Positions 1 through 58,535 of a stretch of DNA of 58,535 bases are shown piece after piece. The DNA comes from Akkermansia muciniphila. GTDB lineage: Bacteria; Verrucomicrobiota; Verrucomicrobiia; Chthoniobacterales; Chthoniobacteraceae. The notes beneath the pieces were generated by a model that saw nothing but the letters and a program-made list of their open reading frames with translations, was not told where the DNA came from and searched no databases. The position numbers were made by a program, and so were the translations under genes. Within the stretch, counting starts at the first letter, position 1; every line of letters begins with the position of its first letter. The stretch lies in assembly GCA_945883955.1 (NCBI GenBank), contig CAMCYN010000001.1:1-58535 (forward strand), read 5' to 3'.

Positions 1-137
1 GTCATCTCCGACACGCCCAGCAACTTCGCCAGGTCCGGAAAAGAACAGGCCCCTAGGGCATCAAGGCGACTCCGAATCGCGTTCTGTCGTTCCGATTGGT
101 TCACGAGTCTGGACTCCACAACAGGTAAGGTGGTCAT
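1..137 (-). CDS. DeoR-family HTH transcriptional regulator, N-terminal part only (gene runs off the window start)
   Basis: My own minus-strand translation from ATG at 137 (alternative ATG at 152) gives MTTLPVVESRLVNQSERQNAIRSRLDALGACSFPDLAKLLGVSEMT. This matches the N-terminal HTH_DeoR pattern (..LGVSEMTIRRDL). It is absent from the ORF track because no stop lies inside the window. Confidence 0.4.
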   Translation of the reverse strand, partial: MTTLPVVESRLVNQSERQNAIRSRLDALGACSFPDLAKLLGVSEM

Positions 138-369
138 CTTGTGGCTCACCATATCACGAAACCGTGCCGCGTCAACATTTCCATGTGAATCTGTCACACC
201 AAACTCCGCAACCGCCCCAACTGTGCATGGTATAGCGCTGAGATCTGGCATTTCGCCTTGTCCGTCCACTCCTCGCGGCAAGTCGCTCCTTCGGGATGGG
301 GCACGGCCCGTACCCGCCCCGGGCCCTATTGGGGCGGGCATTGTAGAGCGCCCAGAGAGTGCGTGCCTT

Positions 370-772
370 GCGGGGAAACGGTTGGCATAAATGGAGGCGC
401 GCTCGGTGGGGACGAGCATCTCGGGTGTGTCGCAAATGGAGCAGTCTTTGAGGCGGTTCTGCACCTCGAAAGCTCGCGTGATAAAAGCGTGACCACCCGA
501 TTCATCGAGGCTCCAGAGCGACTCCTCGATGGCCTCGCCGTTCAAGAAAGTGAACTTCAGCGGATGCCACAATTCACAGTTAACGCTCAGGGGCAGCTCG
601 GCGTGCCATATTCTCGGAACAAGAAAGCCATACAGCTGCATCGCGACCTCATCCCTGGAGTTCGTAGACTCAACATCGAAACGGACAGAAGAGGGCACCT
701 GCGCCCGAGGAACATAGTAGTGGATGACGCCGTCGAGCGTCTGCGGGATGGCATCGGTGAAGAGATACTCGC
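370..772 (-). other. Coding-like minus-strand open frame without a credible start (possible 5'-truncated gene or pseudogene)
   Basis: Hand translation gives SEYLFTDAIPQTLDGVIHYYVPRAQVPSSVRFDVESTNSRDEVAMQLYGFLVPRIWHAELPLSVNCELWHPLKFTFLNGEAIEESLWSLDESGGHAFITRAFEVQNRLKDCSICDTPEMLVPTERASIYANRF. Third codon positions are G/C-rich, unlike the stretch 150-370. A TAA lies immediately upstream at 776-778. No stop separates this frame from the DeoR-like start. I did not recognise a family. Confidence 0.3.
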
Positions 773-775
773 TTT

Positions 776-797
776 AAAACTACGCCCACCGTTTGGC
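776..797 (+). repeat. 22-nt exact direct repeat AAAACTACGCCCACCGTTTGGC, upstream copy (relic of an AraC gene 3' end); partner at 1724..1745
   Basis: The string is identical at 776-797 and 1724-1745. In the AraC frame the upstream copy reads FKTTPTVWPE-stop (773-805), against FKTTPTVWRNSCRS-stop in the intact gene. Confidence 0.9.
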
Positions 798-946
798 CTG
801 AATAAGCGAAGAGGACGCTTCCGTCTTTTGGTGCGAATCATTTAACCGGGTGACTTCCACAGGCGGGAGAATGGCAGTCGCCGCGCGCAACCGGAAGAAC
901 GGTGGATTGCTAAAATCCGCAAATCTATGTCGGCTAGTTGCCCGCC

Positions 947-1765
947 ATGTATTTCCAGGAAGAATTCATCCAAGCTGGAACCGGGATATTTCCTCTTCGG
1001 CACGAGGTATATGTGGGACCGGGAAAGATCACCAATCAGCGCTTTATCCACGAGGGCATCCTGCTGGGGTACGACATTGAAGGCGCCACTTTCGAACAGA
1101 CTGACCACGGCGAATACTTTGTCTTACCGGGACAGGTTATCTGCCTGCCGCCCAAAACCTGGCACACCGTCACCGAAGATGGGGGAAAACCGTTGCAAAG
1201 TATCTGGATGGAACTTGTGGGGCCTGCGGCAGAATCGCTCGTCAAACTTTTTGGCACCTCCGCGCTTTGCCCCGTGGTTCAGCCCACCGCTCGAGAGGAG
1301 GTGTACCGACTCTTCCGCGAAATCGGCGTGGCCTTTCATTGCCCTGAACGAGTCCATCCGGCGCATTTTATGCAGCGGTTTTACCGGATCGCCGAACTTT
1401 GCCATGAAAGCAGCCCCGACGGCCCGGCCTTAAAACGCGCCGATGAAAGCCTGGCAGAACGCGCCAAACGGATCCTGGAATCAGGACTACATTTGTTCCC
1501 GAACGCTTCCAGGCTGGCGGAGAAACTGGGGGTAAGCACCAGTTCGTTGTTACAAGGCTGCAACAAGGAATTAGGGATCAGCACCACAACCCTCATCACC
1601 CGGGTCAAATTACACAAAGCCTGCGAACTCCTCCGTATCAGCGACCACAAACTCCTGCATATCGCCCAGTCCTGCGGCTTCCAGAGTCAGAGCCACTTCA
1701 TTTCCGCTTTCCGAAGCCACTTCAAAACTACGCCCACCGTTTGGCGTAACTCATGTCGGTCATGA
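947..1765 (+). CDS. AraC/XylS-family transcriptional regulator (cupin-like N-domain + C-terminal HTH)
   Basis: The C-terminus (LHIAQSCGFQSQSHFISAFRSHFKTTPTVWR) is a typical AraC second HTH. The track ORF starts at TTG 938; the first ATG is at 947. Confidence 0.85.
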   Translation: MYFQEEFIQAGTGIFPLRHEVYVGPGKITNQRFIHEGILLGYDIEGATFEQTDHGEYFVLPGQVICLPPKTWHTVTEDGGKPLQSIWMELVGPAAESLVKLFGTSALCPVVQPTAREEVYRLFREIGVAFHCPERVHPAHFMQRFYRIAELCHESSPDGPALKRADESLAERAKRILESGLHLFPNASRLAEKLGVSTSSLLQGCNKELGISTTTLITRVKLHKACELLRISDHKLLHIAQSCGFQSQSHFISAFRSHFKTTPTVWRNSCRS

Positions 1766-1970
1766 TTCGCGACCCGCACACCGGCGCCACTCGCGTGGCA
1801 GCACCAGGCACGATTTCCGTTGATACCAGAACTTTCTATCACCCAGAGCGACGCCACCGCGCGCTGGGTAATAGTTACTAAGCAGGCCTCGACATACAGA
1901 GTGCTAACAAGTGACGCACTGGTGTTCGCGATATCGGTCGGCCGCCGATTAATTATCAATAAGCCAAGTG

Positions 1971-3026
1971 TTATTTGGCAGCTTGTGCCTCACTCTTAGG
2001 TCGTATGCCCTTTGGCTCGAGAAGAAAGTCCTCCAGAGATTTATTATTATAACGAACCACAAATCGACGGTCTAAGTTGTGGTTCTTAACGGTTCGCAGA
2101 AACCCTTTAACTTTGTCGTATCCGGTAGGCGTCCCCGCCCCCCGGGAAGCACGCGCATCATAACGAGTTGCTCCAGCGATATTTAATTCCACATTACCGC
2201 CTTTTTGCAAAATATCCAGCATATCGGCCTCAGAGAAGCGGTTGCTGTTAATTTTCAGCACTAGCCGGTTACCGCGCGAATGAGCCCGCTGAGCCAAACC
2301 AGCCCATGTCCGACCCAGTTCCGAGCGTGTCCGCTCCGAGGCCTTTTCTTTCGCTGGATTGGTTTCCTGGAAGTCGTACTCAAATCCTTTAGCGGCCACC
2401 GGAGTATCCGACCCATTCCTGGGCGGAAGATTTAGATTCGAGAGTACAGGCTCATGGACAAGTAATAGAAGATTGGCGTCTACAAGTTCTGCGAAATGCC
2501 CGGCATGTATAGATACTTTTCTTTTCTCCAGAGAATCACCCTCGTCATCCCATAAATGAATCTCCTGACTTCGCCATTCGACTACTAACCCAAAACCTCT
2601 CGCCTTAAATGTACGAGCCAGCTCTTTCCAGGCATCCACTGAGAATTTGTTATTATGAGAATATAAAACAGTGGTACTTCCGAGTCGGGCCAGCTTGAGG
2701 AGCTGCTGTATCCCAAGCCGCTCAAGCGCAGGGGAATCCACATCATCGCCACCCAGCCCGCAGGGCTCTGATTGCGAAGGCGCAGCTAGCGGCATTGGCA
2801 TTTGTGCCTGTGAAACCAACGCAGAGCAAAACAGCGAAGCTAACGAAAGACAGAGAACACGCCGAGCCCCACTCAGGAGTTGGGTACAGGTTCCCGGGCA
2901 CTGGTTCAGGGCTTTATCTCGCGCCACAACTTTCCAGCCACCACCTGAATACGCTTCGGGCATTTTATTAGACATATTTTCGTTAGACTGCGATTTGCGA
3001 CTATTCACTTTCATAACAGATCCCAT
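1971..3026 (-). CDS. Hypothetical secreted protein (no family recognised)
   Basis: 351-aa ORF with an internal hydrophobic signal-like segment (RRVLCLSLASLFCSALVSQAQ). The gene and its upstream region are visibly more A/T-rich than the neighbours. Confidence 0.55.
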   Translation of the reverse strand: MGSVMKVNSRKSQSNENMSNKMPEAYSGGGWKVVARDKALNQCPGTCTQLLSGARRVLCLSLASLFCSALVSQAQMPMPLAAPSQSEPCGLGGDDVDSPALERLGIQQLLKLARLGSTTVLYSHNNKFSVDAWKELARTFKARGFGLVVEWRSQEIHLWDDEGDSLEKRKVSIHAGHFAELVDANLLLLVHEPVLSNLNLPPRNGSDTPVAAKGFEYDFQETNPAKEKASERTRSELGRTWAGLAQRAHSRGNRLVLKINSNRFSEADMLDILQKGGNVELNIAGATRYDARASRGAGTPTGYDKVKGFLRTVKNHNLDRRFVVRYNNKSLEDFLLEPKGIRPKSEAQAAK

Positions 3027-3340
3027 TAGATCTCAACCCATCACAAACGTCTCAACATCGCTTGTCTTTTACTGCGCAATTATTGCCCATTCCAAATCGC
3101 ACCTCCCACACAAAGGCGCAGCGCGACATAAAATACAACACACGACAACCACAGCCCTTAATTCAACTCCATCCACAAGCAACTATCATGCTTAAATATC
3201 GAGATTACGAAGTTAAAGCCCCATACTTAGCCCCGCGTTCGCGGGGTTAACAAAAACCGTCGCTTCAAGTACAATCAAGGCGACTACAAGCTCCCGCCCC
3301 CTGAACTGTCCTGCGCCCGGCTCCCTCCCCCTCCTCACCT

Positions 3341-4651
3341 ATGAACCCTCCATTTTCTTCGCTGGATTTCGCCTCAATCGCTCACATGCGCCGACGCAAT
3401 TTCTTGAAGGCTGGCTGCGCCAGTCTTTTGGGTCTCGGAGTCGCAGGACACTCCGGGGCGGCGGAATCGGTTCCCATCCCTCCCTCGGCCAAAGCAAAGT
3501 CGCTCATCCATATCTTCCTCCCCGGTGCCATGGCCCAGCACGAGTCCTGGGATCCCAAACCCGAAGCAATGTCCGCGGTCCGCGGAGAGTTTGGAGCGAT
3601 CAACACCAAGCTCTCGGGGATCCAATTCGGGGAGCTTCTGGCAAAAACCGCCGGTATCGCGGACAAACTGACCTTGATGCGCGGTGTCTGGCACAACGAA
3701 GCCGCCCACGAACGTGGAGTCCAAACGATGATGACCGGCTGGCGGCCGAGTCCGGCGATCATTTATCCGAGTCTGGGCAGCGTGATCTCCCACGAACTCG
3801 GCTCGCAGCGTAACCTGCCGCCGTATGTGTGTATTCCCACTTCCGGGCCGCAGTCGCAGGCCGGGTATTTGGGCGATGTCTATGGACCTTTTGACGTGGG
3901 CAGCACCCCGTCCGCCGGAGGATTTGAAGTGCGGGATCTGGCATTACCCAAGGGCATCGATCCGGCCCGGTTTGATATCCGGCGCGGCTTGCGGGACGTG
4001 GTGCAGCAGAACTTCCAGCCGTTAGCGGCTGAACCCGCTGTGTTGGCGATGAACGAGTTTTATCAGAAAGCTTACGGCATGATCTCGGAGCCGGTGGCGC
4101 GCGAAGCTTTTAATCTCGGCGCTGAACCCCAGCACATCCGCGAGGCGTACGGTCTCAATCCCGCCGGGCAGACCTTGTTGCTGGCGCGACGACTGGCGCA
4201 GTCCGGCGTGCGCTTCATCACAGCCAATTACGGCTCTTGGGATCACCACAAGGGCTTGCGCAAAGGATTACAGGAGCAGTTACCCGCTTTCGACCAGGCG
4301 TTTGCCGCGCTCATCGCTGATCTCGATGCGCAGGGCCTGCTCGACGAAGTGCTGGTGGTGGTCTCCTCGGATTTTGGGCGCACGCCAAAAATGAACATCG
4401 ATGGTGGCCGCGACCATTGGACGAAGTGTTTCAGCGTCGCGATGGCCGGGGCAGGGTTGAAGCGGGGAATGGTCCATGGCGTTTCGGATTCGACAGGGGC
4501 CGAGCCGCTGGAAGGAGCGGTAGCCGCCGAAGATTACGGCGCGACGGTGCTGCATTTGATGGGGATGTCCCTCGAGAAGCGCCTGATGGCTCCGGGCAAC
4601 CGTCCCATCGCCATCACAAGCGGCAAACCCGTGCAGGCCATTCTGGCGTAG
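3341..4651 (+). CDS. DUF1501 domain protein (sulfatase-fold-like) with a twin-arginine signal
   Basis: Tat motif MRRRNFLKAGCASLLGLGVAG. Typical DUF1501 C-terminal blocks are present (SDFGRTPKMNIDGGRDHW). It is paralogous to 11981..13474. Confidence 0.85.
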   Translation: MNPPFSSLDFASIAHMRRRNFLKAGCASLLGLGVAGHSGAAESVPIPPSAKAKSLIHIFLPGAMAQHESWDPKPEAMSAVRGEFGAINTKLSGIQFGELLAKTAGIADKLTLMRGVWHNEAAHERGVQTMMTGWRPSPAIIYPSLGSVISHELGSQRNLPPYVCIPTSGPQSQAGYLGDVYGPFDVGSTPSAGGFEVRDLALPKGIDPARFDIRRGLRDVVQQNFQPLAAEPAVLAMNEFYQKAYGMISEPVAREAFNLGAEPQHIREAYGLNPAGQTLLLARRLAQSGVRFITANYGSWDHHKGLRKGLQEQLPAFDQAFAALIADLDAQGLLDEVLVVVSSDFGRTPKMNIDGGRDHWTKCFSVAMAGAGLKRGMVHGVSDSTGAEPLEGAVAAEDYGATVLHLMGMSLEKRLMAPGNRPIAITSGKPVQAILA

Positions 4652-4697
4652 CGGCAATTCGCCGCCCCCCACAGAACCTCTACCCCCTGGAACCACT

Positions 4698-6872
4698 ATG
4701 CGCAGATTCTTCGTATTCTGGATGATGCTGGCCGCTTCTCTTTCGGTCCAAGCTGCTTCCCCGATCCTCTTAGCCATTGAACCCCCGTGTGGACAGGCTG
4801 GCACGACGCAGGAAGTGGTTTTGCGGGGGATGTACCTGGAGGACATCGAGGCGGTTCACGTCCATGAACCCGGAGTGAAGGTGACATTACTCGATTGGGC
4901 TCCAGCACAGGGAGGCGATGTGCGGTTACGCGAAAAGCGGGCCAGGATCGAAATTGAGCCGGGACATCAACCCGGGAACGTCCACCTCCGAGTTCGGACG
5001 CGGACGGGAATTTCCCCTCCCCGTTCCTTTCACATTAACCGTTTGCCAATCGTCAACGAGGTCGAGGCCGAGACCTCTACAAAGGCGAGCGCCCAGTTGG
5101 TAAGAATGGAGCACACAGCGTGGGGGCATCTGCGGCGGTACGAAACAGATTGGTACCGGATTCCCTTAAAAAAGGGCCAGCGGTGTAGTCTGGAGGTGCT
5201 GGGATTGCGGATCTCGGCCACCTACCTGGACGTTGTGCTGCAGATTTTTACACCGGACGGAAAACTGTTCCGTGAGACCGATACGTCGACTCTCTATTAC
5301 CACGATCCGGTGTGTTCGTTTCAGGCAACGATGGACGGCGAGTATCGCGTTTCGTTGCGGGATACCCGCAATAACTTTGATCAGGATGACGCTCGCTACG
5401 GCTTTGGAAAGGACTGCATGTATGTCATGCACGTGGGGGATTATCCGCAACCCGAGACGGTGTGGCCGTTGGGTGGAGCGATGGGAGAAACGAAAAGTTT
5501 GGTGTTTAATGGCGGTGAGGGCGGCCCATTTCGCCAGGAGGTCACTTTTAGTAAACGCGAGTCGTTTGTTCGAAGCGAACCTGTGGGACCAGACAAGGGC
5601 CCCTGGGCATTCCAGAATCCCGAGGCCGTGTACCCCGTTCAAAATGGCGTAACGGGCACAGGCCCGGTGTTCGTGATGGCATCGTCACTTCCGCCCGTTG
5701 TGGAGGAAGCCAAACACGACGCGGCACCGATCGCGCAGGTGTTACCGCAGGTTCCCTGTGTGGTGGACGGCCTCATCGGCAGGTCTGGCGAAGTGGACTG
5801 GTATTCCATCCAGGGAAAAAAGGGGGACGTATTGCACGTGGAGGTTTACGCACGACGCCTTCGCTCGAAGCTGGATTCCGTGCTGAAGGCCGTCGCTGGA
5901 GGGAACACGGTGGAGAATGACGACTTGCGGAAATACACAGTCGATTCGTCGCTGAATATCAAAATGGAGGCGGACACCTGCCTGGTGAGTGTCACTGATG
6001 TGCGAGGGGAAGGCGGGGCAGATTATTCGTACCGACTGGTGGTGGAACGTCCTCGTTCGCGCGGAGTGTTAACCACCGAGGCCGTTGAAAAGCAGACGCT
6101 GTTGCCCCGGTTTCGGGCAGGAATTCAAGCTGCCGTACCTCGTGGCGGGCGTACGCTGTTACTGTTGAGGACAAGCGAGGAAGGGGAACGTTTACCGGCA
6201 TTTCGGGCCGAGATCTCCGGGTTGCCCAAAGGAGTCTCAGTAGAGGCGGCACAAGTCGCGCCGCAGCAGACCTATCACCCCGTTGTTTTGTCGGCAGCGG
6301 AAGCCGCCCCGCTGGATGCCACGTTTGCCACACCCCGGGGTGTGCCGCTCAACGGGGGCTCGCCCATTGAGTTTCAGCAGGACGTCGGATTGATCCATGG
6401 TCACCCGGCGCAAACCACCTGGCATACCGCATATTTCCGGCAGGTGGCGGTGGCGACGGTGGAAAAGCTGCCCTTCAGCGTGACGATGAGTCTGGTGGAG
6501 CCACGCGCAGCAAAGGGAGGTAAGGCGAAGGTGGTTCTCCATGTAACGCGTGACGCCGGTGCGGCTTTTCCGGTGATGTTGATGTTCCCGTGTCAGCCTC
6601 CCGGCGGAGATCTGGGGATGCTGGAGGTGCCGGCGAATCAATCAGAAGTTGAGGCGTCTTTTGAAATCAGCGCGGACGCCCCAAGTGGTCTCTGGCCTCT
6701 GGTTGCGGTCGCCACCGATACGGATCTCGCGCACTTAAGGGACGGAGGCTGGCCGTATTATGATCTTAAGCCCAAGGACGGAAAGAAGATGGAGGCCCAT
6801 GGTTTGAACTGGACCTGTACACCGATCACTTATCTCGAAATCACGCCCAAAACAGCCGATTCCGCAAAATGA
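4698..6872 (+). CDS. Secreted protein with two pre-peptidase C-terminal (PPC)-like domains
   Basis: Signal peptide MRRFFVFWMMLAASLSVQA. Two DWY..G..L.V blocks (TDWYRIPLKKGQRCSLEVLG and VDWYSIQGKKGDVLHVEVYA) are typical of PPC domains. Confidence 0.55.
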   Translation: MRRFFVFWMMLAASLSVQAASPILLAIEPPCGQAGTTQEVVLRGMYLEDIEAVHVHEPGVKVTLLDWAPAQGGDVRLREKRARIEIEPGHQPGNVHLRVRTRTGISPPRSFHINRLPIVNEVEAETSTKASAQLVRMEHTAWGHLRRYETDWYRIPLKKGQRCSLEVLGLRISATYLDVVLQIFTPDGKLFRETDTSTLYYHDPVCSFQATMDGEYRVSLRDTRNNFDQDDARYGFGKDCMYVMHVGDYPQPETVWPLGGAMGETKSLVFNGGEGGPFRQEVTFSKRESFVRSEPVGPDKGPWAFQNPEAVYPVQNGVTGTGPVFVMASSLPPVVEEAKHDAAPIAQVLPQVPCVVDGLIGRSGEVDWYSIQGKKGDVLHVEVYARRLRSKLDSVLKAVAGGNTVENDDLRKYTVDSSLNIKMEADTCLVSVTDVRGEGGADYSYRLVVERPRSRGVLTTEAVEKQTLLPRFRAGIQAAVPRGGRTLLLLRTSEEGERLPAFRAEISGLPKGVSVEAAQVAPQQTYHPVVLSAAEAAPLDATFATPRGVPLNGGSPIEFQQDVGLIHGHPAQTTWHTAYFRQVAVATVEKLPFSVTMSLVEPRAAKGGKAKVVLHVTRDAGAAFPVMLMFPCQPPGGDLGMLEVPANQSEVEASFEISADAPSGLWPLVAVATDTDLAHLRDGGWPYYDLKPKDGKKMEAHGLNWTCTPITYLEITPKTADSAK

Positions 6873-9286
6873 AAACCTTCTTTTCGCTCTGTCTCATCGT
6901 GTGTTTTGCGCGCATCAGCGCTGCCGCCACGCTCGGGATTTTTCCGCCCGAAATCCGTATCGGCCCGAAGACGAATCACCAGCCTGTGGTGATCAGTTTT
7001 ACTGATGAGGCCGGTTTTACGCAGGATGTCAGTGGGGCAGCAAAGGCGACTTTTGCTGTGCCGGGGATCGCCGAATGGACCGTACAAGAGTTGCATGCGA
7101 CTGCCACAGGCGACACGACGTTGACCGTGGAGTACCGCGGCCACAAGGCCAGCGCACCCGTAAAAGTGCGGGCGCTGGAGCCAGAACGCGTTTCGTATCT
7201 TACCGAAGTCGGACCGGTCCTGATGCGGTACGGCTGTAATGGCGGTGGGTGTCATGGCGCTTCACGTGGGAAGGAAGGCTTCCGGTTGTCTCTTTTTGGG
7301 TACGATCCCGAAATCGATTATTTCCGCCTTACCCGGGAATTTGTGAACCGCCGCGTCAACCTTGCGGCTCCCGAAGAAAGTCTCCTTCTTCTTAAAGCGT
7401 CCAATGAACTCCCTCATGGCGGAGGCAAAAAGCTGGTTCCCAGCGACCCGAATTATGAGCTGTTACGCCGCTGGATTGCGGCTGGAGCTGAGGAAGACAC
7501 CTCTTCCTCGGTACACATGGCCTCTGTATCGGTGTTCCCTTCGGTGTTAACCCTGGACGCCAAAGGCCAGACTCACGCAGTCCGCGTGATTGCCTCGATG
7601 AGTGACGGCACACGTCGCGATGTGACGCATCTGAGCATCCTGGAGACCTCAGACAAATCCGTGGCGAGCGTGAACGCCGACGGGCTGATTACGAGCCATC
7701 GGCGCGGGGAAGCCTTTGTGTCCGTGCGTTTGCCGGCACTCATCACCGGTGTGCGGGTGGATGTGGTGCCACGTTTGGCTTCGCCACTGCCGCCATCCCC
7801 CGTGGCGTTTAACTTCATCGACAAACACGTATTTGCGCGACTGCAACAGCTCCGGATTGTACCGGCGGAACTTGCCGACGACCGAACCTTTATCCGACGG
7901 GTGTATATCGACACCATTGGTCTTCTGCCGACGGCCGAGGAAGTCACCGCATTTCTCACCGATACGAGTCCTCAAAAACGCGTACATCTGATTGATACGC
8001 TGCTGCAACGCGGCGAGTTCATCGAACTCTGGACGATGAAATGGATGGAGCGCCTGCAGGCGCGAAGCATCGTAAACGCGTCTGCGGGTATCCAGAAAGC
8101 GACGCTTAAATATTCTGATTGGATGAATCGGCAGCTCTCGGATCGGGTGCCAATGAATCAGATCTTTCGAAACATGATCGGCAGCACCGGGACCTGGATC
8201 GAGCAACCCGAGACCAACTTTTACCGCGAAAAAGATCCCAAGATCCTCATGGAAAACATGAGCCAGCTCTTTCTCGGAGCCCGCTTGCAGTGCGCCCAGT
8301 GTCACAACCATCCCTTCGATCGCTGGACCCAAAATGATTATTACGGAATGGCGGCATTCTTTTCGCGGGTGGGCAAGAAGTCGGTCGAAGACATGCAGGA
8401 CATGATGGTCTTTGAGAATCGAACCGGTGAGATGCTGCATCCGGTCACCCAAACGGAAATGGCACCCAAATTCCTGGGTGGAGCGACCCCGAAAACAGGC
8501 GCCATGGACCGGCGCAAGGTGCTTGCGGACTGGCTCACCTCCAAGGACAACACACTTGTGGCCAAGAACCTGTCGAACATCTACTGGCAGCATTTCTTCG
8601 GGGTCGGCATCATTGACCCGGTCGATGATGTTCGCGTCTCCAACCCGCCATCGAACCCCGCTCTGCTAGACGCACTGGCGAAACGCCTGACCGAGGCCAA
8701 TTTCGATTTCCGTACCCTGATAAGAGACATCCTGAATTCGCGCACTTATCAGCAGGCCTCGTTGCCCAACGAAACCAACCGGAACGATCAACGCAACTTC
8801 TCACGCTGTTATCCGAGACGACCGCAGGCTGAAGTCCTGTTGGACTGTATCAACGAAGTTACGGGGTATCATCCCGCCTTGAGCCGTCTCGAATTGCCCG
8901 GAAACAGGGCTGTCCAGATCGCGGATGGCGGTACAACCACCCCGTTCCTGACTTTGTTCGGCCGCAGCCGGCGCGAAACACCTTGCTCCTGTGAGACCAA
9001 GTCCGCGCCTACACTCCCGCAGGCACTGCATCTCATCAATGGAGACACCGTCACCAGCAGCATTCGAAATGGGGGGCAGATTCCAAAATGGCTAAAGCGC
9101 TTCGACGGTGACCTGGAGAAAGTGATCGACCACGCCGTGCTTTCGACACTCGGTCGAAATCCGACGGATGCAGAAAAGACGGCCTTTGCCCAAGCCCTCC
9201 AAACCCATCCGGGCGGGAAAGACGCCGCTTTGGAAGACATTCTTTGGACGCTACTGAACAGTTCCGAGTTCCTCTTTAACCACTAA
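6869..9286 (+). CDS. Big_2 + DUF1549 (PSCyt2) + DUF1553 (PSD1) protein
   Basis: ATGA overlap with the upstream gene. Hallmark blocks are LQCAQCHNHPFDRWTQNDYYGMAAFF and NIYWQHFFGVGIIDPVDDVRVSNPPSNPALLDALA. Big_2-like segments lie in the N-terminal third. Confidence 0.85.
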   Translation: MKTFFSLCLIVCFARISAAATLGIFPPEIRIGPKTNHQPVVISFTDEAGFTQDVSGAAKATFAVPGIAEWTVQELHATATGDTTLTVEYRGHKASAPVKVRALEPERVSYLTEVGPVLMRYGCNGGGCHGASRGKEGFRLSLFGYDPEIDYFRLTREFVNRRVNLAAPEESLLLLKASNELPHGGGKKLVPSDPNYELLRRWIAAGAEEDTSSSVHMASVSVFPSVLTLDAKGQTHAVRVIASMSDGTRRDVTHLSILETSDKSVASVNADGLITSHRRGEAFVSVRLPALITGVRVDVVPRLASPLPPSPVAFNFIDKHVFARLQQLRIVPAELADDRTFIRRVYIDTIGLLPTAEEVTAFLTDTSPQKRVHLIDTLLQRGEFIELWTMKWMERLQARSIVNASAGIQKATLKYSDWMNRQLSDRVPMNQIFRNMIGSTGTWIEQPETNFYREKDPKILMENMSQLFLGARLQCAQCHNHPFDRWTQNDYYGMAAFFSRVGKKSVEDMQDMMVFENRTGEMLHPVTQTEMAPKFLGGATPKTGAMDRRKVLADWLTSKDNTLVAKNLSNIYWQHFFGVGIIDPVDDVRVSNPPSNPALLDALAKRLTEANFDFRTLIRDILNSRTYQQASLPNETNRNDQRNFSRCYPRRPQAEVLLDCINEVTGYHPALSRLELPGNRAVQIADGGTTTPFLTLFGRSRRETPCSCETKSAPTLPQALHLINGDTVTSSIRNGGQIPKWLKRFDGDLEKVIDHAVLSTLGRNPTDAEKTAFAQALQTHPGGKDAALEDILWTLLNSSEFLFNH

Positions 9287-9291
9287 ACACA

Positions 9292-10656
9292 ATGGTTCGC
9301 CCACTCATCGCAGCGCTCCTGTTAGCCACACCGCTTCTAGCGGCAGATGCTCCGAACTTCGAAGATCACGTCCTGCCCCTCCTTCGTGATCATTGTGTGA
9401 GCTGTCATCGACCAGGCAAGACTCGCGCCGGTCTGGATCTCACAAACGTGGCGGCTATTGAAAAAGGAGGTTCTTCGGGGGCCTCGGTAGTGCCCGGGGT
9501 TGCGGAGAATAGTCCGTTGTATCGGGCGATCGCGCACATCGGGAAAGAAGAGGCCATGCCGCCGGATAAGGATCGTTTGTCAGACCCCATTCTGAAGGTT
9601 TTTAAGGGGTGGATTGAAGGGGGCTTGAAGCCGACGGCAAGTGGGCTCGCGAAGAAAGCCTCCGCTGTGCTGGATATCGCCATTGATCCCGCGACGCTTG
9701 GAGCGCCGAAGGAACCGATTGTTTACGTCAAAGAATTGCCGTCGACCTTGTCCGAGAGGAAAGGAAGAGCGTTGCCGGTGAGTGCGCTTGCCACAAATCC
9801 GTGGGCCCCGGTTGTGGCAGTCGGCGGGCATCGGGAAGCCGTGTTGCACGATCTGGAAAGCGGCAAACGGATCGGGAGTTTGCCGTTCGCGCCAGGCGAT
9901 GTTCGTGTGTTGCGTTTTAGCCGGAACGGAAAGCTCGTGTTGATGGCTGGAGGAAAGGAGACGGCCTCGGGCAAGGCTGTGCTTGTCGATGTCACCACGG
10001 GGAAAGTTATCGCCACGATCGGAGACGATTTTGATGTCGTGCTGGCCGCAGACCTCAGTCCGGACCAGAGCCTGCTCGCACTTGGCGGGCCTGAAAAACT
10101 CGTGCGCGTGTATCGGGTGGCGGATGGCAGCCTGGCCTACACGGTGAAGAAGCATACGGACTTCATCACGAGCATTGAATTTTCGCCCGATGGAAAGTCG
10201 ATCGCCAGCGGGGACCGTGCGTCGGGCCTTTATATCTATCCTGCGGCTTCGGGCACCTCGCCCGCTCTCATCGAGGGGGTGGTGGATGGGGTGCATCAGC
10301 TTGCGTGGCGGCCGGATGGAAAAGTTTTGGGCGTGGCTTCCGGGGATGGGAGTGCGCTAATTGTGGACCCGGAGAAGCGCAATATCGCCTCTAAATGGGA
10401 CGCTCATAAACGAGGGTGTCTGAGCCTCGCTTTCGCAAAAGATGGTCGAATCCTGACAGGCGGTCATGACGGAACAACCCGGCTTTGGAAAGCTGACGGA
10501 ACTAAGGTAAGCGAAAACGTAGGGTACGCTGGGAGCACCTTCCGCGTCGCCTTTAACCACAACGACAGTGAAGCTTTTGCGAGTGACTGGAGTGGTCAGG
10601 TGCGTGGCTGGAAACTGGATGACGGCAGTGAAGTGCGCCGGTTGAGTTCGCAATAA
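9292..10656 (+). CDS. Planctomycete cytochrome c (PSCyt1) domain fused to a WD40 beta-propeller
   Basis: The N-terminus FEDHVLPLLRDHCVSCHRPGKTRAGLDL carries a CxxCH motif, followed by ..AMPP. After that come repeated WD-like blocks (HTDFITSIEFSPDGKSIASGD, GCLSLAFAKDGRILTGGHDGTTRLW). Confidence 0.8.
   Translation: MVRPLIAALLLATPLLAADAPNFEDHVLPLLRDHCVSCHRPGKTRAGLDLTNVAAIEKGGSSGASVVPGVAENSPLYRAIAHIGKEEAMPPDKDRLSDPILKVFKGWIEGGLKPTASGLAKKASAVLDIAIDPATLGAPKEPIVYVKELPSTLSERKGRALPVSALATNPWAPVVAVGGHREAVLHDLESGKRIGSLPFAPGDVRVLRFSRNGKLVLMAGGKETASGKAVLVDVTTGKVIATIGDDFDVVLAADLSPDQSLLALGGPEKLVRVYRVADGSLAYTVKKHTDFITSIEFSPDGKSIASGDRASGLYIYPAASGTSPALIEGVVDGVHQLAWRPDGKVLGVASGDGSALIVDPEKRNIASKWDAHKRGCLSLAFAKDGRILTGGHDGTTRLWKADGTKVSENVGYAGSTFRVAFNHNDSEAFASDWSGQVRGWKLDDGSEVRRLSSQ
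10637..10655 (+). repeat. 19-nt perfect direct repeat GCCGGTTGAGTTCGCAATA, copy 1 (natural 3' end of the WD40 gene)
   Basis: An identical string occurs at 11921-11939. Weaker similarity extends about 15 nt upstream of both copies, and both copies end in a stop in the same phase (TAA / TAG). Confidence 0.9.
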
Positions 10657-10752
10657 CTACGAGACCGGAAAGGCGGTCCATTTTGCGTACGCAGAAGAGT
10701 TCCTGCCGCCACGTTTTAGGTCCCACCGCAATCACTCCCCCCCAACACCTCC

Positions 10753-11409
10753 ATGAACCGATATAAACCCCCTCTATTTCAGCGTCGCATTATGAGCGGC
10801 AAGCTTTGTCTTGCCGTACTCGGGCTTGTTCTCGCCCCCCTCTGCCTTGCCGCAGATTCCCAAAAGGTGAAGGTACTGGAATCTTGCAACACTGTTGATT
10901 TGAAGGCGCTTAGGATCTACGAAGCAAAAGTGAAGGCAGTAACCACTCAGGATCCAGCGCATCGAAAAGCGATCGAAATAGTGATGGATTACGCCAAAGC
11001 CGGTGCGTGGTCTGGAATTGGGAAAGATTTTCCTCCTGGTGTGAACTTGAAGAAATATTCCGCAATCCGCTTCTGGGTTCGGAGCGACTGCGGCACAGGT
11101 TTTGGATTCGGTCTCGGAGGGGATTACAAAAGGGCCGATGGCAAATACCCTGGGTTTGGCGGGGTAGGATATACAGCCAGTGAGACTTGGACCCAGATCA
11201 CTATCCCCTTGGAAAACTTCAAACGCGGCACGATCAAAACCTGGGACCCGGTAAAGAAGGAGCAGGTTATTCTTCCGGGTGGCGACTCGATGGATGCGCA
11301 AGATCTGGCCAACGTCTCACGCTGGGGCCTTCACAGTTACGTCAATAACCGAGGCACCTCCACCATAGGGCACCTGATGTTTGACGCTTTCGAGTTGGTC
11401 GAAAGATAG
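10753..11409 (+). CDS. Hypothetical secreted protein (possible carbohydrate-binding/CIA30-like fold)
   Basis: 218-aa ORF with a signal peptide (MSGKLCLAVLGLVLAPLCLAADS; an alternative start lies at 10792). The family call is weak. Confidence 0.5.
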   Translation: MNRYKPPLFQRRIMSGKLCLAVLGLVLAPLCLAADSQKVKVLESCNTVDLKALRIYEAKVKAVTTQDPAHRKAIEIVMDYAKAGAWSGIGKDFPPGVNLKKYSAIRFWVRSDCGTGFGFGLGGDYKRADGKYPGFGGVGYTASETWTQITIPLENFKRGTIKTWDPVKKEQVILPGGDSMDAQDLANVSRWGLHSYVNNRGTSTIGHLMFDAFELVER

Positions 11410-11422
11410 GCCCGCACAAGGC

Positions 11423-11920
11423 TCACTCCAAAACACTCTGCTGCAGCGCTTTCGCTACGGCTACTGCGCGTGTTGTCACCTGCAGCTTCCCGTAAATGGC
11501 CCGCATGTGGGTGTCGACAGTGTGGATGCCCACCCCCATCCGGGCCGCGATTTTTTAATTAATCCTTCCACAATGAGGTGCAAAACCTCCCGCTCCCGCT
11601 CCTTTAAGTCGTACGATTCCCCGGGTTCTAGCTTTGCTGCCGGGCGTGCAAAATGTTCGAGCAATTTCCGCGCAACACGATGCGTGAGTGGAGAACCTCC
11701 GGATTGTACGTCACCAATCGCTTCTGCGATTTGTTGAACCAGTGCTGTTTTGAGAAGATAGCCGTGGGCTCCTCCTGGGATGGCAGCGGAGACTTTGGCG
11801 TCATCTTCAAACACCGTGAGGATCAGAATATGCGCTTCCGGTGCGGCCTCGCGTAACTAGGGTATACCCTGCGATCCATCCGTTCCCGGCAACCCAACAT
11901 CTAAGAGGAATGTGAGTTGA
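11423..11920 (-). pseudogene. Decayed NarL/LuxR-type response regulator (paralogue of 16548..17195)
   Basis: Hand translation gives ..LTFLLDVGLPGTDGSQGIP-TAG-LREAAPEAHILILTVFEDDAKV..GYLLKT..YDLKEREREVLHLIVEGLIKK, then a -1 shift, then IAARMGVGIHTVDTHMRAIYGKLQVTTRAVAVAKALQQSVLE-stop. Three lesions are visible. About 45 N-terminal codons are missing. There is an in-frame TAG at 11857-11859. There is a frameshift in the homopolymer at 11551-11556. Confidence 0.8.
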
Positions 11921-11939
11921 GCCGGTTGAGTTCGCAATA
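11921..11939 (+). repeat. 19-nt perfect direct repeat, copy 2 (junction where the response-regulator relic is truncated)
   Basis: Identical to 10637-10655. Homology of the relic to the intact regulator starts immediately inside this copy. Confidence 0.9.
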
Positions 11940-11980
11940 GAGCCTGAAACCAGAAGGTCCCCCCTAGGTGTTCTGGAGCC

Positions 11981-13474
11981 CTACGCCAGCAGGCCCTCAA
12001 TGACGTGCCCATGTACGTCGGTCAGGCGCCGATCGATTCCGTTGTGCCGGAAGGTGAGCTTCGTGTGGTCGATTCCGAGCAATTGGAGAATGGTAGCGTG
12101 AATGTCGTACACCTGCACCGAGTTGGCGCGGTCCGCTGGTTTATAACCCCATTCGTCGCTCTCTCCACACGTCACCCCGCCTTTGATCCCTCCCCCGCAA
12201 AGCCAGTTCGTAAACACGAACGGGTTGTGGTCGCGCCCTTTGCCGCCCTGCCCGCACGGCATTCGGCCAAACTCCGTGGTCCACAGGATGATCGTGTCCT
12301 CTAACAGACCCCGTTCCTTGAGATCCTGGATCAGCGCCACCGTTCCCTTGGCCATACCCGTGGCCAGCGGACCGTGATCGCGTGCGATGTCCTCATGCGA
12401 ATCCCAGTTCCGACGCGGAAACCCGTTGTCATTCCCCGACCAGATTTGCACGAAGCGCACGCCCCGTTCCAAAAGCCGCCGCGCGGTGAGACATTTCCGC
12501 CCGAAAGCGTCTGCTTCCTCGGCCGCATTGATCTCTTTCGGCCACGATTTGGTGCTTTCATCAATACCGTACCGTTCAAGCACGGCGGAAGATTCACCCG
12601 AGAAATCCAGAGCCCCAGGTACCGCGAGCTGCATCTTTGCCGCGAGTTCGTAACTGCGGATCCGTGCTTCCAGACGAGCGTCTCCGGGGCGCTCACTGGC
12701 GTGGCCTTTGTTGAGTTTGGCCAGGAGATCGAGCCCATCCGTTTCGCCTGCGGGAGTGATATAATCGGATTTCGGCGGCAACAAATCTTCGATCGGACGC
12801 TCCGCATTCACCCGCACTATGGTTCCCTGATGTTGGCCGGGCAAAAATCCGGAGTCCCAGTTTTTCTGACCGTTGGAAGGCATTCCACGCAGATCGGGTA
12901 ACACCACGAATGCGGGCAAATTTTCGTTCATGGACCCGAGTGCGTAGCAACCCCAGGAACCCATGCTGGGAAAACCCGGAAGCACAAAGCCCGTGGTCTG
13001 CAGCAGGGTTGCCTGGCTGTGAACGCCCGATTTTCCGACCAGGTTGTGCACAAACGCCATCTCATCCACGACACTCCCGAATGGGGCAACCACTTCGCTG
13101 AGCATCTTGCCGCAGTTCCCGTACGGATTGAATTTCCAGGGCGAAGAGAAGGTCTCCCCCGCGGCGCTCTGAAAAAGTTCCACGGCTTCACCCGGATCCC
13201 ACTTTTCGCCGTGGCGCTTAAAGAGCTCGGGTTTGTAATCCCACATGTCCACGTGGCTGGCGGCTCCCGCCATGAAGAGTTGGACAACGCGTTTTGCTTT
13301 CTGGGGAAAATGGAGAACTCCACTGGTTGGACCGGAAGCGCTTCCGAGGAGGTTTTCCGAGCCGAGCAAACTTGCGAGAGCGATCCCGCCTAAGCCGCCT
13401 CCGGAGCGGAACAGAAACTCGCGGCGTGACAGGTTCTCCGAGACGGTTTGGCGATGATAAGGAGAGGTGTTCAT
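11981..13474 (-). CDS. DUF1501 domain protein with Tat-type signal
   Basis: RREFLFRSGGGLGGIALASLLG near the N-terminus and TTEFGRMPCGQGGKGRDHNPF near the C-terminus. It lies 12 nt downstream of the PSCyt/DUF1553 gene. Confidence 0.85.
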   Translation of the reverse strand: MNTSPYHRQTVSENLSRREFLFRSGGGLGGIALASLLGSENLLGSASGPTSGVLHFPQKAKRVVQLFMAGAASHVDMWDYKPELFKRHGEKWDPGEAVELFQSAAGETFSSPWKFNPYGNCGKMLSEVVAPFGSVVDEMAFVHNLVGKSGVHSQATLLQTTGFVLPGFPSMGSWGCYALGSMNENLPAFVVLPDLRGMPSNGQKNWDSGFLPGQHQGTIVRVNAERPIEDLLPPKSDYITPAGETDGLDLLAKLNKGHASERPGDARLEARIRSYELAAKMQLAVPGALDFSGESSAVLERYGIDESTKSWPKEINAAEEADAFGRKCLTARRLLERGVRFVQIWSGNDNGFPRRNWDSHEDIARDHGPLATGMAKGTVALIQDLKERGLLEDTIILWTTEFGRMPCGQGGKGRDHNPFVFTNWLCGGGIKGGVTCGESDEWGYKPADRANSVQVYDIHATILQLLGIDHTKLTFRHNGIDRRLTDVHGHVIEGLLA

Positions 13475-13486
13475 GGCTCAGGGGGC

Positions 13487-16400
13487 TTAGTCGACAAAGG
13501 AGAACTCGTTCAGGTTCAGAAGGACGCGGCAGGTGTTGGGGAGCCCGTGTTTCTGGGTGAACTCAAGGAGCGCCTGTTTTTCGAGACTGGTTGGGGGACG
13601 GTTTAACGCCAGCTGATAGGCCGCTGCCAGACGGGCCTCCGGATCGGGGCTCAGGGATTCGAGCCGGTGCGCGAAGTGTTTCGCCATCGCCACAACGAGA
13701 CGATTGTTCACCATGGCCAGAGCCTGGAGGGCGTTGACGGTTTCGTTGCGTTTCTCCACTGCCATGGACGGATCCGCACAGTCGAGAACCGCCATAAACG
13801 GTTGCGGCTGCGAGCGTACGATAAATCGATAAATCGAACGCCGGTGTGTCTTTGTGTCTTCGACATCGCTCCACTCATACTCGTAGTGAGGAGAATGCTG
13901 CGGTTTATCTATGACGAAATCCTGATAGCCCGGGCCGCCCATTTGCAGGTCGAGTTTGCCCGAAACAGCCAGAACCGTGTCTCGAACCGCCTCGGCTTCG
14001 AGTTTGCGGCGGTTCATGCGCCACAGGAGTGTGTTGTTCGCGTCGAGTTTTTCGTTCTCAGGATTGCCCACCGAGGACTGACGATACGTGGCGCTTGTGA
14101 CGATCAGCTTGTGAAGCGCTTTGAGCGATTGCGATCCGTCGCGGAACTCGGCGGAAAGCCACTCCAAAAGCTCGGGATGACTTGGCAAACGTCCCATCTT
14201 CCCAAAGTCACTTGGCGAATCACAAATCCCGCGTCCGAAGTGGTATTGCCAGATCCGGTTGGTGATGGTCCTCCAGGTGAGGGGATTCTGTTTGTCACTG
14301 ACCCAGCTCGCGAGGGCCGCGCGACGTTGGCCTTCGGGTTGATCGGCGGGAATGTCAAATTGCGCGGGAAGTTCGCGGAAAAACGAAACGGTGCCCGGCA
14401 GCACTTCGTGAAGCGGTTGGCGTACATCCCCTCGCTTGAGCAGAAAAATGGGCCGCGGTTTCCCACCAGACGCTCCCGTGCCGGCGAAGTTGCCCGTGCC
14501 CCGGTGGATCGTTCCGACGTAAGCCAGTTGCGGCACCGGCAATTTCCGCAGATTGGCTGCGAGCTGAGCCGATGCGGCTTCGTTATCGGAAATCTGTTGG
14601 GAAACGGCGGCAGGATCTTTGCCTTCCTTCGCGCGTAACCCGTTCCGTTCCTGTTCCAGCCCGGCGATAACGGAAGGGTCTGGCTCTGTTCGTGGTCCGT
14701 AGAAGTATCCGTCCACCAGGTTCTGGCGTCCCCACCTCGGCGGGGCGTCAATGGAGTCCAGGGACGTCACGGTTACGCCTCGTGCGATGTTTCGTCCTTT
14801 GGCGTCGAGGACTTCGAGTTCGGCTAGCGCGAAGATGTAATCGTTCTTGCGTGGAGCGAGCTTGGTGGCGGTGAAGCGAATGTAACGGCCTCGTTCATTT
14901 GCTTTGAGATCAAGGGGACGGCAGCCCGGGTTTTCGACATCGGCTGCTAGATGGTTCTCCAGGACTTTCACACCCACTTTGAAGTCTGGATCATCGGAGA
15001 GCTCGATCTTGTACCGAACCGGAAAACCAAACCCCGGTCCGATTCGGTTAAACCAGTCGTGACAGGCCACGTACCGGATTTTCTGGAAACTCTGAATCGA
15101 GCCCAAATCCAGTTGCACCCATTTCGTGACGTCCTGCTGGGATTCGATCCGGCTGTGGTAACCAAACTCGACGCGTTCGACGGCGCTTCTGCCCTCTTTG
15201 AGTTCCGCGATTCGCTTTTCGAGTAAACCAATCCGGTTCTCTTCCTGAGCCGTTCTTTTGTCGTTGAGGCGCTGGCGTTCGTCGTCCAAACGCCTTTTCT
15301 CGCTTTCCAGACGTTGGCGGGTGGCCGCGATTTCGGGGTCCGGATCAAACGGTTTGTCCGAACGATCCAGCGCTGAAAAGACGGCCTGAAGCCGATAATA
15401 GTCCTCCTGTTTTATCGGATCGAACTTGTGGTTGTAGCACCGGGCGCATTGTACGGTTGTGGCGCAGAAGGTGTTCATCGTGTTCGCGACCATATCGTCG
15501 CGATCGAGCGATCGGGCGATTTTGCCGTCGGTCTTACTCTCCGAAACTTCAGCGTGCCCGACCAGATCCCAGGGGCCGGCCGCGATAAACCCCGGAGCGG
15601 ACCAGCCGTCTTCGGTGCCTGGAAAAAGAACGTCCCCCGCGATCTGTTCCTGCACAAAACGCGCGTAGGGTTTGTCGGCATTTAGCGAACGGATGACGTA
15701 ATCGCGATACGGCCAGGCGTTGGGCCGGGGTTTGTCTTTGTCGTAGCCGTGTGTGTCGCCGTAATGCACCACATCGAGCCAGTGCCGCGCCCAGCGTTCG
15801 CCGTACCGGGGTGAGGCGAGAAGACGTTCGGCGAGTTGGCCGATGGCGTTTTCTTTATCCAGCGCAGCCGCTTTTTCGAACTCGGCAGTTTCCTCGGGTG
15901 TTGGAGGCAGGCCGGTGAGATCAAAACTCATCCGGCGAATCAGGGTGCGAGAATCGGCTTCGGGCGCTGGGGACATTCCCTTTTCGGCGAGTTTCTGGAG
16001 AACGAACCGATCGATTGGGTTGCGCGCGGACCCGGCGGGGATCGGGGGTTGCTGAAGCGGCTTTAAGGACCACCAGTCTAAGGGATCCACTTTTGCCACC
16101 GTTTGGCTTTCCGGCCACTGGGCTCCCTGATCTATCCAGGCGCGCAAAACGCCGATTTCTTCGGGCGAAAGCTTTTCGCCTTTGGGAGGCATTTTGGTGT
16201 CCGGATCTAGTCCGGCGACGAATTGGATGAGGGGACTCTCGGCGCTTTTGCCGGGGTGAATATTGGGAGCGTGTTCATCGCCTCCGGTGAGGGCGCTGTC
16301 TTTTTGGTCCAGGCGATAGCCGCCCTTTTGTTTTTCTTCGCCGTGGCATTTGAGGCATTTGGCTTCGAAGATCGGCTGAACATCCCGGGTGAAGTCGATT

Positions 16401-16492
16401 TTTCTATCGGCGGCTGGAGGCAGCGAGGCGGCGGCGGCCAGAGTCGTGCAGCTCACCAATGGAATGAAAACCAGGGGGGACAGGAACTTCAT
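13487..16492 (-). CDS. PSCyt1 + DUF1549 + coiled coil + discoidin (F5/8 type C)-like insert + DUF1553 protein
   Basis: FEAKCLKCHGEEKQKGGYRLD (CxxCH), VQCARCYNHKFDPIKQEDYYRLQAVF and NRIWQYHFGRGICDSPSDFG are family hallmarks. The insert is WVQLDLGS..GFGFPVRYKIELSDDPDF..RYIRFTATKL..ALAELEV. The likely start is MKFLSPL at 16492; the track ORF extends to 16537. Confidence 0.85.
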   Translation of the reverse strand: MKFLSPLVFIPLVSCTTLAAAASLPPAADRKIDFTRDVQPIFEAKCLKCHGEEKQKGGYRLDQKDSALTGGDEHAPNIHPGKSAESPLIQFVAGLDPDTKMPPKGEKLSPEEIGVLRAWIDQGAQWPESQTVAKVDPLDWWSLKPLQQPPIPAGSARNPIDRFVLQKLAEKGMSPAPEADSRTLIRRMSFDLTGLPPTPEETAEFEKAAALDKENAIGQLAERLLASPRYGERWARHWLDVVHYGDTHGYDKDKPRPNAWPYRDYVIRSLNADKPYARFVQEQIAGDVLFPGTEDGWSAPGFIAAGPWDLVGHAEVSESKTDGKIARSLDRDDMVANTMNTFCATTVQCARCYNHKFDPIKQEDYYRLQAVFSALDRSDKPFDPDPEIAATRQRLESEKRRLDDERQRLNDKRTAQEENRIGLLEKRIAELKEGRSAVERVEFGYHSRIESQQDVTKWVQLDLGSIQSFQKIRYVACHDWFNRIGPGFGFPVRYKIELSDDPDFKVGVKVLENHLAADVENPGCRPLDLKANERGRYIRFTATKLAPRKNDYIFALAELEVLDAKGRNIARGVTVTSLDSIDAPPRWGRQNLVDGYFYGPRTEPDPSVIAGLEQERNGLRAKEGKDPAAVSQQISDNEAASAQLAANLRKLPVPQLAYVGTIHRGTGNFAGTGASGGKPRPIFLLKRGDVRQPLHEVLPGTVSFFRELPAQFDIPADQPEGQRRAALASWVSDKQNPLTWRTITNRIWQYHFGRGICDSPSDFGKMGRLPSHPELLEWLSAEFRDGSQSLKALHKLIVTSATYRQSSVGNPENEKLDANNTLLWRMNRRKLEAEAVRDTVLAVSGKLDLQMGGPGYQDFVIDKPQHSPHYEYEWSDVEDTKTHRRSIYRFIVRSQPQPFMAVLDCADPSMAVEKRNETVNALQALAMVNNRLVVAMAKHFAHRLESLSPDPEARLAAAYQLALNRPPTSLEKQALLEFTQKHGLPNTCRVLLNLNEFSFVD

Positions 16493-16547
16493 GGCGCCGA
16501 TTCTAGGCGCAAGCCAGAGGTTCGGGAAATCACGCAAACGCGTGGTT

Positions 16548-17195
16548 TTACACCAACTTTTCCTTGAGCGCCTTGGCGACCGCTTCCGAGCGGGTATTCA
16601 CTTCGAGCTTGATGTAAATCTTCCGCAAATGGCTGTCGATGGTGTGAATGCTTAGCCCCAGCGCTTGTGCGATCTCCTTTTTGAGTTGGCCAGTTGTGAG
16701 ATGATTCAGAATCTCAATCTCACGTTCACTCAGGTCGTAATCCTTCGTGGGCCGCCCAAACTGGGAAAACATCTCCAGCACACGGCGCGCAATCCGCCCA
16801 TTCATGGGCGCCCCGCCCCCAACCACCTCCCGAATCGCAGCCGTGATTTCTTCCGGGGACGCCGTCTTCAGCAGATACCCCGCAGCACCCGCACAAATGG
16901 CCCGGAAGATTTTGTCGTCATCGTCGAACACCGTGAGAATTAGAATTTTGGTGTCCGGCAGTTTCTCCCGGAGTAATGGGAGCGCATGCAGCCCACTCAT
17001 CCCGGGAAGGCCTACATCGAGCAGGATGATGTCGGGTTTAAGGCCACGTTCGGTGGCCGCCAGAGCATGTTCGCACCGGGCGAATCCTTCGGTGCATTCG
17101 AACCCGTCCTGGCTTTCCAAAACCCGAGCCAGCGTACGCCGGAAGGTGGTGTTGTCTTCAATGAGCCAAATCTGGAGGGGCGAAGGCGAACTCAT
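16548..17195 (-). CDS. NarL/FixJ-type response regulator (REC + LuxR HTH)
   Basis: Phospho-acceptor region IILLDVGLPGMSG. C-terminal HTH LSEREIEILNHLTTGQLKKEIAQALGLSIHTIDSHLRKIYIKL. ATGA overlap with the kinase gene. Confidence 0.9.
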   Translation of the reverse strand: MSSPSPLQIWLIEDNTTFRRTLARVLESQDGFECTEGFARCEHALAATERGLKPDIILLDVGLPGMSGLHALPLLREKLPDTKILILTVFDDDDKIFRAICAGAAGYLLKTASPEEITAAIREVVGGGAPMNGRIARRVLEMFSQFGRPTKDYDLSEREIEILNHLTTGQLKKEIAQALGLSIHTIDSHLRKIYIKLEVNTRSEAVAKALKEKLV

Positions 17196-19168
17196 GGGAG
17201 CTGAAACGTTAACTCTACTTGAGTTCCGTTGCCGGGAGCAGCCGTGAGTACGAGCGCTGCGCCGAGCGCTTCGGCGCGCTGCCGTAGCAGATCGAGGCCG
17301 AGGCCACTGGTTGGGTTTTCGGAATCGAACCCCACGCCATCGTCACTGACCCGGAGTTGAAATTCGGAGCCATTCTGTTGAATAACGATTCGGACGTGGT
17401 TGGCCTGCGCGTGTTTACGGATGTTGTTCAGGGTCTCTTTGAAGAACAGCAGGATCTGGCGTTCCTGTTCGAGGTTGAATGGACCGGGCACCTCCCGCGA
17501 ATCGAAGGAGTACTCGGTTCCGGTTAAAAGTTGCGCGGCAGTTTCCCGAAGCCGCAGTAAAAGCCCGGAAGCGGTCCTGGGGCCGGGTTGAAGGAGCCAG
17601 ACGATGTCTCGCATCGAATCGGCGGTGTCCTGGGCGATTCTTTGGACTTCCTGCATATCGGATCGAGCGTGATCGGGAGGCCGGGTGGACCCGGAAGCAA
17701 GGCGACTGAGCAAAGCGATGCTGCCGAGGTTGCTGCCGATTTCATCGTGAAGATCGGCGGAGAGTCGTTTGCGCAGATCTTGAAGAGCGCGTTCACGAAG
17801 GCCTCGCTGGCGAACCATCCACAGAAGGATTCCGGCGCCAAAGAATACCGTCGCGAACAGGGTAACGAGCGCAATTCGGTGGAGGGTGTGGGTGACGCTT
17901 AAAGTCTCCTGGGCTTCGAGTTGGCTCACTTCGCGTTGGAGTTCGCGGCGACGGGAGAGTCCCCGCAGCCAGGAGTCCAGAGGCATCAAGCGACCCACGC
18001 TGGTAAATCCATCGTTGAGGAAAGACGGATTCCATCTTGGGGTGATGGTTTGGTCGGAGGCGGCGACTTGCCCGTTTGGGGCGACATTGATTCCACCCGA
18101 GAAAATCTGCATCTCGCTGAGTGCGCAAACGAAGTCGTTGTTTCGTTGCCAGAGCTTTGTGGCGGTCACTCGAACGTACCGCGCCCGTTTGCCTCCGGCA
18201 GAAATGGACACCGGGTTGGCTTTTGGATTTTCGGCATCGGACTCCTCATATCTTGCGATGGAAGTGGCGTCGGCGAGATCCGGTTGGTTGCCGATCTCGA
18301 CCCGGAACCTTAGCGGGAATCCAAAGCCTGACCTGGCGGGGAAATCGACTGGAGCTGCGCTGAAGAGACGGATTTCCTCGAGGGACATTTCGCTACCCAG
18401 ATCGATTTGTACCCAGGTGGTCAGGTCGGGGGTCTTTGCGATGGCCGAATGGTAACCATTACTCGGGGATGGGTCTGTGAGAACAGGACTGCCTAGAGGG
18501 GTGAAACCATCGGTGGCGTTTGCAGGATCCCAGGCGGGCGGATTGTTGGCAGAATCACTGGCGGTTACGGGGCGATGGGCGGCGAGGTTACGTTCCCCGC
18601 GCAAGACCATGAGTTCACCGAGTGCAAATACGGAACGAGTGCCGGGAGTGGAGAGTTTGGTGGCGGTGACACGAATATACCGGCTTTGGGTGCCGGGAAG
18701 ATCCGCCACGACGGGGAGGGAACCGGGGTTGGAGAAATCGGTTTCGGTGTAGTCTGCAAGCACCGTGGACTGGGTGAAATCGGGCGAAGTCGCGCTTTCG
18801 ATCCGAAAACGTTTGGGAAAACCGTACCCTGCGGTTTCACCGCCGCCATCAGGCAGGGTGACCGGGATGAGGGCAATAGAGTCGAAGGATTCGGTGGCGC
18901 CGAGGTCGACTTGCAGGAATTTGGTCACCAGGCCGGCGGGGGGGGCGAAGTTACTGTGCCAGCCGAGGTGAGAGGTGTTTTCGCTTCTGAGAAACGAGGG
19001 GAGAGAGGCTAATTCGGTGCGAGCGGCGGTGAGTTGTTGGTGAATTGAGCGGACTTCCTGGGAAACGCTTTGGGCGAGTTGGGTGGAGAGGCCGCTTTGA
19101 GCGTGGGTGATTTGGGAAAGGAGAAAGAACGCGAAGCTGAGCGCGAGTGGGGTTCGCAGGAGAGGCAT
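17192..19168 (-). CDS. Sensor histidine kinase (HisKA_3 + HATPase_c) with two periplasmic discoidin-like modules
   Basis: Signal peptide, then two modules (FLQVDLGATESF..GYGFPKRFRIE..RYIRVTATKL and WVQIDLGSEMSL..GFGFPLRFRVE..RYVRVTATKL). A TM segment (IALVTLFATVFFGAGILLWMV) follows, then the H-box LSADLHDEIGSNLGSI and ATPase blocks (NNIRKHAQA, DDGVGFD, GLGLDLLRQRA). Confidence 0.85.
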   Translation of the reverse strand: MPLLRTPLALSFAFFLLSQITHAQSGLSTQLAQSVSQEVRSIHQQLTAARTELASLPSFLRSENTSHLGWHSNFAPPAGLVTKFLQVDLGATESFDSIALIPVTLPDGGGETAGYGFPKRFRIESATSPDFTQSTVLADYTETDFSNPGSLPVVADLPGTQSRYIRVTATKLSTPGTRSVFALGELMVLRGERNLAAHRPVTASDSANNPPAWDPANATDGFTPLGSPVLTDPSPSNGYHSAIAKTPDLTTWVQIDLGSEMSLEEIRLFSAAPVDFPARSGFGFPLRFRVEIGNQPDLADATSIARYEESDAENPKANPVSISAGGKRARYVRVTATKLWQRNNDFVCALSEMQIFSGGINVAPNGQVAASDQTITPRWNPSFLNDGFTSVGRLMPLDSWLRGLSRRRELQREVSQLEAQETLSVTHTLHRIALVTLFATVFFGAGILLWMVRQRGLRERALQDLRKRLSADLHDEIGSNLGSIALLSRLASGSTRPPDHARSDMQEVQRIAQDTADSMRDIVWLLQPGPRTASGLLLRLRETAAQLLTGTEYSFDSREVPGPFNLEQERQILLFFKETLNNIRKHAQANHVRIVIQQNGSEFQLRVSDDGVGFDSENPTSGLGLDLLRQRAEALGAALVLTAAPGNGTQVELTFQLP

Positions 19169-19294
19169 ACGATGGCGCGAGTGGTGGCGTGCGAGGGTCT
19201 TATCCCGGAAGCGAGCGAGGAACGAGGAGTGTGACTAGGGAAGGGAAGTAGCCGTTTCGTAGGACCTACGCGTCCTTCCGATATGACTCACACC

Positions 19295-20038
19295 TCATAC
19301 ATAACGCCCACTCTTTGCTTCACAATGCGCGTTCGTCAGAGGAGCCCGGTGCGGGAAATCCGCACGCCGTGATCTGCGATGGAACTGTCGGGCAACCGGC
19401 AGTTCTACCTCAATAACTTCCTGTTCCTCCAACGGGCCCAGGATCACGATGAACACCTCCAGTCGTTCAATCACCCAAGCAGGAGCCTGCACTTTGATCG
19501 CAGTCCATGCCTTTCCTTTCCACCATTTCCCTGTGACATGGATGTTTTGCGTCACAAGGACACTCCGGCCCATCGCCGCCAGTCGTTGGCGTTCTCGCAC
19601 CAGTTGTTGCCGCTGCCGGGTGATGGCACGTTCCCTCTCTTCGTCCACCGTCGGAATACGTATCACACTGAACTCCATGTGATTCCCGCGCTCGTACCGA
19701 TCCAGACGCTGACATAACGCGGCAGCATCCAGCCGGTCGTTCTTCACGCCTTTGACGCGTTCATCCCAGTCCTGAGGTTGCACTACGTAGTTCTTGATGC
19801 CGAGTTCCTCTAACCGGCGATGCAGATGAAATCCGAAAGCCCCCGCTTCGTAACAAGTCACGACTTTATCTGTGAGCTTCTGTTGCTTGACCACGAACAG
19901 AAGCAGTTCGTCGTAGGTCATCTTCTGGACCGGCTGCGGCGGCGCGCCATCGACCTGCCGGCTCACCCAGTAATATCTAGCGTGAGCGTCGATCCCGAGT
20001 TTGATCGCTTCGTAAGAGGGAGTGGCGGTTGTCATCAC
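19295..20038 (-). mobile_element. IS110-family transposase, N-terminal (DEDD) domain only; 3'-truncated relic
   Basis: IKLGIDAHARYYWV..VVTCYEAGAFGFHLHRRLEELGI..VKNDRLDAAALCQ matches the IS110 N-domain. The expected C-terminal Transposase_20 domain (~150 aa) is missing, and the tail after ~aa 205 looks like non-coding read-through. Confidence 0.7.
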
Positions 20039-20225
20039 TTTGAAGATCGCGGGATCTCGCGTGGCTCAACAACCTCATGTCATCTATCAGTTCGCCGCGC
20101 AACATCCAGCCAATGCTGGCTTTACGCCCAGCCTTTCTGTGCCTGCAAAGGAATACCCAAAAAGCCCCGACGCAAAACGCATCGGACGCCACGCTCGGGG
20201 TTCGGGGCTGCCGCATTCTGTTGGG

Positions 20226-21029
20226 CTATCGCCAGCCCGCTCGGTCCGAGGCGTACCTCAAAAATTCGGCCATCTGGCGCTGCGCCTCAATGGACACCGG
20301 ACCGGTCCGGGAAAGCTCCAAGAGCGTATCCGCAGCTTTGGAGGGCATGGGATCCTCGGGGACGAGCCGTTGGAGTTCGCGCAGCCCGGCGAGGAGATTG
20401 GCGAACACCGCAGGATGCTCCCGGGTTTCCCGCAACAGGTTGCCCGAAGGCGTGCGTTTGTCGTCACTGATCATCTCCAAGAAGCCCAGTGCACTCGAAT
20501 CGATCGGCGGCCGGGTTCTGTCTACAACCGTCTCCGAGCGGGTGGCGACACCCCCGGTGACGGTGCGTTGGAGCGGGCGGGGAATCCCCGGCTGAACAAA
20601 TCCGCCGTCGCCATCCGCCACAACCAAAGGCGCCCGCTGTTGTGTGGCTTCCCGGTAGTCAATCCGCGACTGGCGCGATTCCTTCGCGCGGAAGGTGATG
20701 TTTACCGCCGACGAGAGAAATTCCGCATACGGGTTGGGTCGCGCGGCTTCCGGGCCGAGCACGGTCTTTTCACCGGTTAACAGCGCCTTCTGACGGGCCG
20801 CTTCCAATGCCACCTCCTGTTTGGCTAAACGACCCAAGTCCACGTGCTCCCATTTGACCGTGACGGATTGGGCTTCCCCGGGACGCACAAACGTGACGCC
20901 GTCCGCCCCCGCTACCGCGTGATCCGGGAGAGGCAGCGCACCGCCTCTAGCCAGGGGGAGCGACCGGGCTTGGGTCGCTTCCATCAGGACGAAAATTCCA
21001 CCAACAATCAGAGCGAAAAGAGGTTTCAT
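20226..21029 (-). CDS. Hypothetical secreted protein
   Basis: 267-aa ORF with signal peptide MKPLFALIVGGIFVLMEATQA. It sits 240 nt downstream of tpsB on the same strand. No family recognised. Confidence 0.5.
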   Translation of the reverse strand: MKPLFALIVGGIFVLMEATQARSLPLARGGALPLPDHAVAGADGVTFVRPGEAQSVTVKWEHVDLGRLAKQEVALEAARQKALLTGEKTVLGPEAARPNPYAEFLSSAVNITFRAKESRQSRIDYREATQQRAPLVVADGDGGFVQPGIPRPLQRTVTGGVATRSETVVDRTRPPIDSSALGFLEMISDDKRTPSGNLLRETREHPAVFANLLAGLRELQRLVPEDPMPSKAADTLLELSRTGPVSIEAQRQMAEFLRYASDRAGWR

Positions 21030-21269
21030 GCGGGGCGAACGGGTGAGAAATCGCGGGGGATATGCGAGAGGATGTCTGGGAGGTTTGCGAGGGATTCGCT
21101 CCGGGAGAAACTGATAAACTGATAGAATTCCCTTTTTGCGTACGTATGGAGGAAAAGAGCCGAATCAGCATTGCGGGTTCATTTCACCCAAATTAAACAG
21201 GCGTAATTCTTCTCCAGTTGAGCCGATTAAGTCTGTTTGTCGCCTCATGTAGCGAGCCAGCTTCCCGGC

Positions 21270-23249
21270 CTACCACAGCATCAGCACGCTCACATGCAGC
21301 CTGGACGAACCGGCCTTCACCTGGGGGAGCCCGGGTTGATTCTGCTCGTTCAGAGCACACCCCAAGTCGGTCCGCAGCATTCCGTTCAGCTTGCCGCGAA
21401 ACACCATGTCCATCCCCACCCCCGCCCCAACAAGTGAGCGGTCTCCCACCTCCCCGAATCCCGGTTTCGCCTGATTCACATGGACCTGCGCGCCGTCCAC
21501 AAAGCCCCGCAACGCCACCTCCACCGGAAGCCCTTTGCCCACAAACCATCCGGCCCTCGACTGCCCCCGGGCCGCCGCCCTGTCCGATTCCACCCCGACG
21601 CCGCGCGGAACCCGCATTTCGGAGTCTGTCTCGGACTGTGCTTCCTTCTGCCTTGCAGCAGCTTCTCTGGCCCACCGCCCCCTCAAGAAATCGTTTAACC
21701 GCAACCGATACTCCGCAGTCGCAAAAGATACCGTGTCCCCAGCAGCCAAAGACTCGCGGTACCCACGCACCGAATCCATTCCCCCGGCCACGCCTTGGAA
21801 CTGCGGCACCAACCGCGCCTGATCCCAGGCCACCTGGCCCCTCATGTTCAAGGCCAGCTCGTGTGCACCGCCCAGAGCCGCCTTTTTAGCTGAAAACAAA
21901 TCCAAGAATTTCACCGCCCGGCGGCTGAACATCACATTCCAGCGGGAAACCAACGCCTCCTCGGCTGGATTGACCCGACCCAAAATCGCATTGTCTCGAT
22001 CCTCCGTGGCGGCGTATTCGGTCTGAAACGAACCACTCAGACGCCCAAGGCGGCCCGGTTTTTCAGCCGCCACCGACACGTACGGAACCAGGAACGTCGA
22101 ACTTCCCTCCTGCCCCGCCACATCATTCCGCACCGCCGCATCCAAAACATAAGCTCCGCCCGTAATCGAAAGGGGCCACGATTTCCCCAAATCGGGCGTC
22201 CAAGTGCTCTGCACTCCCAAAGTCTGCGAGGTGGACCGGAATCCCAAGCCCAACTGCCCCAGATCCGCCAGCGACAGATCCGAGTACGACCCATACACCC
22301 GCAGTTTCCATATGTCGGGAAACACGAGTGTGGACTCCGATGCAATGGAAACGCTCTTGTACTTCTCAAAATCCGAAGTCGTGTAATCCAGCGTCTCCAC
22401 ATCGTCCGCGCCCCACGCCTGGCGCAGCTCTACCCCCAGGCGGCTCCGCCACTCGCCGGATTCCTTGTTCCCCGAGTTGGAGGTCAGCACACTTGCGCTT
22501 AAGCGCTTCTGCTCCTGCTCAAGCAGGGTCAGGTTCAACGTCCCCGAGGCTTCCCCCGGCGCTAGCACGCTCTCCGCTCGGCGTCCAGAATACCGGTTCA
22601 CCCGATCCAGATAATTCTGCAGCGCGTCTTTGCGAAGCAAAGCTCCGGGTTGAAGGGGAGACTGAGCCGCTATGCGTTTTCCCACGGACTCGGCGGGAAA
22701 CAGCCACGCCGGCCCGGCTCCCGTGCGCCGCAGGAAGTCCAGTTTGGCCACCCGGCTGTAGTACACCAGCATCCGCAGCTCCCCTTGTCCGGCCAGCCGG
22801 TTCTCTACAAGGGGGCTGACTCCCAAATCAATCTGCCCGGGATCAACCACCACCAAAACTCCATAAATACCTTGCTGATTGAGTTTCGAAACCACCGCTC
22901 GGCTCACTGCCACAATCGCCGAAGCACCAAAACGACGCGCCTTTCCATCCCCCCCAAGCCGCACTTTCTCCGAGCCCTTTTCCCCCGGAAGTAAGGCCGC
23001 CATTTGCCCGGAAACAGACTTGAGCGGCACCTCCAGTTTTTCAAAAACTGTCAGATCAGGGAGCGAGCCATCCCGCCCCTTGCCATCCTCGGGATCCTGA
23101 TAGGCAAACACAAAACGCGTCACCGCCACACTGGATTCTTGAGCGGCAAGTTCTGTGGGAACAGCCGAAGAACCAGTCGCACTTCGCAAACACACCGCGC
23201 CGACAAAGATGGAAACGGAAATCGAAGCAACAGAAATAAAATTCCTCAT
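21270..23249 (-). CDS. ShlB/FhaC-type outer-membrane transporter (TpsB-like) of a two-partner secretion pair
   Basis: Signal peptide from MRNFISVASISVSIFVGAVCL (start at 23249; the track ORF extends to 23303). The size and glycine/aromatic-rich beta-strand pattern fit an outer-membrane barrel, and the protein ends in a terminal aromatic residue (..VSVLMLW). It lies immediately downstream of a TPS-domain gene. Confidence 0.6.
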   Translation of the reverse strand: MRNFISVASISVSIFVGAVCLRSATGSSAVPTELAAQESSVAVTRFVFAYQDPEDGKGRDGSLPDLTVFEKLEVPLKSVSGQMAALLPGEKGSEKVRLGGDGKARRFGASAIVAVSRAVVSKLNQQGIYGVLVVVDPGQIDLGVSPLVENRLAGQGELRMLVYYSRVAKLDFLRRTGAGPAWLFPAESVGKRIAAQSPLQPGALLRKDALQNYLDRVNRYSGRRAESVLAPGEASGTLNLTLLEQEQKRLSASVLTSNSGNKESGEWRSRLGVELRQAWGADDVETLDYTTSDFEKYKSVSIASESTLVFPDIWKLRVYGSYSDLSLADLGQLGLGFRSTSQTLGVQSTWTPDLGKSWPLSITGGAYVLDAAVRNDVAGQEGSSTFLVPYVSVAAEKPGRLGRLSGSFQTEYAATEDRDNAILGRVNPAEEALVSRWNVMFSRRAVKFLDLFSAKKAALGGAHELALNMRGQVAWDQARLVPQFQGVAGGMDSVRGYRESLAAGDTVSFATAEYRLRLNDFLRGRWAREAAARQKEAQSETDSEMRVPRGVGVESDRAAARGQSRAGWFVGKGLPVEVALRGFVDGAQVHVNQAKPGFGEVGDRSLVGAGVGMDMVFRGKLNGMLRTDLGCALNEQNQPGLPQVKAGSSRLHVSVLMLW

Positions 23250-23319
23250 GGGTGGGAAGAAAGGAGGAGGCGCCCGCAAAGACGCCTCCCCAAGAAGACT
23301 CAAAACTTAGAACAACGGA

Positions 23320-25275
23320 TTACTGCCTCTTCTTAGAGGAACCCTCAGTGCCGTCGTTGAGCAGATTGTTGGACGAGAGGATGATCCCCCCCGTGAAGGC
23401 GTCTCCGGCGGAGAGGGGCTTTCCTCCACGAAATCCCCGCTCCGATTCCCCGAAGCTCGAACCCGGCTTGAGATTCAGTTTCTCCACCGAAGCCGAGGTC
23501 AGGCGAACCTGTGAAGCAGGTCCGACGAAGAGGCCCCCACCAGCGGCCTCACTCTTGACGGTAACCTCCGAAGCGAATCTGGGTACCGCAGCCGAGGTTA
23601 GAACCCCGCCAAAGTCCACCGCGCCAATTTGAGGATTCACAATCCCTTTGTCGTTGCGAGTGCCTCCGGGCGTGATTACTCCCATGAAGTTCAACACTTT
23701 CGCCATCAAATCGAACCCGATTGAATCCACCAACCGGTTGCCTGCCGCAGTCTTGATGCCTACCAAATCGTCCACGATAATCGGGAACACCTCTAGGTTC
23801 GGATCCACTAGGACCGGGTCCTCCGGGCGCTCGACCGCCGGATCCTTACTGTCTGCCAATGGGTCCTTGATAGGCGGGTCGACAATCGGGTCGAGCGAAT
23901 CCTGCACCGTGAAGGTTCCTTCCTGTCCTGCAGGAGCGGAAACATCCGCCACCAGCGTCGCGGCCTGAGTGACCTGCTGATTGGACTGCAACGTGATGCG
24001 GCCCCCATCCCCGCCCACCTCGCCACCCCGAGCCAGCAAGATTCCGTCGACGCTCAGGGAATCCCCGCCAGACAACCAAATAGAACCGCCATTGCCTTTG
24101 CCCACGCCACTAACATCCAACAGGGATGCTCCATCCGCGGCTCCAACCACGGTGACGTCCTTTCCGAAAACGGAAATCTCGCCGCCCTGCACATCGCCCC
24201 GAGCGCTTAGCGTTGCCCCAGCCAGCTCCACGGATTCGCCCGAAATAGTGATGCTTCCCACCGGATTCGCAGCATTTTGATTCTGCTGAGACGCGTCGAT
24301 TCCTCCGGAAACCACCACCTTCGTGGAAGCATCCACCCGCACGCTCTTTGTTGCTGTTGTTTGCCCGGTATGTTTGACCCCGATGGCGTACAAATCGCCT
24401 GCTCCCATATAAACAGAACGCGCTCTTATCGCGCCCGCCTGAGTCACCGCTGCCTGCGAACTGTCCGAAGGGGCCTTCGCCGCACCCTTCTTGGCGGCGC
24501 GGCTCGTTTTTTCTTTGGGTGCCGCAAGCTGTAGTTCCGCCGATAACGCGCTCTCCGATCCTGCGGCATTTGCGATATTCTGCACCACCGCCACATCACC
24601 TCCCTCTTCGCTCACCACAACATTCTCACCGGAGACCATCGCTACCAAGCCATTGGGAGCCACGATCGAGCCCGTGTTGGAGACCGTCCGGCCCAACAAA
24701 GCAACTCCCTCACCAGCGGTAATCTGCCCGGCGTTTTCCACCGAACCTGTGAGGTTCACCGAAAGTTTACCGCCGTTCTTGAGGAAATCGTCGTCCGAGA
24801 TGGTACCAGCAGCAGCCACCAGATTTCCCACCGAAATCACGCTGCCCGACCCGAAAAAGATCCCAGCCGAATTAGCTAAAACCACCCGGCCATTGGCGTC
24901 CATCCGCCCCAAGATCTCCGAAGGGGTTCCGTCCGTGGCCCGGGCCAGCACCGTGCTCGTCGCGCTGGGTTGCACGAATTTGAGCGACTCATCCGCTGCG
25001 ATGTTGAACTTCGTGAAGTTCAAAATGGAACGGTCGGAAACGTTCACCGTCATGGTTTTGTCCGTGCTGGAGATGGAGGCCTGACCGGCTACCGCCTGTC
25101 CTCCCACGGGAAGAGCGTGCACGGGAGAGCTGAGGCAAACCGCAGCGAGCGCCGTCGCGATGGAGGCACTCAGGATCCGAGGTATCCGGTTGGGGTGGCG
25201 TTTGGGGGACGTCTTTGTATCTATTGTGGTTTTGCGGTTCATCGCTTTTTGGGGTTTTTTCGATTGATTTTCCAA
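23320..25275 (-). CDS. Filamentous-haemagglutinin-type exoprotein (TpsA-like) with N-terminal TPS (haemagg_act) domain
   Basis: LPVGGQAVAGQASISSTDKTMTVNVSDRSILNFTKFNIAADESLKFVQPSATSTVLARATDGTPSEILGRMDANGRVVLANSAGIFFGSGSVISVGNLVAAAG follows the TPS-domain pattern. The rest is Gly/Ser/Val-rich and beta-helix-like. Confidence 0.75.
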   Translation of the reverse strand: MENQSKKPQKAMNRKTTIDTKTSPKRHPNRIPRILSASIATALAAVCLSSPVHALPVGGQAVAGQASISSTDKTMTVNVSDRSILNFTKFNIAADESLKFVQPSATSTVLARATDGTPSEILGRMDANGRVVLANSAGIFFGSGSVISVGNLVAAAGTISDDDFLKNGGKLSVNLTGSVENAGQITAGEGVALLGRTVSNTGSIVAPNGLVAMVSGENVVVSEEGGDVAVVQNIANAAGSESALSAELQLAAPKEKTSRAAKKGAAKAPSDSSQAAVTQAGAIRARSVYMGAGDLYAIGVKHTGQTTATKSVRVDASTKVVVSGGIDASQQNQNAANPVGSITISGESVELAGATLSARGDVQGGEISVFGKDVTVVGAADGASLLDVSGVGKGNGGSIWLSGGDSLSVDGILLARGGEVGGDGGRITLQSNQQVTQAATLVADVSAPAGQEGTFTVQDSLDPIVDPPIKDPLADSKDPAVERPEDPVLVDPNLEVFPIIVDDLVGIKTAAGNRLVDSIGFDLMAKVLNFMGVITPGGTRNDKGIVNPQIGAVDFGGVLTSAAVPRFASEVTVKSEAAGGGLFVGPASQVRLTSASVEKLNLKPGSSFGESERGFRGGKPLSAGDAFTGGIILSSNNLLNDGTEGSSKKRQ

Positions 25276-25442
25276 CGGCGATTAACTGACGGACTTATCA
25301 CAAGTCCTTCGGCTGCATACCTAGCCGTTGGTCTAGGTCTATTACTTTTCACTTAGTACGTTTTGGTGAATTTCCCTTGGATCACGCCAGAGCCGGACAG
25401 ACCCAATTTTTCTTCTGTCGAAAGATCGCACTGCCGGGGCCC

Positions 25443-25537
25443 GGCAGGGACTCCACTTTGGAACTGGGAAATGGCACCTTCATAAGAAGCTCACACAAAG
25501 GAACGCCACCCCGGCTTCCTTTTGTCACAAAACTTTC
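25443..25537 (-). promoter_or_regulatory. ~95-nt conserved upstream element, copy A (oriented toward tpsA)
   Basis: 69/95 ungapped identities (hand count) with the reverse complement of 25921..26015. The repeat itself is certain; a regulatory role is inferred. Confidence 0.6.
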
Positions 25538-25920
25538 AGCGCCACCTGAAAACGCCCCTGAAATGCGATTTCGCCTCAACGAATCCTGCGCTACGCCGCT
25601 CGACACCAAGCAGATCAAAATCCCAACCGGTTTCTGTTTATAAACTTACGAATTACCGCGCCGCGATAATATAGCCCCTCCCTCAATGCGTACGTAAAAA
25701 GGAATTTCCTCAGCATCAGTAATGCGGACTACGCGGCTACCCTTGCTGGGATGAAAGCTCAAAGGAATGCCTTCGACTCCTGTCACTGGCGCAAGAGTGG
25801 ATCCTTTCTTTCATAAATCTCGGGTCACTTCTGCGGAGTAGCCAAGTTTACGGTGAAGCCGTGTCGTGGGTATTTCCGGTCGGGGATTCGGTTCGGTAAC
25901 AAAATGTTTTAGGTAGACGG

Positions 25921-26015
25921 AAAACTTTTGTGACAAAAAGAGGCTTCGGTGGCGTTTTGACGTCAGCGCTTCTTATGACCCCGTCTTTTCCCAGCTCAAA
26001 AATGGAGTCCTGGCC
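25921..26015 (+). promoter_or_regulatory. ~95-nt conserved upstream element, copy B (oriented toward the ECF sigma gene)
   Basis: Conserved blocks TTTTGTGACAAAA, GGTGGCGTT, GCTTCTTATGA, TTTCCCAG and (A/G)TGGAGTCC occur in the same order as in copy A. Confidence 0.6.
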
Positions 26016-26055
26016 GAATAGCGCCGGGATCGATCGTTTTGGGGTGGGCTCGGAA

Positions 26056-26601
26056 ATGGAGCCTTGGCGAATTTGTTACCGGGAACTAGGTGCCAAGCTT
26101 TTGTTGTATGCGAGGCAGTTTTTGCAATCGGACCATTATACCGTCGGACAAGAAGCGGAAGACGTAGTCCAGACTGCGTTTCTGCGATTCTGGAAGCTCT
26201 ATCCGAACGCGCAACCGGAGCAGTACGGCCTTTTGTTTTCTGCTGTTCGAACGGCGGCGCTCGACGTTTTACGCAGTTCATTCCGGCGGCTGCGGCGCGA
26301 AGATTTATATTCGGCGGAAGTCTGTGATGTGCGCGATACGGCGGCACTGCAGGCGAGTCGGGATTCGTGGTTTGCGGTGGCAAGTGATCAACAGGCGAAA
26401 GCCGATAACATTCAGAATGCGTTGCAGAAGATTCCGTCTGAACAACGCGAGGTGATTGTTTTGAAGGTTTGGGGGGAACTTACGTTTATCCAGATTGCGT
26501 TATCGTTAAACGAATCGGCCAACACTGTGGCGTCGCGTTACAGGTTGGGACTGAAAGCGCTGAAAAAGGAGTTAAGTGGTTATGGCTATGCCGGCTTCTA
26601 A
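26056..26601 (+). CDS. ECF-type RNA polymerase sigma-70 family factor
   Basis: Region 2 (AEDVVQTAFLRFWKLY) and region 4 (IPSEQREVIVLKVWGELTFIQIALSLNESANTVASRYRLGLKALKK). The likely start is MEPWRICY at 26056; alternatives are ATG 26002 and GTG 25930. Confidence 0.8.
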   Translation: MEPWRICYRELGAKLLLYARQFLQSDHYTVGQEAEDVVQTAFLRFWKLYPNAQPEQYGLLFSAVRTAALDVLRSSFRRLRREDLYSAEVCDVRDTAALQASRDSWFAVASDQQAKADNIQNALQKIPSEQREVIVLKVWGELTFIQIALSLNESANTVASRYRLGLKALKKELSGYGYAGF

Positions 26602-28120
26602 CTTGGAGCTGGCCTTAAGAGGGCTCCCGCTTGCGGAGCCGTCTCCGGGTTTGGAGGCTGCTATCGGCCGGGCGTTGCATATCGCCTTACCGGAGGCGCT
26701 TCTGTCCGAAAAGAGTGTAGAATGTTTGGTGGCGACTGAATTAAGGGCGTGTGTACCAGCAACTCCGAGTGAAAGGTTGGAGGAACGTTTAGAGGATTTG
26801 GCGGAGGTTGAACTCCATTTGCGGAGCCTGAAACCGGCTCCCTTACGGAGCGATTTGGAGTCAGAGCTCGAAATCGAATTGACCGAAGATCTGGCGTTTG
26901 AGACGTGGCTTTCGACGGTTCGTCCGAGTGTTGAATCCGAGGCGTTGGAGAAAGTGATAGGGACGCAGATGGGGCTTCATACGCTGAAAGAAGAAGAGAT
27001 TGCCATTGGTATCTCTGAGGTTCCTTTACTGCAGTTGGTTGCATCTCACGAACAGAAGGCTGCGGTTGTCTCAACAAAGGTGCGTTGGTCTGCAGTATTT
27101 TTTGCAACGGTGGGGTTAGCGGCGGCGCTTGTGGTGAGCGTGCAGACGGGAGTGCTGGATACTCCGCTCTACCGTCCGTCTGGAGCTACTGCGGATCTGA
27201 CCCGAAAAGAGACTTCGGGTTCAGAGTTTCTGAAAAAACCACCGAGTTTCACCGTAAAGAAGGGCGATTCGAGTGCAGCTTTAAGCGTAAATAAGTCCAC
27301 CGTTGGTGAAGCAAGTGGGGGATTGGGAGAGGTTAACCCAAATTGGCGTTTGGCAGAGAGAGTCCCGGAAATAAAGAGGGCGGCGATCTCGCGGGCGGTG
27401 GCGCCGGAGTCTGCGACTGAGGATGCGGAAAGGCTGTCGCCTCAACCAGTGAGGTCATTGAACGAGGTCGCGCTTGCGTCTTCCACCAGGGGAGTGTTGG
27501 CGCGTACAGCGGCAGTGACGGAACCTGGGGCGAAGCCCAAGCCGGAAACACGTCCGGATCAAAAGTTGGATCCCACGGCAGAACCGTCGATTTTACAGGC
27601 AATAGCGTCTGGAGATTTAGCGAACGTTTTGCCGCCCGAACTTTTGACGGCTCTGACGACGCAACCTGTTTTAGTAGCCAGCGTGCCCTCTACTTCCCTG
27701 CGCAACACCTTGGAACCAAAGCTCACCGCGAATACCTCCAAGGGTGAGGCTGGACTCGTTTTTAGCAATTCCGCGCCAACGAACAACGGGCCTTCTTCGA
27801 CCATCGGATCGCCGGACGGAGTAACTGGACGTGCTAATGGGCAAGAGATCGCGGCGGTGGGAAATCCGGCACTAACGACTTCTCTTGGCGATGCGAAGGA
27901 GGGAGTCCCTGTGGTGGTTCCGCCAATCGAGAGGACTTATATCATTGAAGACAAAGATGATGTTATAATGATTACTGGAGTTCCAGGGAACTGGATTGCC
28001 GAGCATACGGAGTTAAAGACAGGGAACACCAAGATCTCGGAAGTCTTTTCAAATGAAACGGGGTTAACCGATTTCGTGAAGCGCGAGACGAACACACAGG
28101 AGCCAGAGAAGGGGGATTAG
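26582..28120 (+). CDS. Single-pass membrane protein, putative anti-sigma factor
   Basis: Overlaps the sigma gene stop by 20 nt. The cytoplasmic N-region carries four L(R/S)xxxPxxxSxxLE-type repeats. One TM segment (VRWSAVFFATVGLAAALVVSV) is followed by a long Ser/Thr/Pro/Ala-rich external part. No zf-HC2 or FecR motif recognised. Confidence 0.45.
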   Translation: MAMPASNLELALRGLPLAEPSPGLEAAIGRALHIALPEALLSEKSVECLVATELRACVPATPSERLEERLEDLAEVELHLRSLKPAPLRSDLESELEIELTEDLAFETWLSTVRPSVESEALEKVIGTQMGLHTLKEEEIAIGISEVPLLQLVASHEQKAAVVSTKVRWSAVFFATVGLAAALVVSVQTGVLDTPLYRPSGATADLTRKETSGSEFLKKPPSFTVKKGDSSAALSVNKSTVGEASGGLGEVNPNWRLAERVPEIKRAAISRAVAPESATEDAERLSPQPVRSLNEVALASSTRGVLARTAAVTEPGAKPKPETRPDQKLDPTAEPSILQAIASGDLANVLPPELLTALTTQPVLVASVPSTSLRNTLEPKLTANTSKGEAGLVFSNSAPTNNGPSSTIGSPDGVTGRANGQEIAAVGNPALTTSLGDAKEGVPVVVPPIERTYIIEDKDDVIMITGVPGNWIAEHTELKTGNTKISEVFSNETGLTDFVKRETNTQEPEKGD

Positions 28121-28178
28121 GAAGGGGAAGTTTTGGACAGGGAGTGGGCCAGGGTTTGCATCGGGGCGAACAGACTTT

Positions 28179-28209
28179 CCCGGAGCCTCAGACATCCTGA
28201 GGTCTCGGG
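28179..28209. terminator. Imperfect GC-rich hairpin between convergent genes
   Basis: CCCGGAGCCTCAG-ACATC-CTGAGGTCTCGGG. No U-tract follows. Confidence 0.3.
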
Positions 28210-28217
28210 GAATAGAA

Positions 28218-28281
28218 AGCGGCCCTTCACTGCAGCGGCAAAGCCCGAACGAGGGGTGGATTGCCAGCAGGAAGGGCCGCT
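28218..28281. terminator. Long hairpin (11-bp perfect outer stem AGCGGCCCTTC / GAAGGGCCGCT plus an imperfect inner stem)
   Basis: Seen directly. It lies 55 nt downstream of the terD stop (minus strand). Confidence 0.3.
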
Positions 28282-28335
28282 GTGAGGGCGACGACGCCCG
28301 CGTTGAACGGAATCAACGGGGCATTGTACGGGTTG

Positions 28336-28917
28336 TTACAGGTGCACTGTCATCGACGGCAGCAAGTCCTGGAAAGTCCGACCGATGGCGTTCTCGCCGA
28401 TGGCGTGCATTTTCCACTCGCCTTGATGACGATACAGCTTGGCCATAATCATCGCCGAATGGGTGCCTCCACAGCTGAGGTTATATTTGGCAACTTCCTG
28501 GTTGTTGGAGGGATCGAAGACGCGGCAGAAGGCGTTTTCGATTTGATCGAAGGTCACGTCGGTGAAGCTGTTTACCGTAAACATCAGCGTCTTCACCGTT
28601 GCAGGTACCGTCGCCAGGTTCACGATGATTTGCTCATCATCCCCATCTCCATCCCCGGTGCGATTATCGCCCGTGTGGGTGATACTACCGTCCTTGCTGC
28701 GGAGTTGACGGAAATACACGGCGTCCACGACGTTGTTTTTGTCGTCAAAAAGGATGCAGGACGCATCCAGATCAATGTCCGGGGCGCTTCCACCGAATCC
28801 GAGGAAACCCTTTGTTTTCTTGGCATCCCAACCGAGTCCCATGACGACCTTGGTGAGCGCTTTACCCGCTTCTTTATCGAGCGAGATCTTTTGTCCTTTG
28901 GCAAGACTGATAGCCAT
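28336..28917 (-). CDS. terD: TerD-family stress protein
   Basis: MAISLAKGQKISLDK..VVMGLGWD..DLDASCILF..GDNRTGDGDGDDEQIIVNL..MIMAKLYRHQGEWKMHAIG. The start is corrected to ATG 28917; the track ORF runs to 29010. Confidence 0.9.
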   Translation of the reverse strand: MAISLAKGQKISLDKEAGKALTKVVMGLGWDAKKTKGFLGFGGSAPDIDLDASCILFDDKNNVVDAVYFRQLRSKDGSITHTGDNRTGDGDGDDEQIIVNLATVPATVKTLMFTVNSFTDVTFDQIENAFCRVFDPSNNQEVAKYNLSCGGTHSAMIMAKLYRHQGEWKMHAIGENAIGRTFQDLLPSMTVHL

Positions 28918-28931
28918 ATTACGCGGGTGGG

Positions 28932-29507
28932 TTAAACGTTGACTCCGAAGCTTTTCGCGAGCGCGGAAAGTCCACCAGCGAAGCCCTGACCGACGGCGCG
29001 GAACTTCCACTCCGTCCCATTCCGGTAGACTTCACCGAAGATCATCGCCGTTTCAGTGCTGGCATCCTCCGAGAGGTCGTAACGGGCAAGCTCCGTGTTG
29101 TCGTCTTGATTGACCACCCGGATGAAAGCCTTGCTCACCATCCCAAAGTTTTGTTTCCGCGTTTCCGGATCATGGATGGTCACAGCGACGACGGCCTTGT
29201 CGATCTCCGCGGGAATTTTATCGAGCTGAAGAACAATCACTTCATCGTCGCCGTCGCCCGCGCCGGTAAGGTTGTCCCCGAGGTGTTCAATAACACCGCC
29301 TTCCCAGCTCTTCTGATTGTAAAAAACAAAGTCCGCGTCACTGCGCACTTTTCCATCGGTCTTTACGGCGAAAAGCGCCGCATCGAGATCGAAGGCTGCG
29401 CCGTCCGTGGCACGAGTATCCCAGCCGAGGCCGACCTGGAGCTTGGTCATGGTGGGAGCGGTTTTGGACAGTGAGACGTTACCGCCTTTGGAAAGTGAGA
29501 TGGCCAT
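28932..29507 (-). CDS. terD: TerD-family stress protein (second paralogue)
   Basis: [69 protein letters not shown]. The start is corrected to ATG 29507. Confidence 0.9.
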
Positions 29508-29773
29508 AAGATATTGTCTGGTAATTCTGAGGTTGCTGTTGGGTTGGGTGGAGTTCGGACATTGAGTGCTTTTTTGACGCGGCGTCAAGGCGCGCACAGT
29601 GAAGTTTCTGGTCCGGTTGAAAGGCTTTATTTGGGACGAATGGAGTTTTTCCATGGTCAGAGAGCGAGCGCCGTCCCCAGATTGATATGAGATCACGAGT
29701 TCTATAGGGAACTTCAGGGTTCAATCCTTGCCCGATTACAACGTCAACCACTCTGCCCACCGCAAATCATACT

Positions 29774-30229
29774 ATGAGCTTTTGGAATAACCTCAAAGAG
29801 AAGGCCACAGCCTTGAATGCCAGTCTCCAAACCAGCATTGCGCAGTTTAAAAACGCCGACTTTGCCAACGGCAGCATGGCCATGTGTGCCTTGATCGCCG
29901 CCGCCGACGGCAACATCAGCGGCCCGGAAAAGACCAAGATCGCCACGCTGATCCTCAACAATGAATCACTCAAGGTCTTCCCAGCGTCCGAGTTGAAGGA
30001 AAAATTCGACTTCTTCTGCAACAAGCTCACCGCCGACTTTGATTTCGGGCGGATCGAGGCCATCCAGGCCATTGCCAAGCTTAAGAGCAAGCAGGACCAG
30101 GCTCGCGCCATCATCCAGATCGGGATCGTAATCGGCGGGGCGGATGGGAACTTCGACCTCGCTGAGAAGGCGGTTGTTAAGGCGGTATGCCAAGCCGTAG
30201 GGATGCCACCCGCTGAGTTTGATTTGTAA
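29774..30229 (+). CDS. terB: TerB-family protein
   Basis: 151 aa. NGSMAMCALIAAADGNISGPEKTKI and IQIGIVIGGADGNFDLAEKAVVKAV are the two characteristic TerB helices/repeats. Confidence 0.85.
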   Translation: MSFWNNLKEKATALNASLQTSIAQFKNADFANGSMAMCALIAAADGNISGPEKTKIATLILNNESLKVFPASELKEKFDFFCNKLTADFDFGRIEAIQAIAKLKSKQDQARAIIQIGIVIGGADGNFDLAEKAVVKAVCQAVGMPPAEFDL

Positions 30230-30451
30230 TCGATTGCGCGGTTAAAGCCTGCCGCCGCTGATCGAGCCCAGCATTCATCCCGCACCGCGAGTCCGCGTGT
30301 GTACGCCGGGATGAAGCTGGGTAAGCGGTGATGTCCCTCGGCGCTGGTCACTCAAAAGCGGCTCCCTCGGGCACCGGAGAGAGCCCCGTCGGCACCGCCG
30401 CCGAAAACAAGGTGCGGGTCACTCCAAGACTAAACAACCCGGTCGCTCCCT

Positions 30452-31585
30452 ATGCAAAACGCTCTGCGCCCTGCTCGCGTGTGGTTTAATAAATGTTTCT
30501 CGAGCGTTCACGGTGTCTTCCGACAACTCCGTGCCGGCTGGGGCCCGTCTCTTACGCTCCTCGGAAGCCACACCCAACGCGACTTCGGCCCGCTCACGGA
30601 GTGCGACGTGGTGGAAGTGGAGCCCAGCGCTATCGACGAGCATCAGTACGTGCAGTGGTGCCTGGAGTTTTGCACCCGGCATAACGTCGATGTCTTCGTC
30701 CCGGGACGAATGCGGGAGGTTTTGTCCGATCACCGCGCCGACTTTGCGGCCCGGGGCACCCAGCTCATCGTCGCTGGTACGGGGGCCACGATGCGCCTGC
30801 TCGAAGACAAAGGCCGCTTCCTGGAACAAGTGCCGGCAGGGGTTGCAGTCCCTCGCTTCATTCGAGTGCGGACGTGGGCCGAGTTTGAGGCGGCTCGAAA
30901 TGAGCTCCTGATGGAGGGGCGTCGCGTCTGTTTCAAACCCTCGACCAGTGTGTTCGGGCTCGGGTTTTACGTCCTGGACGACAGCCTCACGCCGTTGCGA
31001 CGGTTGCTGAACAGTGAGGGACACCGGATCTCCACCCACGAACTGCGCGGTGTGCTCGAGGCCGCCGGAGAGTTTCCCGAGTTGCTTGTGATGGAGTACC
31101 TTAACGGGGGCGAATATAGTGTTGATGTGCTCGCAAATCAGGGCCGGGTCCGTGCTCTGGTGTCGCGCCGGAAACCGTACAACGGCCGGGTATGCATCGA
31201 GGGCACGTCGCGAACCGAACACGTTGAGGAAGGCCAATCGCAAACCCTCGCCGCCGCGCCGGACGTCGAGCACATGGTTGGACTGCTTGTGGAGCACTTC
31301 CAGCTCGATGGGTTGCTCAACGTCCAGTTCCGTTCGCGGGCAGTGCACCCGGAGCGCCCGCAGTTGCTCGAAATTAATGGCCGCATGTCCGGGGGCCTAC
31401 CCTACATCGGGCTTACCGGTCTAAATCTTCCGTTGCTGGCTGTGCAATTCGCCTTACACCGTCCGGGCGAGCCCCTCCCCATCATCCCAGAGCCGGCCTT
31501 ACCGCTTCGAGTCCAGGAGCGCTCCGAGGTTTTCGCCATGCCCACGCGCCCCACTAATGTCCAGCCGAGTGCCGCCAATGACTGA
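30452..31585 (+). CDS. ATP-grasp enzyme (Ter-associated type)
   Basis: The size and motif layout (..VCFKPSTSVFGLGF.., ..LLVMEYLNGGEYSVDVL.., ..LLEINGRMSGG..) fit an ATP-grasp fold. The position matches the ter-linked biosynthetic module. Confidence 0.7.
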   Translation: MQNALRPARVWFNKCFSSVHGVFRQLRAGWGPSLTLLGSHTQRDFGPLTECDVVEVEPSAIDEHQYVQWCLEFCTRHNVDVFVPGRMREVLSDHRADFAARGTQLIVAGTGATMRLLEDKGRFLEQVPAGVAVPRFIRVRTWAEFEAARNELLMEGRRVCFKPSTSVFGLGFYVLDDSLTPLRRLLNSEGHRISTHELRGVLEAAGEFPELLVMEYLNGGEYSVDVLANQGRVRALVSRRKPYNGRVCIEGTSRTEHVEEGQSQTLAAAPDVEHMVGLLVEHFQLDGLLNVQFRSRAVHPERPQLLEINGRMSGGLPYIGLTGLNLPLLAVQFALHRPGEPLPIIPEPALPLRVQERSEVFAMPTRPTNVQPSAAND

Positions 31586-33662
31586 TATCCCCACCCATTG
31601 GCAATCCAGCGGTCCGGCCCATTACACCGCCCACCTCCCCGGGGGCGACTTCACCTTTGCCCTGAGCCGCGAAGACGTGCCCCTGCGCGACATCTGCGAT
31701 CTCGCTCTGCGGAACAACGCGCGCCGCCGCTTCCTCTTCGTGAGCCGCGTGCTCGGAAGGCACCACCCCGTGCGGCCCGCCGCATTACGCTCCGTCGCCC
31801 GTCAACTTGCCGAAAAACTGCACGCCCGGCTTGCGGACCAACCCGTCGTTTTTATCGGCATGGCCGAAACGGCCACCACACTTGGCCAGGCCGTATTCCG
31901 CGAGTGGGTCGCTCTCCAGGGTCGCGGGCTTTATATCGAAAGTACGCGACGGCGCACCGGCAGTGAGGTGGCGCTGGGTTTTGCTGAGGTCCATTCTCAC
32001 GCTACGGCACACGCCCTACATTTGCCGGGGGATATTGAGGATCCCGAACACTGGCTGCAGACCGCCGCACAGATTGTGATTGTGGATGATGAAGCCACCA
32101 CGGGGCGCACTGCGGCCGGCCTCGTCCGAGCGATCCAGGACTGGCGCAACGCAGCGTGCGCGGAACCTGTCCCGTTCTCCGCGACACTGGCCGTTCTGCT
32201 GAACTGGAATCCTTGTGCTTCCGAAGGCGTGGACCCGGCCATCACGCATATTGAGAGCCTCGTAGAAGGACGGTTTGATTTTACGCCCATCGGTGAGTTC
32301 CCCACACCGCCTCACACCCAAGTCGTACTGGATACCGCCGTGCAGTGCCGTCGCGGTGTGCGCCACGGCACCGTCCGACCGGAGGTTCTGCCCGGCCATT
32401 GGGCCACACTTGTCCACGCGGGCCACAGACCCGAGGCGACAGGGCGTCCCAACCAGGAGCTCACTTCCCCCACTCCGCGTGTGCTCGTTATCGGCAATGG
32501 CGAATATGGGTTTCATCCGTTGCTGCTTGCCGAAGCTCTGGAGTCGACCGGTGCCCAGGCTTGGGTTCAGGCTACCACCCGCTCACCCATCCTCCTCGGC
32601 GGCGCCATTCAACATCATCGCAGTTTTCCCGCCCTCTCCGGCGAGGGTTATACCGAGCACCTTTATAACGTCCCGGATGACCACGATTACGATCGGGTCA
32701 TCGTTTGCACCGAAGATGCGTTGCCGCCCGCGGATCATCCGCTCTGGCGGCTCCCTCGGGTCGAGGTGTGTACCTGGGCAAATACGAGCCCCAGTCCGGA
32801 ACGGAGTGACTGGATTGCCACGGATCTGGACGGAAGCGTCTTTTCGAGACATTGGGCGACGGGCAGTAGCGGTCGGGTTCCGGTCGAGCGTTTTTGGCCG
32901 GTTCCAGGCACCTGGAGACAGCGTGACGCTGGGATAACCGGCGCCGCCGTCGTTGGGGACGACCAACCACCAAACCCGCAGGCTGGGACGGAGCCGACGG
33001 CGGCCCTGTCAAATATGGAGAGCCATCGCGAACCCTCCAGTTGGGTGCCCGCCGCCACCCACCGGCTCCTGGTTGCGCTGAGCCGAGCCGCCGCGCTGGT
33101 GCCCGTTACTGCGCGTGATGCGGAGTCCTTTGCCCGAGTGGACGTTCCTCTGCTGCATCTGCGAGGGCCGGCCATCCTCGCCAACGGTGCCATCGTTCTC
33201 GACTGGAACGGTCAGCCCGACGCCGAATGGCAGTCGCGTATGAGTGCGCTGCTGGAGCCCTGGACGGTTCGTTTAGAAACGCTTTGTGCGAAACTCATTG
33301 AGCGCACGGGCAACGCCGCACGCCCCCGTCTGGTCGAGAGCCAAACCGGGCTGCCAGCCTACCTGGTTGCCAAAGCTGCGCCCGGTTGGTGGACCAGCCC
33401 CGAGGGCGTGGTGATTCAAGAAGACAAAGATTTGTGGGCGGGTTGCCGGATTGCGGTGCTCGGCACGGAGCTGCAGGCGCTTCCGGGCGGTCTCGGAAAG
33501 CGCGAGGCCACACTGTTTGTGCAGGAGAAATATTTCGCACATCAGGCTCCGCTGCTTTGTCTGGGCGACATGCCAACCGACCTCGCGTTTATGCGCCTGA
33601 GCGGTCTTCTTGCCGTCCCCGCCGGGTCCAACCTCGAGGGCACCTGGCAGCAACTCGGTTAG
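31578..33662 (+). CDS. Phosphoribosyltransferase (PRTase_2/TRSP-like) fused to a C-terminal HAD-type phosphatase
   Basis: PRPP-binding loop IVIVDDEATTGRTAAGL. HAD motif I IATDLDGSVF and motif IV LCLGDMPTDLAFM. The start ATG 31578 overlaps the ATP-grasp stop (ATGACTGA). Confidence 0.7.
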   Translation: MTDIPTHWQSSGPAHYTAHLPGGDFTFALSREDVPLRDICDLALRNNARRRFLFVSRVLGRHHPVRPAALRSVARQLAEKLHARLADQPVVFIGMAETATTLGQAVFREWVALQGRGLYIESTRRRTGSEVALGFAEVHSHATAHALHLPGDIEDPEHWLQTAAQIVIVDDEATTGRTAAGLVRAIQDWRNAACAEPVPFSATLAVLLNWNPCASEGVDPAITHIESLVEGRFDFTPIGEFPTPPHTQVVLDTAVQCRRGVRHGTVRPEVLPGHWATLVHAGHRPEATGRPNQELTSPTPRVLVIGNGEYGFHPLLLAEALESTGAQAWVQATTRSPILLGGAIQHHRSFPALSGEGYTEHLYNVPDDHDYDRVIVCTEDALPPADHPLWRLPRVEVCTWANTSPSPERSDWIATDLDGSVFSRHWATGSSGRVPVERFWPVPGTWRQRDAGITGAAVVGDDQPPNPQAGTEPTAALSNMESHREPSSWVPAATHRLLVALSRAAALVPVTARDAESFARVDVPLLHLRGPAILANGAIVLDWNGQPDAEWQSRMSALLEPWTVRLETLCAKLIERTGNAARPRLVESQTGLPAYLVAKAAPGWWTSPEGVVIQEDKDLWAGCRIAVLGTELQALPGGLGKREATLFVQEKYFAHQAPLLCLGDMPTDLAFMRLSGLLAVPAGSNLEGTWQQLG

Positions 33663-33778
33663 GGAACCCCGCCCCGCCTCACTATTATGCGGAATAAAGT
33701 CTCAGATTGTCGCCGTTTCGCCAAAGTGGGCTAAGGCGAGATTTCCGTTCGCTTACCGACTCACCGTCCAATCCCTTT

Positions 33779-34891
33779 ATGTCAGCCACCCTCCCTTTTT
33801 CTGGCAGCTATGCCAGTACTTCCGAAGTGGGCTTCCTGATGCGGCGACTGCACCTGTCGCCCACCTCATTACCTGAGCGGGAACGGCTTATCCAGAGCGG
33901 CCAAAGCCATTACAGCGAGATGATCGGTCCCGAAGACGCGCCCACTCGCGAGCGCGTGCGGCTCTTCCGGGAGTCGCTCACTGCCAATGGCCAGCGTATG
34001 GCTGACGACATCGCGACCCTGGCTACTGCCCTGGCCGCTTCCGCCACCGACGGCGAACTGACCATTGTCTCCATTGCTCGTGCGGGCACGCCGATTGGTG
34101 TGTTGCTCTGGCATCGGGTGCGTGAAATCGCGCCGCACCTGCGCCTTTCTCACTATTCCATTTCCGTCATTCGTGACCGTGGCGTGGATTGCGCGGCACT
34201 GCGCTGGATCATGGCGCGACACAATCCGGGCAGTCTGCGTTTTGTCGACGGATGGACCGGCAAAGGCACGATCGCCGTCGAATTACAGCGTTCGATCGCA
34301 GGCTGGAAAGAGGCGCCGCCCGCGCTGGACTCAGGCTTATGGGTGCCACTGGATGTCTGTGGTGCGGCCAGATTCGCCGCGAGTACGGAGGATTATCTGA
34401 TTCCCTCTACATTACTGGGCGGCACGATCTCAGGGCTCGTCTCGCGCAGTGTGTTACCTGCCGGTGAGGACGCCCTGATGCACGGCTGCGTGCCGCTTCC
34501 CCATTTGCGTCGCTATGATCTGAGCCGCTGGTTTGTGGGAACCATGCGTGAGCGTCTGGCGAACGTACCTGTGCAGTCCTTGGAAAGCCTCGCCCAGGCG
34601 CACCCTAATCCAGCGCAGAAAGCTGCGCGCCAAGCCGTCACCAGGCAGTTTCTGGAGGCTATGCTCGCACGACATGGCATGAGCGACCGCAACCGCATCA
34701 AGCTCGGCATCGGAGAAACAGTGCGCGTACTCCTGCGCCGGTTGCCGCAGGTGGTCTGGCTAAACTCCACGGCCAACGCGACGGACGCGGCCTTGATCCG
34801 TCGCCTCGCCGCACTGCGTCAGACACCGGTGCAAACGGAGGCTGGCCTTGCCTTCGATGCCGTGGCGGTAATCGATACGGCCACCCCTTAG
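33779..34891 (+). CDS. StiP-like / PRTase_1-type phosphoribosyltransferase-fold protein
   Basis: LTIVSIARAGTPIGVLLWHRV and FVDGWTGKGTIAVEL are blocks I associate with the Ter-linked PRTase_1 (StiP) family. The start is corrected to ATG 33779. Confidence 0.6.
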   Translation: MSATLPFSGSYASTSEVGFLMRRLHLSPTSLPERERLIQSGQSHYSEMIGPEDAPTRERVRLFRESLTANGQRMADDIATLATALAASATDGELTIVSIARAGTPIGVLLWHRVREIAPHLRLSHYSISVIRDRGVDCAALRWIMARHNPGSLRFVDGWTGKGTIAVELQRSIAGWKEAPPALDSGLWVPLDVCGAARFAASTEDYLIPSTLLGGTISGLVSRSVLPAGEDALMHGCVPLPHLRRYDLSRWFVGTMRERLANVPVQSLESLAQAHPNPAQKAARQAVTRQFLEAMLARHGMSDRNRIKLGIGETVRVLLRRLPQVVWLNSTANATDAALIRRLAALRQTPVQTEAGLAFDAVAVIDTATP

Positions 34892-34936
34892 AGTTCACGT
34901 TCCACGTCACCGATGTAACAGTCTGTGCTTCTCACC

Positions 34937-35890
34937 ATGACTTACCCGCTTTCTGATCTCACTCTGCTCGCCCCGTTACTGTACGTTCCGGCAGACCGGC
35001 CGGAAATTCACACCGTGCTCGAAGGAGAGCACGACTTGGGCGTCTGTAGCATAGCCGTCTGTCTGGAAGACGCCGTGCGGCGGGAGAATCGCCAGGCCGC
35101 TGCCGTCGCGCTCGGCAAAGCCTTAGGCAGAATTGAAGCCGCGCCACGGGCCATTTTTATCCGCCCCGCCAATCTTGAGGCGCTCGCCTACCTGCTCGAC
35201 CACGTCCCGCTCCAACACGTCGCCGGGTTCATTCTGCCCAAGGCCACGGCCAGCAGTATCCACGAGTGGATCGAGCGCAGTGGGGGCCAACATCACATCC
35301 TGCCCATTTTGGAGAGTCGCGAGGCACTCGACCCCATCGGGCGACGCGAACTCGCGCACGCCTGCGCCGCGCATCGTCCCCTCATCCCTTGTGCCCGAAT
35401 CGGTGCCAACGACTTGTTTGCATTATTAGGCGGCTTGCGTCGGCCGTCGGGACGCACCGTTTATGAAACTCCAGTCGGTCGGGTGATCGATGGCTTGCTG
35501 GAGGTCTTCAGCTCGTATGCGGTGGCGCTGTGCGGCCCGGTATTCGACCGTATGAACGATTTGGGTACCCTAGCCCGGGAGGTAGCCGAAGACATCCACC
35601 GTGGACTGTTTGCCAAAACGGCCATCAACCCGCGCCAGATCCCCATTATTTGGAATGCCTACCGACCTGACGCGCAAGACGTCGAAGAGGCTCAGCGTAT
35701 TCTCGAACCCGAAGCTCCCGCTGTATTTGGGCTCCACGGAAACATGCTGGAGCGCGCTTGCCATGCAGAGTGGGCAAAGCGGTTACTGCATCGCGAGGCG
35801 GTACATGCCAAAGTCCTGACTCTTGAAGTTTCCCCCTCCGGAACACTGACACCCCCTTCTCCAATCCAGATGCCCCGTGTTGCAGTTTAA
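34937..35890 (+). CDS. HpcH/HpaI aldolase / citrate-lyase-beta-like C-C bond lyase
   Basis: SIAVCLEDAV, ..FILPKA.. and ARIGANDLFALLG match the TIM-barrel lyase signature positions. The first ATG is at 34937. Confidence 0.7.
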   Translation: MTYPLSDLTLLAPLLYVPADRPEIHTVLEGEHDLGVCSIAVCLEDAVRRENRQAAAVALGKALGRIEAAPRAIFIRPANLEALAYLLDHVPLQHVAGFILPKATASSIHEWIERSGGQHHILPILESREALDPIGRRELAHACAAHRPLIPCARIGANDLFALLGGLRRPSGRTVYETPVGRVIDGLLEVFSSYAVALCGPVFDRMNDLGTLAREVAEDIHRGLFAKTAINPRQIPIIWNAYRPDAQDVEEAQRILEPEAPAVFGLHGNMLERACHAEWAKRLLHREAVHAKVLTLEVSPSGTLTPPSPIQMPRVAV

Positions 35891-36015
35891 CGTTAAAGGT
35901 AAACCCTGCTCCCCCACTTTTCAGGCCGTCTTAGGGAATGGCAGGGAGTCGTTTTCATAAAAACCACCGCAACAAGATCCGATAAACACTCGAAATTTTT
36001 AAGCTGCATAATCCT

Positions 36016-36981
36016 ATGATTGAACCATCGCTGTCTGCTTTCAGTAACATTACCGCCCTGGAGGTGGTCGCCTTCTTAGTCCCATTTGTCATCGCGGTTC
36101 TTATCGATCTGACCAGCCATAAAAAAGGCGCAACGATCACGATGCGAGATGCCACAATGTGGTCCCTAATCTGGGTGGCTTGCTCGGCGCTATTTGCAGG
36201 GTTCGTCTGGTGGTCGCGTGGTTCAAGTGCCGCAAGCCTCTTTGTTACCGGTTACGTGCTCGAAAAGGCATTGGCCGTTGATAACCTCTTTGCTTTTTAT
36301 CTCATCTTTAAATCGTTCGGCCTTACTCAGTCCGAGAACCAACATTTCCAACATCGGATCCTTTATTGGGGAATTCTCGGGGCGATTGTTTTCCGCATCT
36401 TCTTCCTGGGCGCAGGTGCATTGATTGTAAACCTGAGCCCTTATGTCCTGATTGTTTTTGCCTTGGTGGTATTATGGACAGTGTGGAAAATGTGGCAGAG
36501 CAGCGACGAGGACGAGGAAGTCGATTACACGAATCACTGGTCGGTGCGGTTGGTGGGTAAGTTTTCGAAGACCAATCCGTCCTTGGCCTCGGGTCGTTTC
36601 TTTTCCAATGGTGTAACGCCGCTATTCCTTTGTTTGGTGTGTATCGAAGTTTGTGACGTTATTTTTGCTTTCGATTCGATGCCAGTGATTGTTGCCGTGG
36701 TGCGGGATCCATTCCTGATGATTACCTCGAGCCTATGGGCGGCAGCCGGTTTACGGAGCCTCTATTTCCTGCTTATCGCCGCGCAAAACCTGTTTTGGGC
36801 ACTCGATAAGGCGGTGATGCTGCTGCTGGTATTTGTGGCTGCCAAATTGATTGGAAGCGCATTCCATTTTCATCTCCCGAACATCATTAGCCTGAGTATT
36901 ATTGCAGTCGTTCTAGGAACCGGGATTGTCTATTCCATTCTCGTAAAGAATCCAGATGCGGAACCCCCATCCAAGGAGTAA
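36016..36981 (+). CDS. terC: TerC-family integral membrane protein
   Basis: Multi-TM protein with the paired TerC motifs LEKALAVDNLFAFYLIF and CDVIFAFDSMPVIVAVVRDPFLMITSS. Confidence 0.9.
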   Translation: MIEPSLSAFSNITALEVVAFLVPFVIAVLIDLTSHKKGATITMRDATMWSLIWVACSALFAGFVWWSRGSSAASLFVTGYVLEKALAVDNLFAFYLIFKSFGLTQSENQHFQHRILYWGILGAIVFRIFFLGAGALIVNLSPYVLIVFALVVLWTVWKMWQSSDEDEEVDYTNHWSVRLVGKFSKTNPSLASGRFFSNGVTPLFLCLVCIEVCDVIFAFDSMPVIVAVVRDPFLMITSSLWAAAGLRSLYFLLIAAQNLFWALDKAVMLLLVFVAAKLIGSAFHFHLPNIISLSIIAVVLGTGIVYSILVKNPDAEPPSKE

Positions 36982-37037
36982 GCTTTAGTGCAAAATACAG
37001 ACGAAAGCTTCATAAACACGCTACGGAGTAAAACATC

Positions 37038-37409
37038 ATGTCTACCGATTCTAATTCCTTCTTAAAACTGGGCAGACCCCTCGGTCTTGCGGCCTTTTTG
37101 GGTTCCCTGCTCATGCTTCCAGCTTGTACCCAGGAACAACAAAACAAGATAAGCCGCGATATCCAGAACTGGACTGGGACCAACGGCGTGCTGGAGGTTT
37201 ATGCCGGAGAGAAGCTGGTGCGCCGCTTTATCAAGGTAGATAAAGTCAGCACCGCCATGGGTACCGACGATGGCAAGCCGCGCGCTTATCGTTTTGGCTA
37301 TGGTGTGTTGGACGAGAACTTCAATTTCACGCCCGACGCGGGCGAGAAGAAGGTCTATTTTGAGGTTAGCGACCACAGTAACTATGTCTTCTTCGAGAAC
37401 CCGCGTTAA
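37038..37409 (+). CDS. Small lipoprotein, hypothetical
   Basis: Lipobox LLMLPAC after a short hydrophobic N-terminus; 123 aa. Confidence 0.55.
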   Translation: MSTDSNSFLKLGRPLGLAAFLGSLLMLPACTQEQQNKISRDIQNWTGTNGVLEVYAGEKLVRRFIKVDKVSTAMGTDDGKPRAYRFGYGVLDENFNFTPDAGEKKVYFEVSDHSNYVFFENPR

Positions 37410-37620
37410 CCGAGGCATAACACAAGGCTATTGAGGCAGAGGGCTCCAAGACATCAGGCGAGCCGCCTCGATAGCCTGGGCGGTTGCGCCGCTGAGGGAA
37501 GGTTGCAGCAAGGTCACTGCCGGTGAAACGACCCCCGTCCAGGTCAAGAATTGGCATCCCCAGACCACCTATTGGTATGTTCCACCCGGCGCGAACCCGC
37601 CACCGTAACAAACGATTCCT

Positions 37621-38538
37621 ATGAAATCACCGTACTCCTCCCTCAAACGGCTCACTCTCGTCTTCTCCTTGTCTCTGGCTCCTCTCTGCCTGCTCCAGGC
37701 GGCGGATCCCAAACCCGTCCAGGTCCTCGTTTGGGACGAACAACAGCCGGCGCAAAAACAAGCCTACGGCGAACTGTTTCTCGGCGAAACCATCGCGAAA
37801 CACCTGACCCAGAAAGGAGGCTTAGCCGTTAAAACCGCGCGCCTCGACGACCCCCAGCAAGGTCTGGACGACGCCACTCTCGATTCCACCGACGTCCTCA
37901 TCTTTTGGTGCCACCGCCGCGTCAAAGAACAGGACGATGCACGGATGGAAGCGGTGGTAAAGCGGGTCCTCGACGGCAAACTCTCCCTCATCGCCCTTCA
38001 TTCCGCCCACTGGGCGAAACCCTTTGTGCGCCTCATGCAAGAGCGAGCAAAAGCCGATGCACTCGCCCAGATTCCCGAGGCAGAACGGACCTCCGCTCAA
38101 TGGGAATTCACAAACGAACAGCCGTACTACAAAGGCGTCACGGTCAACACACCTCCCACTCCCGCTCTGACCCGTGAAGGTCCAGTGTGGCGCCTGGCGC
38201 TGCCGCTTTGTGTGTTCCCCGCCTGGCGCGCCGATGGTGCCCCGGGGCACCTCACCGCATTACTGCCCCAGCATCCCATCGCCGCCGGATTACCCCCACA
38301 CTGGGACATTCCTCAAACCGAAATGTATGGCGAACCCTTCCACGTACCCGCCCCGGACGAGGTGGTCTTCGAGGAGAAATGGGACAAGGGCGAACGTTTC
38401 CGCAGTGGCTGCGTGTGGACGGTGGGCAAGGGCCGCGTCTTCTACTTCCGCCCCGGCCACGAGACCTATCCCATTTTCCTTCAACCCGAACCACTTCGCG
38501 TCGTCGAAAACGCGGTCCGCTGGCTGGGGGGCCGTTGA
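37621..38538 (+). CDS. ThuA-domain protein with signal peptide
   Basis: VQVLVWDEQQ.., DVLIFWCHRR.., LIALHSAHW.. and GKGRVFYFRPGHE are typical ThuA blocks. Confidence 0.7.
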   Translation: MKSPYSSLKRLTLVFSLSLAPLCLLQAADPKPVQVLVWDEQQPAQKQAYGELFLGETIAKHLTQKGGLAVKTARLDDPQQGLDDATLDSTDVLIFWCHRRVKEQDDARMEAVVKRVLDGKLSLIALHSAHWAKPFVRLMQERAKADALAQIPEAERTSAQWEFTNEQPYYKGVTVNTPPTPALTREGPVWRLALPLCVFPAWRADGAPGHLTALLPQHPIAAGLPPHWDIPQTEMYGEPFHVPAPDEVVFEEKWDKGERFRSGCVWTVGKGRVFYFRPGHETYPIFLQPEPLRVVENAVRWLGGR

Positions 38539-38591
38539 TCTCAAAACCGCCGGGGCCGCAACGCCATCGGCCGGACAACACCGGGCCTGCT

Positions 38592-39626
38592 CTACGGTTG
38601 CAAGGGAGAGCCACACTGCCAGATACCACTCACTAACAGGCTCATAGGCTGCTCAGGCACGCCGAATTCTCCGCGTTGGAGATGACTGATGAGTTGGTCG
38701 GCGGCCGTGGCGCCCATGAGGTGGGAGTCTTGATAAATCCCGGGAACTGTTTCTCGGCGCTCGATCAATTGCAGACTCACATAGGGCGGCTTTTCCGGGA
38801 GCTCGAAGAACTGCGGCTCTCCCTGGATACGTGGGTAAAGCACACCGCCAATAACGACGACATCGGGACGCTCGGCTCGAATCCACTCCTGCACGTTGGC
38901 GGTCGTGAGGTGGGCCGGACGATGAATGGCGAGACGCTCGCGGGGCTTCAGCCCAGACTGGAAGTGCATATACGCGGCGGTCCACAGATGGTGGGTTTTG
39001 ACATCCGAATGCAACGGCATGAGCAACCCGATACGCCGGTGGCCCCCCGCGTCCAGTTCCCGGCACACGGTCTGCATGGAGTGATAGTAATCATGCACGA
39101 CGCGGTGAAACGCGGGCTGGCTGAGATTGTAACCAAGCTCCACGACTGAGAAGCGCTCCCAGTCGAGCGGGATATGATTGCCGGGACCAAAGTGCGGCGC
39201 GATGAGCAGGCCGTAGATGTTTTGCGCCCTCAGGACTCTGGCAAAACGTTCGCCTTGAAGCTTCGAATCACCCAACCAGAAAGGCGTCAGCCGATAGCCG
39301 CGCCGCTCCGCTCGGTCGCGAGCCCCACGGAACATCATGCCATAAGGTGTGTCGGTGTCCGGCCAGCCAGGCGCCACTTTCTTGTCCACGCTGATGAAAC
39401 CAAGCGTGGCTTGATGGGTCGGGTCACGACGACTGACACGCGCACTCATGAGGGCGGATACCATTGGATGAGGCCGATAGCCGAGGCGTTCGGCGACTAC
39501 CTTGATCTCCTCGCGCTTTGCCGCTGGCAGCCGTGGGCTGTTGCGCAGGGCGAGCGAAACGGTGGTGCGGTGGACGCCCGCCGCCTCGGCGACATCCTGC
39601 ATACTCGGCGGTTTCTCTCTTCTCAT
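38592..39626 (-). CDS. LacI-family transcriptional regulator
   Basis: N-terminal HTH SMQDVAEAAGVHRTTVSLALRNSPRLPAAKREEIKVVAERLGYRPHPMVSAL. The start is corrected to ATG 39626. Confidence 0.85.
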   Translation of the reverse strand: MRREKPPSMQDVAEAAGVHRTTVSLALRNSPRLPAAKREEIKVVAERLGYRPHPMVSALMSARVSRRDPTHQATLGFISVDKKVAPGWPDTDTPYGMMFRGARDRAERRGYRLTPFWLGDSKLQGERFARVLRAQNIYGLLIAPHFGPGNHIPLDWERFSVVELGYNLSQPAFHRVVHDYYHSMQTVCRELDAGGHRRIGLLMPLHSDVKTHHLWTAAYMHFQSGLKPRERLAIHRPAHLTTANVQEWIRAERPDVVVIGGVLYPRIQGEPQFFELPEKPPYVSLQLIERRETVPGIYQDSHLMGATAADQLISHLQRGEFGVPEQPMSLLVSGIWQCGSPLQP

Positions 39627-39704
39627 ACTACAATGAGCATAAGGACACCCTTCAACGCGGGCGACAAGCGGCTTATCCTCCCCTGCGCCGCCTATCCCTC
39701 CCCT

Positions 39705-41114
39705 ATGAATCCCACCACGTCCACCAGTCGCCGCCATTTCCTGACCTCTCTCGCCGCCATCTCCGGCGCTGTCTCCTCGCGGGTCTTTTCAGCCGAGCCG
39801 CCGGGAACATCGTCCACGCGGTTTTCCGAAACCGTTCGCGAGCTCCCGCTCACCGACGACGCGGATGTTATTGTGTGCGGGGCCGGTCCTGCGGGAGTCA
39901 CGGCCGCTATTTCAGCGGCCCGGGCGGGTGCGAAGGTGCGTTTGTTCGAGTTGCACGGCTCTCTGGGGGGGGTATGGACCTCATCGCTGCTCGGGTACCT
40001 GCTCGATTTCGACAAACCCGGGTTCAACCAGGAGTTGGTGAAACGATTACGCGAACGCGATGCCATCAACGGCGGCGGAATGAATGGCCTCAGCTATCAG
40101 CCCGAGGAGATGAAGCTGCTGCTGGAGGAACTTTGTGCAGCAGCCGGGGTCAAAGTGCAGCTCCACACCCGAGTCGCGGCGGCCTACCGCGAGGGTCGCT
40201 CGCTAACCACGCTCATCACGGAATCCAAGAGCGGGCGCCAGGCATGGAAAGCCCCCGTTTTCATCGACACCACTGGCGACGGTGATCTCGGAGCGCAAGC
40301 GGGCTGCGAGTTCGAGATCGGTAAGGACAACGCTTGTCCGTGCCAGCCCATGACGATGTACGCCCTGCTCGTCGTGAAGGACGCGGCACAGATCGCCGAC
40401 TGCCTCCACGGCACCGGCGATGGAGGACGGCATGTCGGCCCGAAGGCCTTTCAGGACACGCTCAAGCGTGCAGGCGTCACTCCCAGCTATGGTCACGCCT
40501 GCATCTTTCCCATTCAGGGCAATCTCGTGCTACTCATGGCAAACCATGAGTATGGCATCAACGCCACGGATGCCGCGCAGGTCACCGAGGCCACCCTCCG
40601 CGCCAGAGGTGAGATCCACCGGATCGTACGCGGCCTGCGCAAGCTCGGCGGGCCCTGGGACGGTGTGCAAATCGCCGCCACGCCCGAGCAGATCGGCGTC
40701 CGCGATGGCCGCCGCATCCGTGGCCGCTACCACATGACGGGCGAGGACCTGATCCAGGGAGCCGTGCAGACCGATGCGGTGGTCCGCGCCACCTTCCCCG
40801 TGGACATCCACGCCCTCAGTGCCGAGGACAACAAAAAGGCCGCCTACCACAATGCAGGCGTGAAGACCAAACCCTACGACATCCCCCTGCGGGCTCTCAT
40901 CGCCCGGGATGTGGACGGCCTTCTGATGGCCGGACGCTGCATCAGTGGTGACTTCATCGCGCACGCCAGCTACCGGGTGACTGGTAATGCCGTCGCCATG
41001 GGCGAGGCGGCAGGCGCTACGGCGGCGGTGGCGGCGAAAAACAAAACGGCACCGCATGACGTGCCGTGGAGCGTGGTGCAGCCTGTGATTGAAAAAATCC
41101 GTCTCATTTCCTGA
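39705..41114 (+). CDS. FAD-dependent oxidoreductase with Tat signal
   Basis: MNPTTSTSRRHFLTSLAAISGAV (Tat signal) followed by DADVIVCGAGPAGVTAAISAARAGAKVRLFE (dinucleotide-binding motif). The track ORF (from 39174) is an upstream extension overlapping the LacI gene. Confidence 0.8.
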   Translation: MNPTTSTSRRHFLTSLAAISGAVSSRVFSAEPPGTSSTRFSETVRELPLTDDADVIVCGAGPAGVTAAISAARAGAKVRLFELHGSLGGVWTSSLLGYLLDFDKPGFNQELVKRLRERDAINGGGMNGLSYQPEEMKLLLEELCAAAGVKVQLHTRVAAAYREGRSLTTLITESKSGRQAWKAPVFIDTTGDGDLGAQAGCEFEIGKDNACPCQPMTMYALLVVKDAAQIADCLHGTGDGGRHVGPKAFQDTLKRAGVTPSYGHACIFPIQGNLVLLMANHEYGINATDAAQVTEATLRARGEIHRIVRGLRKLGGPWDGVQIAATPEQIGVRDGRRIRGRYHMTGEDLIQGAVQTDAVVRATFPVDIHALSAEDNKKAAYHNAGVKTKPYDIPLRALIARDVDGLLMAGRCISGDFIAHASYRVTGNAVAMGEAAGATAAVAAKNKTAPHDVPWSVVQPVIEKIRLIS

Positions 41115-41151
41115 CGGCGCGGCGCGGTGGCGGGCACCGCATTTGGCCCGC

Positions 41152-41991
41152 CTACTCCGCTTTGAGGATCTCGGAAATACGCCTGGCCGCCTCAATCACC
41201 TTGGGAGCGTGCTCGCGTTCGGCAGTGATATCCAGACGCGGAGCCGGGGAAGTGATCCATACCGAAGCGCATACCCGCCCTTCCGCATTCCATATCGGCG
41301 CCCCCAAACAATGGAGGCCTTCCAAAGTCTCACCCAAATCCATCGCATACCCCTTCTTTTTGACCTCCTGGAGCTGCCGCTCAAACGTCTCCCGGGAAGT
41401 AATGGTATGGGGCGTTAATGCCTCGAAAGGCATCTCCTTGAGAGTTCGGCGCACTTCCTCGTCGGATAACCAGGCGAGCATCACCTTTCCCGGCGCCCCC
41501 GAATGCAGCGGTCCGCGCGCCCCAGCCTCCACGTAAAACTTGAAAAGATGGAGGCCGATCACGCGCTCCAAAACAATACACTCCAGCCCCACACGAATCC
41601 CAATGTGCGCGGACTCCCCGGTCATGTCGCGCAGCCAGCACAGCGTCGGCCAGGCGATCTGCCCAAGGCTGCGCTCTTCCTTCTTTGGCTGCGCAAGCGT
41701 CAACATCTTCTGCGAAAGCAGAAAGCGCCCCCCGGTCAGATCTCGTTCAATGTACCCGTGAACTACCAACGCTTTGGTCAACCGGAAGACCAGGTTAGCC
41801 GAAAATCCCAGCTCTGTGCGGATCTGCGCCGCTGTCACCCCTTCGGAATGGGCGCTAATAAACTCCAAAAGCGCCAGAGCGCGATCCAGCGCCGGTGTCT
41901 GGACCCCTGAATCACGCACGGCAAAGCCTTCCGTTGCTCCCGCTTCCTTCTTTTTACTCATCTCTGCGTACCTATCGGCTTCCGATTCCAT
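41152..41991 (-). CDS. IclR-family transcriptional regulator
   Basis: N-terminal wHTH (LDRALALLEFISAHSEGVTAAQIRTELGFSANLVFRLTKALVVHGYI) plus a C-terminal effector domain. Confidence 0.85.
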   Translation of the reverse strand: MESEADRYAEMSKKKEAGATEGFAVRDSGVQTPALDRALALLEFISAHSEGVTAAQIRTELGFSANLVFRLTKALVVHGYIERDLTGGRFLLSQKMLTLAQPKKEERSLGQIAWPTLCWLRDMTGESAHIGIRVGLECIVLERVIGLHLFKFYVEAGARGPLHSGAPGKVMLAWLSDEEVRRTLKEMPFEALTPHTITSRETFERQLQEVKKKGYAMDLGETLEGLHCLGAPIWNAEGRVCASVWITSPAPRLDITAEREHAPKVIEAARRISEILKAE

Positions 41992-42038
41992 TCACAGTTC
42001 GATTTTGGCGATGGCGAACGTCACCGCACACTCCCCAC

Positions 42039-43352
42039 TTATAGGGTTTCCAGTCCGGTGAGCCTTCCCGTACTCGAGCCAAAACTCTCCGCTTCGAGTC
42101 CAAACCTCTGAAGCATTGAGACAAAGAGATTGCTCAAGGGAGCATTTGCGTCCCGTGGAAAGGCCAGATGTTTGCCATGCTGAAACCCGCCTCCGGCGAG
42201 CAGGATGGGCAAATTCGAATTATCGTGTATGTTAGCATCTCCCATGTTGCTTCCATACAACACCATCGTGTGGTCGAGCAGCCGTTGGCCCTGCTCCTCT
42301 TTGGCCGATAGCTCCGAAAGCAACCCGCGCAAAAGCCCCATCTGCTGGTAATCCGCGTCCACAAGCTGGTTCACCTTTTCCGTCGCCTGACCGTGATGAC
42401 TCAAGTTGTGGTACCCGTCGGTCGTACTCTGGTTTTCATGCAACTCAAAAACCGGCGTGGCAAAGGCATCCACCATCAAGGTGACAATCCGCGTCGAATC
42501 CGACTCAAATGCCAACCGCGACATCGCGAGCAGGAGTTCGAACTTTTCGAAAAAGCGTTTCTTATCCTTCACCTCGGGCGGCTCGGCCTGCGTGGTCGAA
42601 GGCCTGGGCTTGAGTTCCCATTCCCGAGCCGTATTGAGCCGATCCTCGACCTCGCGCACCGAGGTAAAATACTGCTCCATACGTTCTTTATCGTGGTGTC
42701 CCAGAGATTGACTGAAGCTTTTGGTCTGCAAAAGCAGCGTATCCAAAATGCTCCCGCGTTCCTCCAGACGATGCAGTTGCTGCGCGACCTGCTGCGGATT
42801 TCCCTGCAAAAACATCTTCCGAAAGACCGCCAGCGCGCTGTCTTCCGCTGGCAGCAGCACTCCGTCCCGCGTCCAGGAAAGGCTCCGGTTGCCCTTATCA
42901 ATATTCACCCCAAGGTTGAGCGAGGTAAAACGGGTCACCTGCCCCAGCTTTTCTGCCGCAAACTGATCGAGCGAAATCTGGTTGCGAAACCCGCTCTTGG
43001 TAGGCCCACGCGCGGCGGTGAGAAAACAGTTTTCCGTACTGTGTCCGCCCACAACTCCCGGATGCGAAAGACCGCTCACCACAGTGAAGTCCTTCTTATA
43101 TTCTGAAAGCTCCTTCAAATAGGGAGAAAGCTCGTAATCCGCCCCGGTTTGCGTAGGGAAAAACTGCTTCGGCAGCACCCCCAGATTATTGGAAATGAGC
43201 AGCATCCGACGCGGCACCTGAGGCTGCGAAACACGCCCAAAGACCGGACTCATACACTCCAGCAATGGAAGCGCCAGAGTGACCCCAACCCCTTTCAGAA
43301 AGGAGCGGCGCGCAAGCATCGAAACCGAGCGGGAAACATAGGGTGAGTTCAT
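42039..43352 (-). CDS. DUF1552 domain protein (Tat-like signal)
   Basis: MLARRSFLKGVGVTLALPLLECM at the N-terminus and C-terminal ILLAGGGFQHGKHLAF..LSNLFVSMLQRFG. It is paired with the upstream DUF1592-family gene. Confidence 0.85.
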   Translation of the reverse strand: MNSPYVSRSVSMLARRSFLKGVGVTLALPLLECMSPVFGRVSQPQVPRRMLLISNNLGVLPKQFFPTQTGADYELSPYLKELSEYKKDFTVVSGLSHPGVVGGHSTENCFLTAARGPTKSGFRNQISLDQFAAEKLGQVTRFTSLNLGVNIDKGNRSLSWTRDGVLLPAEDSALAVFRKMFLQGNPQQVAQQLHRLEERGSILDTLLLQTKSFSQSLGHHDKERMEQYFTSVREVEDRLNTAREWELKPRPSTTQAEPPEVKDKKRFFEKFELLLAMSRLAFESDSTRIVTLMVDAFATPVFELHENQSTTDGYHNLSHHGQATEKVNQLVDADYQQMGLLRGLLSELSAKEEQGQRLLDHTMVLYGSNMGDANIHDNSNLPILLAGGGFQHGKHLAFPRDANAPLSNLFVSMLQRFGLEAESFGSSTGRLTGLETL

Positions 43353-43364
43353 GGGAGGAAAGGG

Positions 43365-45923
43365 TTACTCGCAGCCGGGATTGCCCAGGAAGATACGGCT
43401 CTGAATGAGACCGAGCAGGAGATCACGCACTCGGAATCCGTCGGCGGCGCTCGCATCCAGGATAGACTCAATCTGAGACCGATCGGAAAACCGCACCGGG
43501 GTCCCCGTAGCGTAAATGGTAAACTGTTCGAGCAGGTTCCGGCCGAGTTGCCGGGGGTGCGACGCGAGGATGGTCTTGAGGTCCTGAATATTCGCAAACG
43601 CCGGTCCATCCAGAAGTTTTCCGCTCGCATCCACGGGCGCAGATAGCGTGTACGCAAAATCGTGCCCGGCCCGGTCAATCCCCTTCACCTTCTCCCCTTC
43701 CTCCAGTCCGCGATACTGCGAGCGCCAGCCCCCCAGAATATCAAAGCCCTCCAGAGCCAGTCCCACCGGGTCAAACTTGGCATGACACGCCGCGCAGGAC
43801 GTGTTCTTTGTGTGCTGCGCCAGCACCTCGCGGATGGTCTTTGCTCCACGAATATCGGGTTCCACCCCTGGCACACTTGGAGGCGGAGGAGGCGCCGGTT
43901 GCCCGATCAAACGTTCCATCACCCAGGCCCCCCGCACCACGGGGGAGGTGGTCGTTCCGTTGGTGGTCACCTTGAGTACAGACGCCTGAGTCAACAACCC
44001 ACCGTAAGGACTTCCCTCGGGCACAGGCACTTTACGCACCTCCGAGCCCGCAACCACCGGCAACTGATAGTGCTTCGCGAGCCGGTCATTAGCGTAAACA
44101 AAATCTGCATCCACCAACACTTTGGCCGGCAGATTCTCCCGGATCATCGCGCTCACAAATGCCCGCGTCTCCCTCTCCATACTCTCCACCAGGTAGTCAT
44201 CAAACCGGTACTCCGGATAGAGGCGAATATCCGGATCGTCCCGGCGCACATGCCGCAGATTGAGCCAGTACGCCGTGAAATTGCGGATAAACCGATCAAA
44301 CCCCTCGCCCGCAATCAGCCGTTGCGCCTCCGAACGCAGCACTGTCTTGCGTCTTAATGCCCCCGCTTCCGCCAGCCCGCTCAGCGTCTCATCGGGCCGC
44401 GTGTTGGTTAAAAAGTGAGACAATCGGGAGGCGACCGCGAAATGGTCCCCCGGCCGCTCGGGCTCCCGCAGGTAAAGGAAATGAACAGAGCAAAGCACCG
44501 CCTTATATCCAGCCAGGAGCGCCTCGGAAAAAGGATCCCCCTTTTCAAGCCGCCCAAACACGAGCCTCTCCAACATTTGGAGTTCCCCCTCGGGCAACGG
44601 CTCCCGCACCGCAAGCCCTACAAATCGACGCAGCAGGCGTCTGGCCTCTCCTTTGGCATCCGTCGGCGCGACCCCCACCGGCAATTCGTGAAACAGAACT
44701 CGATGCGACTGCGGCGGCCAGCAAGCCGCGGCCATTGGCCCCTCCACTTCCAACCACTGAAACGCCACCCCCGGCTGGCCCCCCTCGGGAAAGGGCGGAA
44801 ACCGGTAAGTCGGCGTCCCACCATTGATGTTAAAAGTAAGTGGCACAGGCAGTCCCAACAAACTGTATTCAAACGTCTCCCCTGCCCTCAAAAGCACCGT
44901 CGTCTCATACACGCCGCACTCTGGCGCAATATCAAGGAGCCCTCCCGTGGCGCGCACGTCCCCAGAGACATCAGGCCCCGAAGGCTTCCGCGCACGAAAG
45001 GTCATCGCCTGAGGCTGCTTGGCTTCCGCAATTTTGTACCCCGCCGACTGCAGGACCGCCCGCGCCGAAAACCGCACGCGATACTCCCCCGCCACCTTCG
45101 CCACAAAACCCTTCGGATACCCGTAGTACGGCCAACTCGCAGACCGAAACAGCGCCAACTCCAACCCCTCGTCCCCATCCCATTTCGCCGCCTCTTCCTT
45201 CGACATCTTCCCGGGCACCTTTACCGCCACGCCATCCCGTGCAAAGAACATCGCCTCCCGGTTTCCAAAGGTGTCCAGCGAAGGAAACAACCGGGTCCCC
45301 ACCGCCCGATACGCCTCCGCCTTCGGCGGCTCCTTTCCTGTCACCATCGCCGCCCGTAATGCCACCTCTGCGGCATCCAGATGTGCGGTCAACTGCACCC
45401 GCGACATATCGAGAGTCTCGGTCGCCTTATTAAAATGATGCCCCTCACGATCCTCCGGCAGTATGTCCCGGATATCCAGTTGGGGCATTTGCAGCAGATC
45501 CCGAAGGTTGTTCTGGTACTCCTCCCGGTTCAATCGCCGCAGGCCGCCACGGCCACTCGCGACGACTTCTTCGCGGTCGACCTTGAGTATCGCCCCGCCC
45601 AAAACCCGCAGCATGTCCGCCCGCTCCCCCTCCGGAAGCTCCGTCTTTTTCGGAGGCATATCCCCCTTTTCCATCCGGTCATGGATTCGAGTCCAGCGGT
45701 CTCGCAGCGAACGGTCCTGCAAATCCCGCGGCAGTTTGGTCAGATCCATTCCCCCCTTGGCCTTCTCCCCCTCATGGCACTCCACACAGTGGTTTTCCAG
45801 CATCGGTTCAAGCTCCCTAAATAGCGATGATCCAGCCGATTGCGCATAGCCCTGAGCCGCACACGCCAAGCCCCACAGCATCACCAGACATCGCTTCTCG
45901 AATTGGATTCTCATTAGAGCCAC
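43365..45923 (-). CDS. PSCyt3 + DUF1587/DUF1592/DUF1595/DUF1588/DUF1585-type protein
   Basis: LENHCVECHEGEKAKGGMDL (CxxCH), RRLNREEYQNNLRDLL and CAACHAKFDPVGLALEGFD. Confidence 0.85.
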   Translation of the reverse strand: MALMRIQFEKRCLVMLWGLACAAQGYAQSAGSSLFRELEPMLENHCVECHEGEKAKGGMDLTKLPRDLQDRSLRDRWTRIHDRMEKGDMPPKKTELPEGERADMLRVLGGAILKVDREEVVASGRGGLRRLNREEYQNNLRDLLQMPQLDIRDILPEDREGHHFNKATETLDMSRVQLTAHLDAAEVALRAAMVTGKEPPKAEAYRAVGTRLFPSLDTFGNREAMFFARDGVAVKVPGKMSKEEAAKWDGDEGLELALFRSASWPYYGYPKGFVAKVAGEYRVRFSARAVLQSAGYKIAEAKQPQAMTFRARKPSGPDVSGDVRATGGLLDIAPECGVYETTVLLRAGETFEYSLLGLPVPLTFNINGGTPTYRFPPFPEGGQPGVAFQWLEVEGPMAAACWPPQSHRVLFHELPVGVAPTDAKGEARRLLRRFVGLAVREPLPEGELQMLERLVFGRLEKGDPFSEALLAGYKAVLCSVHFLYLREPERPGDHFAVASRLSHFLTNTRPDETLSGLAEAGALRRKTVLRSEAQRLIAGEGFDRFIRNFTAYWLNLRHVRRDDPDIRLYPEYRFDDYLVESMERETRAFVSAMIRENLPAKVLVDADFVYANDRLAKHYQLPVVAGSEVRKVPVPEGSPYGGLLTQASVLKVTTNGTTTSPVVRGAWVMERLIGQPAPPPPPSVPGVEPDIRGAKTIREVLAQHTKNTSCAACHAKFDPVGLALEGFDILGGWRSQYRGLEEGEKVKGIDRAGHDFAYTLSAPVDASGKLLDGPAFANIQDLKTILASHPRQLGRNLLEQFTIYATGTPVRFSDRSQIESILDASAADGFRVRDLLLGLIQSRIFLGNPGCE

Positions 45924-46106
45924 CGGTTTAAAAAATAAGGTTTTGCAGACATCGTTTTTTCGCGTGGCCGGGAAGGCGTCGAAGCACCTTTCCGTGTATA
46001 GCCATCAGACGGAAATCGCGCCCCAAATAACGGCGCCTGCCATAGCTCGTGGAACGCGCAGCCTGAAGGATCGGGACGCTCCTCATGTTCCTGGGGGGAA
46101 TGCATG

Positions 46107-47093
46107 TTAGCGGATCACATTCAAAGCTTTTCCGACCCGATCGCTGTCATAAGCGTGCACATTGGTGATCCGCATTTCCTCGAGCCCCGTCCTGGCCTCC
46201 ACGACCCCCTCGATTTGATCCACCAACTGATCCCGCGTCAGACGCCACACGACTTTTCCTTCACGGTCTATTTCAGCTAACAAATCACGCCCCTCCCCTG
46301 GCGCCTTCAAGTGGTAATCGCCACACGCCATCAGCAAATGCCCGTTCTCCAGTTCCTGCGTCCCCAGCAGATAACGACAGGTCAACCCCAGTTCTGAAGC
46401 ACTCCAGGAACGCTCCACCGTCCCGTTCGCCCTCAAGCGGATCAATTCGAGGCCCGTTGAAGTCGTTACCCACATCGCCCCATCCCGAAGCGGAGTCACC
46501 CCAAATGCTTTGCTTGCGCTCGGGGCAGATCGGAGCAACGGAACGAGATCAATGGACTGCAGGATTTTCCCACTGCCTTCCTCAACCTTCAGGAGCGTCT
46601 TCCGATCGTATTGCGCCACCCAAAATGCAGCCTCCCCAGCCACCGCCCGAATCGTCCGGTAACGACCATGCACACCCCCTTCTTCCAGTTCCGGAAGCGG
46701 CGTCTCACTCAGAACCGTTCCCGCGCGGTCAACGACCCGAATCTGGCTCACCCCGGAATCCATCAGCGCAAATCGCGCCCCCCCCTCCAACACCGCACAA
46801 CTGTTCGCCTCGGCCCCTTTCGCCCCTCCCCTCGCCGCATGCGACACCACCAACCTCTTTTGGGCATCAAACACCGCCAGCCCGTTTTTATGCGCATACG
46901 CAATACCTCCATCCGGAAGCCGCCAAGCCTCGTAGATCCCGGAATGCCCCTGCCTGGTGATCCTATCGGTCACCTGCCCCTCCCGATTCACCTCCAACAC
47001 CTGATTGTCCGCAGCCAAAAGGAAACGCGGCTCCGCACTCGCATCACACAGCCCAAAGGCGGCCAAAAACCAGACCCCAAAAACCGCTCTCAT
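46107..47093 (-). CDS. Secreted beta-propeller-like protein (family uncertain)
   Basis: Signal peptide MRAVFGVWFLAAFGLCDASA (start corrected to 47093), followed by a repetitive beta-strand-rich sequence. Confidence 0.5.
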   Translation of the reverse strand: MRAVFGVWFLAAFGLCDASAEPRFLLAADNQVLEVNREGQVTDRITRQGHSGIYEAWRLPDGGIAYAHKNGLAVFDAQKRLVVSHAARGGAKGAEANSCAVLEGGARFALMDSGVSQIRVVDRAGTVLSETPLPELEEGGVHGRYRTIRAVAGEAAFWVAQYDRKTLLKVEEGSGKILQSIDLVPLLRSAPSASKAFGVTPLRDGAMWVTTSTGLELIRLRANGTVERSWSASELGLTCRYLLGTQELENGHLLMACGDYHLKAPGEGRDLLAEIDREGKVVWRLTRDQLVDQIEGVVEARTGLEEMRITNVHAYDSDRVGKALNVIR

Positions 47094-47763
47094 CCATCGG
47101 ATGGATCTCTCGCCCCGGCAAAACAACCGCCCGACAGCTTCGCCCTCGTCCAGAGGGGGGCGAAAGCCGTTGGGTGCCCACTGAGGGCGCCCCACATTCC
47201 CGACACCACCGAAATTCTGCGTGGGATTCCGCTTCATGCAGATAATCTATATCTGCACGCTGGTGGCATGTATAGACTTTTCTACGCGGGCGGGCGCTTG
47301 TCCGCCCCCCTGCGGGTTGTCTGTTTTATGGTTTTAAGCAGCCCACCGCTCTGTGGGTTCATCGCCGATGCTGCCGTACAGCTGCTCAGTTTGTTCCAGA
47401 GCGTGTTGTCGATATTGGCTGCGGCGCAGCCGACGGCTCATCGCTTAAAGCAAAGCCAGCCCCCCCAGGTCATTGTCTGGTTGCGCCGTGGGAATACCAG
47501 CCGTCGGGCGTTGCACAAATGGTACGAGCTTTTGGTCCCTCAAATTGCCCACCTGATCGACGAAAGGGCGACGCTATCAAGAGCCTCTTCGATGAAGTGA
47601 AGAGGCAAGAGGGAGCTGAAACCGCCCAGCCAGGATACCCGGCCCGGTCAGATCCGCATCCAGCTATTCCCTGCGCAAAGTATATCCAGCGAGCTGGATC
47701 TGCACCTTTCCCAACTGGCCAGTGCTGGTGCTCGAAAGAAGCTTGTAACGATCCGACGCCGAA

Positions 47764-50700
47764 TTACGGCGTCAGGGTAAACGCCCCCAACTGCGTCCCG
47801 CCAAACCCCAACCCGGATATCTCGCCGACCTGCGTCTGCAACGTCACCCCTTCCAGCTTCAGCGTCTGCCCACTGACCGGGTCCACCAGACTGCCGCTCA
47901 CCAGCCCCGTCTGACGATTCAGCTGCAAATTGAGCTGCTCGGGATTCTCCCCCGTCACCGCCAGTATATGAGTCGCACTCAAACTGAATTCCTTGGTCAG
48001 GAAACTCCCATCCGCCCGGGTAAAGGTGAAGTTCAAGACCCCGTTCGACTCACTCAAGACACGGCCTACCTTCGGCAGGGAGTACGGCGATACGGCCATC
48101 GTTACATTCCCCAGAAAGCCCGCTGCGAAAAACCCATCGGTCTGGGTCGGCTTTTGCCACTGGATACTCGCGATCGCGTCGGGATTGCCGTTGTTCGCTG
48201 GAATCAACCCCGTCAGGCATCCAGGTTTTCCGCCGCTCGTGGCATATAACCGGTTGTACCAGGGGACTGTTCCATCCGGACTCAGCATCGCCGACATACT
48301 AAACGGCGTGGCATCCAGCAACCGGCCGCTCGCCGTCACAATCCCACCCGCACTCACCACAAAACTTCCCGGCCCAAGCAGCCCTGACGGGTTGTTCACA
48401 TTCGGAGTCATGTACCGTGCCTCCGTCCCGATCAGCACGGAATACCGCCCAGCCTGTGGGGCCTTGTTTGTTGTCGTATTAAAACCAAACCGCGGAATGT
48501 ACCCGTAACTCAGCGTGTCCGACTCCAGTACGCCAGCCACAAGGACGCCATTCTCGTCAAATTTTAAGCCCCACGTAATCGGCACTAGCCCGTCCCCGCG
48601 TGTGAAATCTCTGCGCCCAGCCCGCTCTCCATCCAAAGCGCCGGCTAAAACGTAAACACTCCCTAAATACTCCAGCCGACCCGAAAAACTCCCGGTTGCG
48701 GTCAGTGTCACTGTGACCCGTCCCGCCCGCTGTTTGGCGTCATCCATGAGGAGCCCTTGATACGTCCCCACCAGCGAGGAGACATCCTGAACCTGAACAT
48801 TCGCCGCCTCACTCAGAATGGTTAACCCGGTCGCGTCCGTAATCTTCACGGTGTACCGGCCCGATTGCGCCACGCTGACTCCACTCAACACCAGCTTGGC
48901 ACTCCGCCCACCCCGCAGCGGCACCCCATCCAACAACCACTGGTAAGTCAGTGGCGCGATACCCTCCGCGGTATTCACAGAGAGAGTCACCTTCGTTCTC
49001 GCCAGAAAACGTCCCCCCACCGGTTGGGATGTAATCCGCATGTACGAGACCGAATATTGGCCGGAATCGGGTGACCAGTTCCCAAAGTACGTTAACAAGG
49101 TTCTTGGAATAATCACCACGGCCGCTTCCTCGCTAGTCACACCAAGGGTTCCCGCAGTGACGTACACCGAATAACGGCCCCCATCCTGCGTGGACACGTA
49201 TGCCGAATAAGTCGCCCCGGTCGCTCCGCTAATCTCGAGCCCGTCCTTGAGCCACTGGTAGCTGAGCGAAGTCCCCGCAGGAGCCATCGCGCTCACGCTC
49301 AATTCCAGGACTCCACCGGAAGCGACCACCTTCCCGACCGGTTGCCGTACGATCACCGGAGGCACTTCGGCTCCCGCCTCCACACTCGTATTCACCCGGA
49401 CCATCGCTCCGACGCTGCTCACACTCCCGGCCGAATTGGTCACGACCACGTCGTACGTCGCCGAATCCGAGGTTCGCACAGCCGCCACCTCAAAGGTGCG
49501 GCGGGTCGCGCCGCCGATTTTGGCGCCGTTTTTGCGCCACTGGTAAGTCGCCGTCTCTGTGCTTGTGACATTCACGCTCAACTCCAAACGGCTCCCCGTC
49601 CGTAATACCGTCCCTTGCGGTTGATCCACAAACACAGGAAGCACGGCCACCGTCAGTCTCGCCGCATCGCTCACCACCTCTCCGCCTGAATTGCGCACCG
49701 AGACCGTATAAGTCCCCGCATTTGCCACCGTCGCCTTTTCAATCCGGTACGCCGCCAGTGTCCCGCCCTCCAAAAGCGCCCCATCCTTAAACCACTGAAA
49801 AGCGAGCGGCCCTTTACCTGTGACCTTCACGGAAAGACTCACATTTCCACCGACCGTAACCTTGGCTGCGAGCGGTTGGTGGGTGATTTGGGCCGGAAGT
49901 GTGCCCTCAATCAGGTCGCTCTGCGCGATCTGGCCACCCCCAGCCACCACCAGGAAGGTGTCCTTAAAAAAGGCCATATCGTTGCAATTTAGGGCCAAAT
50001 CCACCCCTTTTCCAAAAGCGACTCCGGTCGGCAACGACTGGACACTCCAGCTTCCCTGGATAGGAGGGGTAAACCCAAACGTTTTGCCATTGTCCGTAGA
50101 ACTCGCAAAGAGTGAGCGGGTCGGATTGCCCGCCGCATCCACCCCGACGTTTGCGCCGGAGATCACGAAACGCCCATTCAGGAAAGCGACCCGGTGGAAG
50201 GGCTGACTCGCATCCAGGCGCGCTTCCGTGGAGCGATCCGTCCAGGTAATGGCATCGGACGAGGTGAAGAGCTTCGCCTGAAAAGTGGTCTCGGGCGCCG
50301 CGAACTCCGCAGGGGCCTGCGAAGCGGCGAGGGGCGCGGAACCAGCCGATTTGAAAGAATCAGCGGTGAGTGTGATTTCCCCCGTGTACGTGACCCCATC
50401 CACAAAGGTCACTGGAGCGTTATTGCCAAAATGAAGCGTCGTGCCTTTGACGATAACCAGTCTCGCACCCTCCCTCAAATGGAGGGAGCCCGCCGTAAGA
50501 ACTACGGTTCCTTGCAGGATAAGAGTTTGGCCTGCTGGAACTGTTAACGTGCTTATTGAGATATGACCCGCACCTGGGGTTCCAATTGTGAGGGTGCCTG
50601 CAGAGAGTAATTGCGTAACCACACCCGCCCCACTGCTCACGGTGGAGCCCAGCGAGGAGGATCCCGTGCTGGAGCCCGTGCCTCCACTCACTGTAAAAAG

Positions 50701-51861
50701 AGGCCCGGTCAGCGCTGAGTCCACCAGAGTCCCGGAACTGTTTCCGCCGCCCAAAATTACCGTCACCCCACCGCCAGTCAGACTTAGCGTACCAGCACTG
50801 ATCGTTGAGGAGCCTGTAGATGTATTGCTTCCCGCCAGTGTGAGCAATCCCGCTCCAGTTAAACTTCCGCCACTCATGTTCCCGCTGACGCCAACAGCAC
50901 CACCGAAAACCTGGTTATTCCCCCCACCGAGAGTCAGCGTAGCCCCACTGCTCACCGTGGAGCCCAGCGTAACCGATGCCCCCGTCGGCCCCCCAGAACC
51001 TGCCGGGGATCCCGACGCGTCCACCGTACTTGTGAGCACAAACGTCCCGTTTCCGTACGCCACTCCGCCGTACACCACTCCCTCCTTCGGTCTCGTATCC
51101 GGTGCCGGAGCGGCCGTCCAGTTCACCCCGTCCGTCGAACGCAAAAGCGTGCCCTGATCGCCCACGGCCAGAGTCAAAGCCCCGCTGCTCGCCACCGCGT
51201 ACAAACGCCCGTCGCCTCTGTGGCACTGAACCCAATTCACGCCATCCGTAGACCTGTAAATCACGCCAAAGGTCTCTCCACACCCCACCGTGAGGAAGCT
51301 CCGGCCATCCCAAAGCACCGCTTTTAAATGACAACTCTCGCTGGGAACCGGCAAAGACCGCACAGTCCAAGTCACTCCATCCGTGGAGGTCGTGATCGCT
51401 CCATTCGCTCCGACGGCTACTGCCAGCGAACCGTTGCTAGCCACTGCATTCAAATTCTCCACCGTTCCGCTGTTCCGGTTGTTGAAATGTTCGGTGAACC
51501 CCACCGTCCGACGACTCGTGACGACTCCCCCCCGCCCGTCCCTGACCGTCACGCTCACCGCAAAACTCCCCCCAACAGTCCACTGGTGAGTGAAAGTCTT
51601 CCCGCCAGCAACAACCGTCCCATCTCCCGCATCCCAGATGTAAGACAGCGTATCTCCATCGGGATCCGTCGCCTCGACAGAGAGCGAAACATCGCTCCGG
51701 GGCGAAATAACGGCAGGAAGCAAAATCTCACCGACCACCGGAGCCCGATTGGCTGCCTGAACGGCCCGCCCGATCTCGCCGCTCAGGCCCGAAAACAGGC
51801 AAACAAGCACCGCTGCTTTGAGGAACAGAGAGGCGCGCAAAATTGAAAAAATGGAGTACAT
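47764..51861 (-). CDS. ~1365-aa mosaic surface protein: PKD domain, Asp-box (BNR-like) repeats, autotransporter-associated beta-strand repeats, about five Ig-like (I-set) domains, unknown C-domain
   Basis: PKD segment (VEATDPDGDTLSYIWDAGDG..VSVTVRDGRGG). Asp-boxes (STDGVTWTV, STDGVNWVQ, STDGVNWTA, SSDAITWTD, STDNGKTF). Gly/Ser/Thr-rich ..AGTLSLTGGG.. repeats. Ig repeats of the type YQWxKDG..I.GAT..TY....V...D.G.Y.V.V.N. The likely start is MYSIFSIL at 51861. Confidence 0.75.
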   Translation of the reverse strand: MYSIFSILRASLFLKAAVLVCLFSGLSGEIGRAVQAANRAPVVGEILLPAVISPRSDVSLSVEATDPDGDTLSYIWDAGDGTVVAGGKTFTHQWTVGGSFAVSVTVRDGRGGVVTSRRTVGFTEHFNNRNSGTVENLNAVASNGSLAVAVGANGAITTSTDGVTWTVRSLPVPSESCHLKAVLWDGRSFLTVGCGETFGVIYRSTDGVNWVQCHRGDGRLYAVASSGALTLAVGDQGTLLRSTDGVNWTAAPAPDTRPKEGVVYGGVAYGNGTFVLTSTVDASGSPAGSGGPTGASVTLGSTVSSGATLTLGGGNNQVFGGAVGVSGNMSGGSLTGAGLLTLAGSNTSTGSSTISAGTLSLTGGGVTVILGGGNSSGTLVDSALTGPLFTVSGGTGSSTGSSSLGSTVSSGAGVVTQLLSAGTLTIGTPGAGHISISTLTVPAGQTLILQGTVVLTAGSLHLREGARLVIVKGTTLHFGNNAPVTFVDGVTYTGEITLTADSFKSAGSAPLAASQAPAEFAAPETTFQAKLFTSSDAITWTDRSTEARLDASQPFHRVAFLNGRFVISGANVGVDAAGNPTRSLFASSTDNGKTFGFTPPIQGSWSVQSLPTGVAFGKGVDLALNCNDMAFFKDTFLVVAGGGQIAQSDLIEGTLPAQITHQPLAAKVTVGGNVSLSVKVTGKGPLAFQWFKDGALLEGGTLAAYRIEKATVANAGTYTVSVRNSGGEVVSDAARLTVAVLPVFVDQPQGTVLRTGSRLELSVNVTSTETATYQWRKNGAKIGGATRRTFEVAAVRTSDSATYDVVVTNSAGSVSSVGAMVRVNTSVEAGAEVPPVIVRQPVGKVVASGGVLELSVSAMAPAGTSLSYQWLKDGLEISGATGATYSAYVSTQDGGRYSVYVTAGTLGVTSEEAAVVIIPRTLLTYFGNWSPDSGQYSVSYMRITSQPVGGRFLARTKVTLSVNTAEGIAPLTYQWLLDGVPLRGGRSAKLVLSGVSVAQSGRYTVKITDATGLTILSEAANVQVQDVSSLVGTYQGLLMDDAKQRAGRVTVTLTATGSFSGRLEYLGSVYVLAGALDGERAGRRDFTRGDGLVPITWGLKFDENGVLVAGVLESDTLSYGYIPRFGFNTTTNKAPQAGRYSVLIGTEARYMTPNVNNPSGLLGPGSFVVSAGGIVTASGRLLDATPFSMSAMLSPDGTVPWYNRLYATSGGKPGCLTGLIPANNGNPDAIASIQWQKPTQTDGFFAAGFLGNVTMAVSPYSLPKVGRVLSESNGVLNFTFTRADGSFLTKEFSLSATHILAVTGENPEQLNLQLNRQTGLVSGSLVDPVSGQTLKLEGVTLQTQVGEISGLGFGGTQLGAFTLTP

Positions 51862-52084
51862 CGTAAAAAGCCGTTTTTTGTACGTAGAGAAAGCGGGATA
51901 TAAGCCCACAACGGCCGTTCCAGGGCAACTCCACTCTTGTCACAATCATCGGGAATCGGGAGCAGGCGCCCGTCTTCACACGACGCCTTGCGCTCTCGGT
52001 TCCCTCGCTGTCCCCGACCGCTTTCGCGAAAGTGCCCCCTCCCCCCGTCTGGGCAGGGCCAGCTTGGTCTTGAGGCTTTTTGGA

Positions 52085-53323
52085 ATGCGCCTCAGCTTTT
52101 CCCCTATGAAAGCCTTTGGTCTGGTAGCCGTTTTGCTGGTGGCCCCGCTGGGTAACTCTGCACGGGGAGATCTATTTGATCAGACCTACCTCAAGCTCAA
52201 GTCGGGCCGGACGTATAAAAAGCAGCCCACGGGTCGCGTCGAGATGCCCACCAAAGACGGGTCCGTCACCTTGGATAATGTCGTCGAAGTGCCCAAAAAC
52301 TATAATCCCGCCAAACCGATGGCTCTGCGCGTGAATCTGCACGGAGGCGTCGGGCGTAAATCGCCGGAGGCGGGCGGACAGGCCGCGCGTCCGCTCGGGA
52401 ATGGGACTCCGTTGGAGCACGAGATTGTGATTTTACCCCGCGCCTGGGGGGATTCCCCGTGGTGGAGTGTGAAGCAGATCGACAACGTTCTCGGTCTCCT
52501 GAACCGCGTTAAACAGGATTACAATATCGATGAGTCCCGGGTTTATATCAGCGGCGGTTCGGATGGTGGCACGGGCTCGTATTTCTTTGGGATGCGTGAG
52601 GCAACCCCCTGGGCAGCCTTTGTTCCTTTGATCGGCCAGCCTTTGGTCCTGGCCGACCCGCGCACCAAAGTGGAGGGACAACTCTACGCAGGGAACCTCG
52701 TTAATTGTCCGATCTATGCCGTCAACGGGGGACGGGATCCGCTTTATCCCTCGGTCACCTTGGAACCCATCATGTCGATGTTTCGGCGGGGTGGCGTGAA
52801 TCTGGTTTGGCAGGTCTATCCGGCGGGCGAACACAACACGAGCTGGTGGCCGGAGGAACGTCCCAAAGTGGAGAAGTTTCTCCACGAACACCGCCGGGTG
52901 GCTCATCCCGAAATGGTTTCCTGGGAAACCGAACGCACGGACCGCTACAACCGGTTTCGCTGGCTGGTGATTGATCAGTTGGGCAAACGGCCCTCGGACA
53001 TCTGGATGGAGGATCTCAACACCACACCGCAGACCTCCGGGAATGATCTGGAGGTGTTTCCCCGGGGTAAACCCTCGGGCCGGGTTTTTGCGGTCCGGAA
53101 GGGGAACACGTTTGAGGTGAAGACGAGGGGGGTGGAGCAGTTCACGTTGCTGCTGTCGCCGGAAGTCGTGAACTTTGCCAAGCCCGTGGAAGTTCATGTC
53201 AATGGACGTCCGGTTTACGCCGGGATGGTTGGCAAAGACCTGAATGTCCTCACGAAATGGGCCGCCACGGATAATGACCGCACCATGCTGTACGGCGCGG
53301 AACTGAAGCTCACCGTACCTTGA
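52085..53323 (+). CDS. Secreted alpha/beta hydrolase (esterase/peptidase-like)
   Basis: Signal peptide MKAFGLVAVLLVAPLGNSARG and nucleophile elbow VYISGGSDGGTGS (GxSxG). The start is corrected to ATG 52085. Confidence 0.65.
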   Translation: MRLSFSPMKAFGLVAVLLVAPLGNSARGDLFDQTYLKLKSGRTYKKQPTGRVEMPTKDGSVTLDNVVEVPKNYNPAKPMALRVNLHGGVGRKSPEAGGQAARPLGNGTPLEHEIVILPRAWGDSPWWSVKQIDNVLGLLNRVKQDYNIDESRVYISGGSDGGTGSYFFGMREATPWAAFVPLIGQPLVLADPRTKVEGQLYAGNLVNCPIYAVNGGRDPLYPSVTLEPIMSMFRRGGVNLVWQVYPAGEHNTSWWPEERPKVEKFLHEHRRVAHPEMVSWETERTDRYNRFRWLVIDQLGKRPSDIWMEDLNTTPQTSGNDLEVFPRGKPSGRVFAVRKGNTFEVKTRGVEQFTLLLSPEVVNFAKPVEVHVNGRPVYAGMVGKDLNVLTKWAATDNDRTMLYGAELKLTVP

Positions 53324-53352
53324 GGCGGCTGACGCCTCCGCGCGCCGCCGCC

Positions 53353-53859
53353 TTAGCTCATCTCCAGCCCGCGCATCGTCGAGGTGCTGGTCACGAATTT
53401 TTCGATAGGCATTCCCATGCGTTGCAGTATCGAGACGAACAGATTCGGCAGCGGATAATTGTCCTTCCGGTCAAACGCCAGATGTTGTCCGTGTTTGAAC
53501 CCGCCTCCGGCCAATACCACGGGCATATAGTGGGTTTCGAGTTGGTTGGCGGAAACCTGCTGGCCTTTGGCGACTGTGGTGAATCCGTCGTTTAGCGGAT
53601 ATTCGGGCAGGTTGGCCTGGAACGGCATATCGATGTGCCGCAGCTCCTGCACGCTGCGTTCAAATTGCGACCGGGTAAGGCGACGGGTCTGGACACGGCC
53701 TGTCGCCGCCTCGCGCTTCTTGTCGGCCGTTTTGACGGCGCCTTTTAAGGACGCCAGAAACCGTTGTCTCTCGCCGGGCTCGGGCTGGGTCTTTTGCTTT
53801 GGGGGAGAGCTCGCGCTGTCACGGGTAGATTTGCCCTGAAAAGTCGCCACCGGAGCCAC
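53353..53859 (-). pseudogene. Deletion-collapsed relic fusing the N-region of a DUF1592-family gene to the last ~55 codons of a DUF1552 gene
   Basis: [51 protein letters not shown] parallels PPKKTELPEGERADMLRVLGGAI..RRLNREEYQNNLRDLL..MSRVQLTAHL of 43365..45923. Then [43 protein letters not shown] parallels the C-terminus of 42039..43352. No ATG, cytochrome motif or signal peptide lies upstream. Confidence 0.7.
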
Positions 53860-54370
53860 TCGCGGGGCAAAGCTCCTGGGCGGGCCAAAGACAGCAGGGG
53901 ATCAGCGCAACGCGCTACATAACGTGTTGGAAATACAAATTTTGGGCAACAATCGGCCTTGCCGATTTTTAGGGCCAATCAAGGTGCTTTCGGTGGGGTG
54001 TCCCAAGCTCGTGGGCTTAAGGAAAGTTTCCCTTGCGGTGGAGGTGTGATTCCGGCTCGTGGATCGGTTCCCGTGGCGAGGTAGCTGGGGGGGCGCGGGA
54101 CTTTCTGTATTCAGCGAGGAGAGGGGCGCCGTGTTGTGTGGGCTTCGGTGAGATTGCTACGTCTGCAGGCGGTCCCAGATCCGTAGTGGTTGGTATGGGC
54201 CGGGAGCGATTTACGGGGGAGAACCAATGGGCGCGAGCACTTCAAAGTGGCGACGCGCAGGAGGTGCAGGAGGCGCAGGAGGCGAGGAAAGGAGGAGGGG
54301 CGAGCACGTGCCTCGGGGGCGAGTGCTTCCCTCGCATAAAAGTCTGGTAAAACTATGCGTCTACGGCGGC

Positions 54371-54817
54371 ATGAACCCCATCAACCCGAAGTTGCGGCAA
54401 ATAGCGGAGGCTATAGTGGCCAGCGAGGTACAACCAGGGGCCCACGCTGATTTGTATATAAGCTCTTGCCTCGATATATTTAAAAAAATCCAGGCACAGA
54501 TGGCTAGCCTTATGGGGGGGCTTGGGTTTAACGCCGTAATTTCGCGCGCCTTACTTCTCGCACAGCATGATTCGGCTTGGCTTCAGTTCTTAAAAACAAA
54601 CCCAGATGGATCCTTGGAGTACGCCGGGGATGCCGAAAGCAAATGGGAAAACACCAGTGTTAAAGCGGGTGCCGTCGCTTTACTCTCTGAAAGCAGTGTA
54701 AGGGCGGGGGCTGTCGCGTTACTCACCGAATTACTGGAGTTACTCGCCGCTTTTATAGGGGAGACTTTAACCTTGCACTTATTAGGTGAAATATGGCCAG
54801 CACTTCAACAGGAGTAA
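54371..54817 (+). CDS. Hypothetical 148-aa protein, first gene of the KaiC-like module
   Basis: ORF from ATG 54371; the track ORF from 54227 adds a Gly/Arg-rich, probably non-coding extension. It contains an internal 13-codon tandem duplication. No family recognised. Confidence 0.5.
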   Translation: MNPINPKLRQIAEAIVASEVQPGAHADLYISSCLDIFKKIQAQMASLMGGLGFNAVISRALLLAQHDSAWLQFLKTNPDGSLEYAGDAESKWENTSVKAGAVALLSESSVRAGAVALLTELLELLAAFIGETLTLHLLGEIWPALQQE

Positions 54818-56400
54818 TCCTTAGTGAATTTGGAAATGGGACTATGGAAAACAAAGCCACGAACAATCACGGCAATGGCTCTGAAGGTAAGTTAAAAAAA
54901 GCCGAACCCGTAACCATTCGCAAGTTACCCTCGGGAGTCCCCGGTCTGGACGACATTATAGGAGGAGGAATTCCGGAATTTTCCTGCAACATGATTGCCG
55001 GCGCTCCCGGGGGCGGTAAAACAACCTTGGCGAATCAAATCGTTTTTAAAAACGCTACGATCGAATCGCCTGCGCTTTATTTTACCGTGTTGGGTGAATC
55101 TTCCGTAAAAATGCTGCGTTATCAGCAGCAATATTCGTTTTTTGATATAACCAAAGTCGGGAAAGCGGTGCAGTACTTTAACCTCGGGCAGCATGTCATG
55201 GAACATGACTTGGAGGCGGTGCTTCAGGAGATCATTAAACAGGTCACTATTACGAAGGCCGGTATAGTCGTAGTCGACTCGTTCCGCTCGGTGCTGCGAG
55301 CCGTTTCAGCGAAAGCAAACGAGACAGAAACGCAGTCCTTCGCGCAGCGACTGGTTCAATTTTTAAGCACTTGGGAAACCACTTCCTTTTTGGTTGGAGA
55401 ATATTTTCCGGATGAAGTTCGCCATAGCGCTATATTCACTGTGACGGATGGTATTGTATGGTTATCCCAGGAGGTGGAAAGAAATTCCGTGATCCGCAAG
55501 CTACAAGTCATGAAATTGCGGGGACAGGCCACGGTTCCCGGATTACATACGATGCGTATTACGAGTGATGGCGTACAGGCTTTTGCCCGGACTATGGGGT
55601 TGATTGGCCCCCGTAATAGTAGCGATAAAAAGCGCCGCCTTTCCTTTGGGATTCCTGAGCTGGATAAAATGATGGGGGGCGGAATTTTAGAAGGGGATAG
55701 CATCCTGGTAGCGGGCCCCTCGGGTACCGGGAAGTCAGCGTTGGCGACCCAGTTTATTGAGGCGGGACTACAAAACGGAGAGCCCGCTATTATGGCCATA
55801 TTCGAGGAGGAACCCGACGGTTACATAGGCAGAGCCCACGGCTTCGGCCTGGATTTAAAGACGCCACAACAGAAAGGGTCCCTGGAGATTTTGTATTTGC
55901 GTCCGCTGGACCTGTCCGTGGAAGAAACCATGCAAGAGATTTTGGATGCGATAGTCAGGGTTGGAGCTAAGCGGCTGGTGATTGATTCACTCGTGGGTTT
56001 TGAAATGGCTTTGGCCCCCGGTTTCCGGGCGGACTTTAGGGAATCGCTTTATCGCATGATTGGGGCGTTGACGGGTGCGGGGGTGACCATCCTCAGTACG
56101 GTGGAGGTCGAGGACAATTTTCAGTCCCTTCAATTTAGCCACTATGCGATTTCATTTCTAACCGATGACATTATCCGCCTCAGATATGTAGAAATAGACG
56201 GCCAGCTACGGAAGGTTTTGGTGGTTATAAAAATGAGGGGCGGAAACCACAGCAAAGATATCCGCGAGTATATCATTACTGAAAAAGGCATGGTGATCAT
56301 AGATCCGCGGCGAACAGATTATGAAAAATTAAGCACCGGACTACCCGAACGGGTTTATGGACGTCAGGAAGTGTCCCCGGAACCAAAATCAACCCCTTAA
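54793..56400 (+). CDS. KaiC-like double RecA-fold ATPase
   Basis: Two tandem halves are present. The first has the GVPGLDDIIGGGIPEFSCNMIAGAPGGGKTTLANQ block and the second has GIPELDKMMGGGILEGDSILVAGPSGTGKSALATQ. The C-terminal part ..IIRLRYVEIDGQLRKVLVVIKMRGGNHSKDIREYIITEKG is KaiC-typical. Confidence 0.85.
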   Translation: MASTSTGVILSEFGNGTMENKATNNHGNGSEGKLKKAEPVTIRKLPSGVPGLDDIIGGGIPEFSCNMIAGAPGGGKTTLANQIVFKNATIESPALYFTVLGESSVKMLRYQQQYSFFDITKVGKAVQYFNLGQHVMEHDLEAVLQEIIKQVTITKAGIVVVDSFRSVLRAVSAKANETETQSFAQRLVQFLSTWETTSFLVGEYFPDEVRHSAIFTVTDGIVWLSQEVERNSVIRKLQVMKLRGQATVPGLHTMRITSDGVQAFARTMGLIGPRNSSDKKRRLSFGIPELDKMMGGGILEGDSILVAGPSGTGKSALATQFIEAGLQNGEPAIMAIFEEEPDGYIGRAHGFGLDLKTPQQKGSLEILYLRPLDLSVEETMQEILDAIVRVGAKRLVIDSLVGFEMALAPGFRADFRESLYRMIGALTGAGVTILSTVEVEDNFQSLQFSHYAISFLTDDIIRLRYVEIDGQLRKVLVVIKMRGGNHSKDIREYIITEKGMVIIDPRRTDYEKLSTGLPERVYGRQEVSPEPKSTP

Positions 56401-56410
56401 CTCCAGCCCT

Positions 56411-57700
56411 ATGGATCGCATCGTGTATTCCACGAATGGAAAAGAAGCGGACGCACTTATTTCCGGGTGTACGGCCCTCTGGAAAGAGGCCCCTATACCA
56501 GTGGTATTGGTTTCAGGCGGTGATCAATTGGTGAGGTATGTGAATCCCGCATTCTGCGCTTTGCTGGGTAAACCGAAAGAGGCGATTGATGGGCAAAGTA
56601 TCCACGAGTTATTGCCGGGAAAGGGCAAAGGGCTAAAGCTGCTCGAGGATGTTTTCTTAACCGGCAATGCCACGCAATACCGGGAGGCTCAGGATTCCGA
56701 TACATCCCTGCTCTCGTGGGCCTACCTAATGTGGCCGGTCGATGTCGGGGAGGGCCGGTTCGGGGTTATTTTACAGTTACAGGTGAGCGAGACCGGGCAT
56801 ATTCAGGAAAATACACTCGCTATGAATGAGGCGCTGATTCTGGGCTCGGTCCGACAGCATAAACTTGCGGAGGCCTCCGATCGGTCGAACACGGAATTAC
56901 AGGCAGAGGTGACTGAGCGAAAGCGGGTGGAGGTCGAACTTCAGGGGGCAAAGAAACAATTGGAGGATCGCGCCGGGCAGCTCGAAAGTTTGGTACTGCA
57001 ACGGACTGCCGAGTTGCGGGCGACCAACAGTCAGCTGGAGGCGTTCGTGTACACGATCGCACATGACCTGCGGGCTCCACTCCGGGCGATGCAGGGATTT
57101 TCGAGCATGTTGCTGGAGGAGTGTACTGCTCTAAGCGAAGGAGCCAGCGACTTCGCCAAACGCATCAGCAAAGCGGCTGAGTTTATGGATGCGATGTTAG
57201 GCGATCTCTTGGATTTTAGCCGGGTAAGCCAGTTGCGCGTGAAGCTGACGCCGGTCAGCCTGGAGCCTCTGGTGGAATCGGTGCTGGTTCGTTTGCAAAA
57301 GGAAATTCAGGACAAAAAAGCCCAGGTTGAAAACATCGGCCCGTGGCCTGCCGTACTGGCCCACGAAATGACGCTGCGCCAGGTCTTGTTTAACCTGGTG
57401 AGTAACGCGCTCAAGTTTACCGACCCGGACAAGGAAGCGCCTTCGCTTCGATTGTGGACGGAAACACGCGGGCCAACCGTTCGTGTCTGGGTCGAAGACA
57501 ATGGAATCGGCATTGACGCCGCGCATCGGGATCAGATCTTCCGTCCGTTTACGCGTCTGCACGGCGAACGGTATGGGGGGACCGGAATTGGATTGGCGAT
57601 TGTGAAGAAAGGAGTGGAACGGATGGGCGGTCTGGTCGGCGTGGAATCGGTTGTGGGCGGTGGATGCCGATTTTGGCTGGACTTGGGAGGGTCTAAATAG
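56411..57700 (+). CDS. PAS-domain sensor histidine kinase (HisKA + HATPase_c), cytoplasmic
   Basis: PAS-like N-region, a coiled coil, H-box FVYTIAHDLRAPLRAMQGF, and N/G boxes (FNLVSNALKFT, DNGIGID, GTGIGLAIVKK). Start ATG 56411 lies 10 nt after the KaiC-like stop. Confidence 0.85.
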   Translation: MDRIVYSTNGKEADALISGCTALWKEAPIPVVLVSGGDQLVRYVNPAFCALLGKPKEAIDGQSIHELLPGKGKGLKLLEDVFLTGNATQYREAQDSDTSLLSWAYLMWPVDVGEGRFGVILQLQVSETGHIQENTLAMNEALILGSVRQHKLAEASDRSNTELQAEVTERKRVEVELQGAKKQLEDRAGQLESLVLQRTAELRATNSQLEAFVYTIAHDLRAPLRAMQGFSSMLLEECTALSEGASDFAKRISKAAEFMDAMLGDLLDFSRVSQLRVKLTPVSLEPLVESVLVRLQKEIQDKKAQVENIGPWPAVLAHEMTLRQVLFNLVSNALKFTDPDKEAPSLRLWTETRGPTVRVWVEDNGIGIDAAHRDQIFRPFTRLHGERYGGTGIGLAIVKKGVERMGGLVGVESVVGGGCRFWLDLGGSK

Positions 57701-57799
57701 CGACTGGCCAGATTGCATAATAACCCGGCGTCTAATATCTATGACCGCTAATACGCCACCTGTTTACCTACGCCACTATGGCGTTCGAGGCCTGTAAGA

Positions 57800-58252
57800 A
57801 TGAATGAAACCCATACATTCCTTTTGGTTGACGACAGTGATAACGATCGATTCCTGACCCGGATTGCCTTTGGAAAGGCTGGTGCTCCTGTTTTGTTACA
57901 GGAGCTTTCAGATGGGGAGGAAGCTATCGCGTACTTGAACGGGGATGGCGTGTATTGTGACAGGCGGGCCTATCCATTACCCACAGTGATGCTGCTGGAC
58001 TTAAAGATGCCGAAGCGGAATGGCTTTGATGTTTTAAGCTGGGTCCGTTCCAAGAAAGCAATAAAGAGACTAGTCATCGTAGTTGTCACAGCATCGGTGC
58101 GTAGTGAGGATGTAAATATGTCTTTCGATTTGGGGGCAAACGCCTTTGTGGTAAAGCCGAGCACAATGGATGAACTAATAGCCATGATTCATAGCCTGGG
58201 GGAATGGCTGAAATACAACCGGTTTGCTCCTTTGACCGACGATGCCGAATGA
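57800..58252 (+). CDS. Single-domain (CheY-like) response regulator receiver
   Basis: LLVDDSDND.., VMLLDLKMPKRNG.., VVVTAS.. and AFVVKP. There is no output domain. Confidence 0.9.
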   Translation: MNETHTFLLVDDSDNDRFLTRIAFGKAGAPVLLQELSDGEEAIAYLNGDGVYCDRRAYPLPTVMLLDLKMPKRNGFDVLSWVRSKKAIKRLVIVVVTASVRSEDVNMSFDLGANAFVVKPSTMDELIAMIHSLGEWLKYNRFAPLTDDAE

Positions 58253-58356
58253 TAGTTCACCATCTGGTTTGTGGTGTCTGGTTTATGGCCGCCTTTGGGC
58301 TGTGTGATGCGAGAGGGGAGCCGCGCATTGTTTTGAGCTCACAGGAAGGATTGTGA
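58249..58356 (+). pseudogene. 35-codon fragment duplicating the signal-peptide-coding 5' end of gene 46107..47093, closed by TGA
   Basis: [35 protein letters not shown]-stop, against MRAVFGVWFLAAFGLCDASAEPRFLLAADNQ. At the DNA level, 58266-58335 matches the reverse complement of 47016-47085 at 61/70 positions, including a 28-nt exact run. The start overlaps the receiver gene stop (ATGA). Confidence 0.5.
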
Positions 58357-58390
58357 GTGAGACACCACTTCCCGAAATGGAGGCTCGTAG

Positions 58391-58535
<145 letters not shown>

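What the first reader, a model, noticed from the sequence alone, without database searches (positions are those of the whole stretch)
11981..19168. Kinase and effector share a private discoidin-like module: a domain-matched two-component / PSCyt-DUF1553 / DUF1501 operon
- **Gene packing:** Four minus-strand genes are packed with a 4-nt ATGA overlap (kinase/regulator) and 10-12-nt gaps. They encode the HisKA_3 kinase, a NarL-type regulator, a 1001-aa PSCyt1-DUF1549-insert-DUF1553 protein and a Tat-signal DUF1501 protein.
- **Kinase modules:** The kinase periplasmic region holds two ~120-aa modules, FLQVDLGATESF..GYGFPKRFRIESATSPDF..RYIRVTATKL..FALGELMV and WVQIDLGSEMSL..GFGFPLRFRVEIGNQPDL..ENP..RARYVRVTATKLWQRNNDFVCALSEMQI.
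- **Shared insert:** The same module (WVQLDLGSIQSF..GFGFPVRYKIELSDDPDF..ENP..RGRYIRFTATKLAPRKNDYIFALAELEV) is inserted after a coiled coil between the DUF1549 and DUF1553 parts of the neighbouring protein.
- **Control:** The paralogous DUF1553 protein of locus 1 has no such insert.
- **Fold:** The pattern resembles the F5/8 type C (discoidin) ligand-binding fold.
- **Hypothesis:** Sensor and co-transcribed effector recognise the same extracytoplasmic ligand. That would make this a self-contained sense-and-respond unit for a gene-pair class that is massively expanded in PVC bacteria but functionally undefined as far as I know.
Basis: partly seen in the sequence, partly recalled or inferred. Interest (0 to 1): 0.7.

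Follow-up and report, generated by a model that had tools for sequence, protein, structure and literature searches.

The report
Discoidin-sensing kinase controls PSCyt/DUF1501 genes
A two-component sensor kinase and the neighbouring 'planctomycete cytochrome'/DUF1553 protein carry the same unusual sugar-binding-type module, and a conserved DNA palindrome in front of the DUF1553 gene links the two, giving the first regulatory clue to a large gene family of unknown function.

Summary
Four minus-strand genes encode a HisKA_3 kinase with two periplasmic discoidin modules, a NarL-type regulator, a PSCyt1-PSCyt2-module-PSD1 protein and a Tat-signal DUF1501 protein.

- **Module similarity:** kinase and PSD modules align at 37-39% identity (E 6e-29 and 1e-23).
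- **Module type:** it is a distinct CBM32/discoidin subfamily with a GFGFPxR motif, apparently circularly permuted. Strong matches occur only in these two protein architectures.
- **Adjacency is asymmetric:** 29 of 47 assessable kinase loci in Verrucomicrobiota and Planctomycetota carry a module-bearing PSD gene. Only 4 of 80 module-bearing PSD loci carry the kinase.
- **New regulatory evidence:** the 55-nt regulator-PSD spacer holds a palindrome, CACGC-GTTT-GCGTG, then 25 nt, TAGAAT, 7 nt and the ATG. This geometry recurs across loci. The palindrome precedes module-bearing PSD genes in 30 of 46 kinase-linked loci against 2 of 77 without the kinase (p = 9e-15). It also precedes many kinase genes.

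So this is an autoregulated two-component system driving a separate PSD-DUF1501 promoter, not one operon. A shared ligand is plausible but untested. The modules show no locus-specific matching. F5/8C inserts in PSCyt proteins were already published; the kinase link and the operator appear new.

The parts
17192..19168 (-). Sensor histidine kinase, 658 aa. Predicted layout: TM1 (aa 5-20), periplasmic helix (25-55), two discoidin modules, then one continuous helix (397-493) running through TM2 into the HisKA_3 dimerisation domain (H474), followed by HATPase_c.
   Evidence: Pfam. AlphaFold2 model with mean pLDDT 90.5. H474 and other catalytic residues are invariant in 109 homologues.
18461..18967 (-). 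Kinase module 1 (aa 68-236): LGWHS...FLQVDLG...GYGFPKRF...RYIRVTATKL...FALGELMV...NLAAHRPVTASD...W...DG.
   Evidence: BLASTP against the PSD insert gives 39% identity, E 1e-23. Translation checked.
17969..18460 (-). Kinase module 2 (aa 237-400): NGYHS...WVQIDLG...GFGFPLRF...RYVRVTATKL...ALSEMQI...NVAPNGQVAASD...W...DG.
   Evidence: BLASTP against the PSD insert gives 37% identity, E 6e-29. Translation checked.
16548..17195 (-). NarL/LuxR-type response regulator, 215 aa (receiver domain plus GerE helix-turn-helix). Its start overlaps the kinase stop by 4 nt.
   Evidence: Pfam Response_reg E 5e-22 and GerE E 6e-14. NCBIfam matches lie below the equivalog cut-offs for NarL, NarP and MctR.
16531..16544 (-). 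Palindromic operator-like core CACGC-GTTT-GCGTG (extended site 16529-16546). It starts 4 nt after the regulator stop codon. Its centre lies about 44-45 nt upstream of the PSD ATG.
   Evidence: Sequence read directly. The 18-mer with up to 3 mismatches occurs 28 times in the fetched loci against about 1 in shuffles. The exact core lies upstream of module-bearing PSD genes in 30/46 kinase-linked loci against 2/77 others, p = 8.6e-15.
16500..16505 (-). -10-like hexamer TAGAAT, 25 nt after the palindrome and 7 nt before the PSD ATG. This predicts a leaderless or nearly leaderless transcript.
   Evidence: The same layout (palindrome, 23-25 nt, TAnnnT, 5-7 nt, ATG) appears in 14 aligned loci. The composite pattern occurs 31 times against 1-4 in shuffles.
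13487..16492 (-). Exported PSCyt1 (CxxCH) - PSCyt2/DUF1549 - coiled coil - discoidin module - helix - PSD1/DUF1553 protein, 1001 aa, with an N-terminal signal peptide.
   Evidence: Pfam. The start is fixed by the conserved promoter geometry and by homologues. There is no solved-structure relative by sequence.
14663..15166 (-). Discoidin module inserted between PSCyt2 and PSD1 (FGYHS...WVQLDLG...GFGFPVRY...RYIRFTATKL...ALAELEV...NIARGVTVTS...W...DG). It is flanked by long helices.
   Evidence: Translation. AlphaFold2 mean pLDDT 92.6. Foldseek's top hits are CBM32 modules and factor VIII / lactadherin C2 domains. Permutation test.
11981..13474 (-). DUF1501 protein, 497 aa, with a twin-arginine signal (SRREFLF). 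It starts 12 nt after the PSD stop. It is probably an alkaline-phosphatase/sulfatase-superfamily enzyme.
   Evidence: Pfam E 1.5e-130. The Tat motif is conserved in homologues. hhalign against sulfatases gives probability 85%, E 5.8e-6.

Best explanation
The region encodes a two-component system and the gene pair it controls.

**Sensor (architecture shown, sensing role inferred).** The kinase exposes two tandem, circularly permuted discoidin/CBM32-type modules in the periplasm. They sit between an N-terminal helix and a long helix that runs through the membrane straight into the HisKA_3 dimerisation domain. I infer that binding of an extracytoplasmic ligand, most likely a glycan or glycoconjugate, shifts this helix and changes autophosphorylation.

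**Regulator and promoter (motif shown, binding inferred).** The phosphorylated NarL/LuxR-type regulator is proposed to bind as a dimer to the palindrome C(C/A)CGC-N4-GCG(T/G)G. This palindrome sits about 44 nt upstream of the PSD start, in the position of a class II activator site. From there it would switch on a leaderless PSD-DUF1501 transcript. In many relatives the same palindrome precedes the kinase operon, which implies autoregulation.

**Induced products (inferred).** These are an exported haem-c protein that displays one copy of the same module subfamily on a helical stalk, and its Tat-exported DUF1501 partner, which looks sulfatase-like. I infer that they capture and process the class of molecule the kinase senses.
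For: - **Architecture and similarity:**
- **Module distribution:** strong matches to the module profile occur only in HisKA_3 kinases and PSCyt/PSD1 proteins. At E <= 0.001 there are 2226 cluster representatives. Every odd-length top hit that I checked was a kinase or a PSD fragment.
- **Fold:** discoidin/CBM32.
- **Neighbourhood:** 29/47 assessable kinase loci have a module-bearing PSD, mostly in the order kinase-regulator-PSD on one strand. Among PSD genes near the kinase, 34/52 carry the module, against 0/15 bystander PSD genes (p = 3e-6).
- **Co-divergence of the four genes:** identities for kinase / regulator / PSD / DUF1501 are 62/80/69/88% in L167, 53/68/65/80% in L169, and 42/60/56/69% in a Gemmataceae locus.
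- **Operator:** the 18-mer occurs 28 times against about 1 in shuffles. The composite of palindrome plus -10 box occurs 31 times against 1-4 in shuffles. The palindrome travels with the PSD gene when that gene lies 3-6 kb from the regulator (L022, L024, L042). It is tied to the presence of the kinase: 30/46 against 2/77, p = 8.6e-15.
- **Kinase model:** one unbroken helix runs from the second module through TM2 into the dimerisation domain.
Against: - No ligand, binding assay or expression data exist.
- Only about 5% of module-bearing PSD genes have the kinase next door.
- The closest kinase relative (78% identity) is followed by sulfatases instead of PSD. Homology to the window stops at the regulator's stop codon.
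- Kinase and PSD modules from one locus are no more similar than modules from different loci (0.356 against 0.358, and 0.398 against 0.385). There is therefore no sign of matched specificity.
- No clear palindrome lies upstream of the window's own kinase; an IS110 remnant sits there.
- That the adjacent regulator is the protein binding the palindrome is inferred from co-occurrence only. The transcription start is not mapped.
- Verrucomicrobiaceae loci keep kinase-regulator-PSD without DUF1501. This fits a co-sensor role for PSD about as well.
Confidence: 0.55

Rival explanations
1. The PSD protein is a co-sensor rather than an effector. In this reading the shared modules mediate protein-protein contact between the PSD protein and the kinase, either directly or through a common partner. 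The kinase would then read the state of the PSD protein instead of a free ligand, as in LuxP/LuxQ or TorT/TorS.
For: - In Verrucomicrobiaceae loci the conserved unit is kinase-regulator-PSD(module) with no DUF1501 after it.
- He et al. filed F5_F8_type_C among protein-protein interaction domains (PMC5615132).
- In both proteins the module sits at the tip of a helix-module-helix stalk.
Against: - No same-locus co-variation of modules is seen.
- The PSD gene carries an inducible, activator-type promoter, which is typical of a target gene.
- Most module-bearing PSD proteins exist without any such kinase nearby.
Confidence: 0.17
2. The module is an envelope anchor, not a signal receptor. As factor V/VIII C2 domains bind membranes, it would tether both proteins to a lipid or cell-wall component. 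The kinase would then monitor envelope state.
For: - Foldseek hits include the lactadherin and factor VIII C2 membrane-binding domains.
- The GFGFPxR loop and about 17 other residues are nearly invariant across all three module classes and two phyla. This suits a constant cellular target better than varied environmental glycans.
Against: - The best structural matches are glycan-binding CBM32 modules.
- The insert site in PSD proteins hosts other carbohydrate-binding modules in paralogues, for example NPCBM and Laminin_G_3 (PMC3542564).
- Some PSD proteins carry 2 or 4 tandem copies, which is typical of avidity for polymers.
Confidence: 0.13
3. Common descent without functional coupling. The kinase once borrowed a module from a PSD gene, adjacency reflects the general clustering of PVC-specific genes, and the palindrome is a terminator or repeat element rather than an operator.
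For: - These genomes are full of PSD/DUF1501 pairs. Other PVC pairs (PSCyt3/DUF1552) are also enriched near the kinase, at 0.20 against 0.04 per 10 kb.
- The palindrome directly follows the regulator's stop codon and could fold as a hairpin.
- The closest relative lacks the PSD neighbour.
Against: - Bystander PSD genes never carry the module (0/15 against 34/52).
- The palindrome has no U-tract.
- It also lies upstream of kinase genes that have no co-directional gene before them.
- It keeps a fixed 23-25 nt distance to a -10 box and the ATG.
- It moves with the PSD gene when that gene is displaced.
- All four genes diverge in parallel.
Confidence: 0.1

Closest known systems
DUF1501 + PSCyt1/PSCyt2/PSD1 gene pairs of PVC bacteria (Kamneva et al. 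2012, PMC3542564; He et al. 2017, PMC5615132)
   Same: - The PSD and DUF1501 genes here are a textbook example: CxxCH motif, DUF1549 and DUF1553 domains, and a Tat-signal DUF1501 directly downstream.
- Those papers already note that the PSCyt protein sometimes carries an F5_F8_type_C or Laminin_G_3 domain.
   Different: - Neither paper mentions a histidine kinase, a response regulator or any regulatory element.
- The permuted GFGFPxR subfamily, its sharing with a kinase, and the operator are not described there.
CBM32 / F5/8 type C (discoidin) domains
   Same: The module has an eight-stranded beta-sandwich fold. Foldseek's best hits are CBM32 modules of Clostridium perfringens glycosidases, chitosan-binding modules, and factor VIII / lactadherin C2 domains. 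Pfam PF00754 matches it.
   Different: - The canonical N-terminal segment (NxAxGxxVxxS...W...DG) lies after the core, which makes the module a circular permutant.
- Single modules score at or below Pfam's threshold.
- Sequence identity to solved structures is 14-21%.
- The ligand is unknown.
RsgI anti-sigma factors / SigI of Clostridium thermocellum (e.g. PMC4711584, PMC6852018)
   Same: The logic is the same. A membrane sensor carries, outside the cell, the same kind of carbohydrate-binding module as the secreted proteins it controls.
   Different: - The signalling chemistry differs: regulated proteolysis of an anti-sigma factor there, HisKA_3 phosphotransfer here.
- The phylum differs.
- The controlled genes here are not known glycoside hydrolases.
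HisKA_3 / NarL-family two-component systems (NarXL, UhpBA, LiaSR, DesKR)
   Same: - HisKA_3 plus HATPase_c kinase.
- Receiver plus GerE regulator.
- Overlapping kinase and regulator genes.
- Palindromic DNA target.
- TM2 connects directly to the dimerisation helix, as in DesK.
   Different: - All NCBIfam equivalog scores lie far below their cut-offs, so it is not an orthologue of any named system.
- I found no described precedent for a discoidin sensor domain in this kinase family in the searched literature.
LuxR-type class II promoters (lux box centred near -42.5; from general knowledge)
   Same: An 18-bp inverted repeat sits about 44 nt upstream of the predicted start, overlapping the -35 position, next to a gene for a GerE-type regulator.
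   Different: - The regulator here is phosphorylation-dependent, not autoinducer-dependent.
- The transcript is predicted to be leaderless.
- Both binding and the transcription start are unmapped.

Membership tests
F5/8 type C (discoidin) / CBM32 domain | Significant match to Pfam PF00754 at or above the gathering score | tested here: met
   The kinase scores 53.3 bits against a cut-off of 28.2. The PSD insert alone scores 23.2-27.8 bits, just below the cut-off.
F5/8 type C (discoidin) / CBM32 domain | Eight-stranded beta-sandwich fold matching solved discoidin/CBM32 structures | tested here: met
   The AlphaFold2 model has mean pLDDT 92.6. Foldseek gives 19 PDB hits at E <= 0.001, all discoidin or CBM32, with target-normalised TM-scores of 0.39-0.59.
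F5/8 type C (discoidin) / CBM32 domain | Canonical order of strands, with the NxA..V.aSS..DG segment first | tested here: not met
   - In the single-copy PSD insert this segment follows the core. It forms the eighth strand (TVTS) at high confidence.
- Moving it to the front extends Pfam profile coverage from positions 25-30 down to 2-11 and adds 1.4-4.8 bits.
- No model coordinates were available to check the contacts directly.
F5/8 type C (discoidin) / CBM32 domain | Binds a carbohydrate or other defined ligand | not testable with these tools
   This needs glycan arrays, ITC or a co-crystal structure.
HisKA_3 / NarL-type two-component system | Kinase with a HisKA_3 domain (conserved His) and HATPase_c, paired with a receiver plus GerE regulator | tested here: met
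   Pfam. H474 and the N and G boxes are invariant in 109 homologues. The kinase and regulator genes overlap by 4 nt.
HisKA_3 / NarL-type two-component system | Orthology to a named system (NarXL, UhpBA, LiaSR, MctSR) | tested here: not met
   The best NCBIfam scores are 65 bits against a cut-off of 408 (UhpB) and 124 bits against 300 (MctR).
PSCyt1-PSCyt2-PSD1 / DUF1501 module (Kamneva 2012) | PSCyt1 with CxxCH, plus DUF1549 and DUF1553 in one exported protein, with a Tat-signal DUF1501 gene adjacent | tested here: met
   Pfam E-values are 1.6e-15, 4e-78, 1e-85 and 1.5e-130. CLKCH and SRREFLF are seen in the translations. The gap between the two genes is 12 nt.
Class II (lux-box-like) activator-dependent promoter | Inverted repeat centred near -42 relative to the transcription start and bound by the regulator | tested here: inconclusive
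   The palindrome and its fixed spacing to a -10-like box and the ATG are conserved. The transcription start and the binding were not, and cannot be, determined here.
   A conserved promoter-like element lies in the regulator-PSD spacer. No terminator-like site above chance lies at the junctions, so read-through cannot be excluded.

The most novel reading that the evidence does not exclude
PSCyt-PSD1/DUF1501 pairs would be the PVC counterpart of polysaccharide-utilisation loci.

In this reading, the domain inserted between DUF1549 and DUF1553 (permuted discoidin, NPCBM, Laminin_G and others) sets the substrate specificity of a periplasmic haem protein plus sulfatase-like enzyme pair. The discoidin kinase is a dedicated sensor that evolved by capturing that specificity module.

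The palindrome would then define a regulon. In this window it may also include the locus-1 four-gene DUF1501/PPC/PSD1/WD40 cluster, through the second site at 3232-3245.
Probability: 0.3. Interest if true: 0.75.

Novelty: new variant of a known kind. Interest (0 to 1): 0.6.

Why it matters
DUF1549/DUF1553/DUF1501 genes number in the dozens to hundreds per genome in Planctomycetes and Verrucomicrobia. Papers from 2012 and 2017 call their function unknown, and I found nothing newer in the searched library.

A sensor kinase that shares their insert module, together with a predicted operator and promoter, turns this into a testable problem.
- The kinase sensor domain and the PSD insert can be screened for ligands.
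- The regulator and palindrome can be tested by gel shift and reporter fusion.
- Three culturable species carry the system.

The permuted discoidin subfamily and the leaderless, activator-dependent promoter layout are also useful for annotation and for understanding gene regulation in these phyla.

Tried and rejected
- **Exact palindromic k-mer enrichment upstream of 64 kinase genes:** no signal. The motif emerged only from a shared 15-mer between the window and L007.
- **A loose motif with one mismatch:** too permissive, with 428 sites against about 390 in shuffles. I replaced it with the exact core and the composite pattern.
- **Inverted repeats in the window's two spacers, using repeat finder with a 6-nt seed:** none reported.
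- **Generic promoter and terminator scan:** no better than chance.
- **Rfam over the whole window:** no hits.
- **PDB sequence searches:** nothing useful for DUF1501 or PSD. The module profile's best hit had E 0.023.
- **Lipoprotein idea for PSD (LVSC):** dropped, because the Cys is not conserved.
- **Locus-specific matching of kinase and PSD modules:** none found.
- **Stand-alone 260-aa 'discoidin proteins':** these turned out to be fragments of frameshifted kinase or PSD genes.
- **Sulfatase enrichment near the kinase:** weak, at 0.22 against 0.09 per 10 kb.
- **L084 (kinase-like gene with two nearby palindromes):** not resolved.
- **Literature searches linking discoidin kinases to DUF1553/DUF1501:** nothing found.

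Full report
**What is in the window.**

- **Kinase, 17192-19168, 658 aa.** It has two F5_F8_type_C stretches (E 3.9e-14), HisKA_3 and HATPase_c.
- **Regulator, 16548-17195.** It has a receiver domain plus a GerE helix-turn-helix. Its start overlaps the kinase stop by 4 nt.
- **PSD protein, 13487-16492, 1001 aa.** It has a signal peptide, a PSCyt1 domain with a CLKCH haem motif, PSCyt2/DUF1549, an insert, and PSD1/DUF1553.
- **DUF1501 protein, 11981-13474.** It starts 12 nt after the PSD stop and carries an SRREFLF twin-arginine signal.

The closest named relative of the kinase is from a Verrucomicrobiota genome assembled from a metagenome (78% identity).

**The shared module is real.**

BLASTP aligns kinase residues 238-408 with PSD 459-631 at 37% identity (E 6e-29). 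It aligns kinase 68-236 with PSD 458-622 at 39% identity (E 1e-23). The unit is about 165 aa. It runs from GYHS through WVQxDLG, GFGFPxRF, RYxRxTATKL and ALxExxV to a tail, NxAxxxxVxxxD..W...DG. The locus-1 paralogue (6869-9286) has only about 45 residues between its DUF1549 and DUF1553 domains and no module.

**What the module is.**

An AlphaFold2 model of the PSD insert is confident (mean pLDDT 92.6). Its best PDB matches are CBM32 modules of Clostridium perfringens glycosidases, chitosan-binding modules, and factor VIII / lactadherin C2 domains. E-values are about 1e-4, and target-normalised TM-scores among the 19 hits at E <= 0.001 are 0.39-0.59.

The fold appears circularly permuted.
- The segment that opens a canonical discoidin domain (NxAxGxxVxxS...DG) follows the core here.
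- It supplies the eighth strand at pLDDT of 90 or more.
- Nothing but a coiled coil precedes the core.
- Moving the tail to the front extends Pfam profile coverage from positions 25-30 down to 2-11 and adds 1.4-4.8 bits for all three modules.

I had no model coordinates, so the permutation is well supported but not proven.

The kinase model (mean pLDDT 90.5) shows TM1, a periplasmic helix and the two modules. One unbroken helix then runs from residue 397 through TM2 into the dimerisation domain.

**How private the module is.**

A profile of the three modules finds 2226 cluster representatives at E <= 0.001 among 1.84 billion proteins.
- The top hits are about 650-aa kinases with two copies, at 150-200 bits per copy.
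- PSD proteins carry one, two or four copies.
- Every odd-length top hit I checked was a HisKA_3 kinase or a PSD fragment.
- Generic multi-discoidin proteins reach the list only by summing many weak repeats of about 30-50 bits each.
- Short 'stand-alone' hits are pieces of frameshifted genes.

Across 277 modules the three classes (kinase module 1, kinase module 2, PSD module) are separate. In 274 cases the nearest neighbour belongs to the same class. Same-locus kinase-PSD pairs are no more alike than pairs from different loci (0.356 against 0.358, and 0.398 against 0.385). The sharing is therefore old and at family level, not matched locus by locus. Seventeen residues are near-invariant in all three classes, including DLG, GFPxR, R554, T556, E573, W602 and D609.

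**Conservation of the neighbourhood.**

*Starting from the kinase.* A scan of one genome per species found at least 585 loci, and I kept the best 80. Of these, 77 are kinase loci.
- 37 of the 77 hold a module-bearing PSD gene. Among loci with at least 4 kb on both sides the figure is 29 of 47 (62%).
- The usual order is kinase-regulator-PSD on one strand. A few loci are divergent or have the PSD upstream.
- Carriers include Chthoniobacterales, Verrucomicrobiaceae (Prosthecobacter, Brevifollis), Opitutales, and planctomycetes such as Gemmataceae.
- Among PSD genes near the kinase, 34 of 52 carry the module. Among bystander PSD genes, 0 of 15 do (p = 3e-6).

*Co-divergence.* The four genes diverge together.

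| Locus | Kinase | Regulator | PSD | DUF1501 |
|---|---|---|---|---|
| L167 | 62% | 80% | 69% | 88% |
| L169 | 53% | 68% | 65% | 80% |
| L002 | 43% | 60% | 58% | 69% |
| L004 (Gemmataceae) | 42% | 60% | 56% | 69% |

*Starting from the PSD insert.* The picture reverses. Only 4 of 80 metagenome loci have the kinase, although 48 of 62 assessable loci have DUF1501 next door.

*An exception.* The closest kinase relative (L001, 78% identity) is followed by two sulfatases, and homology to the window ends exactly at the regulator's stop codon.

*A variant.* In Verrucomicrobiaceae the unit is kinase-regulator-PSD without DUF1501.

**A conserved operator and promoter (new).**

The 55-nt regulator-PSD spacer reads TAA-aac-CACGCGTTTGCGTG, then 25 nt, TAGAAT, 7 nt and ATG.

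The palindrome C(C/A)CGC-N4-GCG(T/G)G recurs with the same geometry (palindrome, 23-25 nt, TAnnnT, 5-7 nt, ATG) in front of module-bearing PSD genes in 14 aligned loci from two verrucomicrobial orders. A Gemmataceae locus (L004) carries the palindrome and a -10-like box at the same spacing, but its annotated start lies further downstream.

Statistics:
- The extended 18-mer with up to 3 mismatches occurs 28 times in 2.4 Mb of fetched DNA, against about 1 in shuffles.
- The palindrome plus -10 composite occurs 31 times, against 1-4 in shuffles.
- Of 100 exact cores (51 expected by chance), 31 lie just upstream of module-bearing PSD genes and 24 just upstream of kinase genes.

Behaviour of the site:
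- It travels with the PSD gene when that gene lies 3-6 kb from the regulator (L022, L024, L042).
- In Chthoniobacterales it also precedes an upstream PSD-DUF1501-kinase-regulator operon.
- It is tied to the kinase: 30 of 46 module-bearing PSD genes in kinase loci have it, against 2 of 77 elsewhere (p = 8.6e-15).

The centre lies about 44 nt before the predicted start. That position, and the gene for a GerE-type regulator next door, fit a class II activator site. The short distance from the -10 box to the ATG predicts a leaderless mRNA.

The TTG at 16537 that the ORF listing reported as the PSD start lies inside the palindrome. This confirms the ATG at 16492 as the start.

The window's own kinase has no clear site upstream. 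An IS110-like remnant sits there, and only a half-site is shared with L001.

**Interpretation.**

The best reading is an often autoregulated two-component system that activates a separate PSD(-DUF1501) transcription unit.
- **Shown:** the regulatory wiring has strong comparative support.
- **Inferred:** that the adjacent regulator binds the palindrome; that the kinase senses a glycan-like ligand through its modules; and that the PSD module binds the same class of ligand.

DUF1501 looks like a member of the alkaline-phosphatase/sulfatase superfamily (hhalign probability 85%, E 5.8e-6). This fits a processing role.

The rivals are a co-sensor role for PSD, an envelope-anchor role for the module, and descent without coupling. 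They are laid out separately with the tests that would decide between them.

**Relation to what is known.**

Kamneva et al. 2012 (PMC3542564) described DUF1501 plus PSCyt1/PSCyt2/PSD1 pairs and noted occasional F5_F8_type_C inserts. He et al. 2017 (PMC5615132) listed the same domain combination and stated that nothing is known about function. Neither paper mentions a kinase, a regulator or a cis-element. Searches combining these terms found nothing.

The logic resembles the RsgI/SigI biomass sensors of Clostridium thermocellum, where a membrane sensor carries the same kind of binding module as the enzymes it controls. The signalling chemistry differs.

I therefore rate this a new variant of a known kind. 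Its interest is above average because it offers the first experimental handle on a very large orphan gene family.

Noticed in passing
window 3232-3245: A second palindrome, CCCGC-GTTC-GCGGG, lies in the divergent spacer between the 351-aa ORF 1971-3026 (-) and the locus-1 DUF1501 gene (ATG at 3341). It has -10-like boxes at the conserved spacing on both strands: TACAAT after 24 nt on the + strand and TAATCT on the - strand. Locus 1 may belong to the same regulon. About 1.2 core sites are expected by chance in the window and four are present, so this is only a lead.
   Followed up: partly
window 3341-10656 (+): 'Locus 1' is the four-gene cluster that Kamneva et al. 2012 called the most complex DUF1501 locus. 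It comprises DUF1501 (3341-4651), a PPC-domain protein (4698-6872), Big_2-PSCyt2-PSD1 (6869-9286) and PSCyt1-WD40 (9292-10656).
   Followed up: partly
window about 11429-11910 (-): A decayed paralogue of the response regulator lies directly downstream of DUF1501. tblastn (E 2e-39, second segment 49% identity) covers from about regulator residue 57 to the C-terminus. It has an in-frame stop and a frameshift, and the N-terminus is missing. It may be a remnant of a second kinase-regulator pair, as in loci ordered PSD-DUF1501-kinase-regulator (L016, L017, L121).
   Followed up: partly
window 19295-20038 (-): A truncated IS110-family transposase (DEDD_Tnp_IS110, 26.4 bits, below the 29-bit cut-off) lies 126 nt upstream of the kinase. 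In Chthoniobacterales relatives a PSD-DUF1501 pair and an operator occupy this position. The insertion sequence may have displaced the kinase promoter.
   Followed up: partly
window 42039-45923 (-): This is a pair from the second PVC-specific family: DUF1552/HXXSHH (437 aa) plus a PSCyt3-type protein (852 aa). Such pairs are enriched next to the discoidin kinase in other genomes (23 of 77 loci; 0.20 against 0.04 per 10 kb). In Prosthecobacter-type loci they often sit immediately upstream of the kinase.
   Followed up: partly
window 21270-25275 (-): A two-partner secretion pair: a ShlB/FhaC-type transporter (21270-23303) and a TPS-domain exoprotein (23320-25275).
   Followed up: no
L031 4062-7823, L073 3072-6716, L039 8510-13192: These PSD proteins carry two (L031, L073) or four (L039) tandem copies of the module between DUF1549 and DUF1553 (P0250 and P0240 from the protein search likewise). 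None of the three loci has the kinase nearby.
   Followed up: partly
L051 12428-15271; L055 9044-12304: Downstream of the kinase-regulator pair, these PSD proteins carry a different insert of 287 and 437 aa. The L051 insert looks like another, unrelated discoidin-like domain (NLALAAKG...IDG...PWFEIELS) that the module profile does not detect.
   Followed up: partly
L004 (Gemmataceae, GCA_028288765.1) 3691-12063: A planctomycete carries the whole unit, including the palindrome. Its identities to the window (42/60/56/69%) equal those of a metagenome locus with the same gene order (L002). This suggests transfer of the unit between phyla. Two small genes (an HTH_5 regulator and an unknown) sit between the regulator and the operator.
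   Followed up: no
L001 12634-15694; L066 11716-13110: Where the kinase lacks a PSD neighbour, classical sulfatases sometimes sit next to it. The L066 case is in a Bryobacteraceae (Acidobacteriota) genome. DUF1501 is distantly sulfatase-like, so the regulator's targets may be interchangeable enzymes of that superfamily. The enrichment is weak.
   Followed up: partly
window 10753-11409 (+): A small exported protein with a sub-threshold CBM_11 match (23.2 bits against a cut-off of 27) lies between locus 1 and the regulator pseudogene.
   Followed up: no

Follow-up and report, generated by a model that had tools for sequence, protein, structure and literature searches.

The window, that is, the whole stretch of 58,535 nucleotides (58.5 kb) of DNA analysed here, originates from a lake-water metagenome and contains two adjoining transcription units that are read away from each other. 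The unit on the minus strand encodes a TpsA/TpsB secretion pair, and the unit on the plus strand encodes an ECF sigma factor followed by an anti-sigma-like membrane protein. A repeat of slightly more than 100 nt is present in two inverted copies, copy A directed towards tpsA and copy B running into the sigma gene. The features are listed below by their position in the window.

21270 to 23249, minus strand: tpsB, encoding a transporter of the ShlB/FhaC type (PF03865, 30 bits, cut-off 22.7)
23320 to 25242, minus strand: tpsA, 640 aa from the ATG at 25242, with a TPS secretion domain (PF05860, E 1.6e-22; TIGR01901)
25382 to 25483, minus strand: 33-codon ORF, MKVPFPSSKVESLPGPGSAIFRQKKNWVCPALA followed by a stop, with the first 14 codons sigma-derived
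25441 to 25554, minus strand: copy A, an inverted partial duplicate of the sigma 5' region, pointing towards tpsA
25502 to 25510, minus strand: extended -10 block GGTGGCGTT of copy A, with its CGTT core at 25505-25502
25521 to 25528, minus strand: -35 element GTGACAAA of copy A, recognised by PWM score and motif match
25905 to 26016, plus strand: copy B, the native sigma 5' region, comprising upstream flank, -35, -10, 18-nt leader and codons 1-14
25930 to 25937, plus strand: -35 element GTGACAAA of copy B, unchanged upstream of sigma at 7 of 8 loci, with TTGATAAA at L065
25948 to 25956, plus strand: extended -10 block GGTGGCGTT of copy B, with its CGTT core at 25953-25956, 15 nt past the -35 element
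25975 to 26601, plus strand: ECF sigma factor gene, 208 aa, starting MTPSFPSSKMESWP, with Sigma70_r2 and r4_2 domains (TIGR02937)
26576 to 28120, plus strand: gene for the anti-sigma-like single-pass membrane protein, 514 aa, overlapping the end of the sigma gene

An earlier note, made from the letters of this DNA, had counted 69 identities over 95 ungapped positions between 25443-25537 on the minus strand and 25921-26015 on the plus strand. This count proved to be exact, and the five conserved blocks described for the two copies were all found in identical order. A repeat search returned inverted arms at 25442-25551 and 25907-26016 (110 nt, 71% complementary), and local alignment of copy A with copy B delimited a homologous unit of ~113 nt (minus strand 25554-25441, plus strand 25905-26016), its score of 69 comparing with 17.1 ± 2.3 and a maximum of 27 in 300 shuffles. 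The flanks upstream of about 25554 and 25905 and downstream of 25441 and 26016 gave alignment scores at the level of shuffled sequence. The 13-mer TTTTGTGACAAAA occurs twice in the 58.5-kb window, both times within the repeat copies, against an expectation of 0.06. In the source metagenome run, no other contig at least 80% identical to copy A or copy B was found, a threshold that copies of ~70% identity would escape. The sequencing runs in which the locus was found are all DNA runs of a single lake metagenome, and no RNA run was among them. Copy B can be aligned with the upstream regions of the sigma orthologues at L001, L002/L012, L003 and L005. A stretch of the central spacer between the two promoters (25653-25710) is matched by three other contigs of the source run, in alignments of 34-58 nt that contain 4-10 mismatches; one of these contigs is 58 nt long and has a depth of 85. 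This stretch has no Rfam match.

The protein encoded downstream of copy B contains only the sigma2 and sigma4 regions (PF04542, PF08281) and thus belongs to the ECF sigma factors (group 4). It reaches 58.5 bits against TIGR02937 (cut-off 42.9), and passes only the general ECF superfamily model, its scores for all NCBIfam equivalog and subfamily models staying under their cut-offs. Among solved structures, SigW is the closest relative, with SigE and SigK also among the PDB matches, and its named homologues are from Verrucomicrobiota and Chthoniobacteraceae. Three possible start codons share one frame, namely ATG 25975 (inside GCTTCTTATGA), ATG 26002 and ATG 26056. The true start is most likely ATG 25975, inside copy B, rather than 26056 or 26002, because it yields 208 aa as in the closest homologues (P0004, P0005 and L012) and an N-terminal motif common to them; those proteins open MTLPFPN(S/P)K(I/L)ESL(Q/P), and the window sigma opens MTPSFPSSKMESWP. 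The earlier statement that copy B ends 40 nt upstream of the sigma start is thereby superseded, as the start lies within the copy. Similarly, the blocks GCTTCTTATGA, TTTCCCAG and TGGAGTCC had been described as parts of a leader; their conservation holds, but instead of forming an untranslated leader they correspond to the sigma start codon and codons 5-12. Differences among the sigma 5' coding sequences fall mainly at third codon positions. Since the third, fourth and fifth blocks are coding, copy B is best described as the sigma promoter, 18 nt from CGTT to ATG, and codons 1-14.

About 28 extra residues precede region 2 in this sigma factor, and the in-frame starts at 25975, 26002 and 26056 could give isoforms. 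A direct repeat is present in the 5' coding region at 25994-26014 and 26048-26068 (GCTCAAAAATGGAGTCCTGGC vs GCTCGGAAATGGAGCCTTGGC, 81% identical), with its units 54 nt (18 codons) apart, and at the peptide level SSKMESWP is similar to GSEMEPWR. A tandem duplication of the original region 2 start may have given rise to the N-terminal extension, the match between the units being statistically weak. At the other end of the protein, the sigma orthologue of L066 (6239-6874) loses all similarity beyond the conserved EQR of region 4 and stops early, at 211 aa; the anti-sigma-like gene of the same locus encodes only 284 aa, and frameshift or decay, or an assembly error, would account for this.

Both repeat copies contain a bipartite ECF-type motif, GTGACAAA-N15-CGTT, with the extended -10 block GGTGGCGTT. 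In copy A, the motif lies at 25528-25502 on the minus strand, with the same elements and spacing and on the coding strand upstream of tpsA. Upstream of the sigma gene, it occurs with fixed spacing at 8 of 8 loci (L001, L002/L012, L003/L004, L005/L006, L064, L065, L066 and L067), which are all the sigma orthologue loci retrieved, L065 being counted with its variant TTGATAAA. The spacer sequence is free to vary between these eight sigma loci, and CGTT usually stands within GGTG[GA]CGTT at the sigma-upstream sites. The motif is always on the coding strand, and 17-28 nt separate its CGTT core from the start codon. Many ECF promoters have AAC in the -35 element where the present motif has GAC, a difference that speaks against the promoter reading. 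When a PWM was trained on the sigma-upstream sites only, with copy A excluded from the model, copy A scored 38.0 bits and ranked second in the 58.5-kb window; the next match reached 7.5 bits, and shuffles of the whole window scored with the same PWM averaged 4.8 bits and reached 16.5 bits at most. No sigma-70-like promoter was detected between 25200 and 26200.

Strict-motif scans of collections that do not include the window's own genome returned 25 matches in genome contigs and 32 in metagenome contigs, mostly by chance, for instance inside the coding region of a response regulator from Enterococcus. The related matches were L012, L021 (identical to L005), L047 (identical to L002) and possibly L010, and the PVC matches lay only upstream of sigma orthologues, with one further site in Akkermansiaceae. 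This last site (L010, 2159-2189 on the minus strand, in an Akkermansiaceae MAG) is a full motif, TTTTGTGACAAAA-N12-GACGTT, just upstream of a gene for a 255-aa signal-peptide protein. With a PWM score of 13.2 bits, this site could be recognised by a related sigma factor of another Verrucomicrobiota family or could have arisen by chance.

On the other side of the repeat, the combination of a TpsA with an N-terminal TPS domain and a TpsB of the Omp85/ShlB type identifies a two-partner secretion system (type Vb). The longest ORFs of both genes begin at TTG. Alignment with the L064 orthologues and the positions of the signal peptides indicate that tpsA most likely starts at ATG 25242 and not at TTG 25275, and that tpsB probably starts at Met 23249 and not at TTG 23303. 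With these ATG starts the gap between tpsA and tpsB is 70 nt, as in L064, and copy A ends ~200 nt upstream of tpsA, which replaces the 168 nt given earlier. The window TpsA is 59% identical to the L064 TpsA, which is encoded behind sigma and anti-sigma, and the window TpsB is 60% identical to its L064 counterpart over the full length, with the alignment running from residue 19. Beyond tpsAB lie a 267-aa orphan gene and the remnant of an IS110 transposase that flanks the TPS block.

The association of this sigma factor with tpsAB is not restricted to the window. In L064, L066 and L067, tpsA-tpsB orthologues lie directly downstream of the sigma and anti-sigma genes on the same strand, with a gap of 39-108 nt before tpsA and a single motif per locus, upstream of sigma. 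A weak terminator-like hairpin occurs between anti-sigma and tpsA in L064; no such hairpin was found in the gap before tpsA in L067. L068 is a stand-alone tpsAB operon (TpsA 47% identical) with no sigma gene within 8 kb, and it carries GTGACAAA-N15-CGTT with GGTGGCGTT ~70 nt upstream of tpsA, the top PWM match of the locus at 17.8 bits, with the next at 3.6. The predicted regulatory link to tpsAB is thus kept as an operon in L064, L066 and L067 and as a motif in L068. The exception is L069, whose TpsA is the closest by identity (61%) and whose stand-alone operon beside panC has no recognisable motif upstream.

The L068 tpsAB leader also contains a GTG-initiated 18-codon ORF of its own (7948-8004, VGLVPKALIHLTNYKPES and a stop), the TGA of which overlaps the tpsA ATG (TCATGA); it is not homologous to the 33-codon ORF of the window. 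At three further loci (L003, 5488-11196; L005, 3537-9226; and the P0013 locus), the anti-sigma-like gene is followed by a gene for a Beta_propel protein (PF09826) of 1127-1182 aa and not by tpsAB. The sigma orthologues of these loci show 62-69% identity and have a divergent sulfatase gene upstream, and no second motif was found before the propeller gene. A β-propeller protein in place of TpsAB behind some sigma orthologues indicates that the cargo gene varies between lineages.

A domain-less protein follows every sigma orthologue for which the downstream gene could be read, with 470-562 aa and, in L066, 284 aa. In all relatives, the gene at this place overlaps the sigma gene and encodes a protein with a single membrane pass. 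The 514-aa protein of the window has no Pfam, NCBIfam or PDB match, and no anti-sigma domain was recognised in it; its position behind the sigma gene and its single-pass topology suggest an anti-sigma role.

The degree to which copy A has been preserved was assessed by comparison with copy B and its orthologues. At positions that are invariant among copy B, L001 and L012, copy A agrees in 46 of 52 cases, among them all 18 promoter positions and 23 of the 25 that belong to the ORF, and at variable positions copies A and B are identical in only 32 of 58. Under a neutral-decay model, ~27% of the invariant sites would be expected to differ and 11.5% were observed to do so (P = 0.005); the model is crude, taking variable-site divergence as twice the neutral branch length and pooling the 52 positions over four segments. 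Over the 14 codons, copies A and B are identical at 31 of 42 positions, in the range found among the orthologues themselves (28-32 of 42), and dN/dS over 13 codons between copy A and L012 is 0.20/1.21, like that of true orthologue pairs. Taken together, the retention of invariant sites, the A-B distance as between orthologues and the similar dN/dS indicate that the duplication is old and that copy A has been kept, the promoter boxes showing this clearly and the 14 codons suggesting it.

These 14 codons open the 33-codon ORF, which ends 139 nt before the tpsA ATG at 25242 and may either have a function as an upstream ORF or be no more than a relic. The tail of the ORF has no homology to the sigma core. 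The leader of tpsA in L068 has only the promoter in common with copy A, so that a sigma-derived ORF is not general in ECF-driven tpsA leaders. A short leader peptide had been among the possibilities raised in the earlier note. The ORF in copy A does keep the sigma N-terminal motif, and the frame opens nine codons upstream of the codon that had been named. To our knowledge, an ECF N-terminal extension whose first codons recur as a separate small ORF has not been described. In addition, a GC-rich hairpin can be drawn from codons 12-13 (S-L-P) in copy A (25431-25447, minus strand, CUGCCGG-GCC-CCGGCAG) and in copy B (26007-26030, plus strand), where it is terminator-like and followed by CGAUCGUUUU. 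A counterpart occurs in L012 (~6590-6612, minus strand) and is not clear in L001. Both window copies have CGATC(G)TTT after the hairpin, which is possibly an attenuator.

It is likely that the sigma gene is autoregulated from a promoter in copy B and that copy A is a duplicate of this promoter driving tpsAB, the two units being co-induced. A shared ECF-dependent promoter that couples TpsA/TpsB to the sigma/anti-sigma switch was the explanation favoured at the outset, and phylogenetic footprinting and synteny now support it. According to this model, the membrane anti-sigma-like protein would release the sigma factor, and RNA polymerase bound to it would begin transcription at the two divergent promoters, with predicted start sites ~6-10 nt after the CGTT cores; for the sigma gene, the motif geometry would place the transcription start ~11-13 nt upstream of ATG 25975. 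Firing at copy B would amplify sigma and anti-sigma, and firing at copy A would transcribe tpsAB via a leader of ~250 nt that opens with the sigma-derived 33-codon ORF. The same coupling would be realised in L064, L066 and L067 by the place of tpsAB within the sigma operon, and in L068 by a promoter of this type that tpsAB has to itself. The layout of the window would derive most simply from the operonic one, if a rearrangement had placed a copy of the promoter and of the first sigma codons before tpsA. The IS110 remnant flanking the TPS block fits such a rearrangement.

That same remnant would also suit a different history, in which copy A is a decaying and inactive by-product of a tpsAB inversion and tpsAB is transcribed from another, unrecognised promoter; the length of the 250-nt leader and the motif-less tpsAB of L069 could be cited in its favour. 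However, copy A has both promoter boxes intact (22 of 22 positions), whereas the spacer between them, though unchanged in length, is identical at only 5 of 10 positions, every one of the 18 orthologue-invariant promoter positions is retained, the same motif stands independently before tpsA in L068, and no alternative sigma-70-type promoter was found, all of which makes simple decay improbable. It is still harder to sustain that the palindrome TTTTGT-G-ACAAAA serves both units as the operator of a dimeric regulator (e.g., of the CRP/FNR type) and is not part of an ECF -35 element. The 6+1+6 palindrome is perfect in both copies and in L001, L012, L003 and L005, but its left half is lost in L064, L066 and L067 (AGCTGTGACAAAATG) and in L068 (CGCAGTGACAAAGTC), and what remains conserved is GTGACAAA plus CGTT at a fixed 15 nt, always on the coding strand and with the core 17-28 nt from the start codon. 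Because the left half-site is unconserved in these four loci, the conserved unit is the -35/-10 pair and not a dyad operator. Least probable of all, to the point of being hardly credible, is a MITE-like mobile repeat or a structured leader RNA, both of which had been listed as alternatives and neither of which found support. The size of ~110 nt, the inverted orientation and local hairpins after codon 12 in copy A, copy B and L012 would be compatible with such an element. On the other hand, there are two copies in 58.5 kb and none of at least 80% identity elsewhere in the source run, terminal repeats and target duplications are absent, and the strict-motif matches in PVC genomes are sigma-upstream apart from the one Akkermansiaceae site. 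With regard to RNA structure, folding z-scores range from -0.04 to -1.6, the consensus structure reaches -1.4 kcal/mol with no covariation, and an Rfam search of the repeat gave only a meaningless 14-bit match to RAGATH-33.

A further reading adds to the promoter explanation and does not replace it. The 14 shared codons could constitute a functional module, either a peptide motif (M-x-x-P-F-P-S/N-x-K-x-E-S-L-P) or a translated leader, in which case copy A would have been kept also for a small protein or upstream ORF, acting in feedback on the switch or in the control of tpsA translation. The retention of 23 of the 25 invariant ORF positions and the orthologue-like dN/dS of copy A against L012 (0.20/1.21) are consistent with this, and the copy A peptide fits the family consensus at least as well as that of copy B. 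The pattern FP..S...ESLP is likewise found at the start of the sigma factors in the TPS-linked clade (L064/L066/L067), and regulatory N-terminal extensions are found in ECF121, ECF36s4 and ECF12 (PMC7826278). Nevertheless, the sample comprises 14 codons only and the statistics are weak (P ~0.02 by hand estimate), the L068 tpsA leader has the promoter without a homologous ORF, and the homology stops abruptly past codon 14, with the remaining 19 codons matching nothing; a functional module is therefore considered rather unlikely. Slightly less likely again is a specific form of it, in which the N-terminal motif MxxPFP[S/N]xKxESLP is a regulatory peptide used twice, once tethered to sigma and once as a free 33-aa peptide from the tpsAB leader. 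If this were true, the free peptide, once the regulon is active, could vie with the sigma N-terminus for the anti-sigma protein or a protease, such competition would provide feedback between secretion and the sigma switch, and the regulon would have been wired by duplication of a promoter plus a peptide.

Under the preferred reading of copy A as a duplicated sigma promoter, the motif GTGACAAA-N15-CGTT comes with a first predicted regulon for an uncharacterised ECF sigma clade of uncultured Verrucomicrobiota, made up of sigma and anti-sigma together with a compact TpsA/TpsB secretion pair. The link between sigma and TpsAB persists through three arrangements, namely a common operon, divergent units with a duplicated promoter, and an unlinked tpsAB operon that has a promoter of its own. 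The window would clearly illustrate how a regulon can be wired when a promoter is duplicated along with the 5' end of its regulator's gene. With the sigma factor, its anti-sigma-like partner and two promoters, the locus offers a small set of components suited to testing, which could reveal the trigger for secretion of an unusually small TpsA.

An autoregulated ECF promoter combined with regulon promoters of the same type is standard ECF logic, as in B. subtilis SigW, E. coli RpoE and S. coelicolor SigR. The window resembles these systems in a sigma factor with sigma2 and sigma4 regions only, a sigma gene that overlaps the gene of a membrane protein, and a bipartite motif with a CGT-type -10 element before both the sigma gene and the target operon. 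It differs from them in that the partner protein has no recognisable anti-sigma domain and the putative target promoter is a homologous duplicate that includes 14 sigma codons, not a convergent motif. The common ECF -35 element is of the xGAAC type, and that of the window is GTGACAAA. N-terminal extensions of ECF factors are known but rare, as in BldN of ECF121, SigC of ECF36s4 and SigR' of ECF12 (PMC7826278). Like these, the window sigma has ~28 residues before region 2 and several in-frame starts; unlike them, it shows no sequence relationship to any of the three, and its first 14 codons also occur in a separate small ORF.

The closest functional precedent is PUMA3 (VreA-VreI-VreR) of P. aeruginosa, where VreI switches on the TPS pair PA0690/PA0692 (PdtA/PdtB) (PMC2729926), and the window system is not a member of PUMA3. 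A domain scan of TpsA, TpsB, the IS110 remnant, the 267-aa orphan and a 224-aa ORF found no receptor-like protein and hence no VreA-like component among these flanking genes, and the partner protein lacks a FecR-type domain. The window further differs in its phylum (the closest named relatives being Verrucomicrobiota and Chthoniobacteraceae), in its small TpsA (640 aa) and in having relatives with tpsAB inside the sigma operon. What the two systems have in common is an ECF sigma factor and a membrane regulator beside a two-partner secretion system, with the regulatory role of the membrane protein and the control of tpsAB both predicted in the present case. The control scheme itself is therefore already known, and the joint duplication of a promoter and the N-terminus of its regulator, apparently under constraint, appears to be the one unusual feature of the locus.
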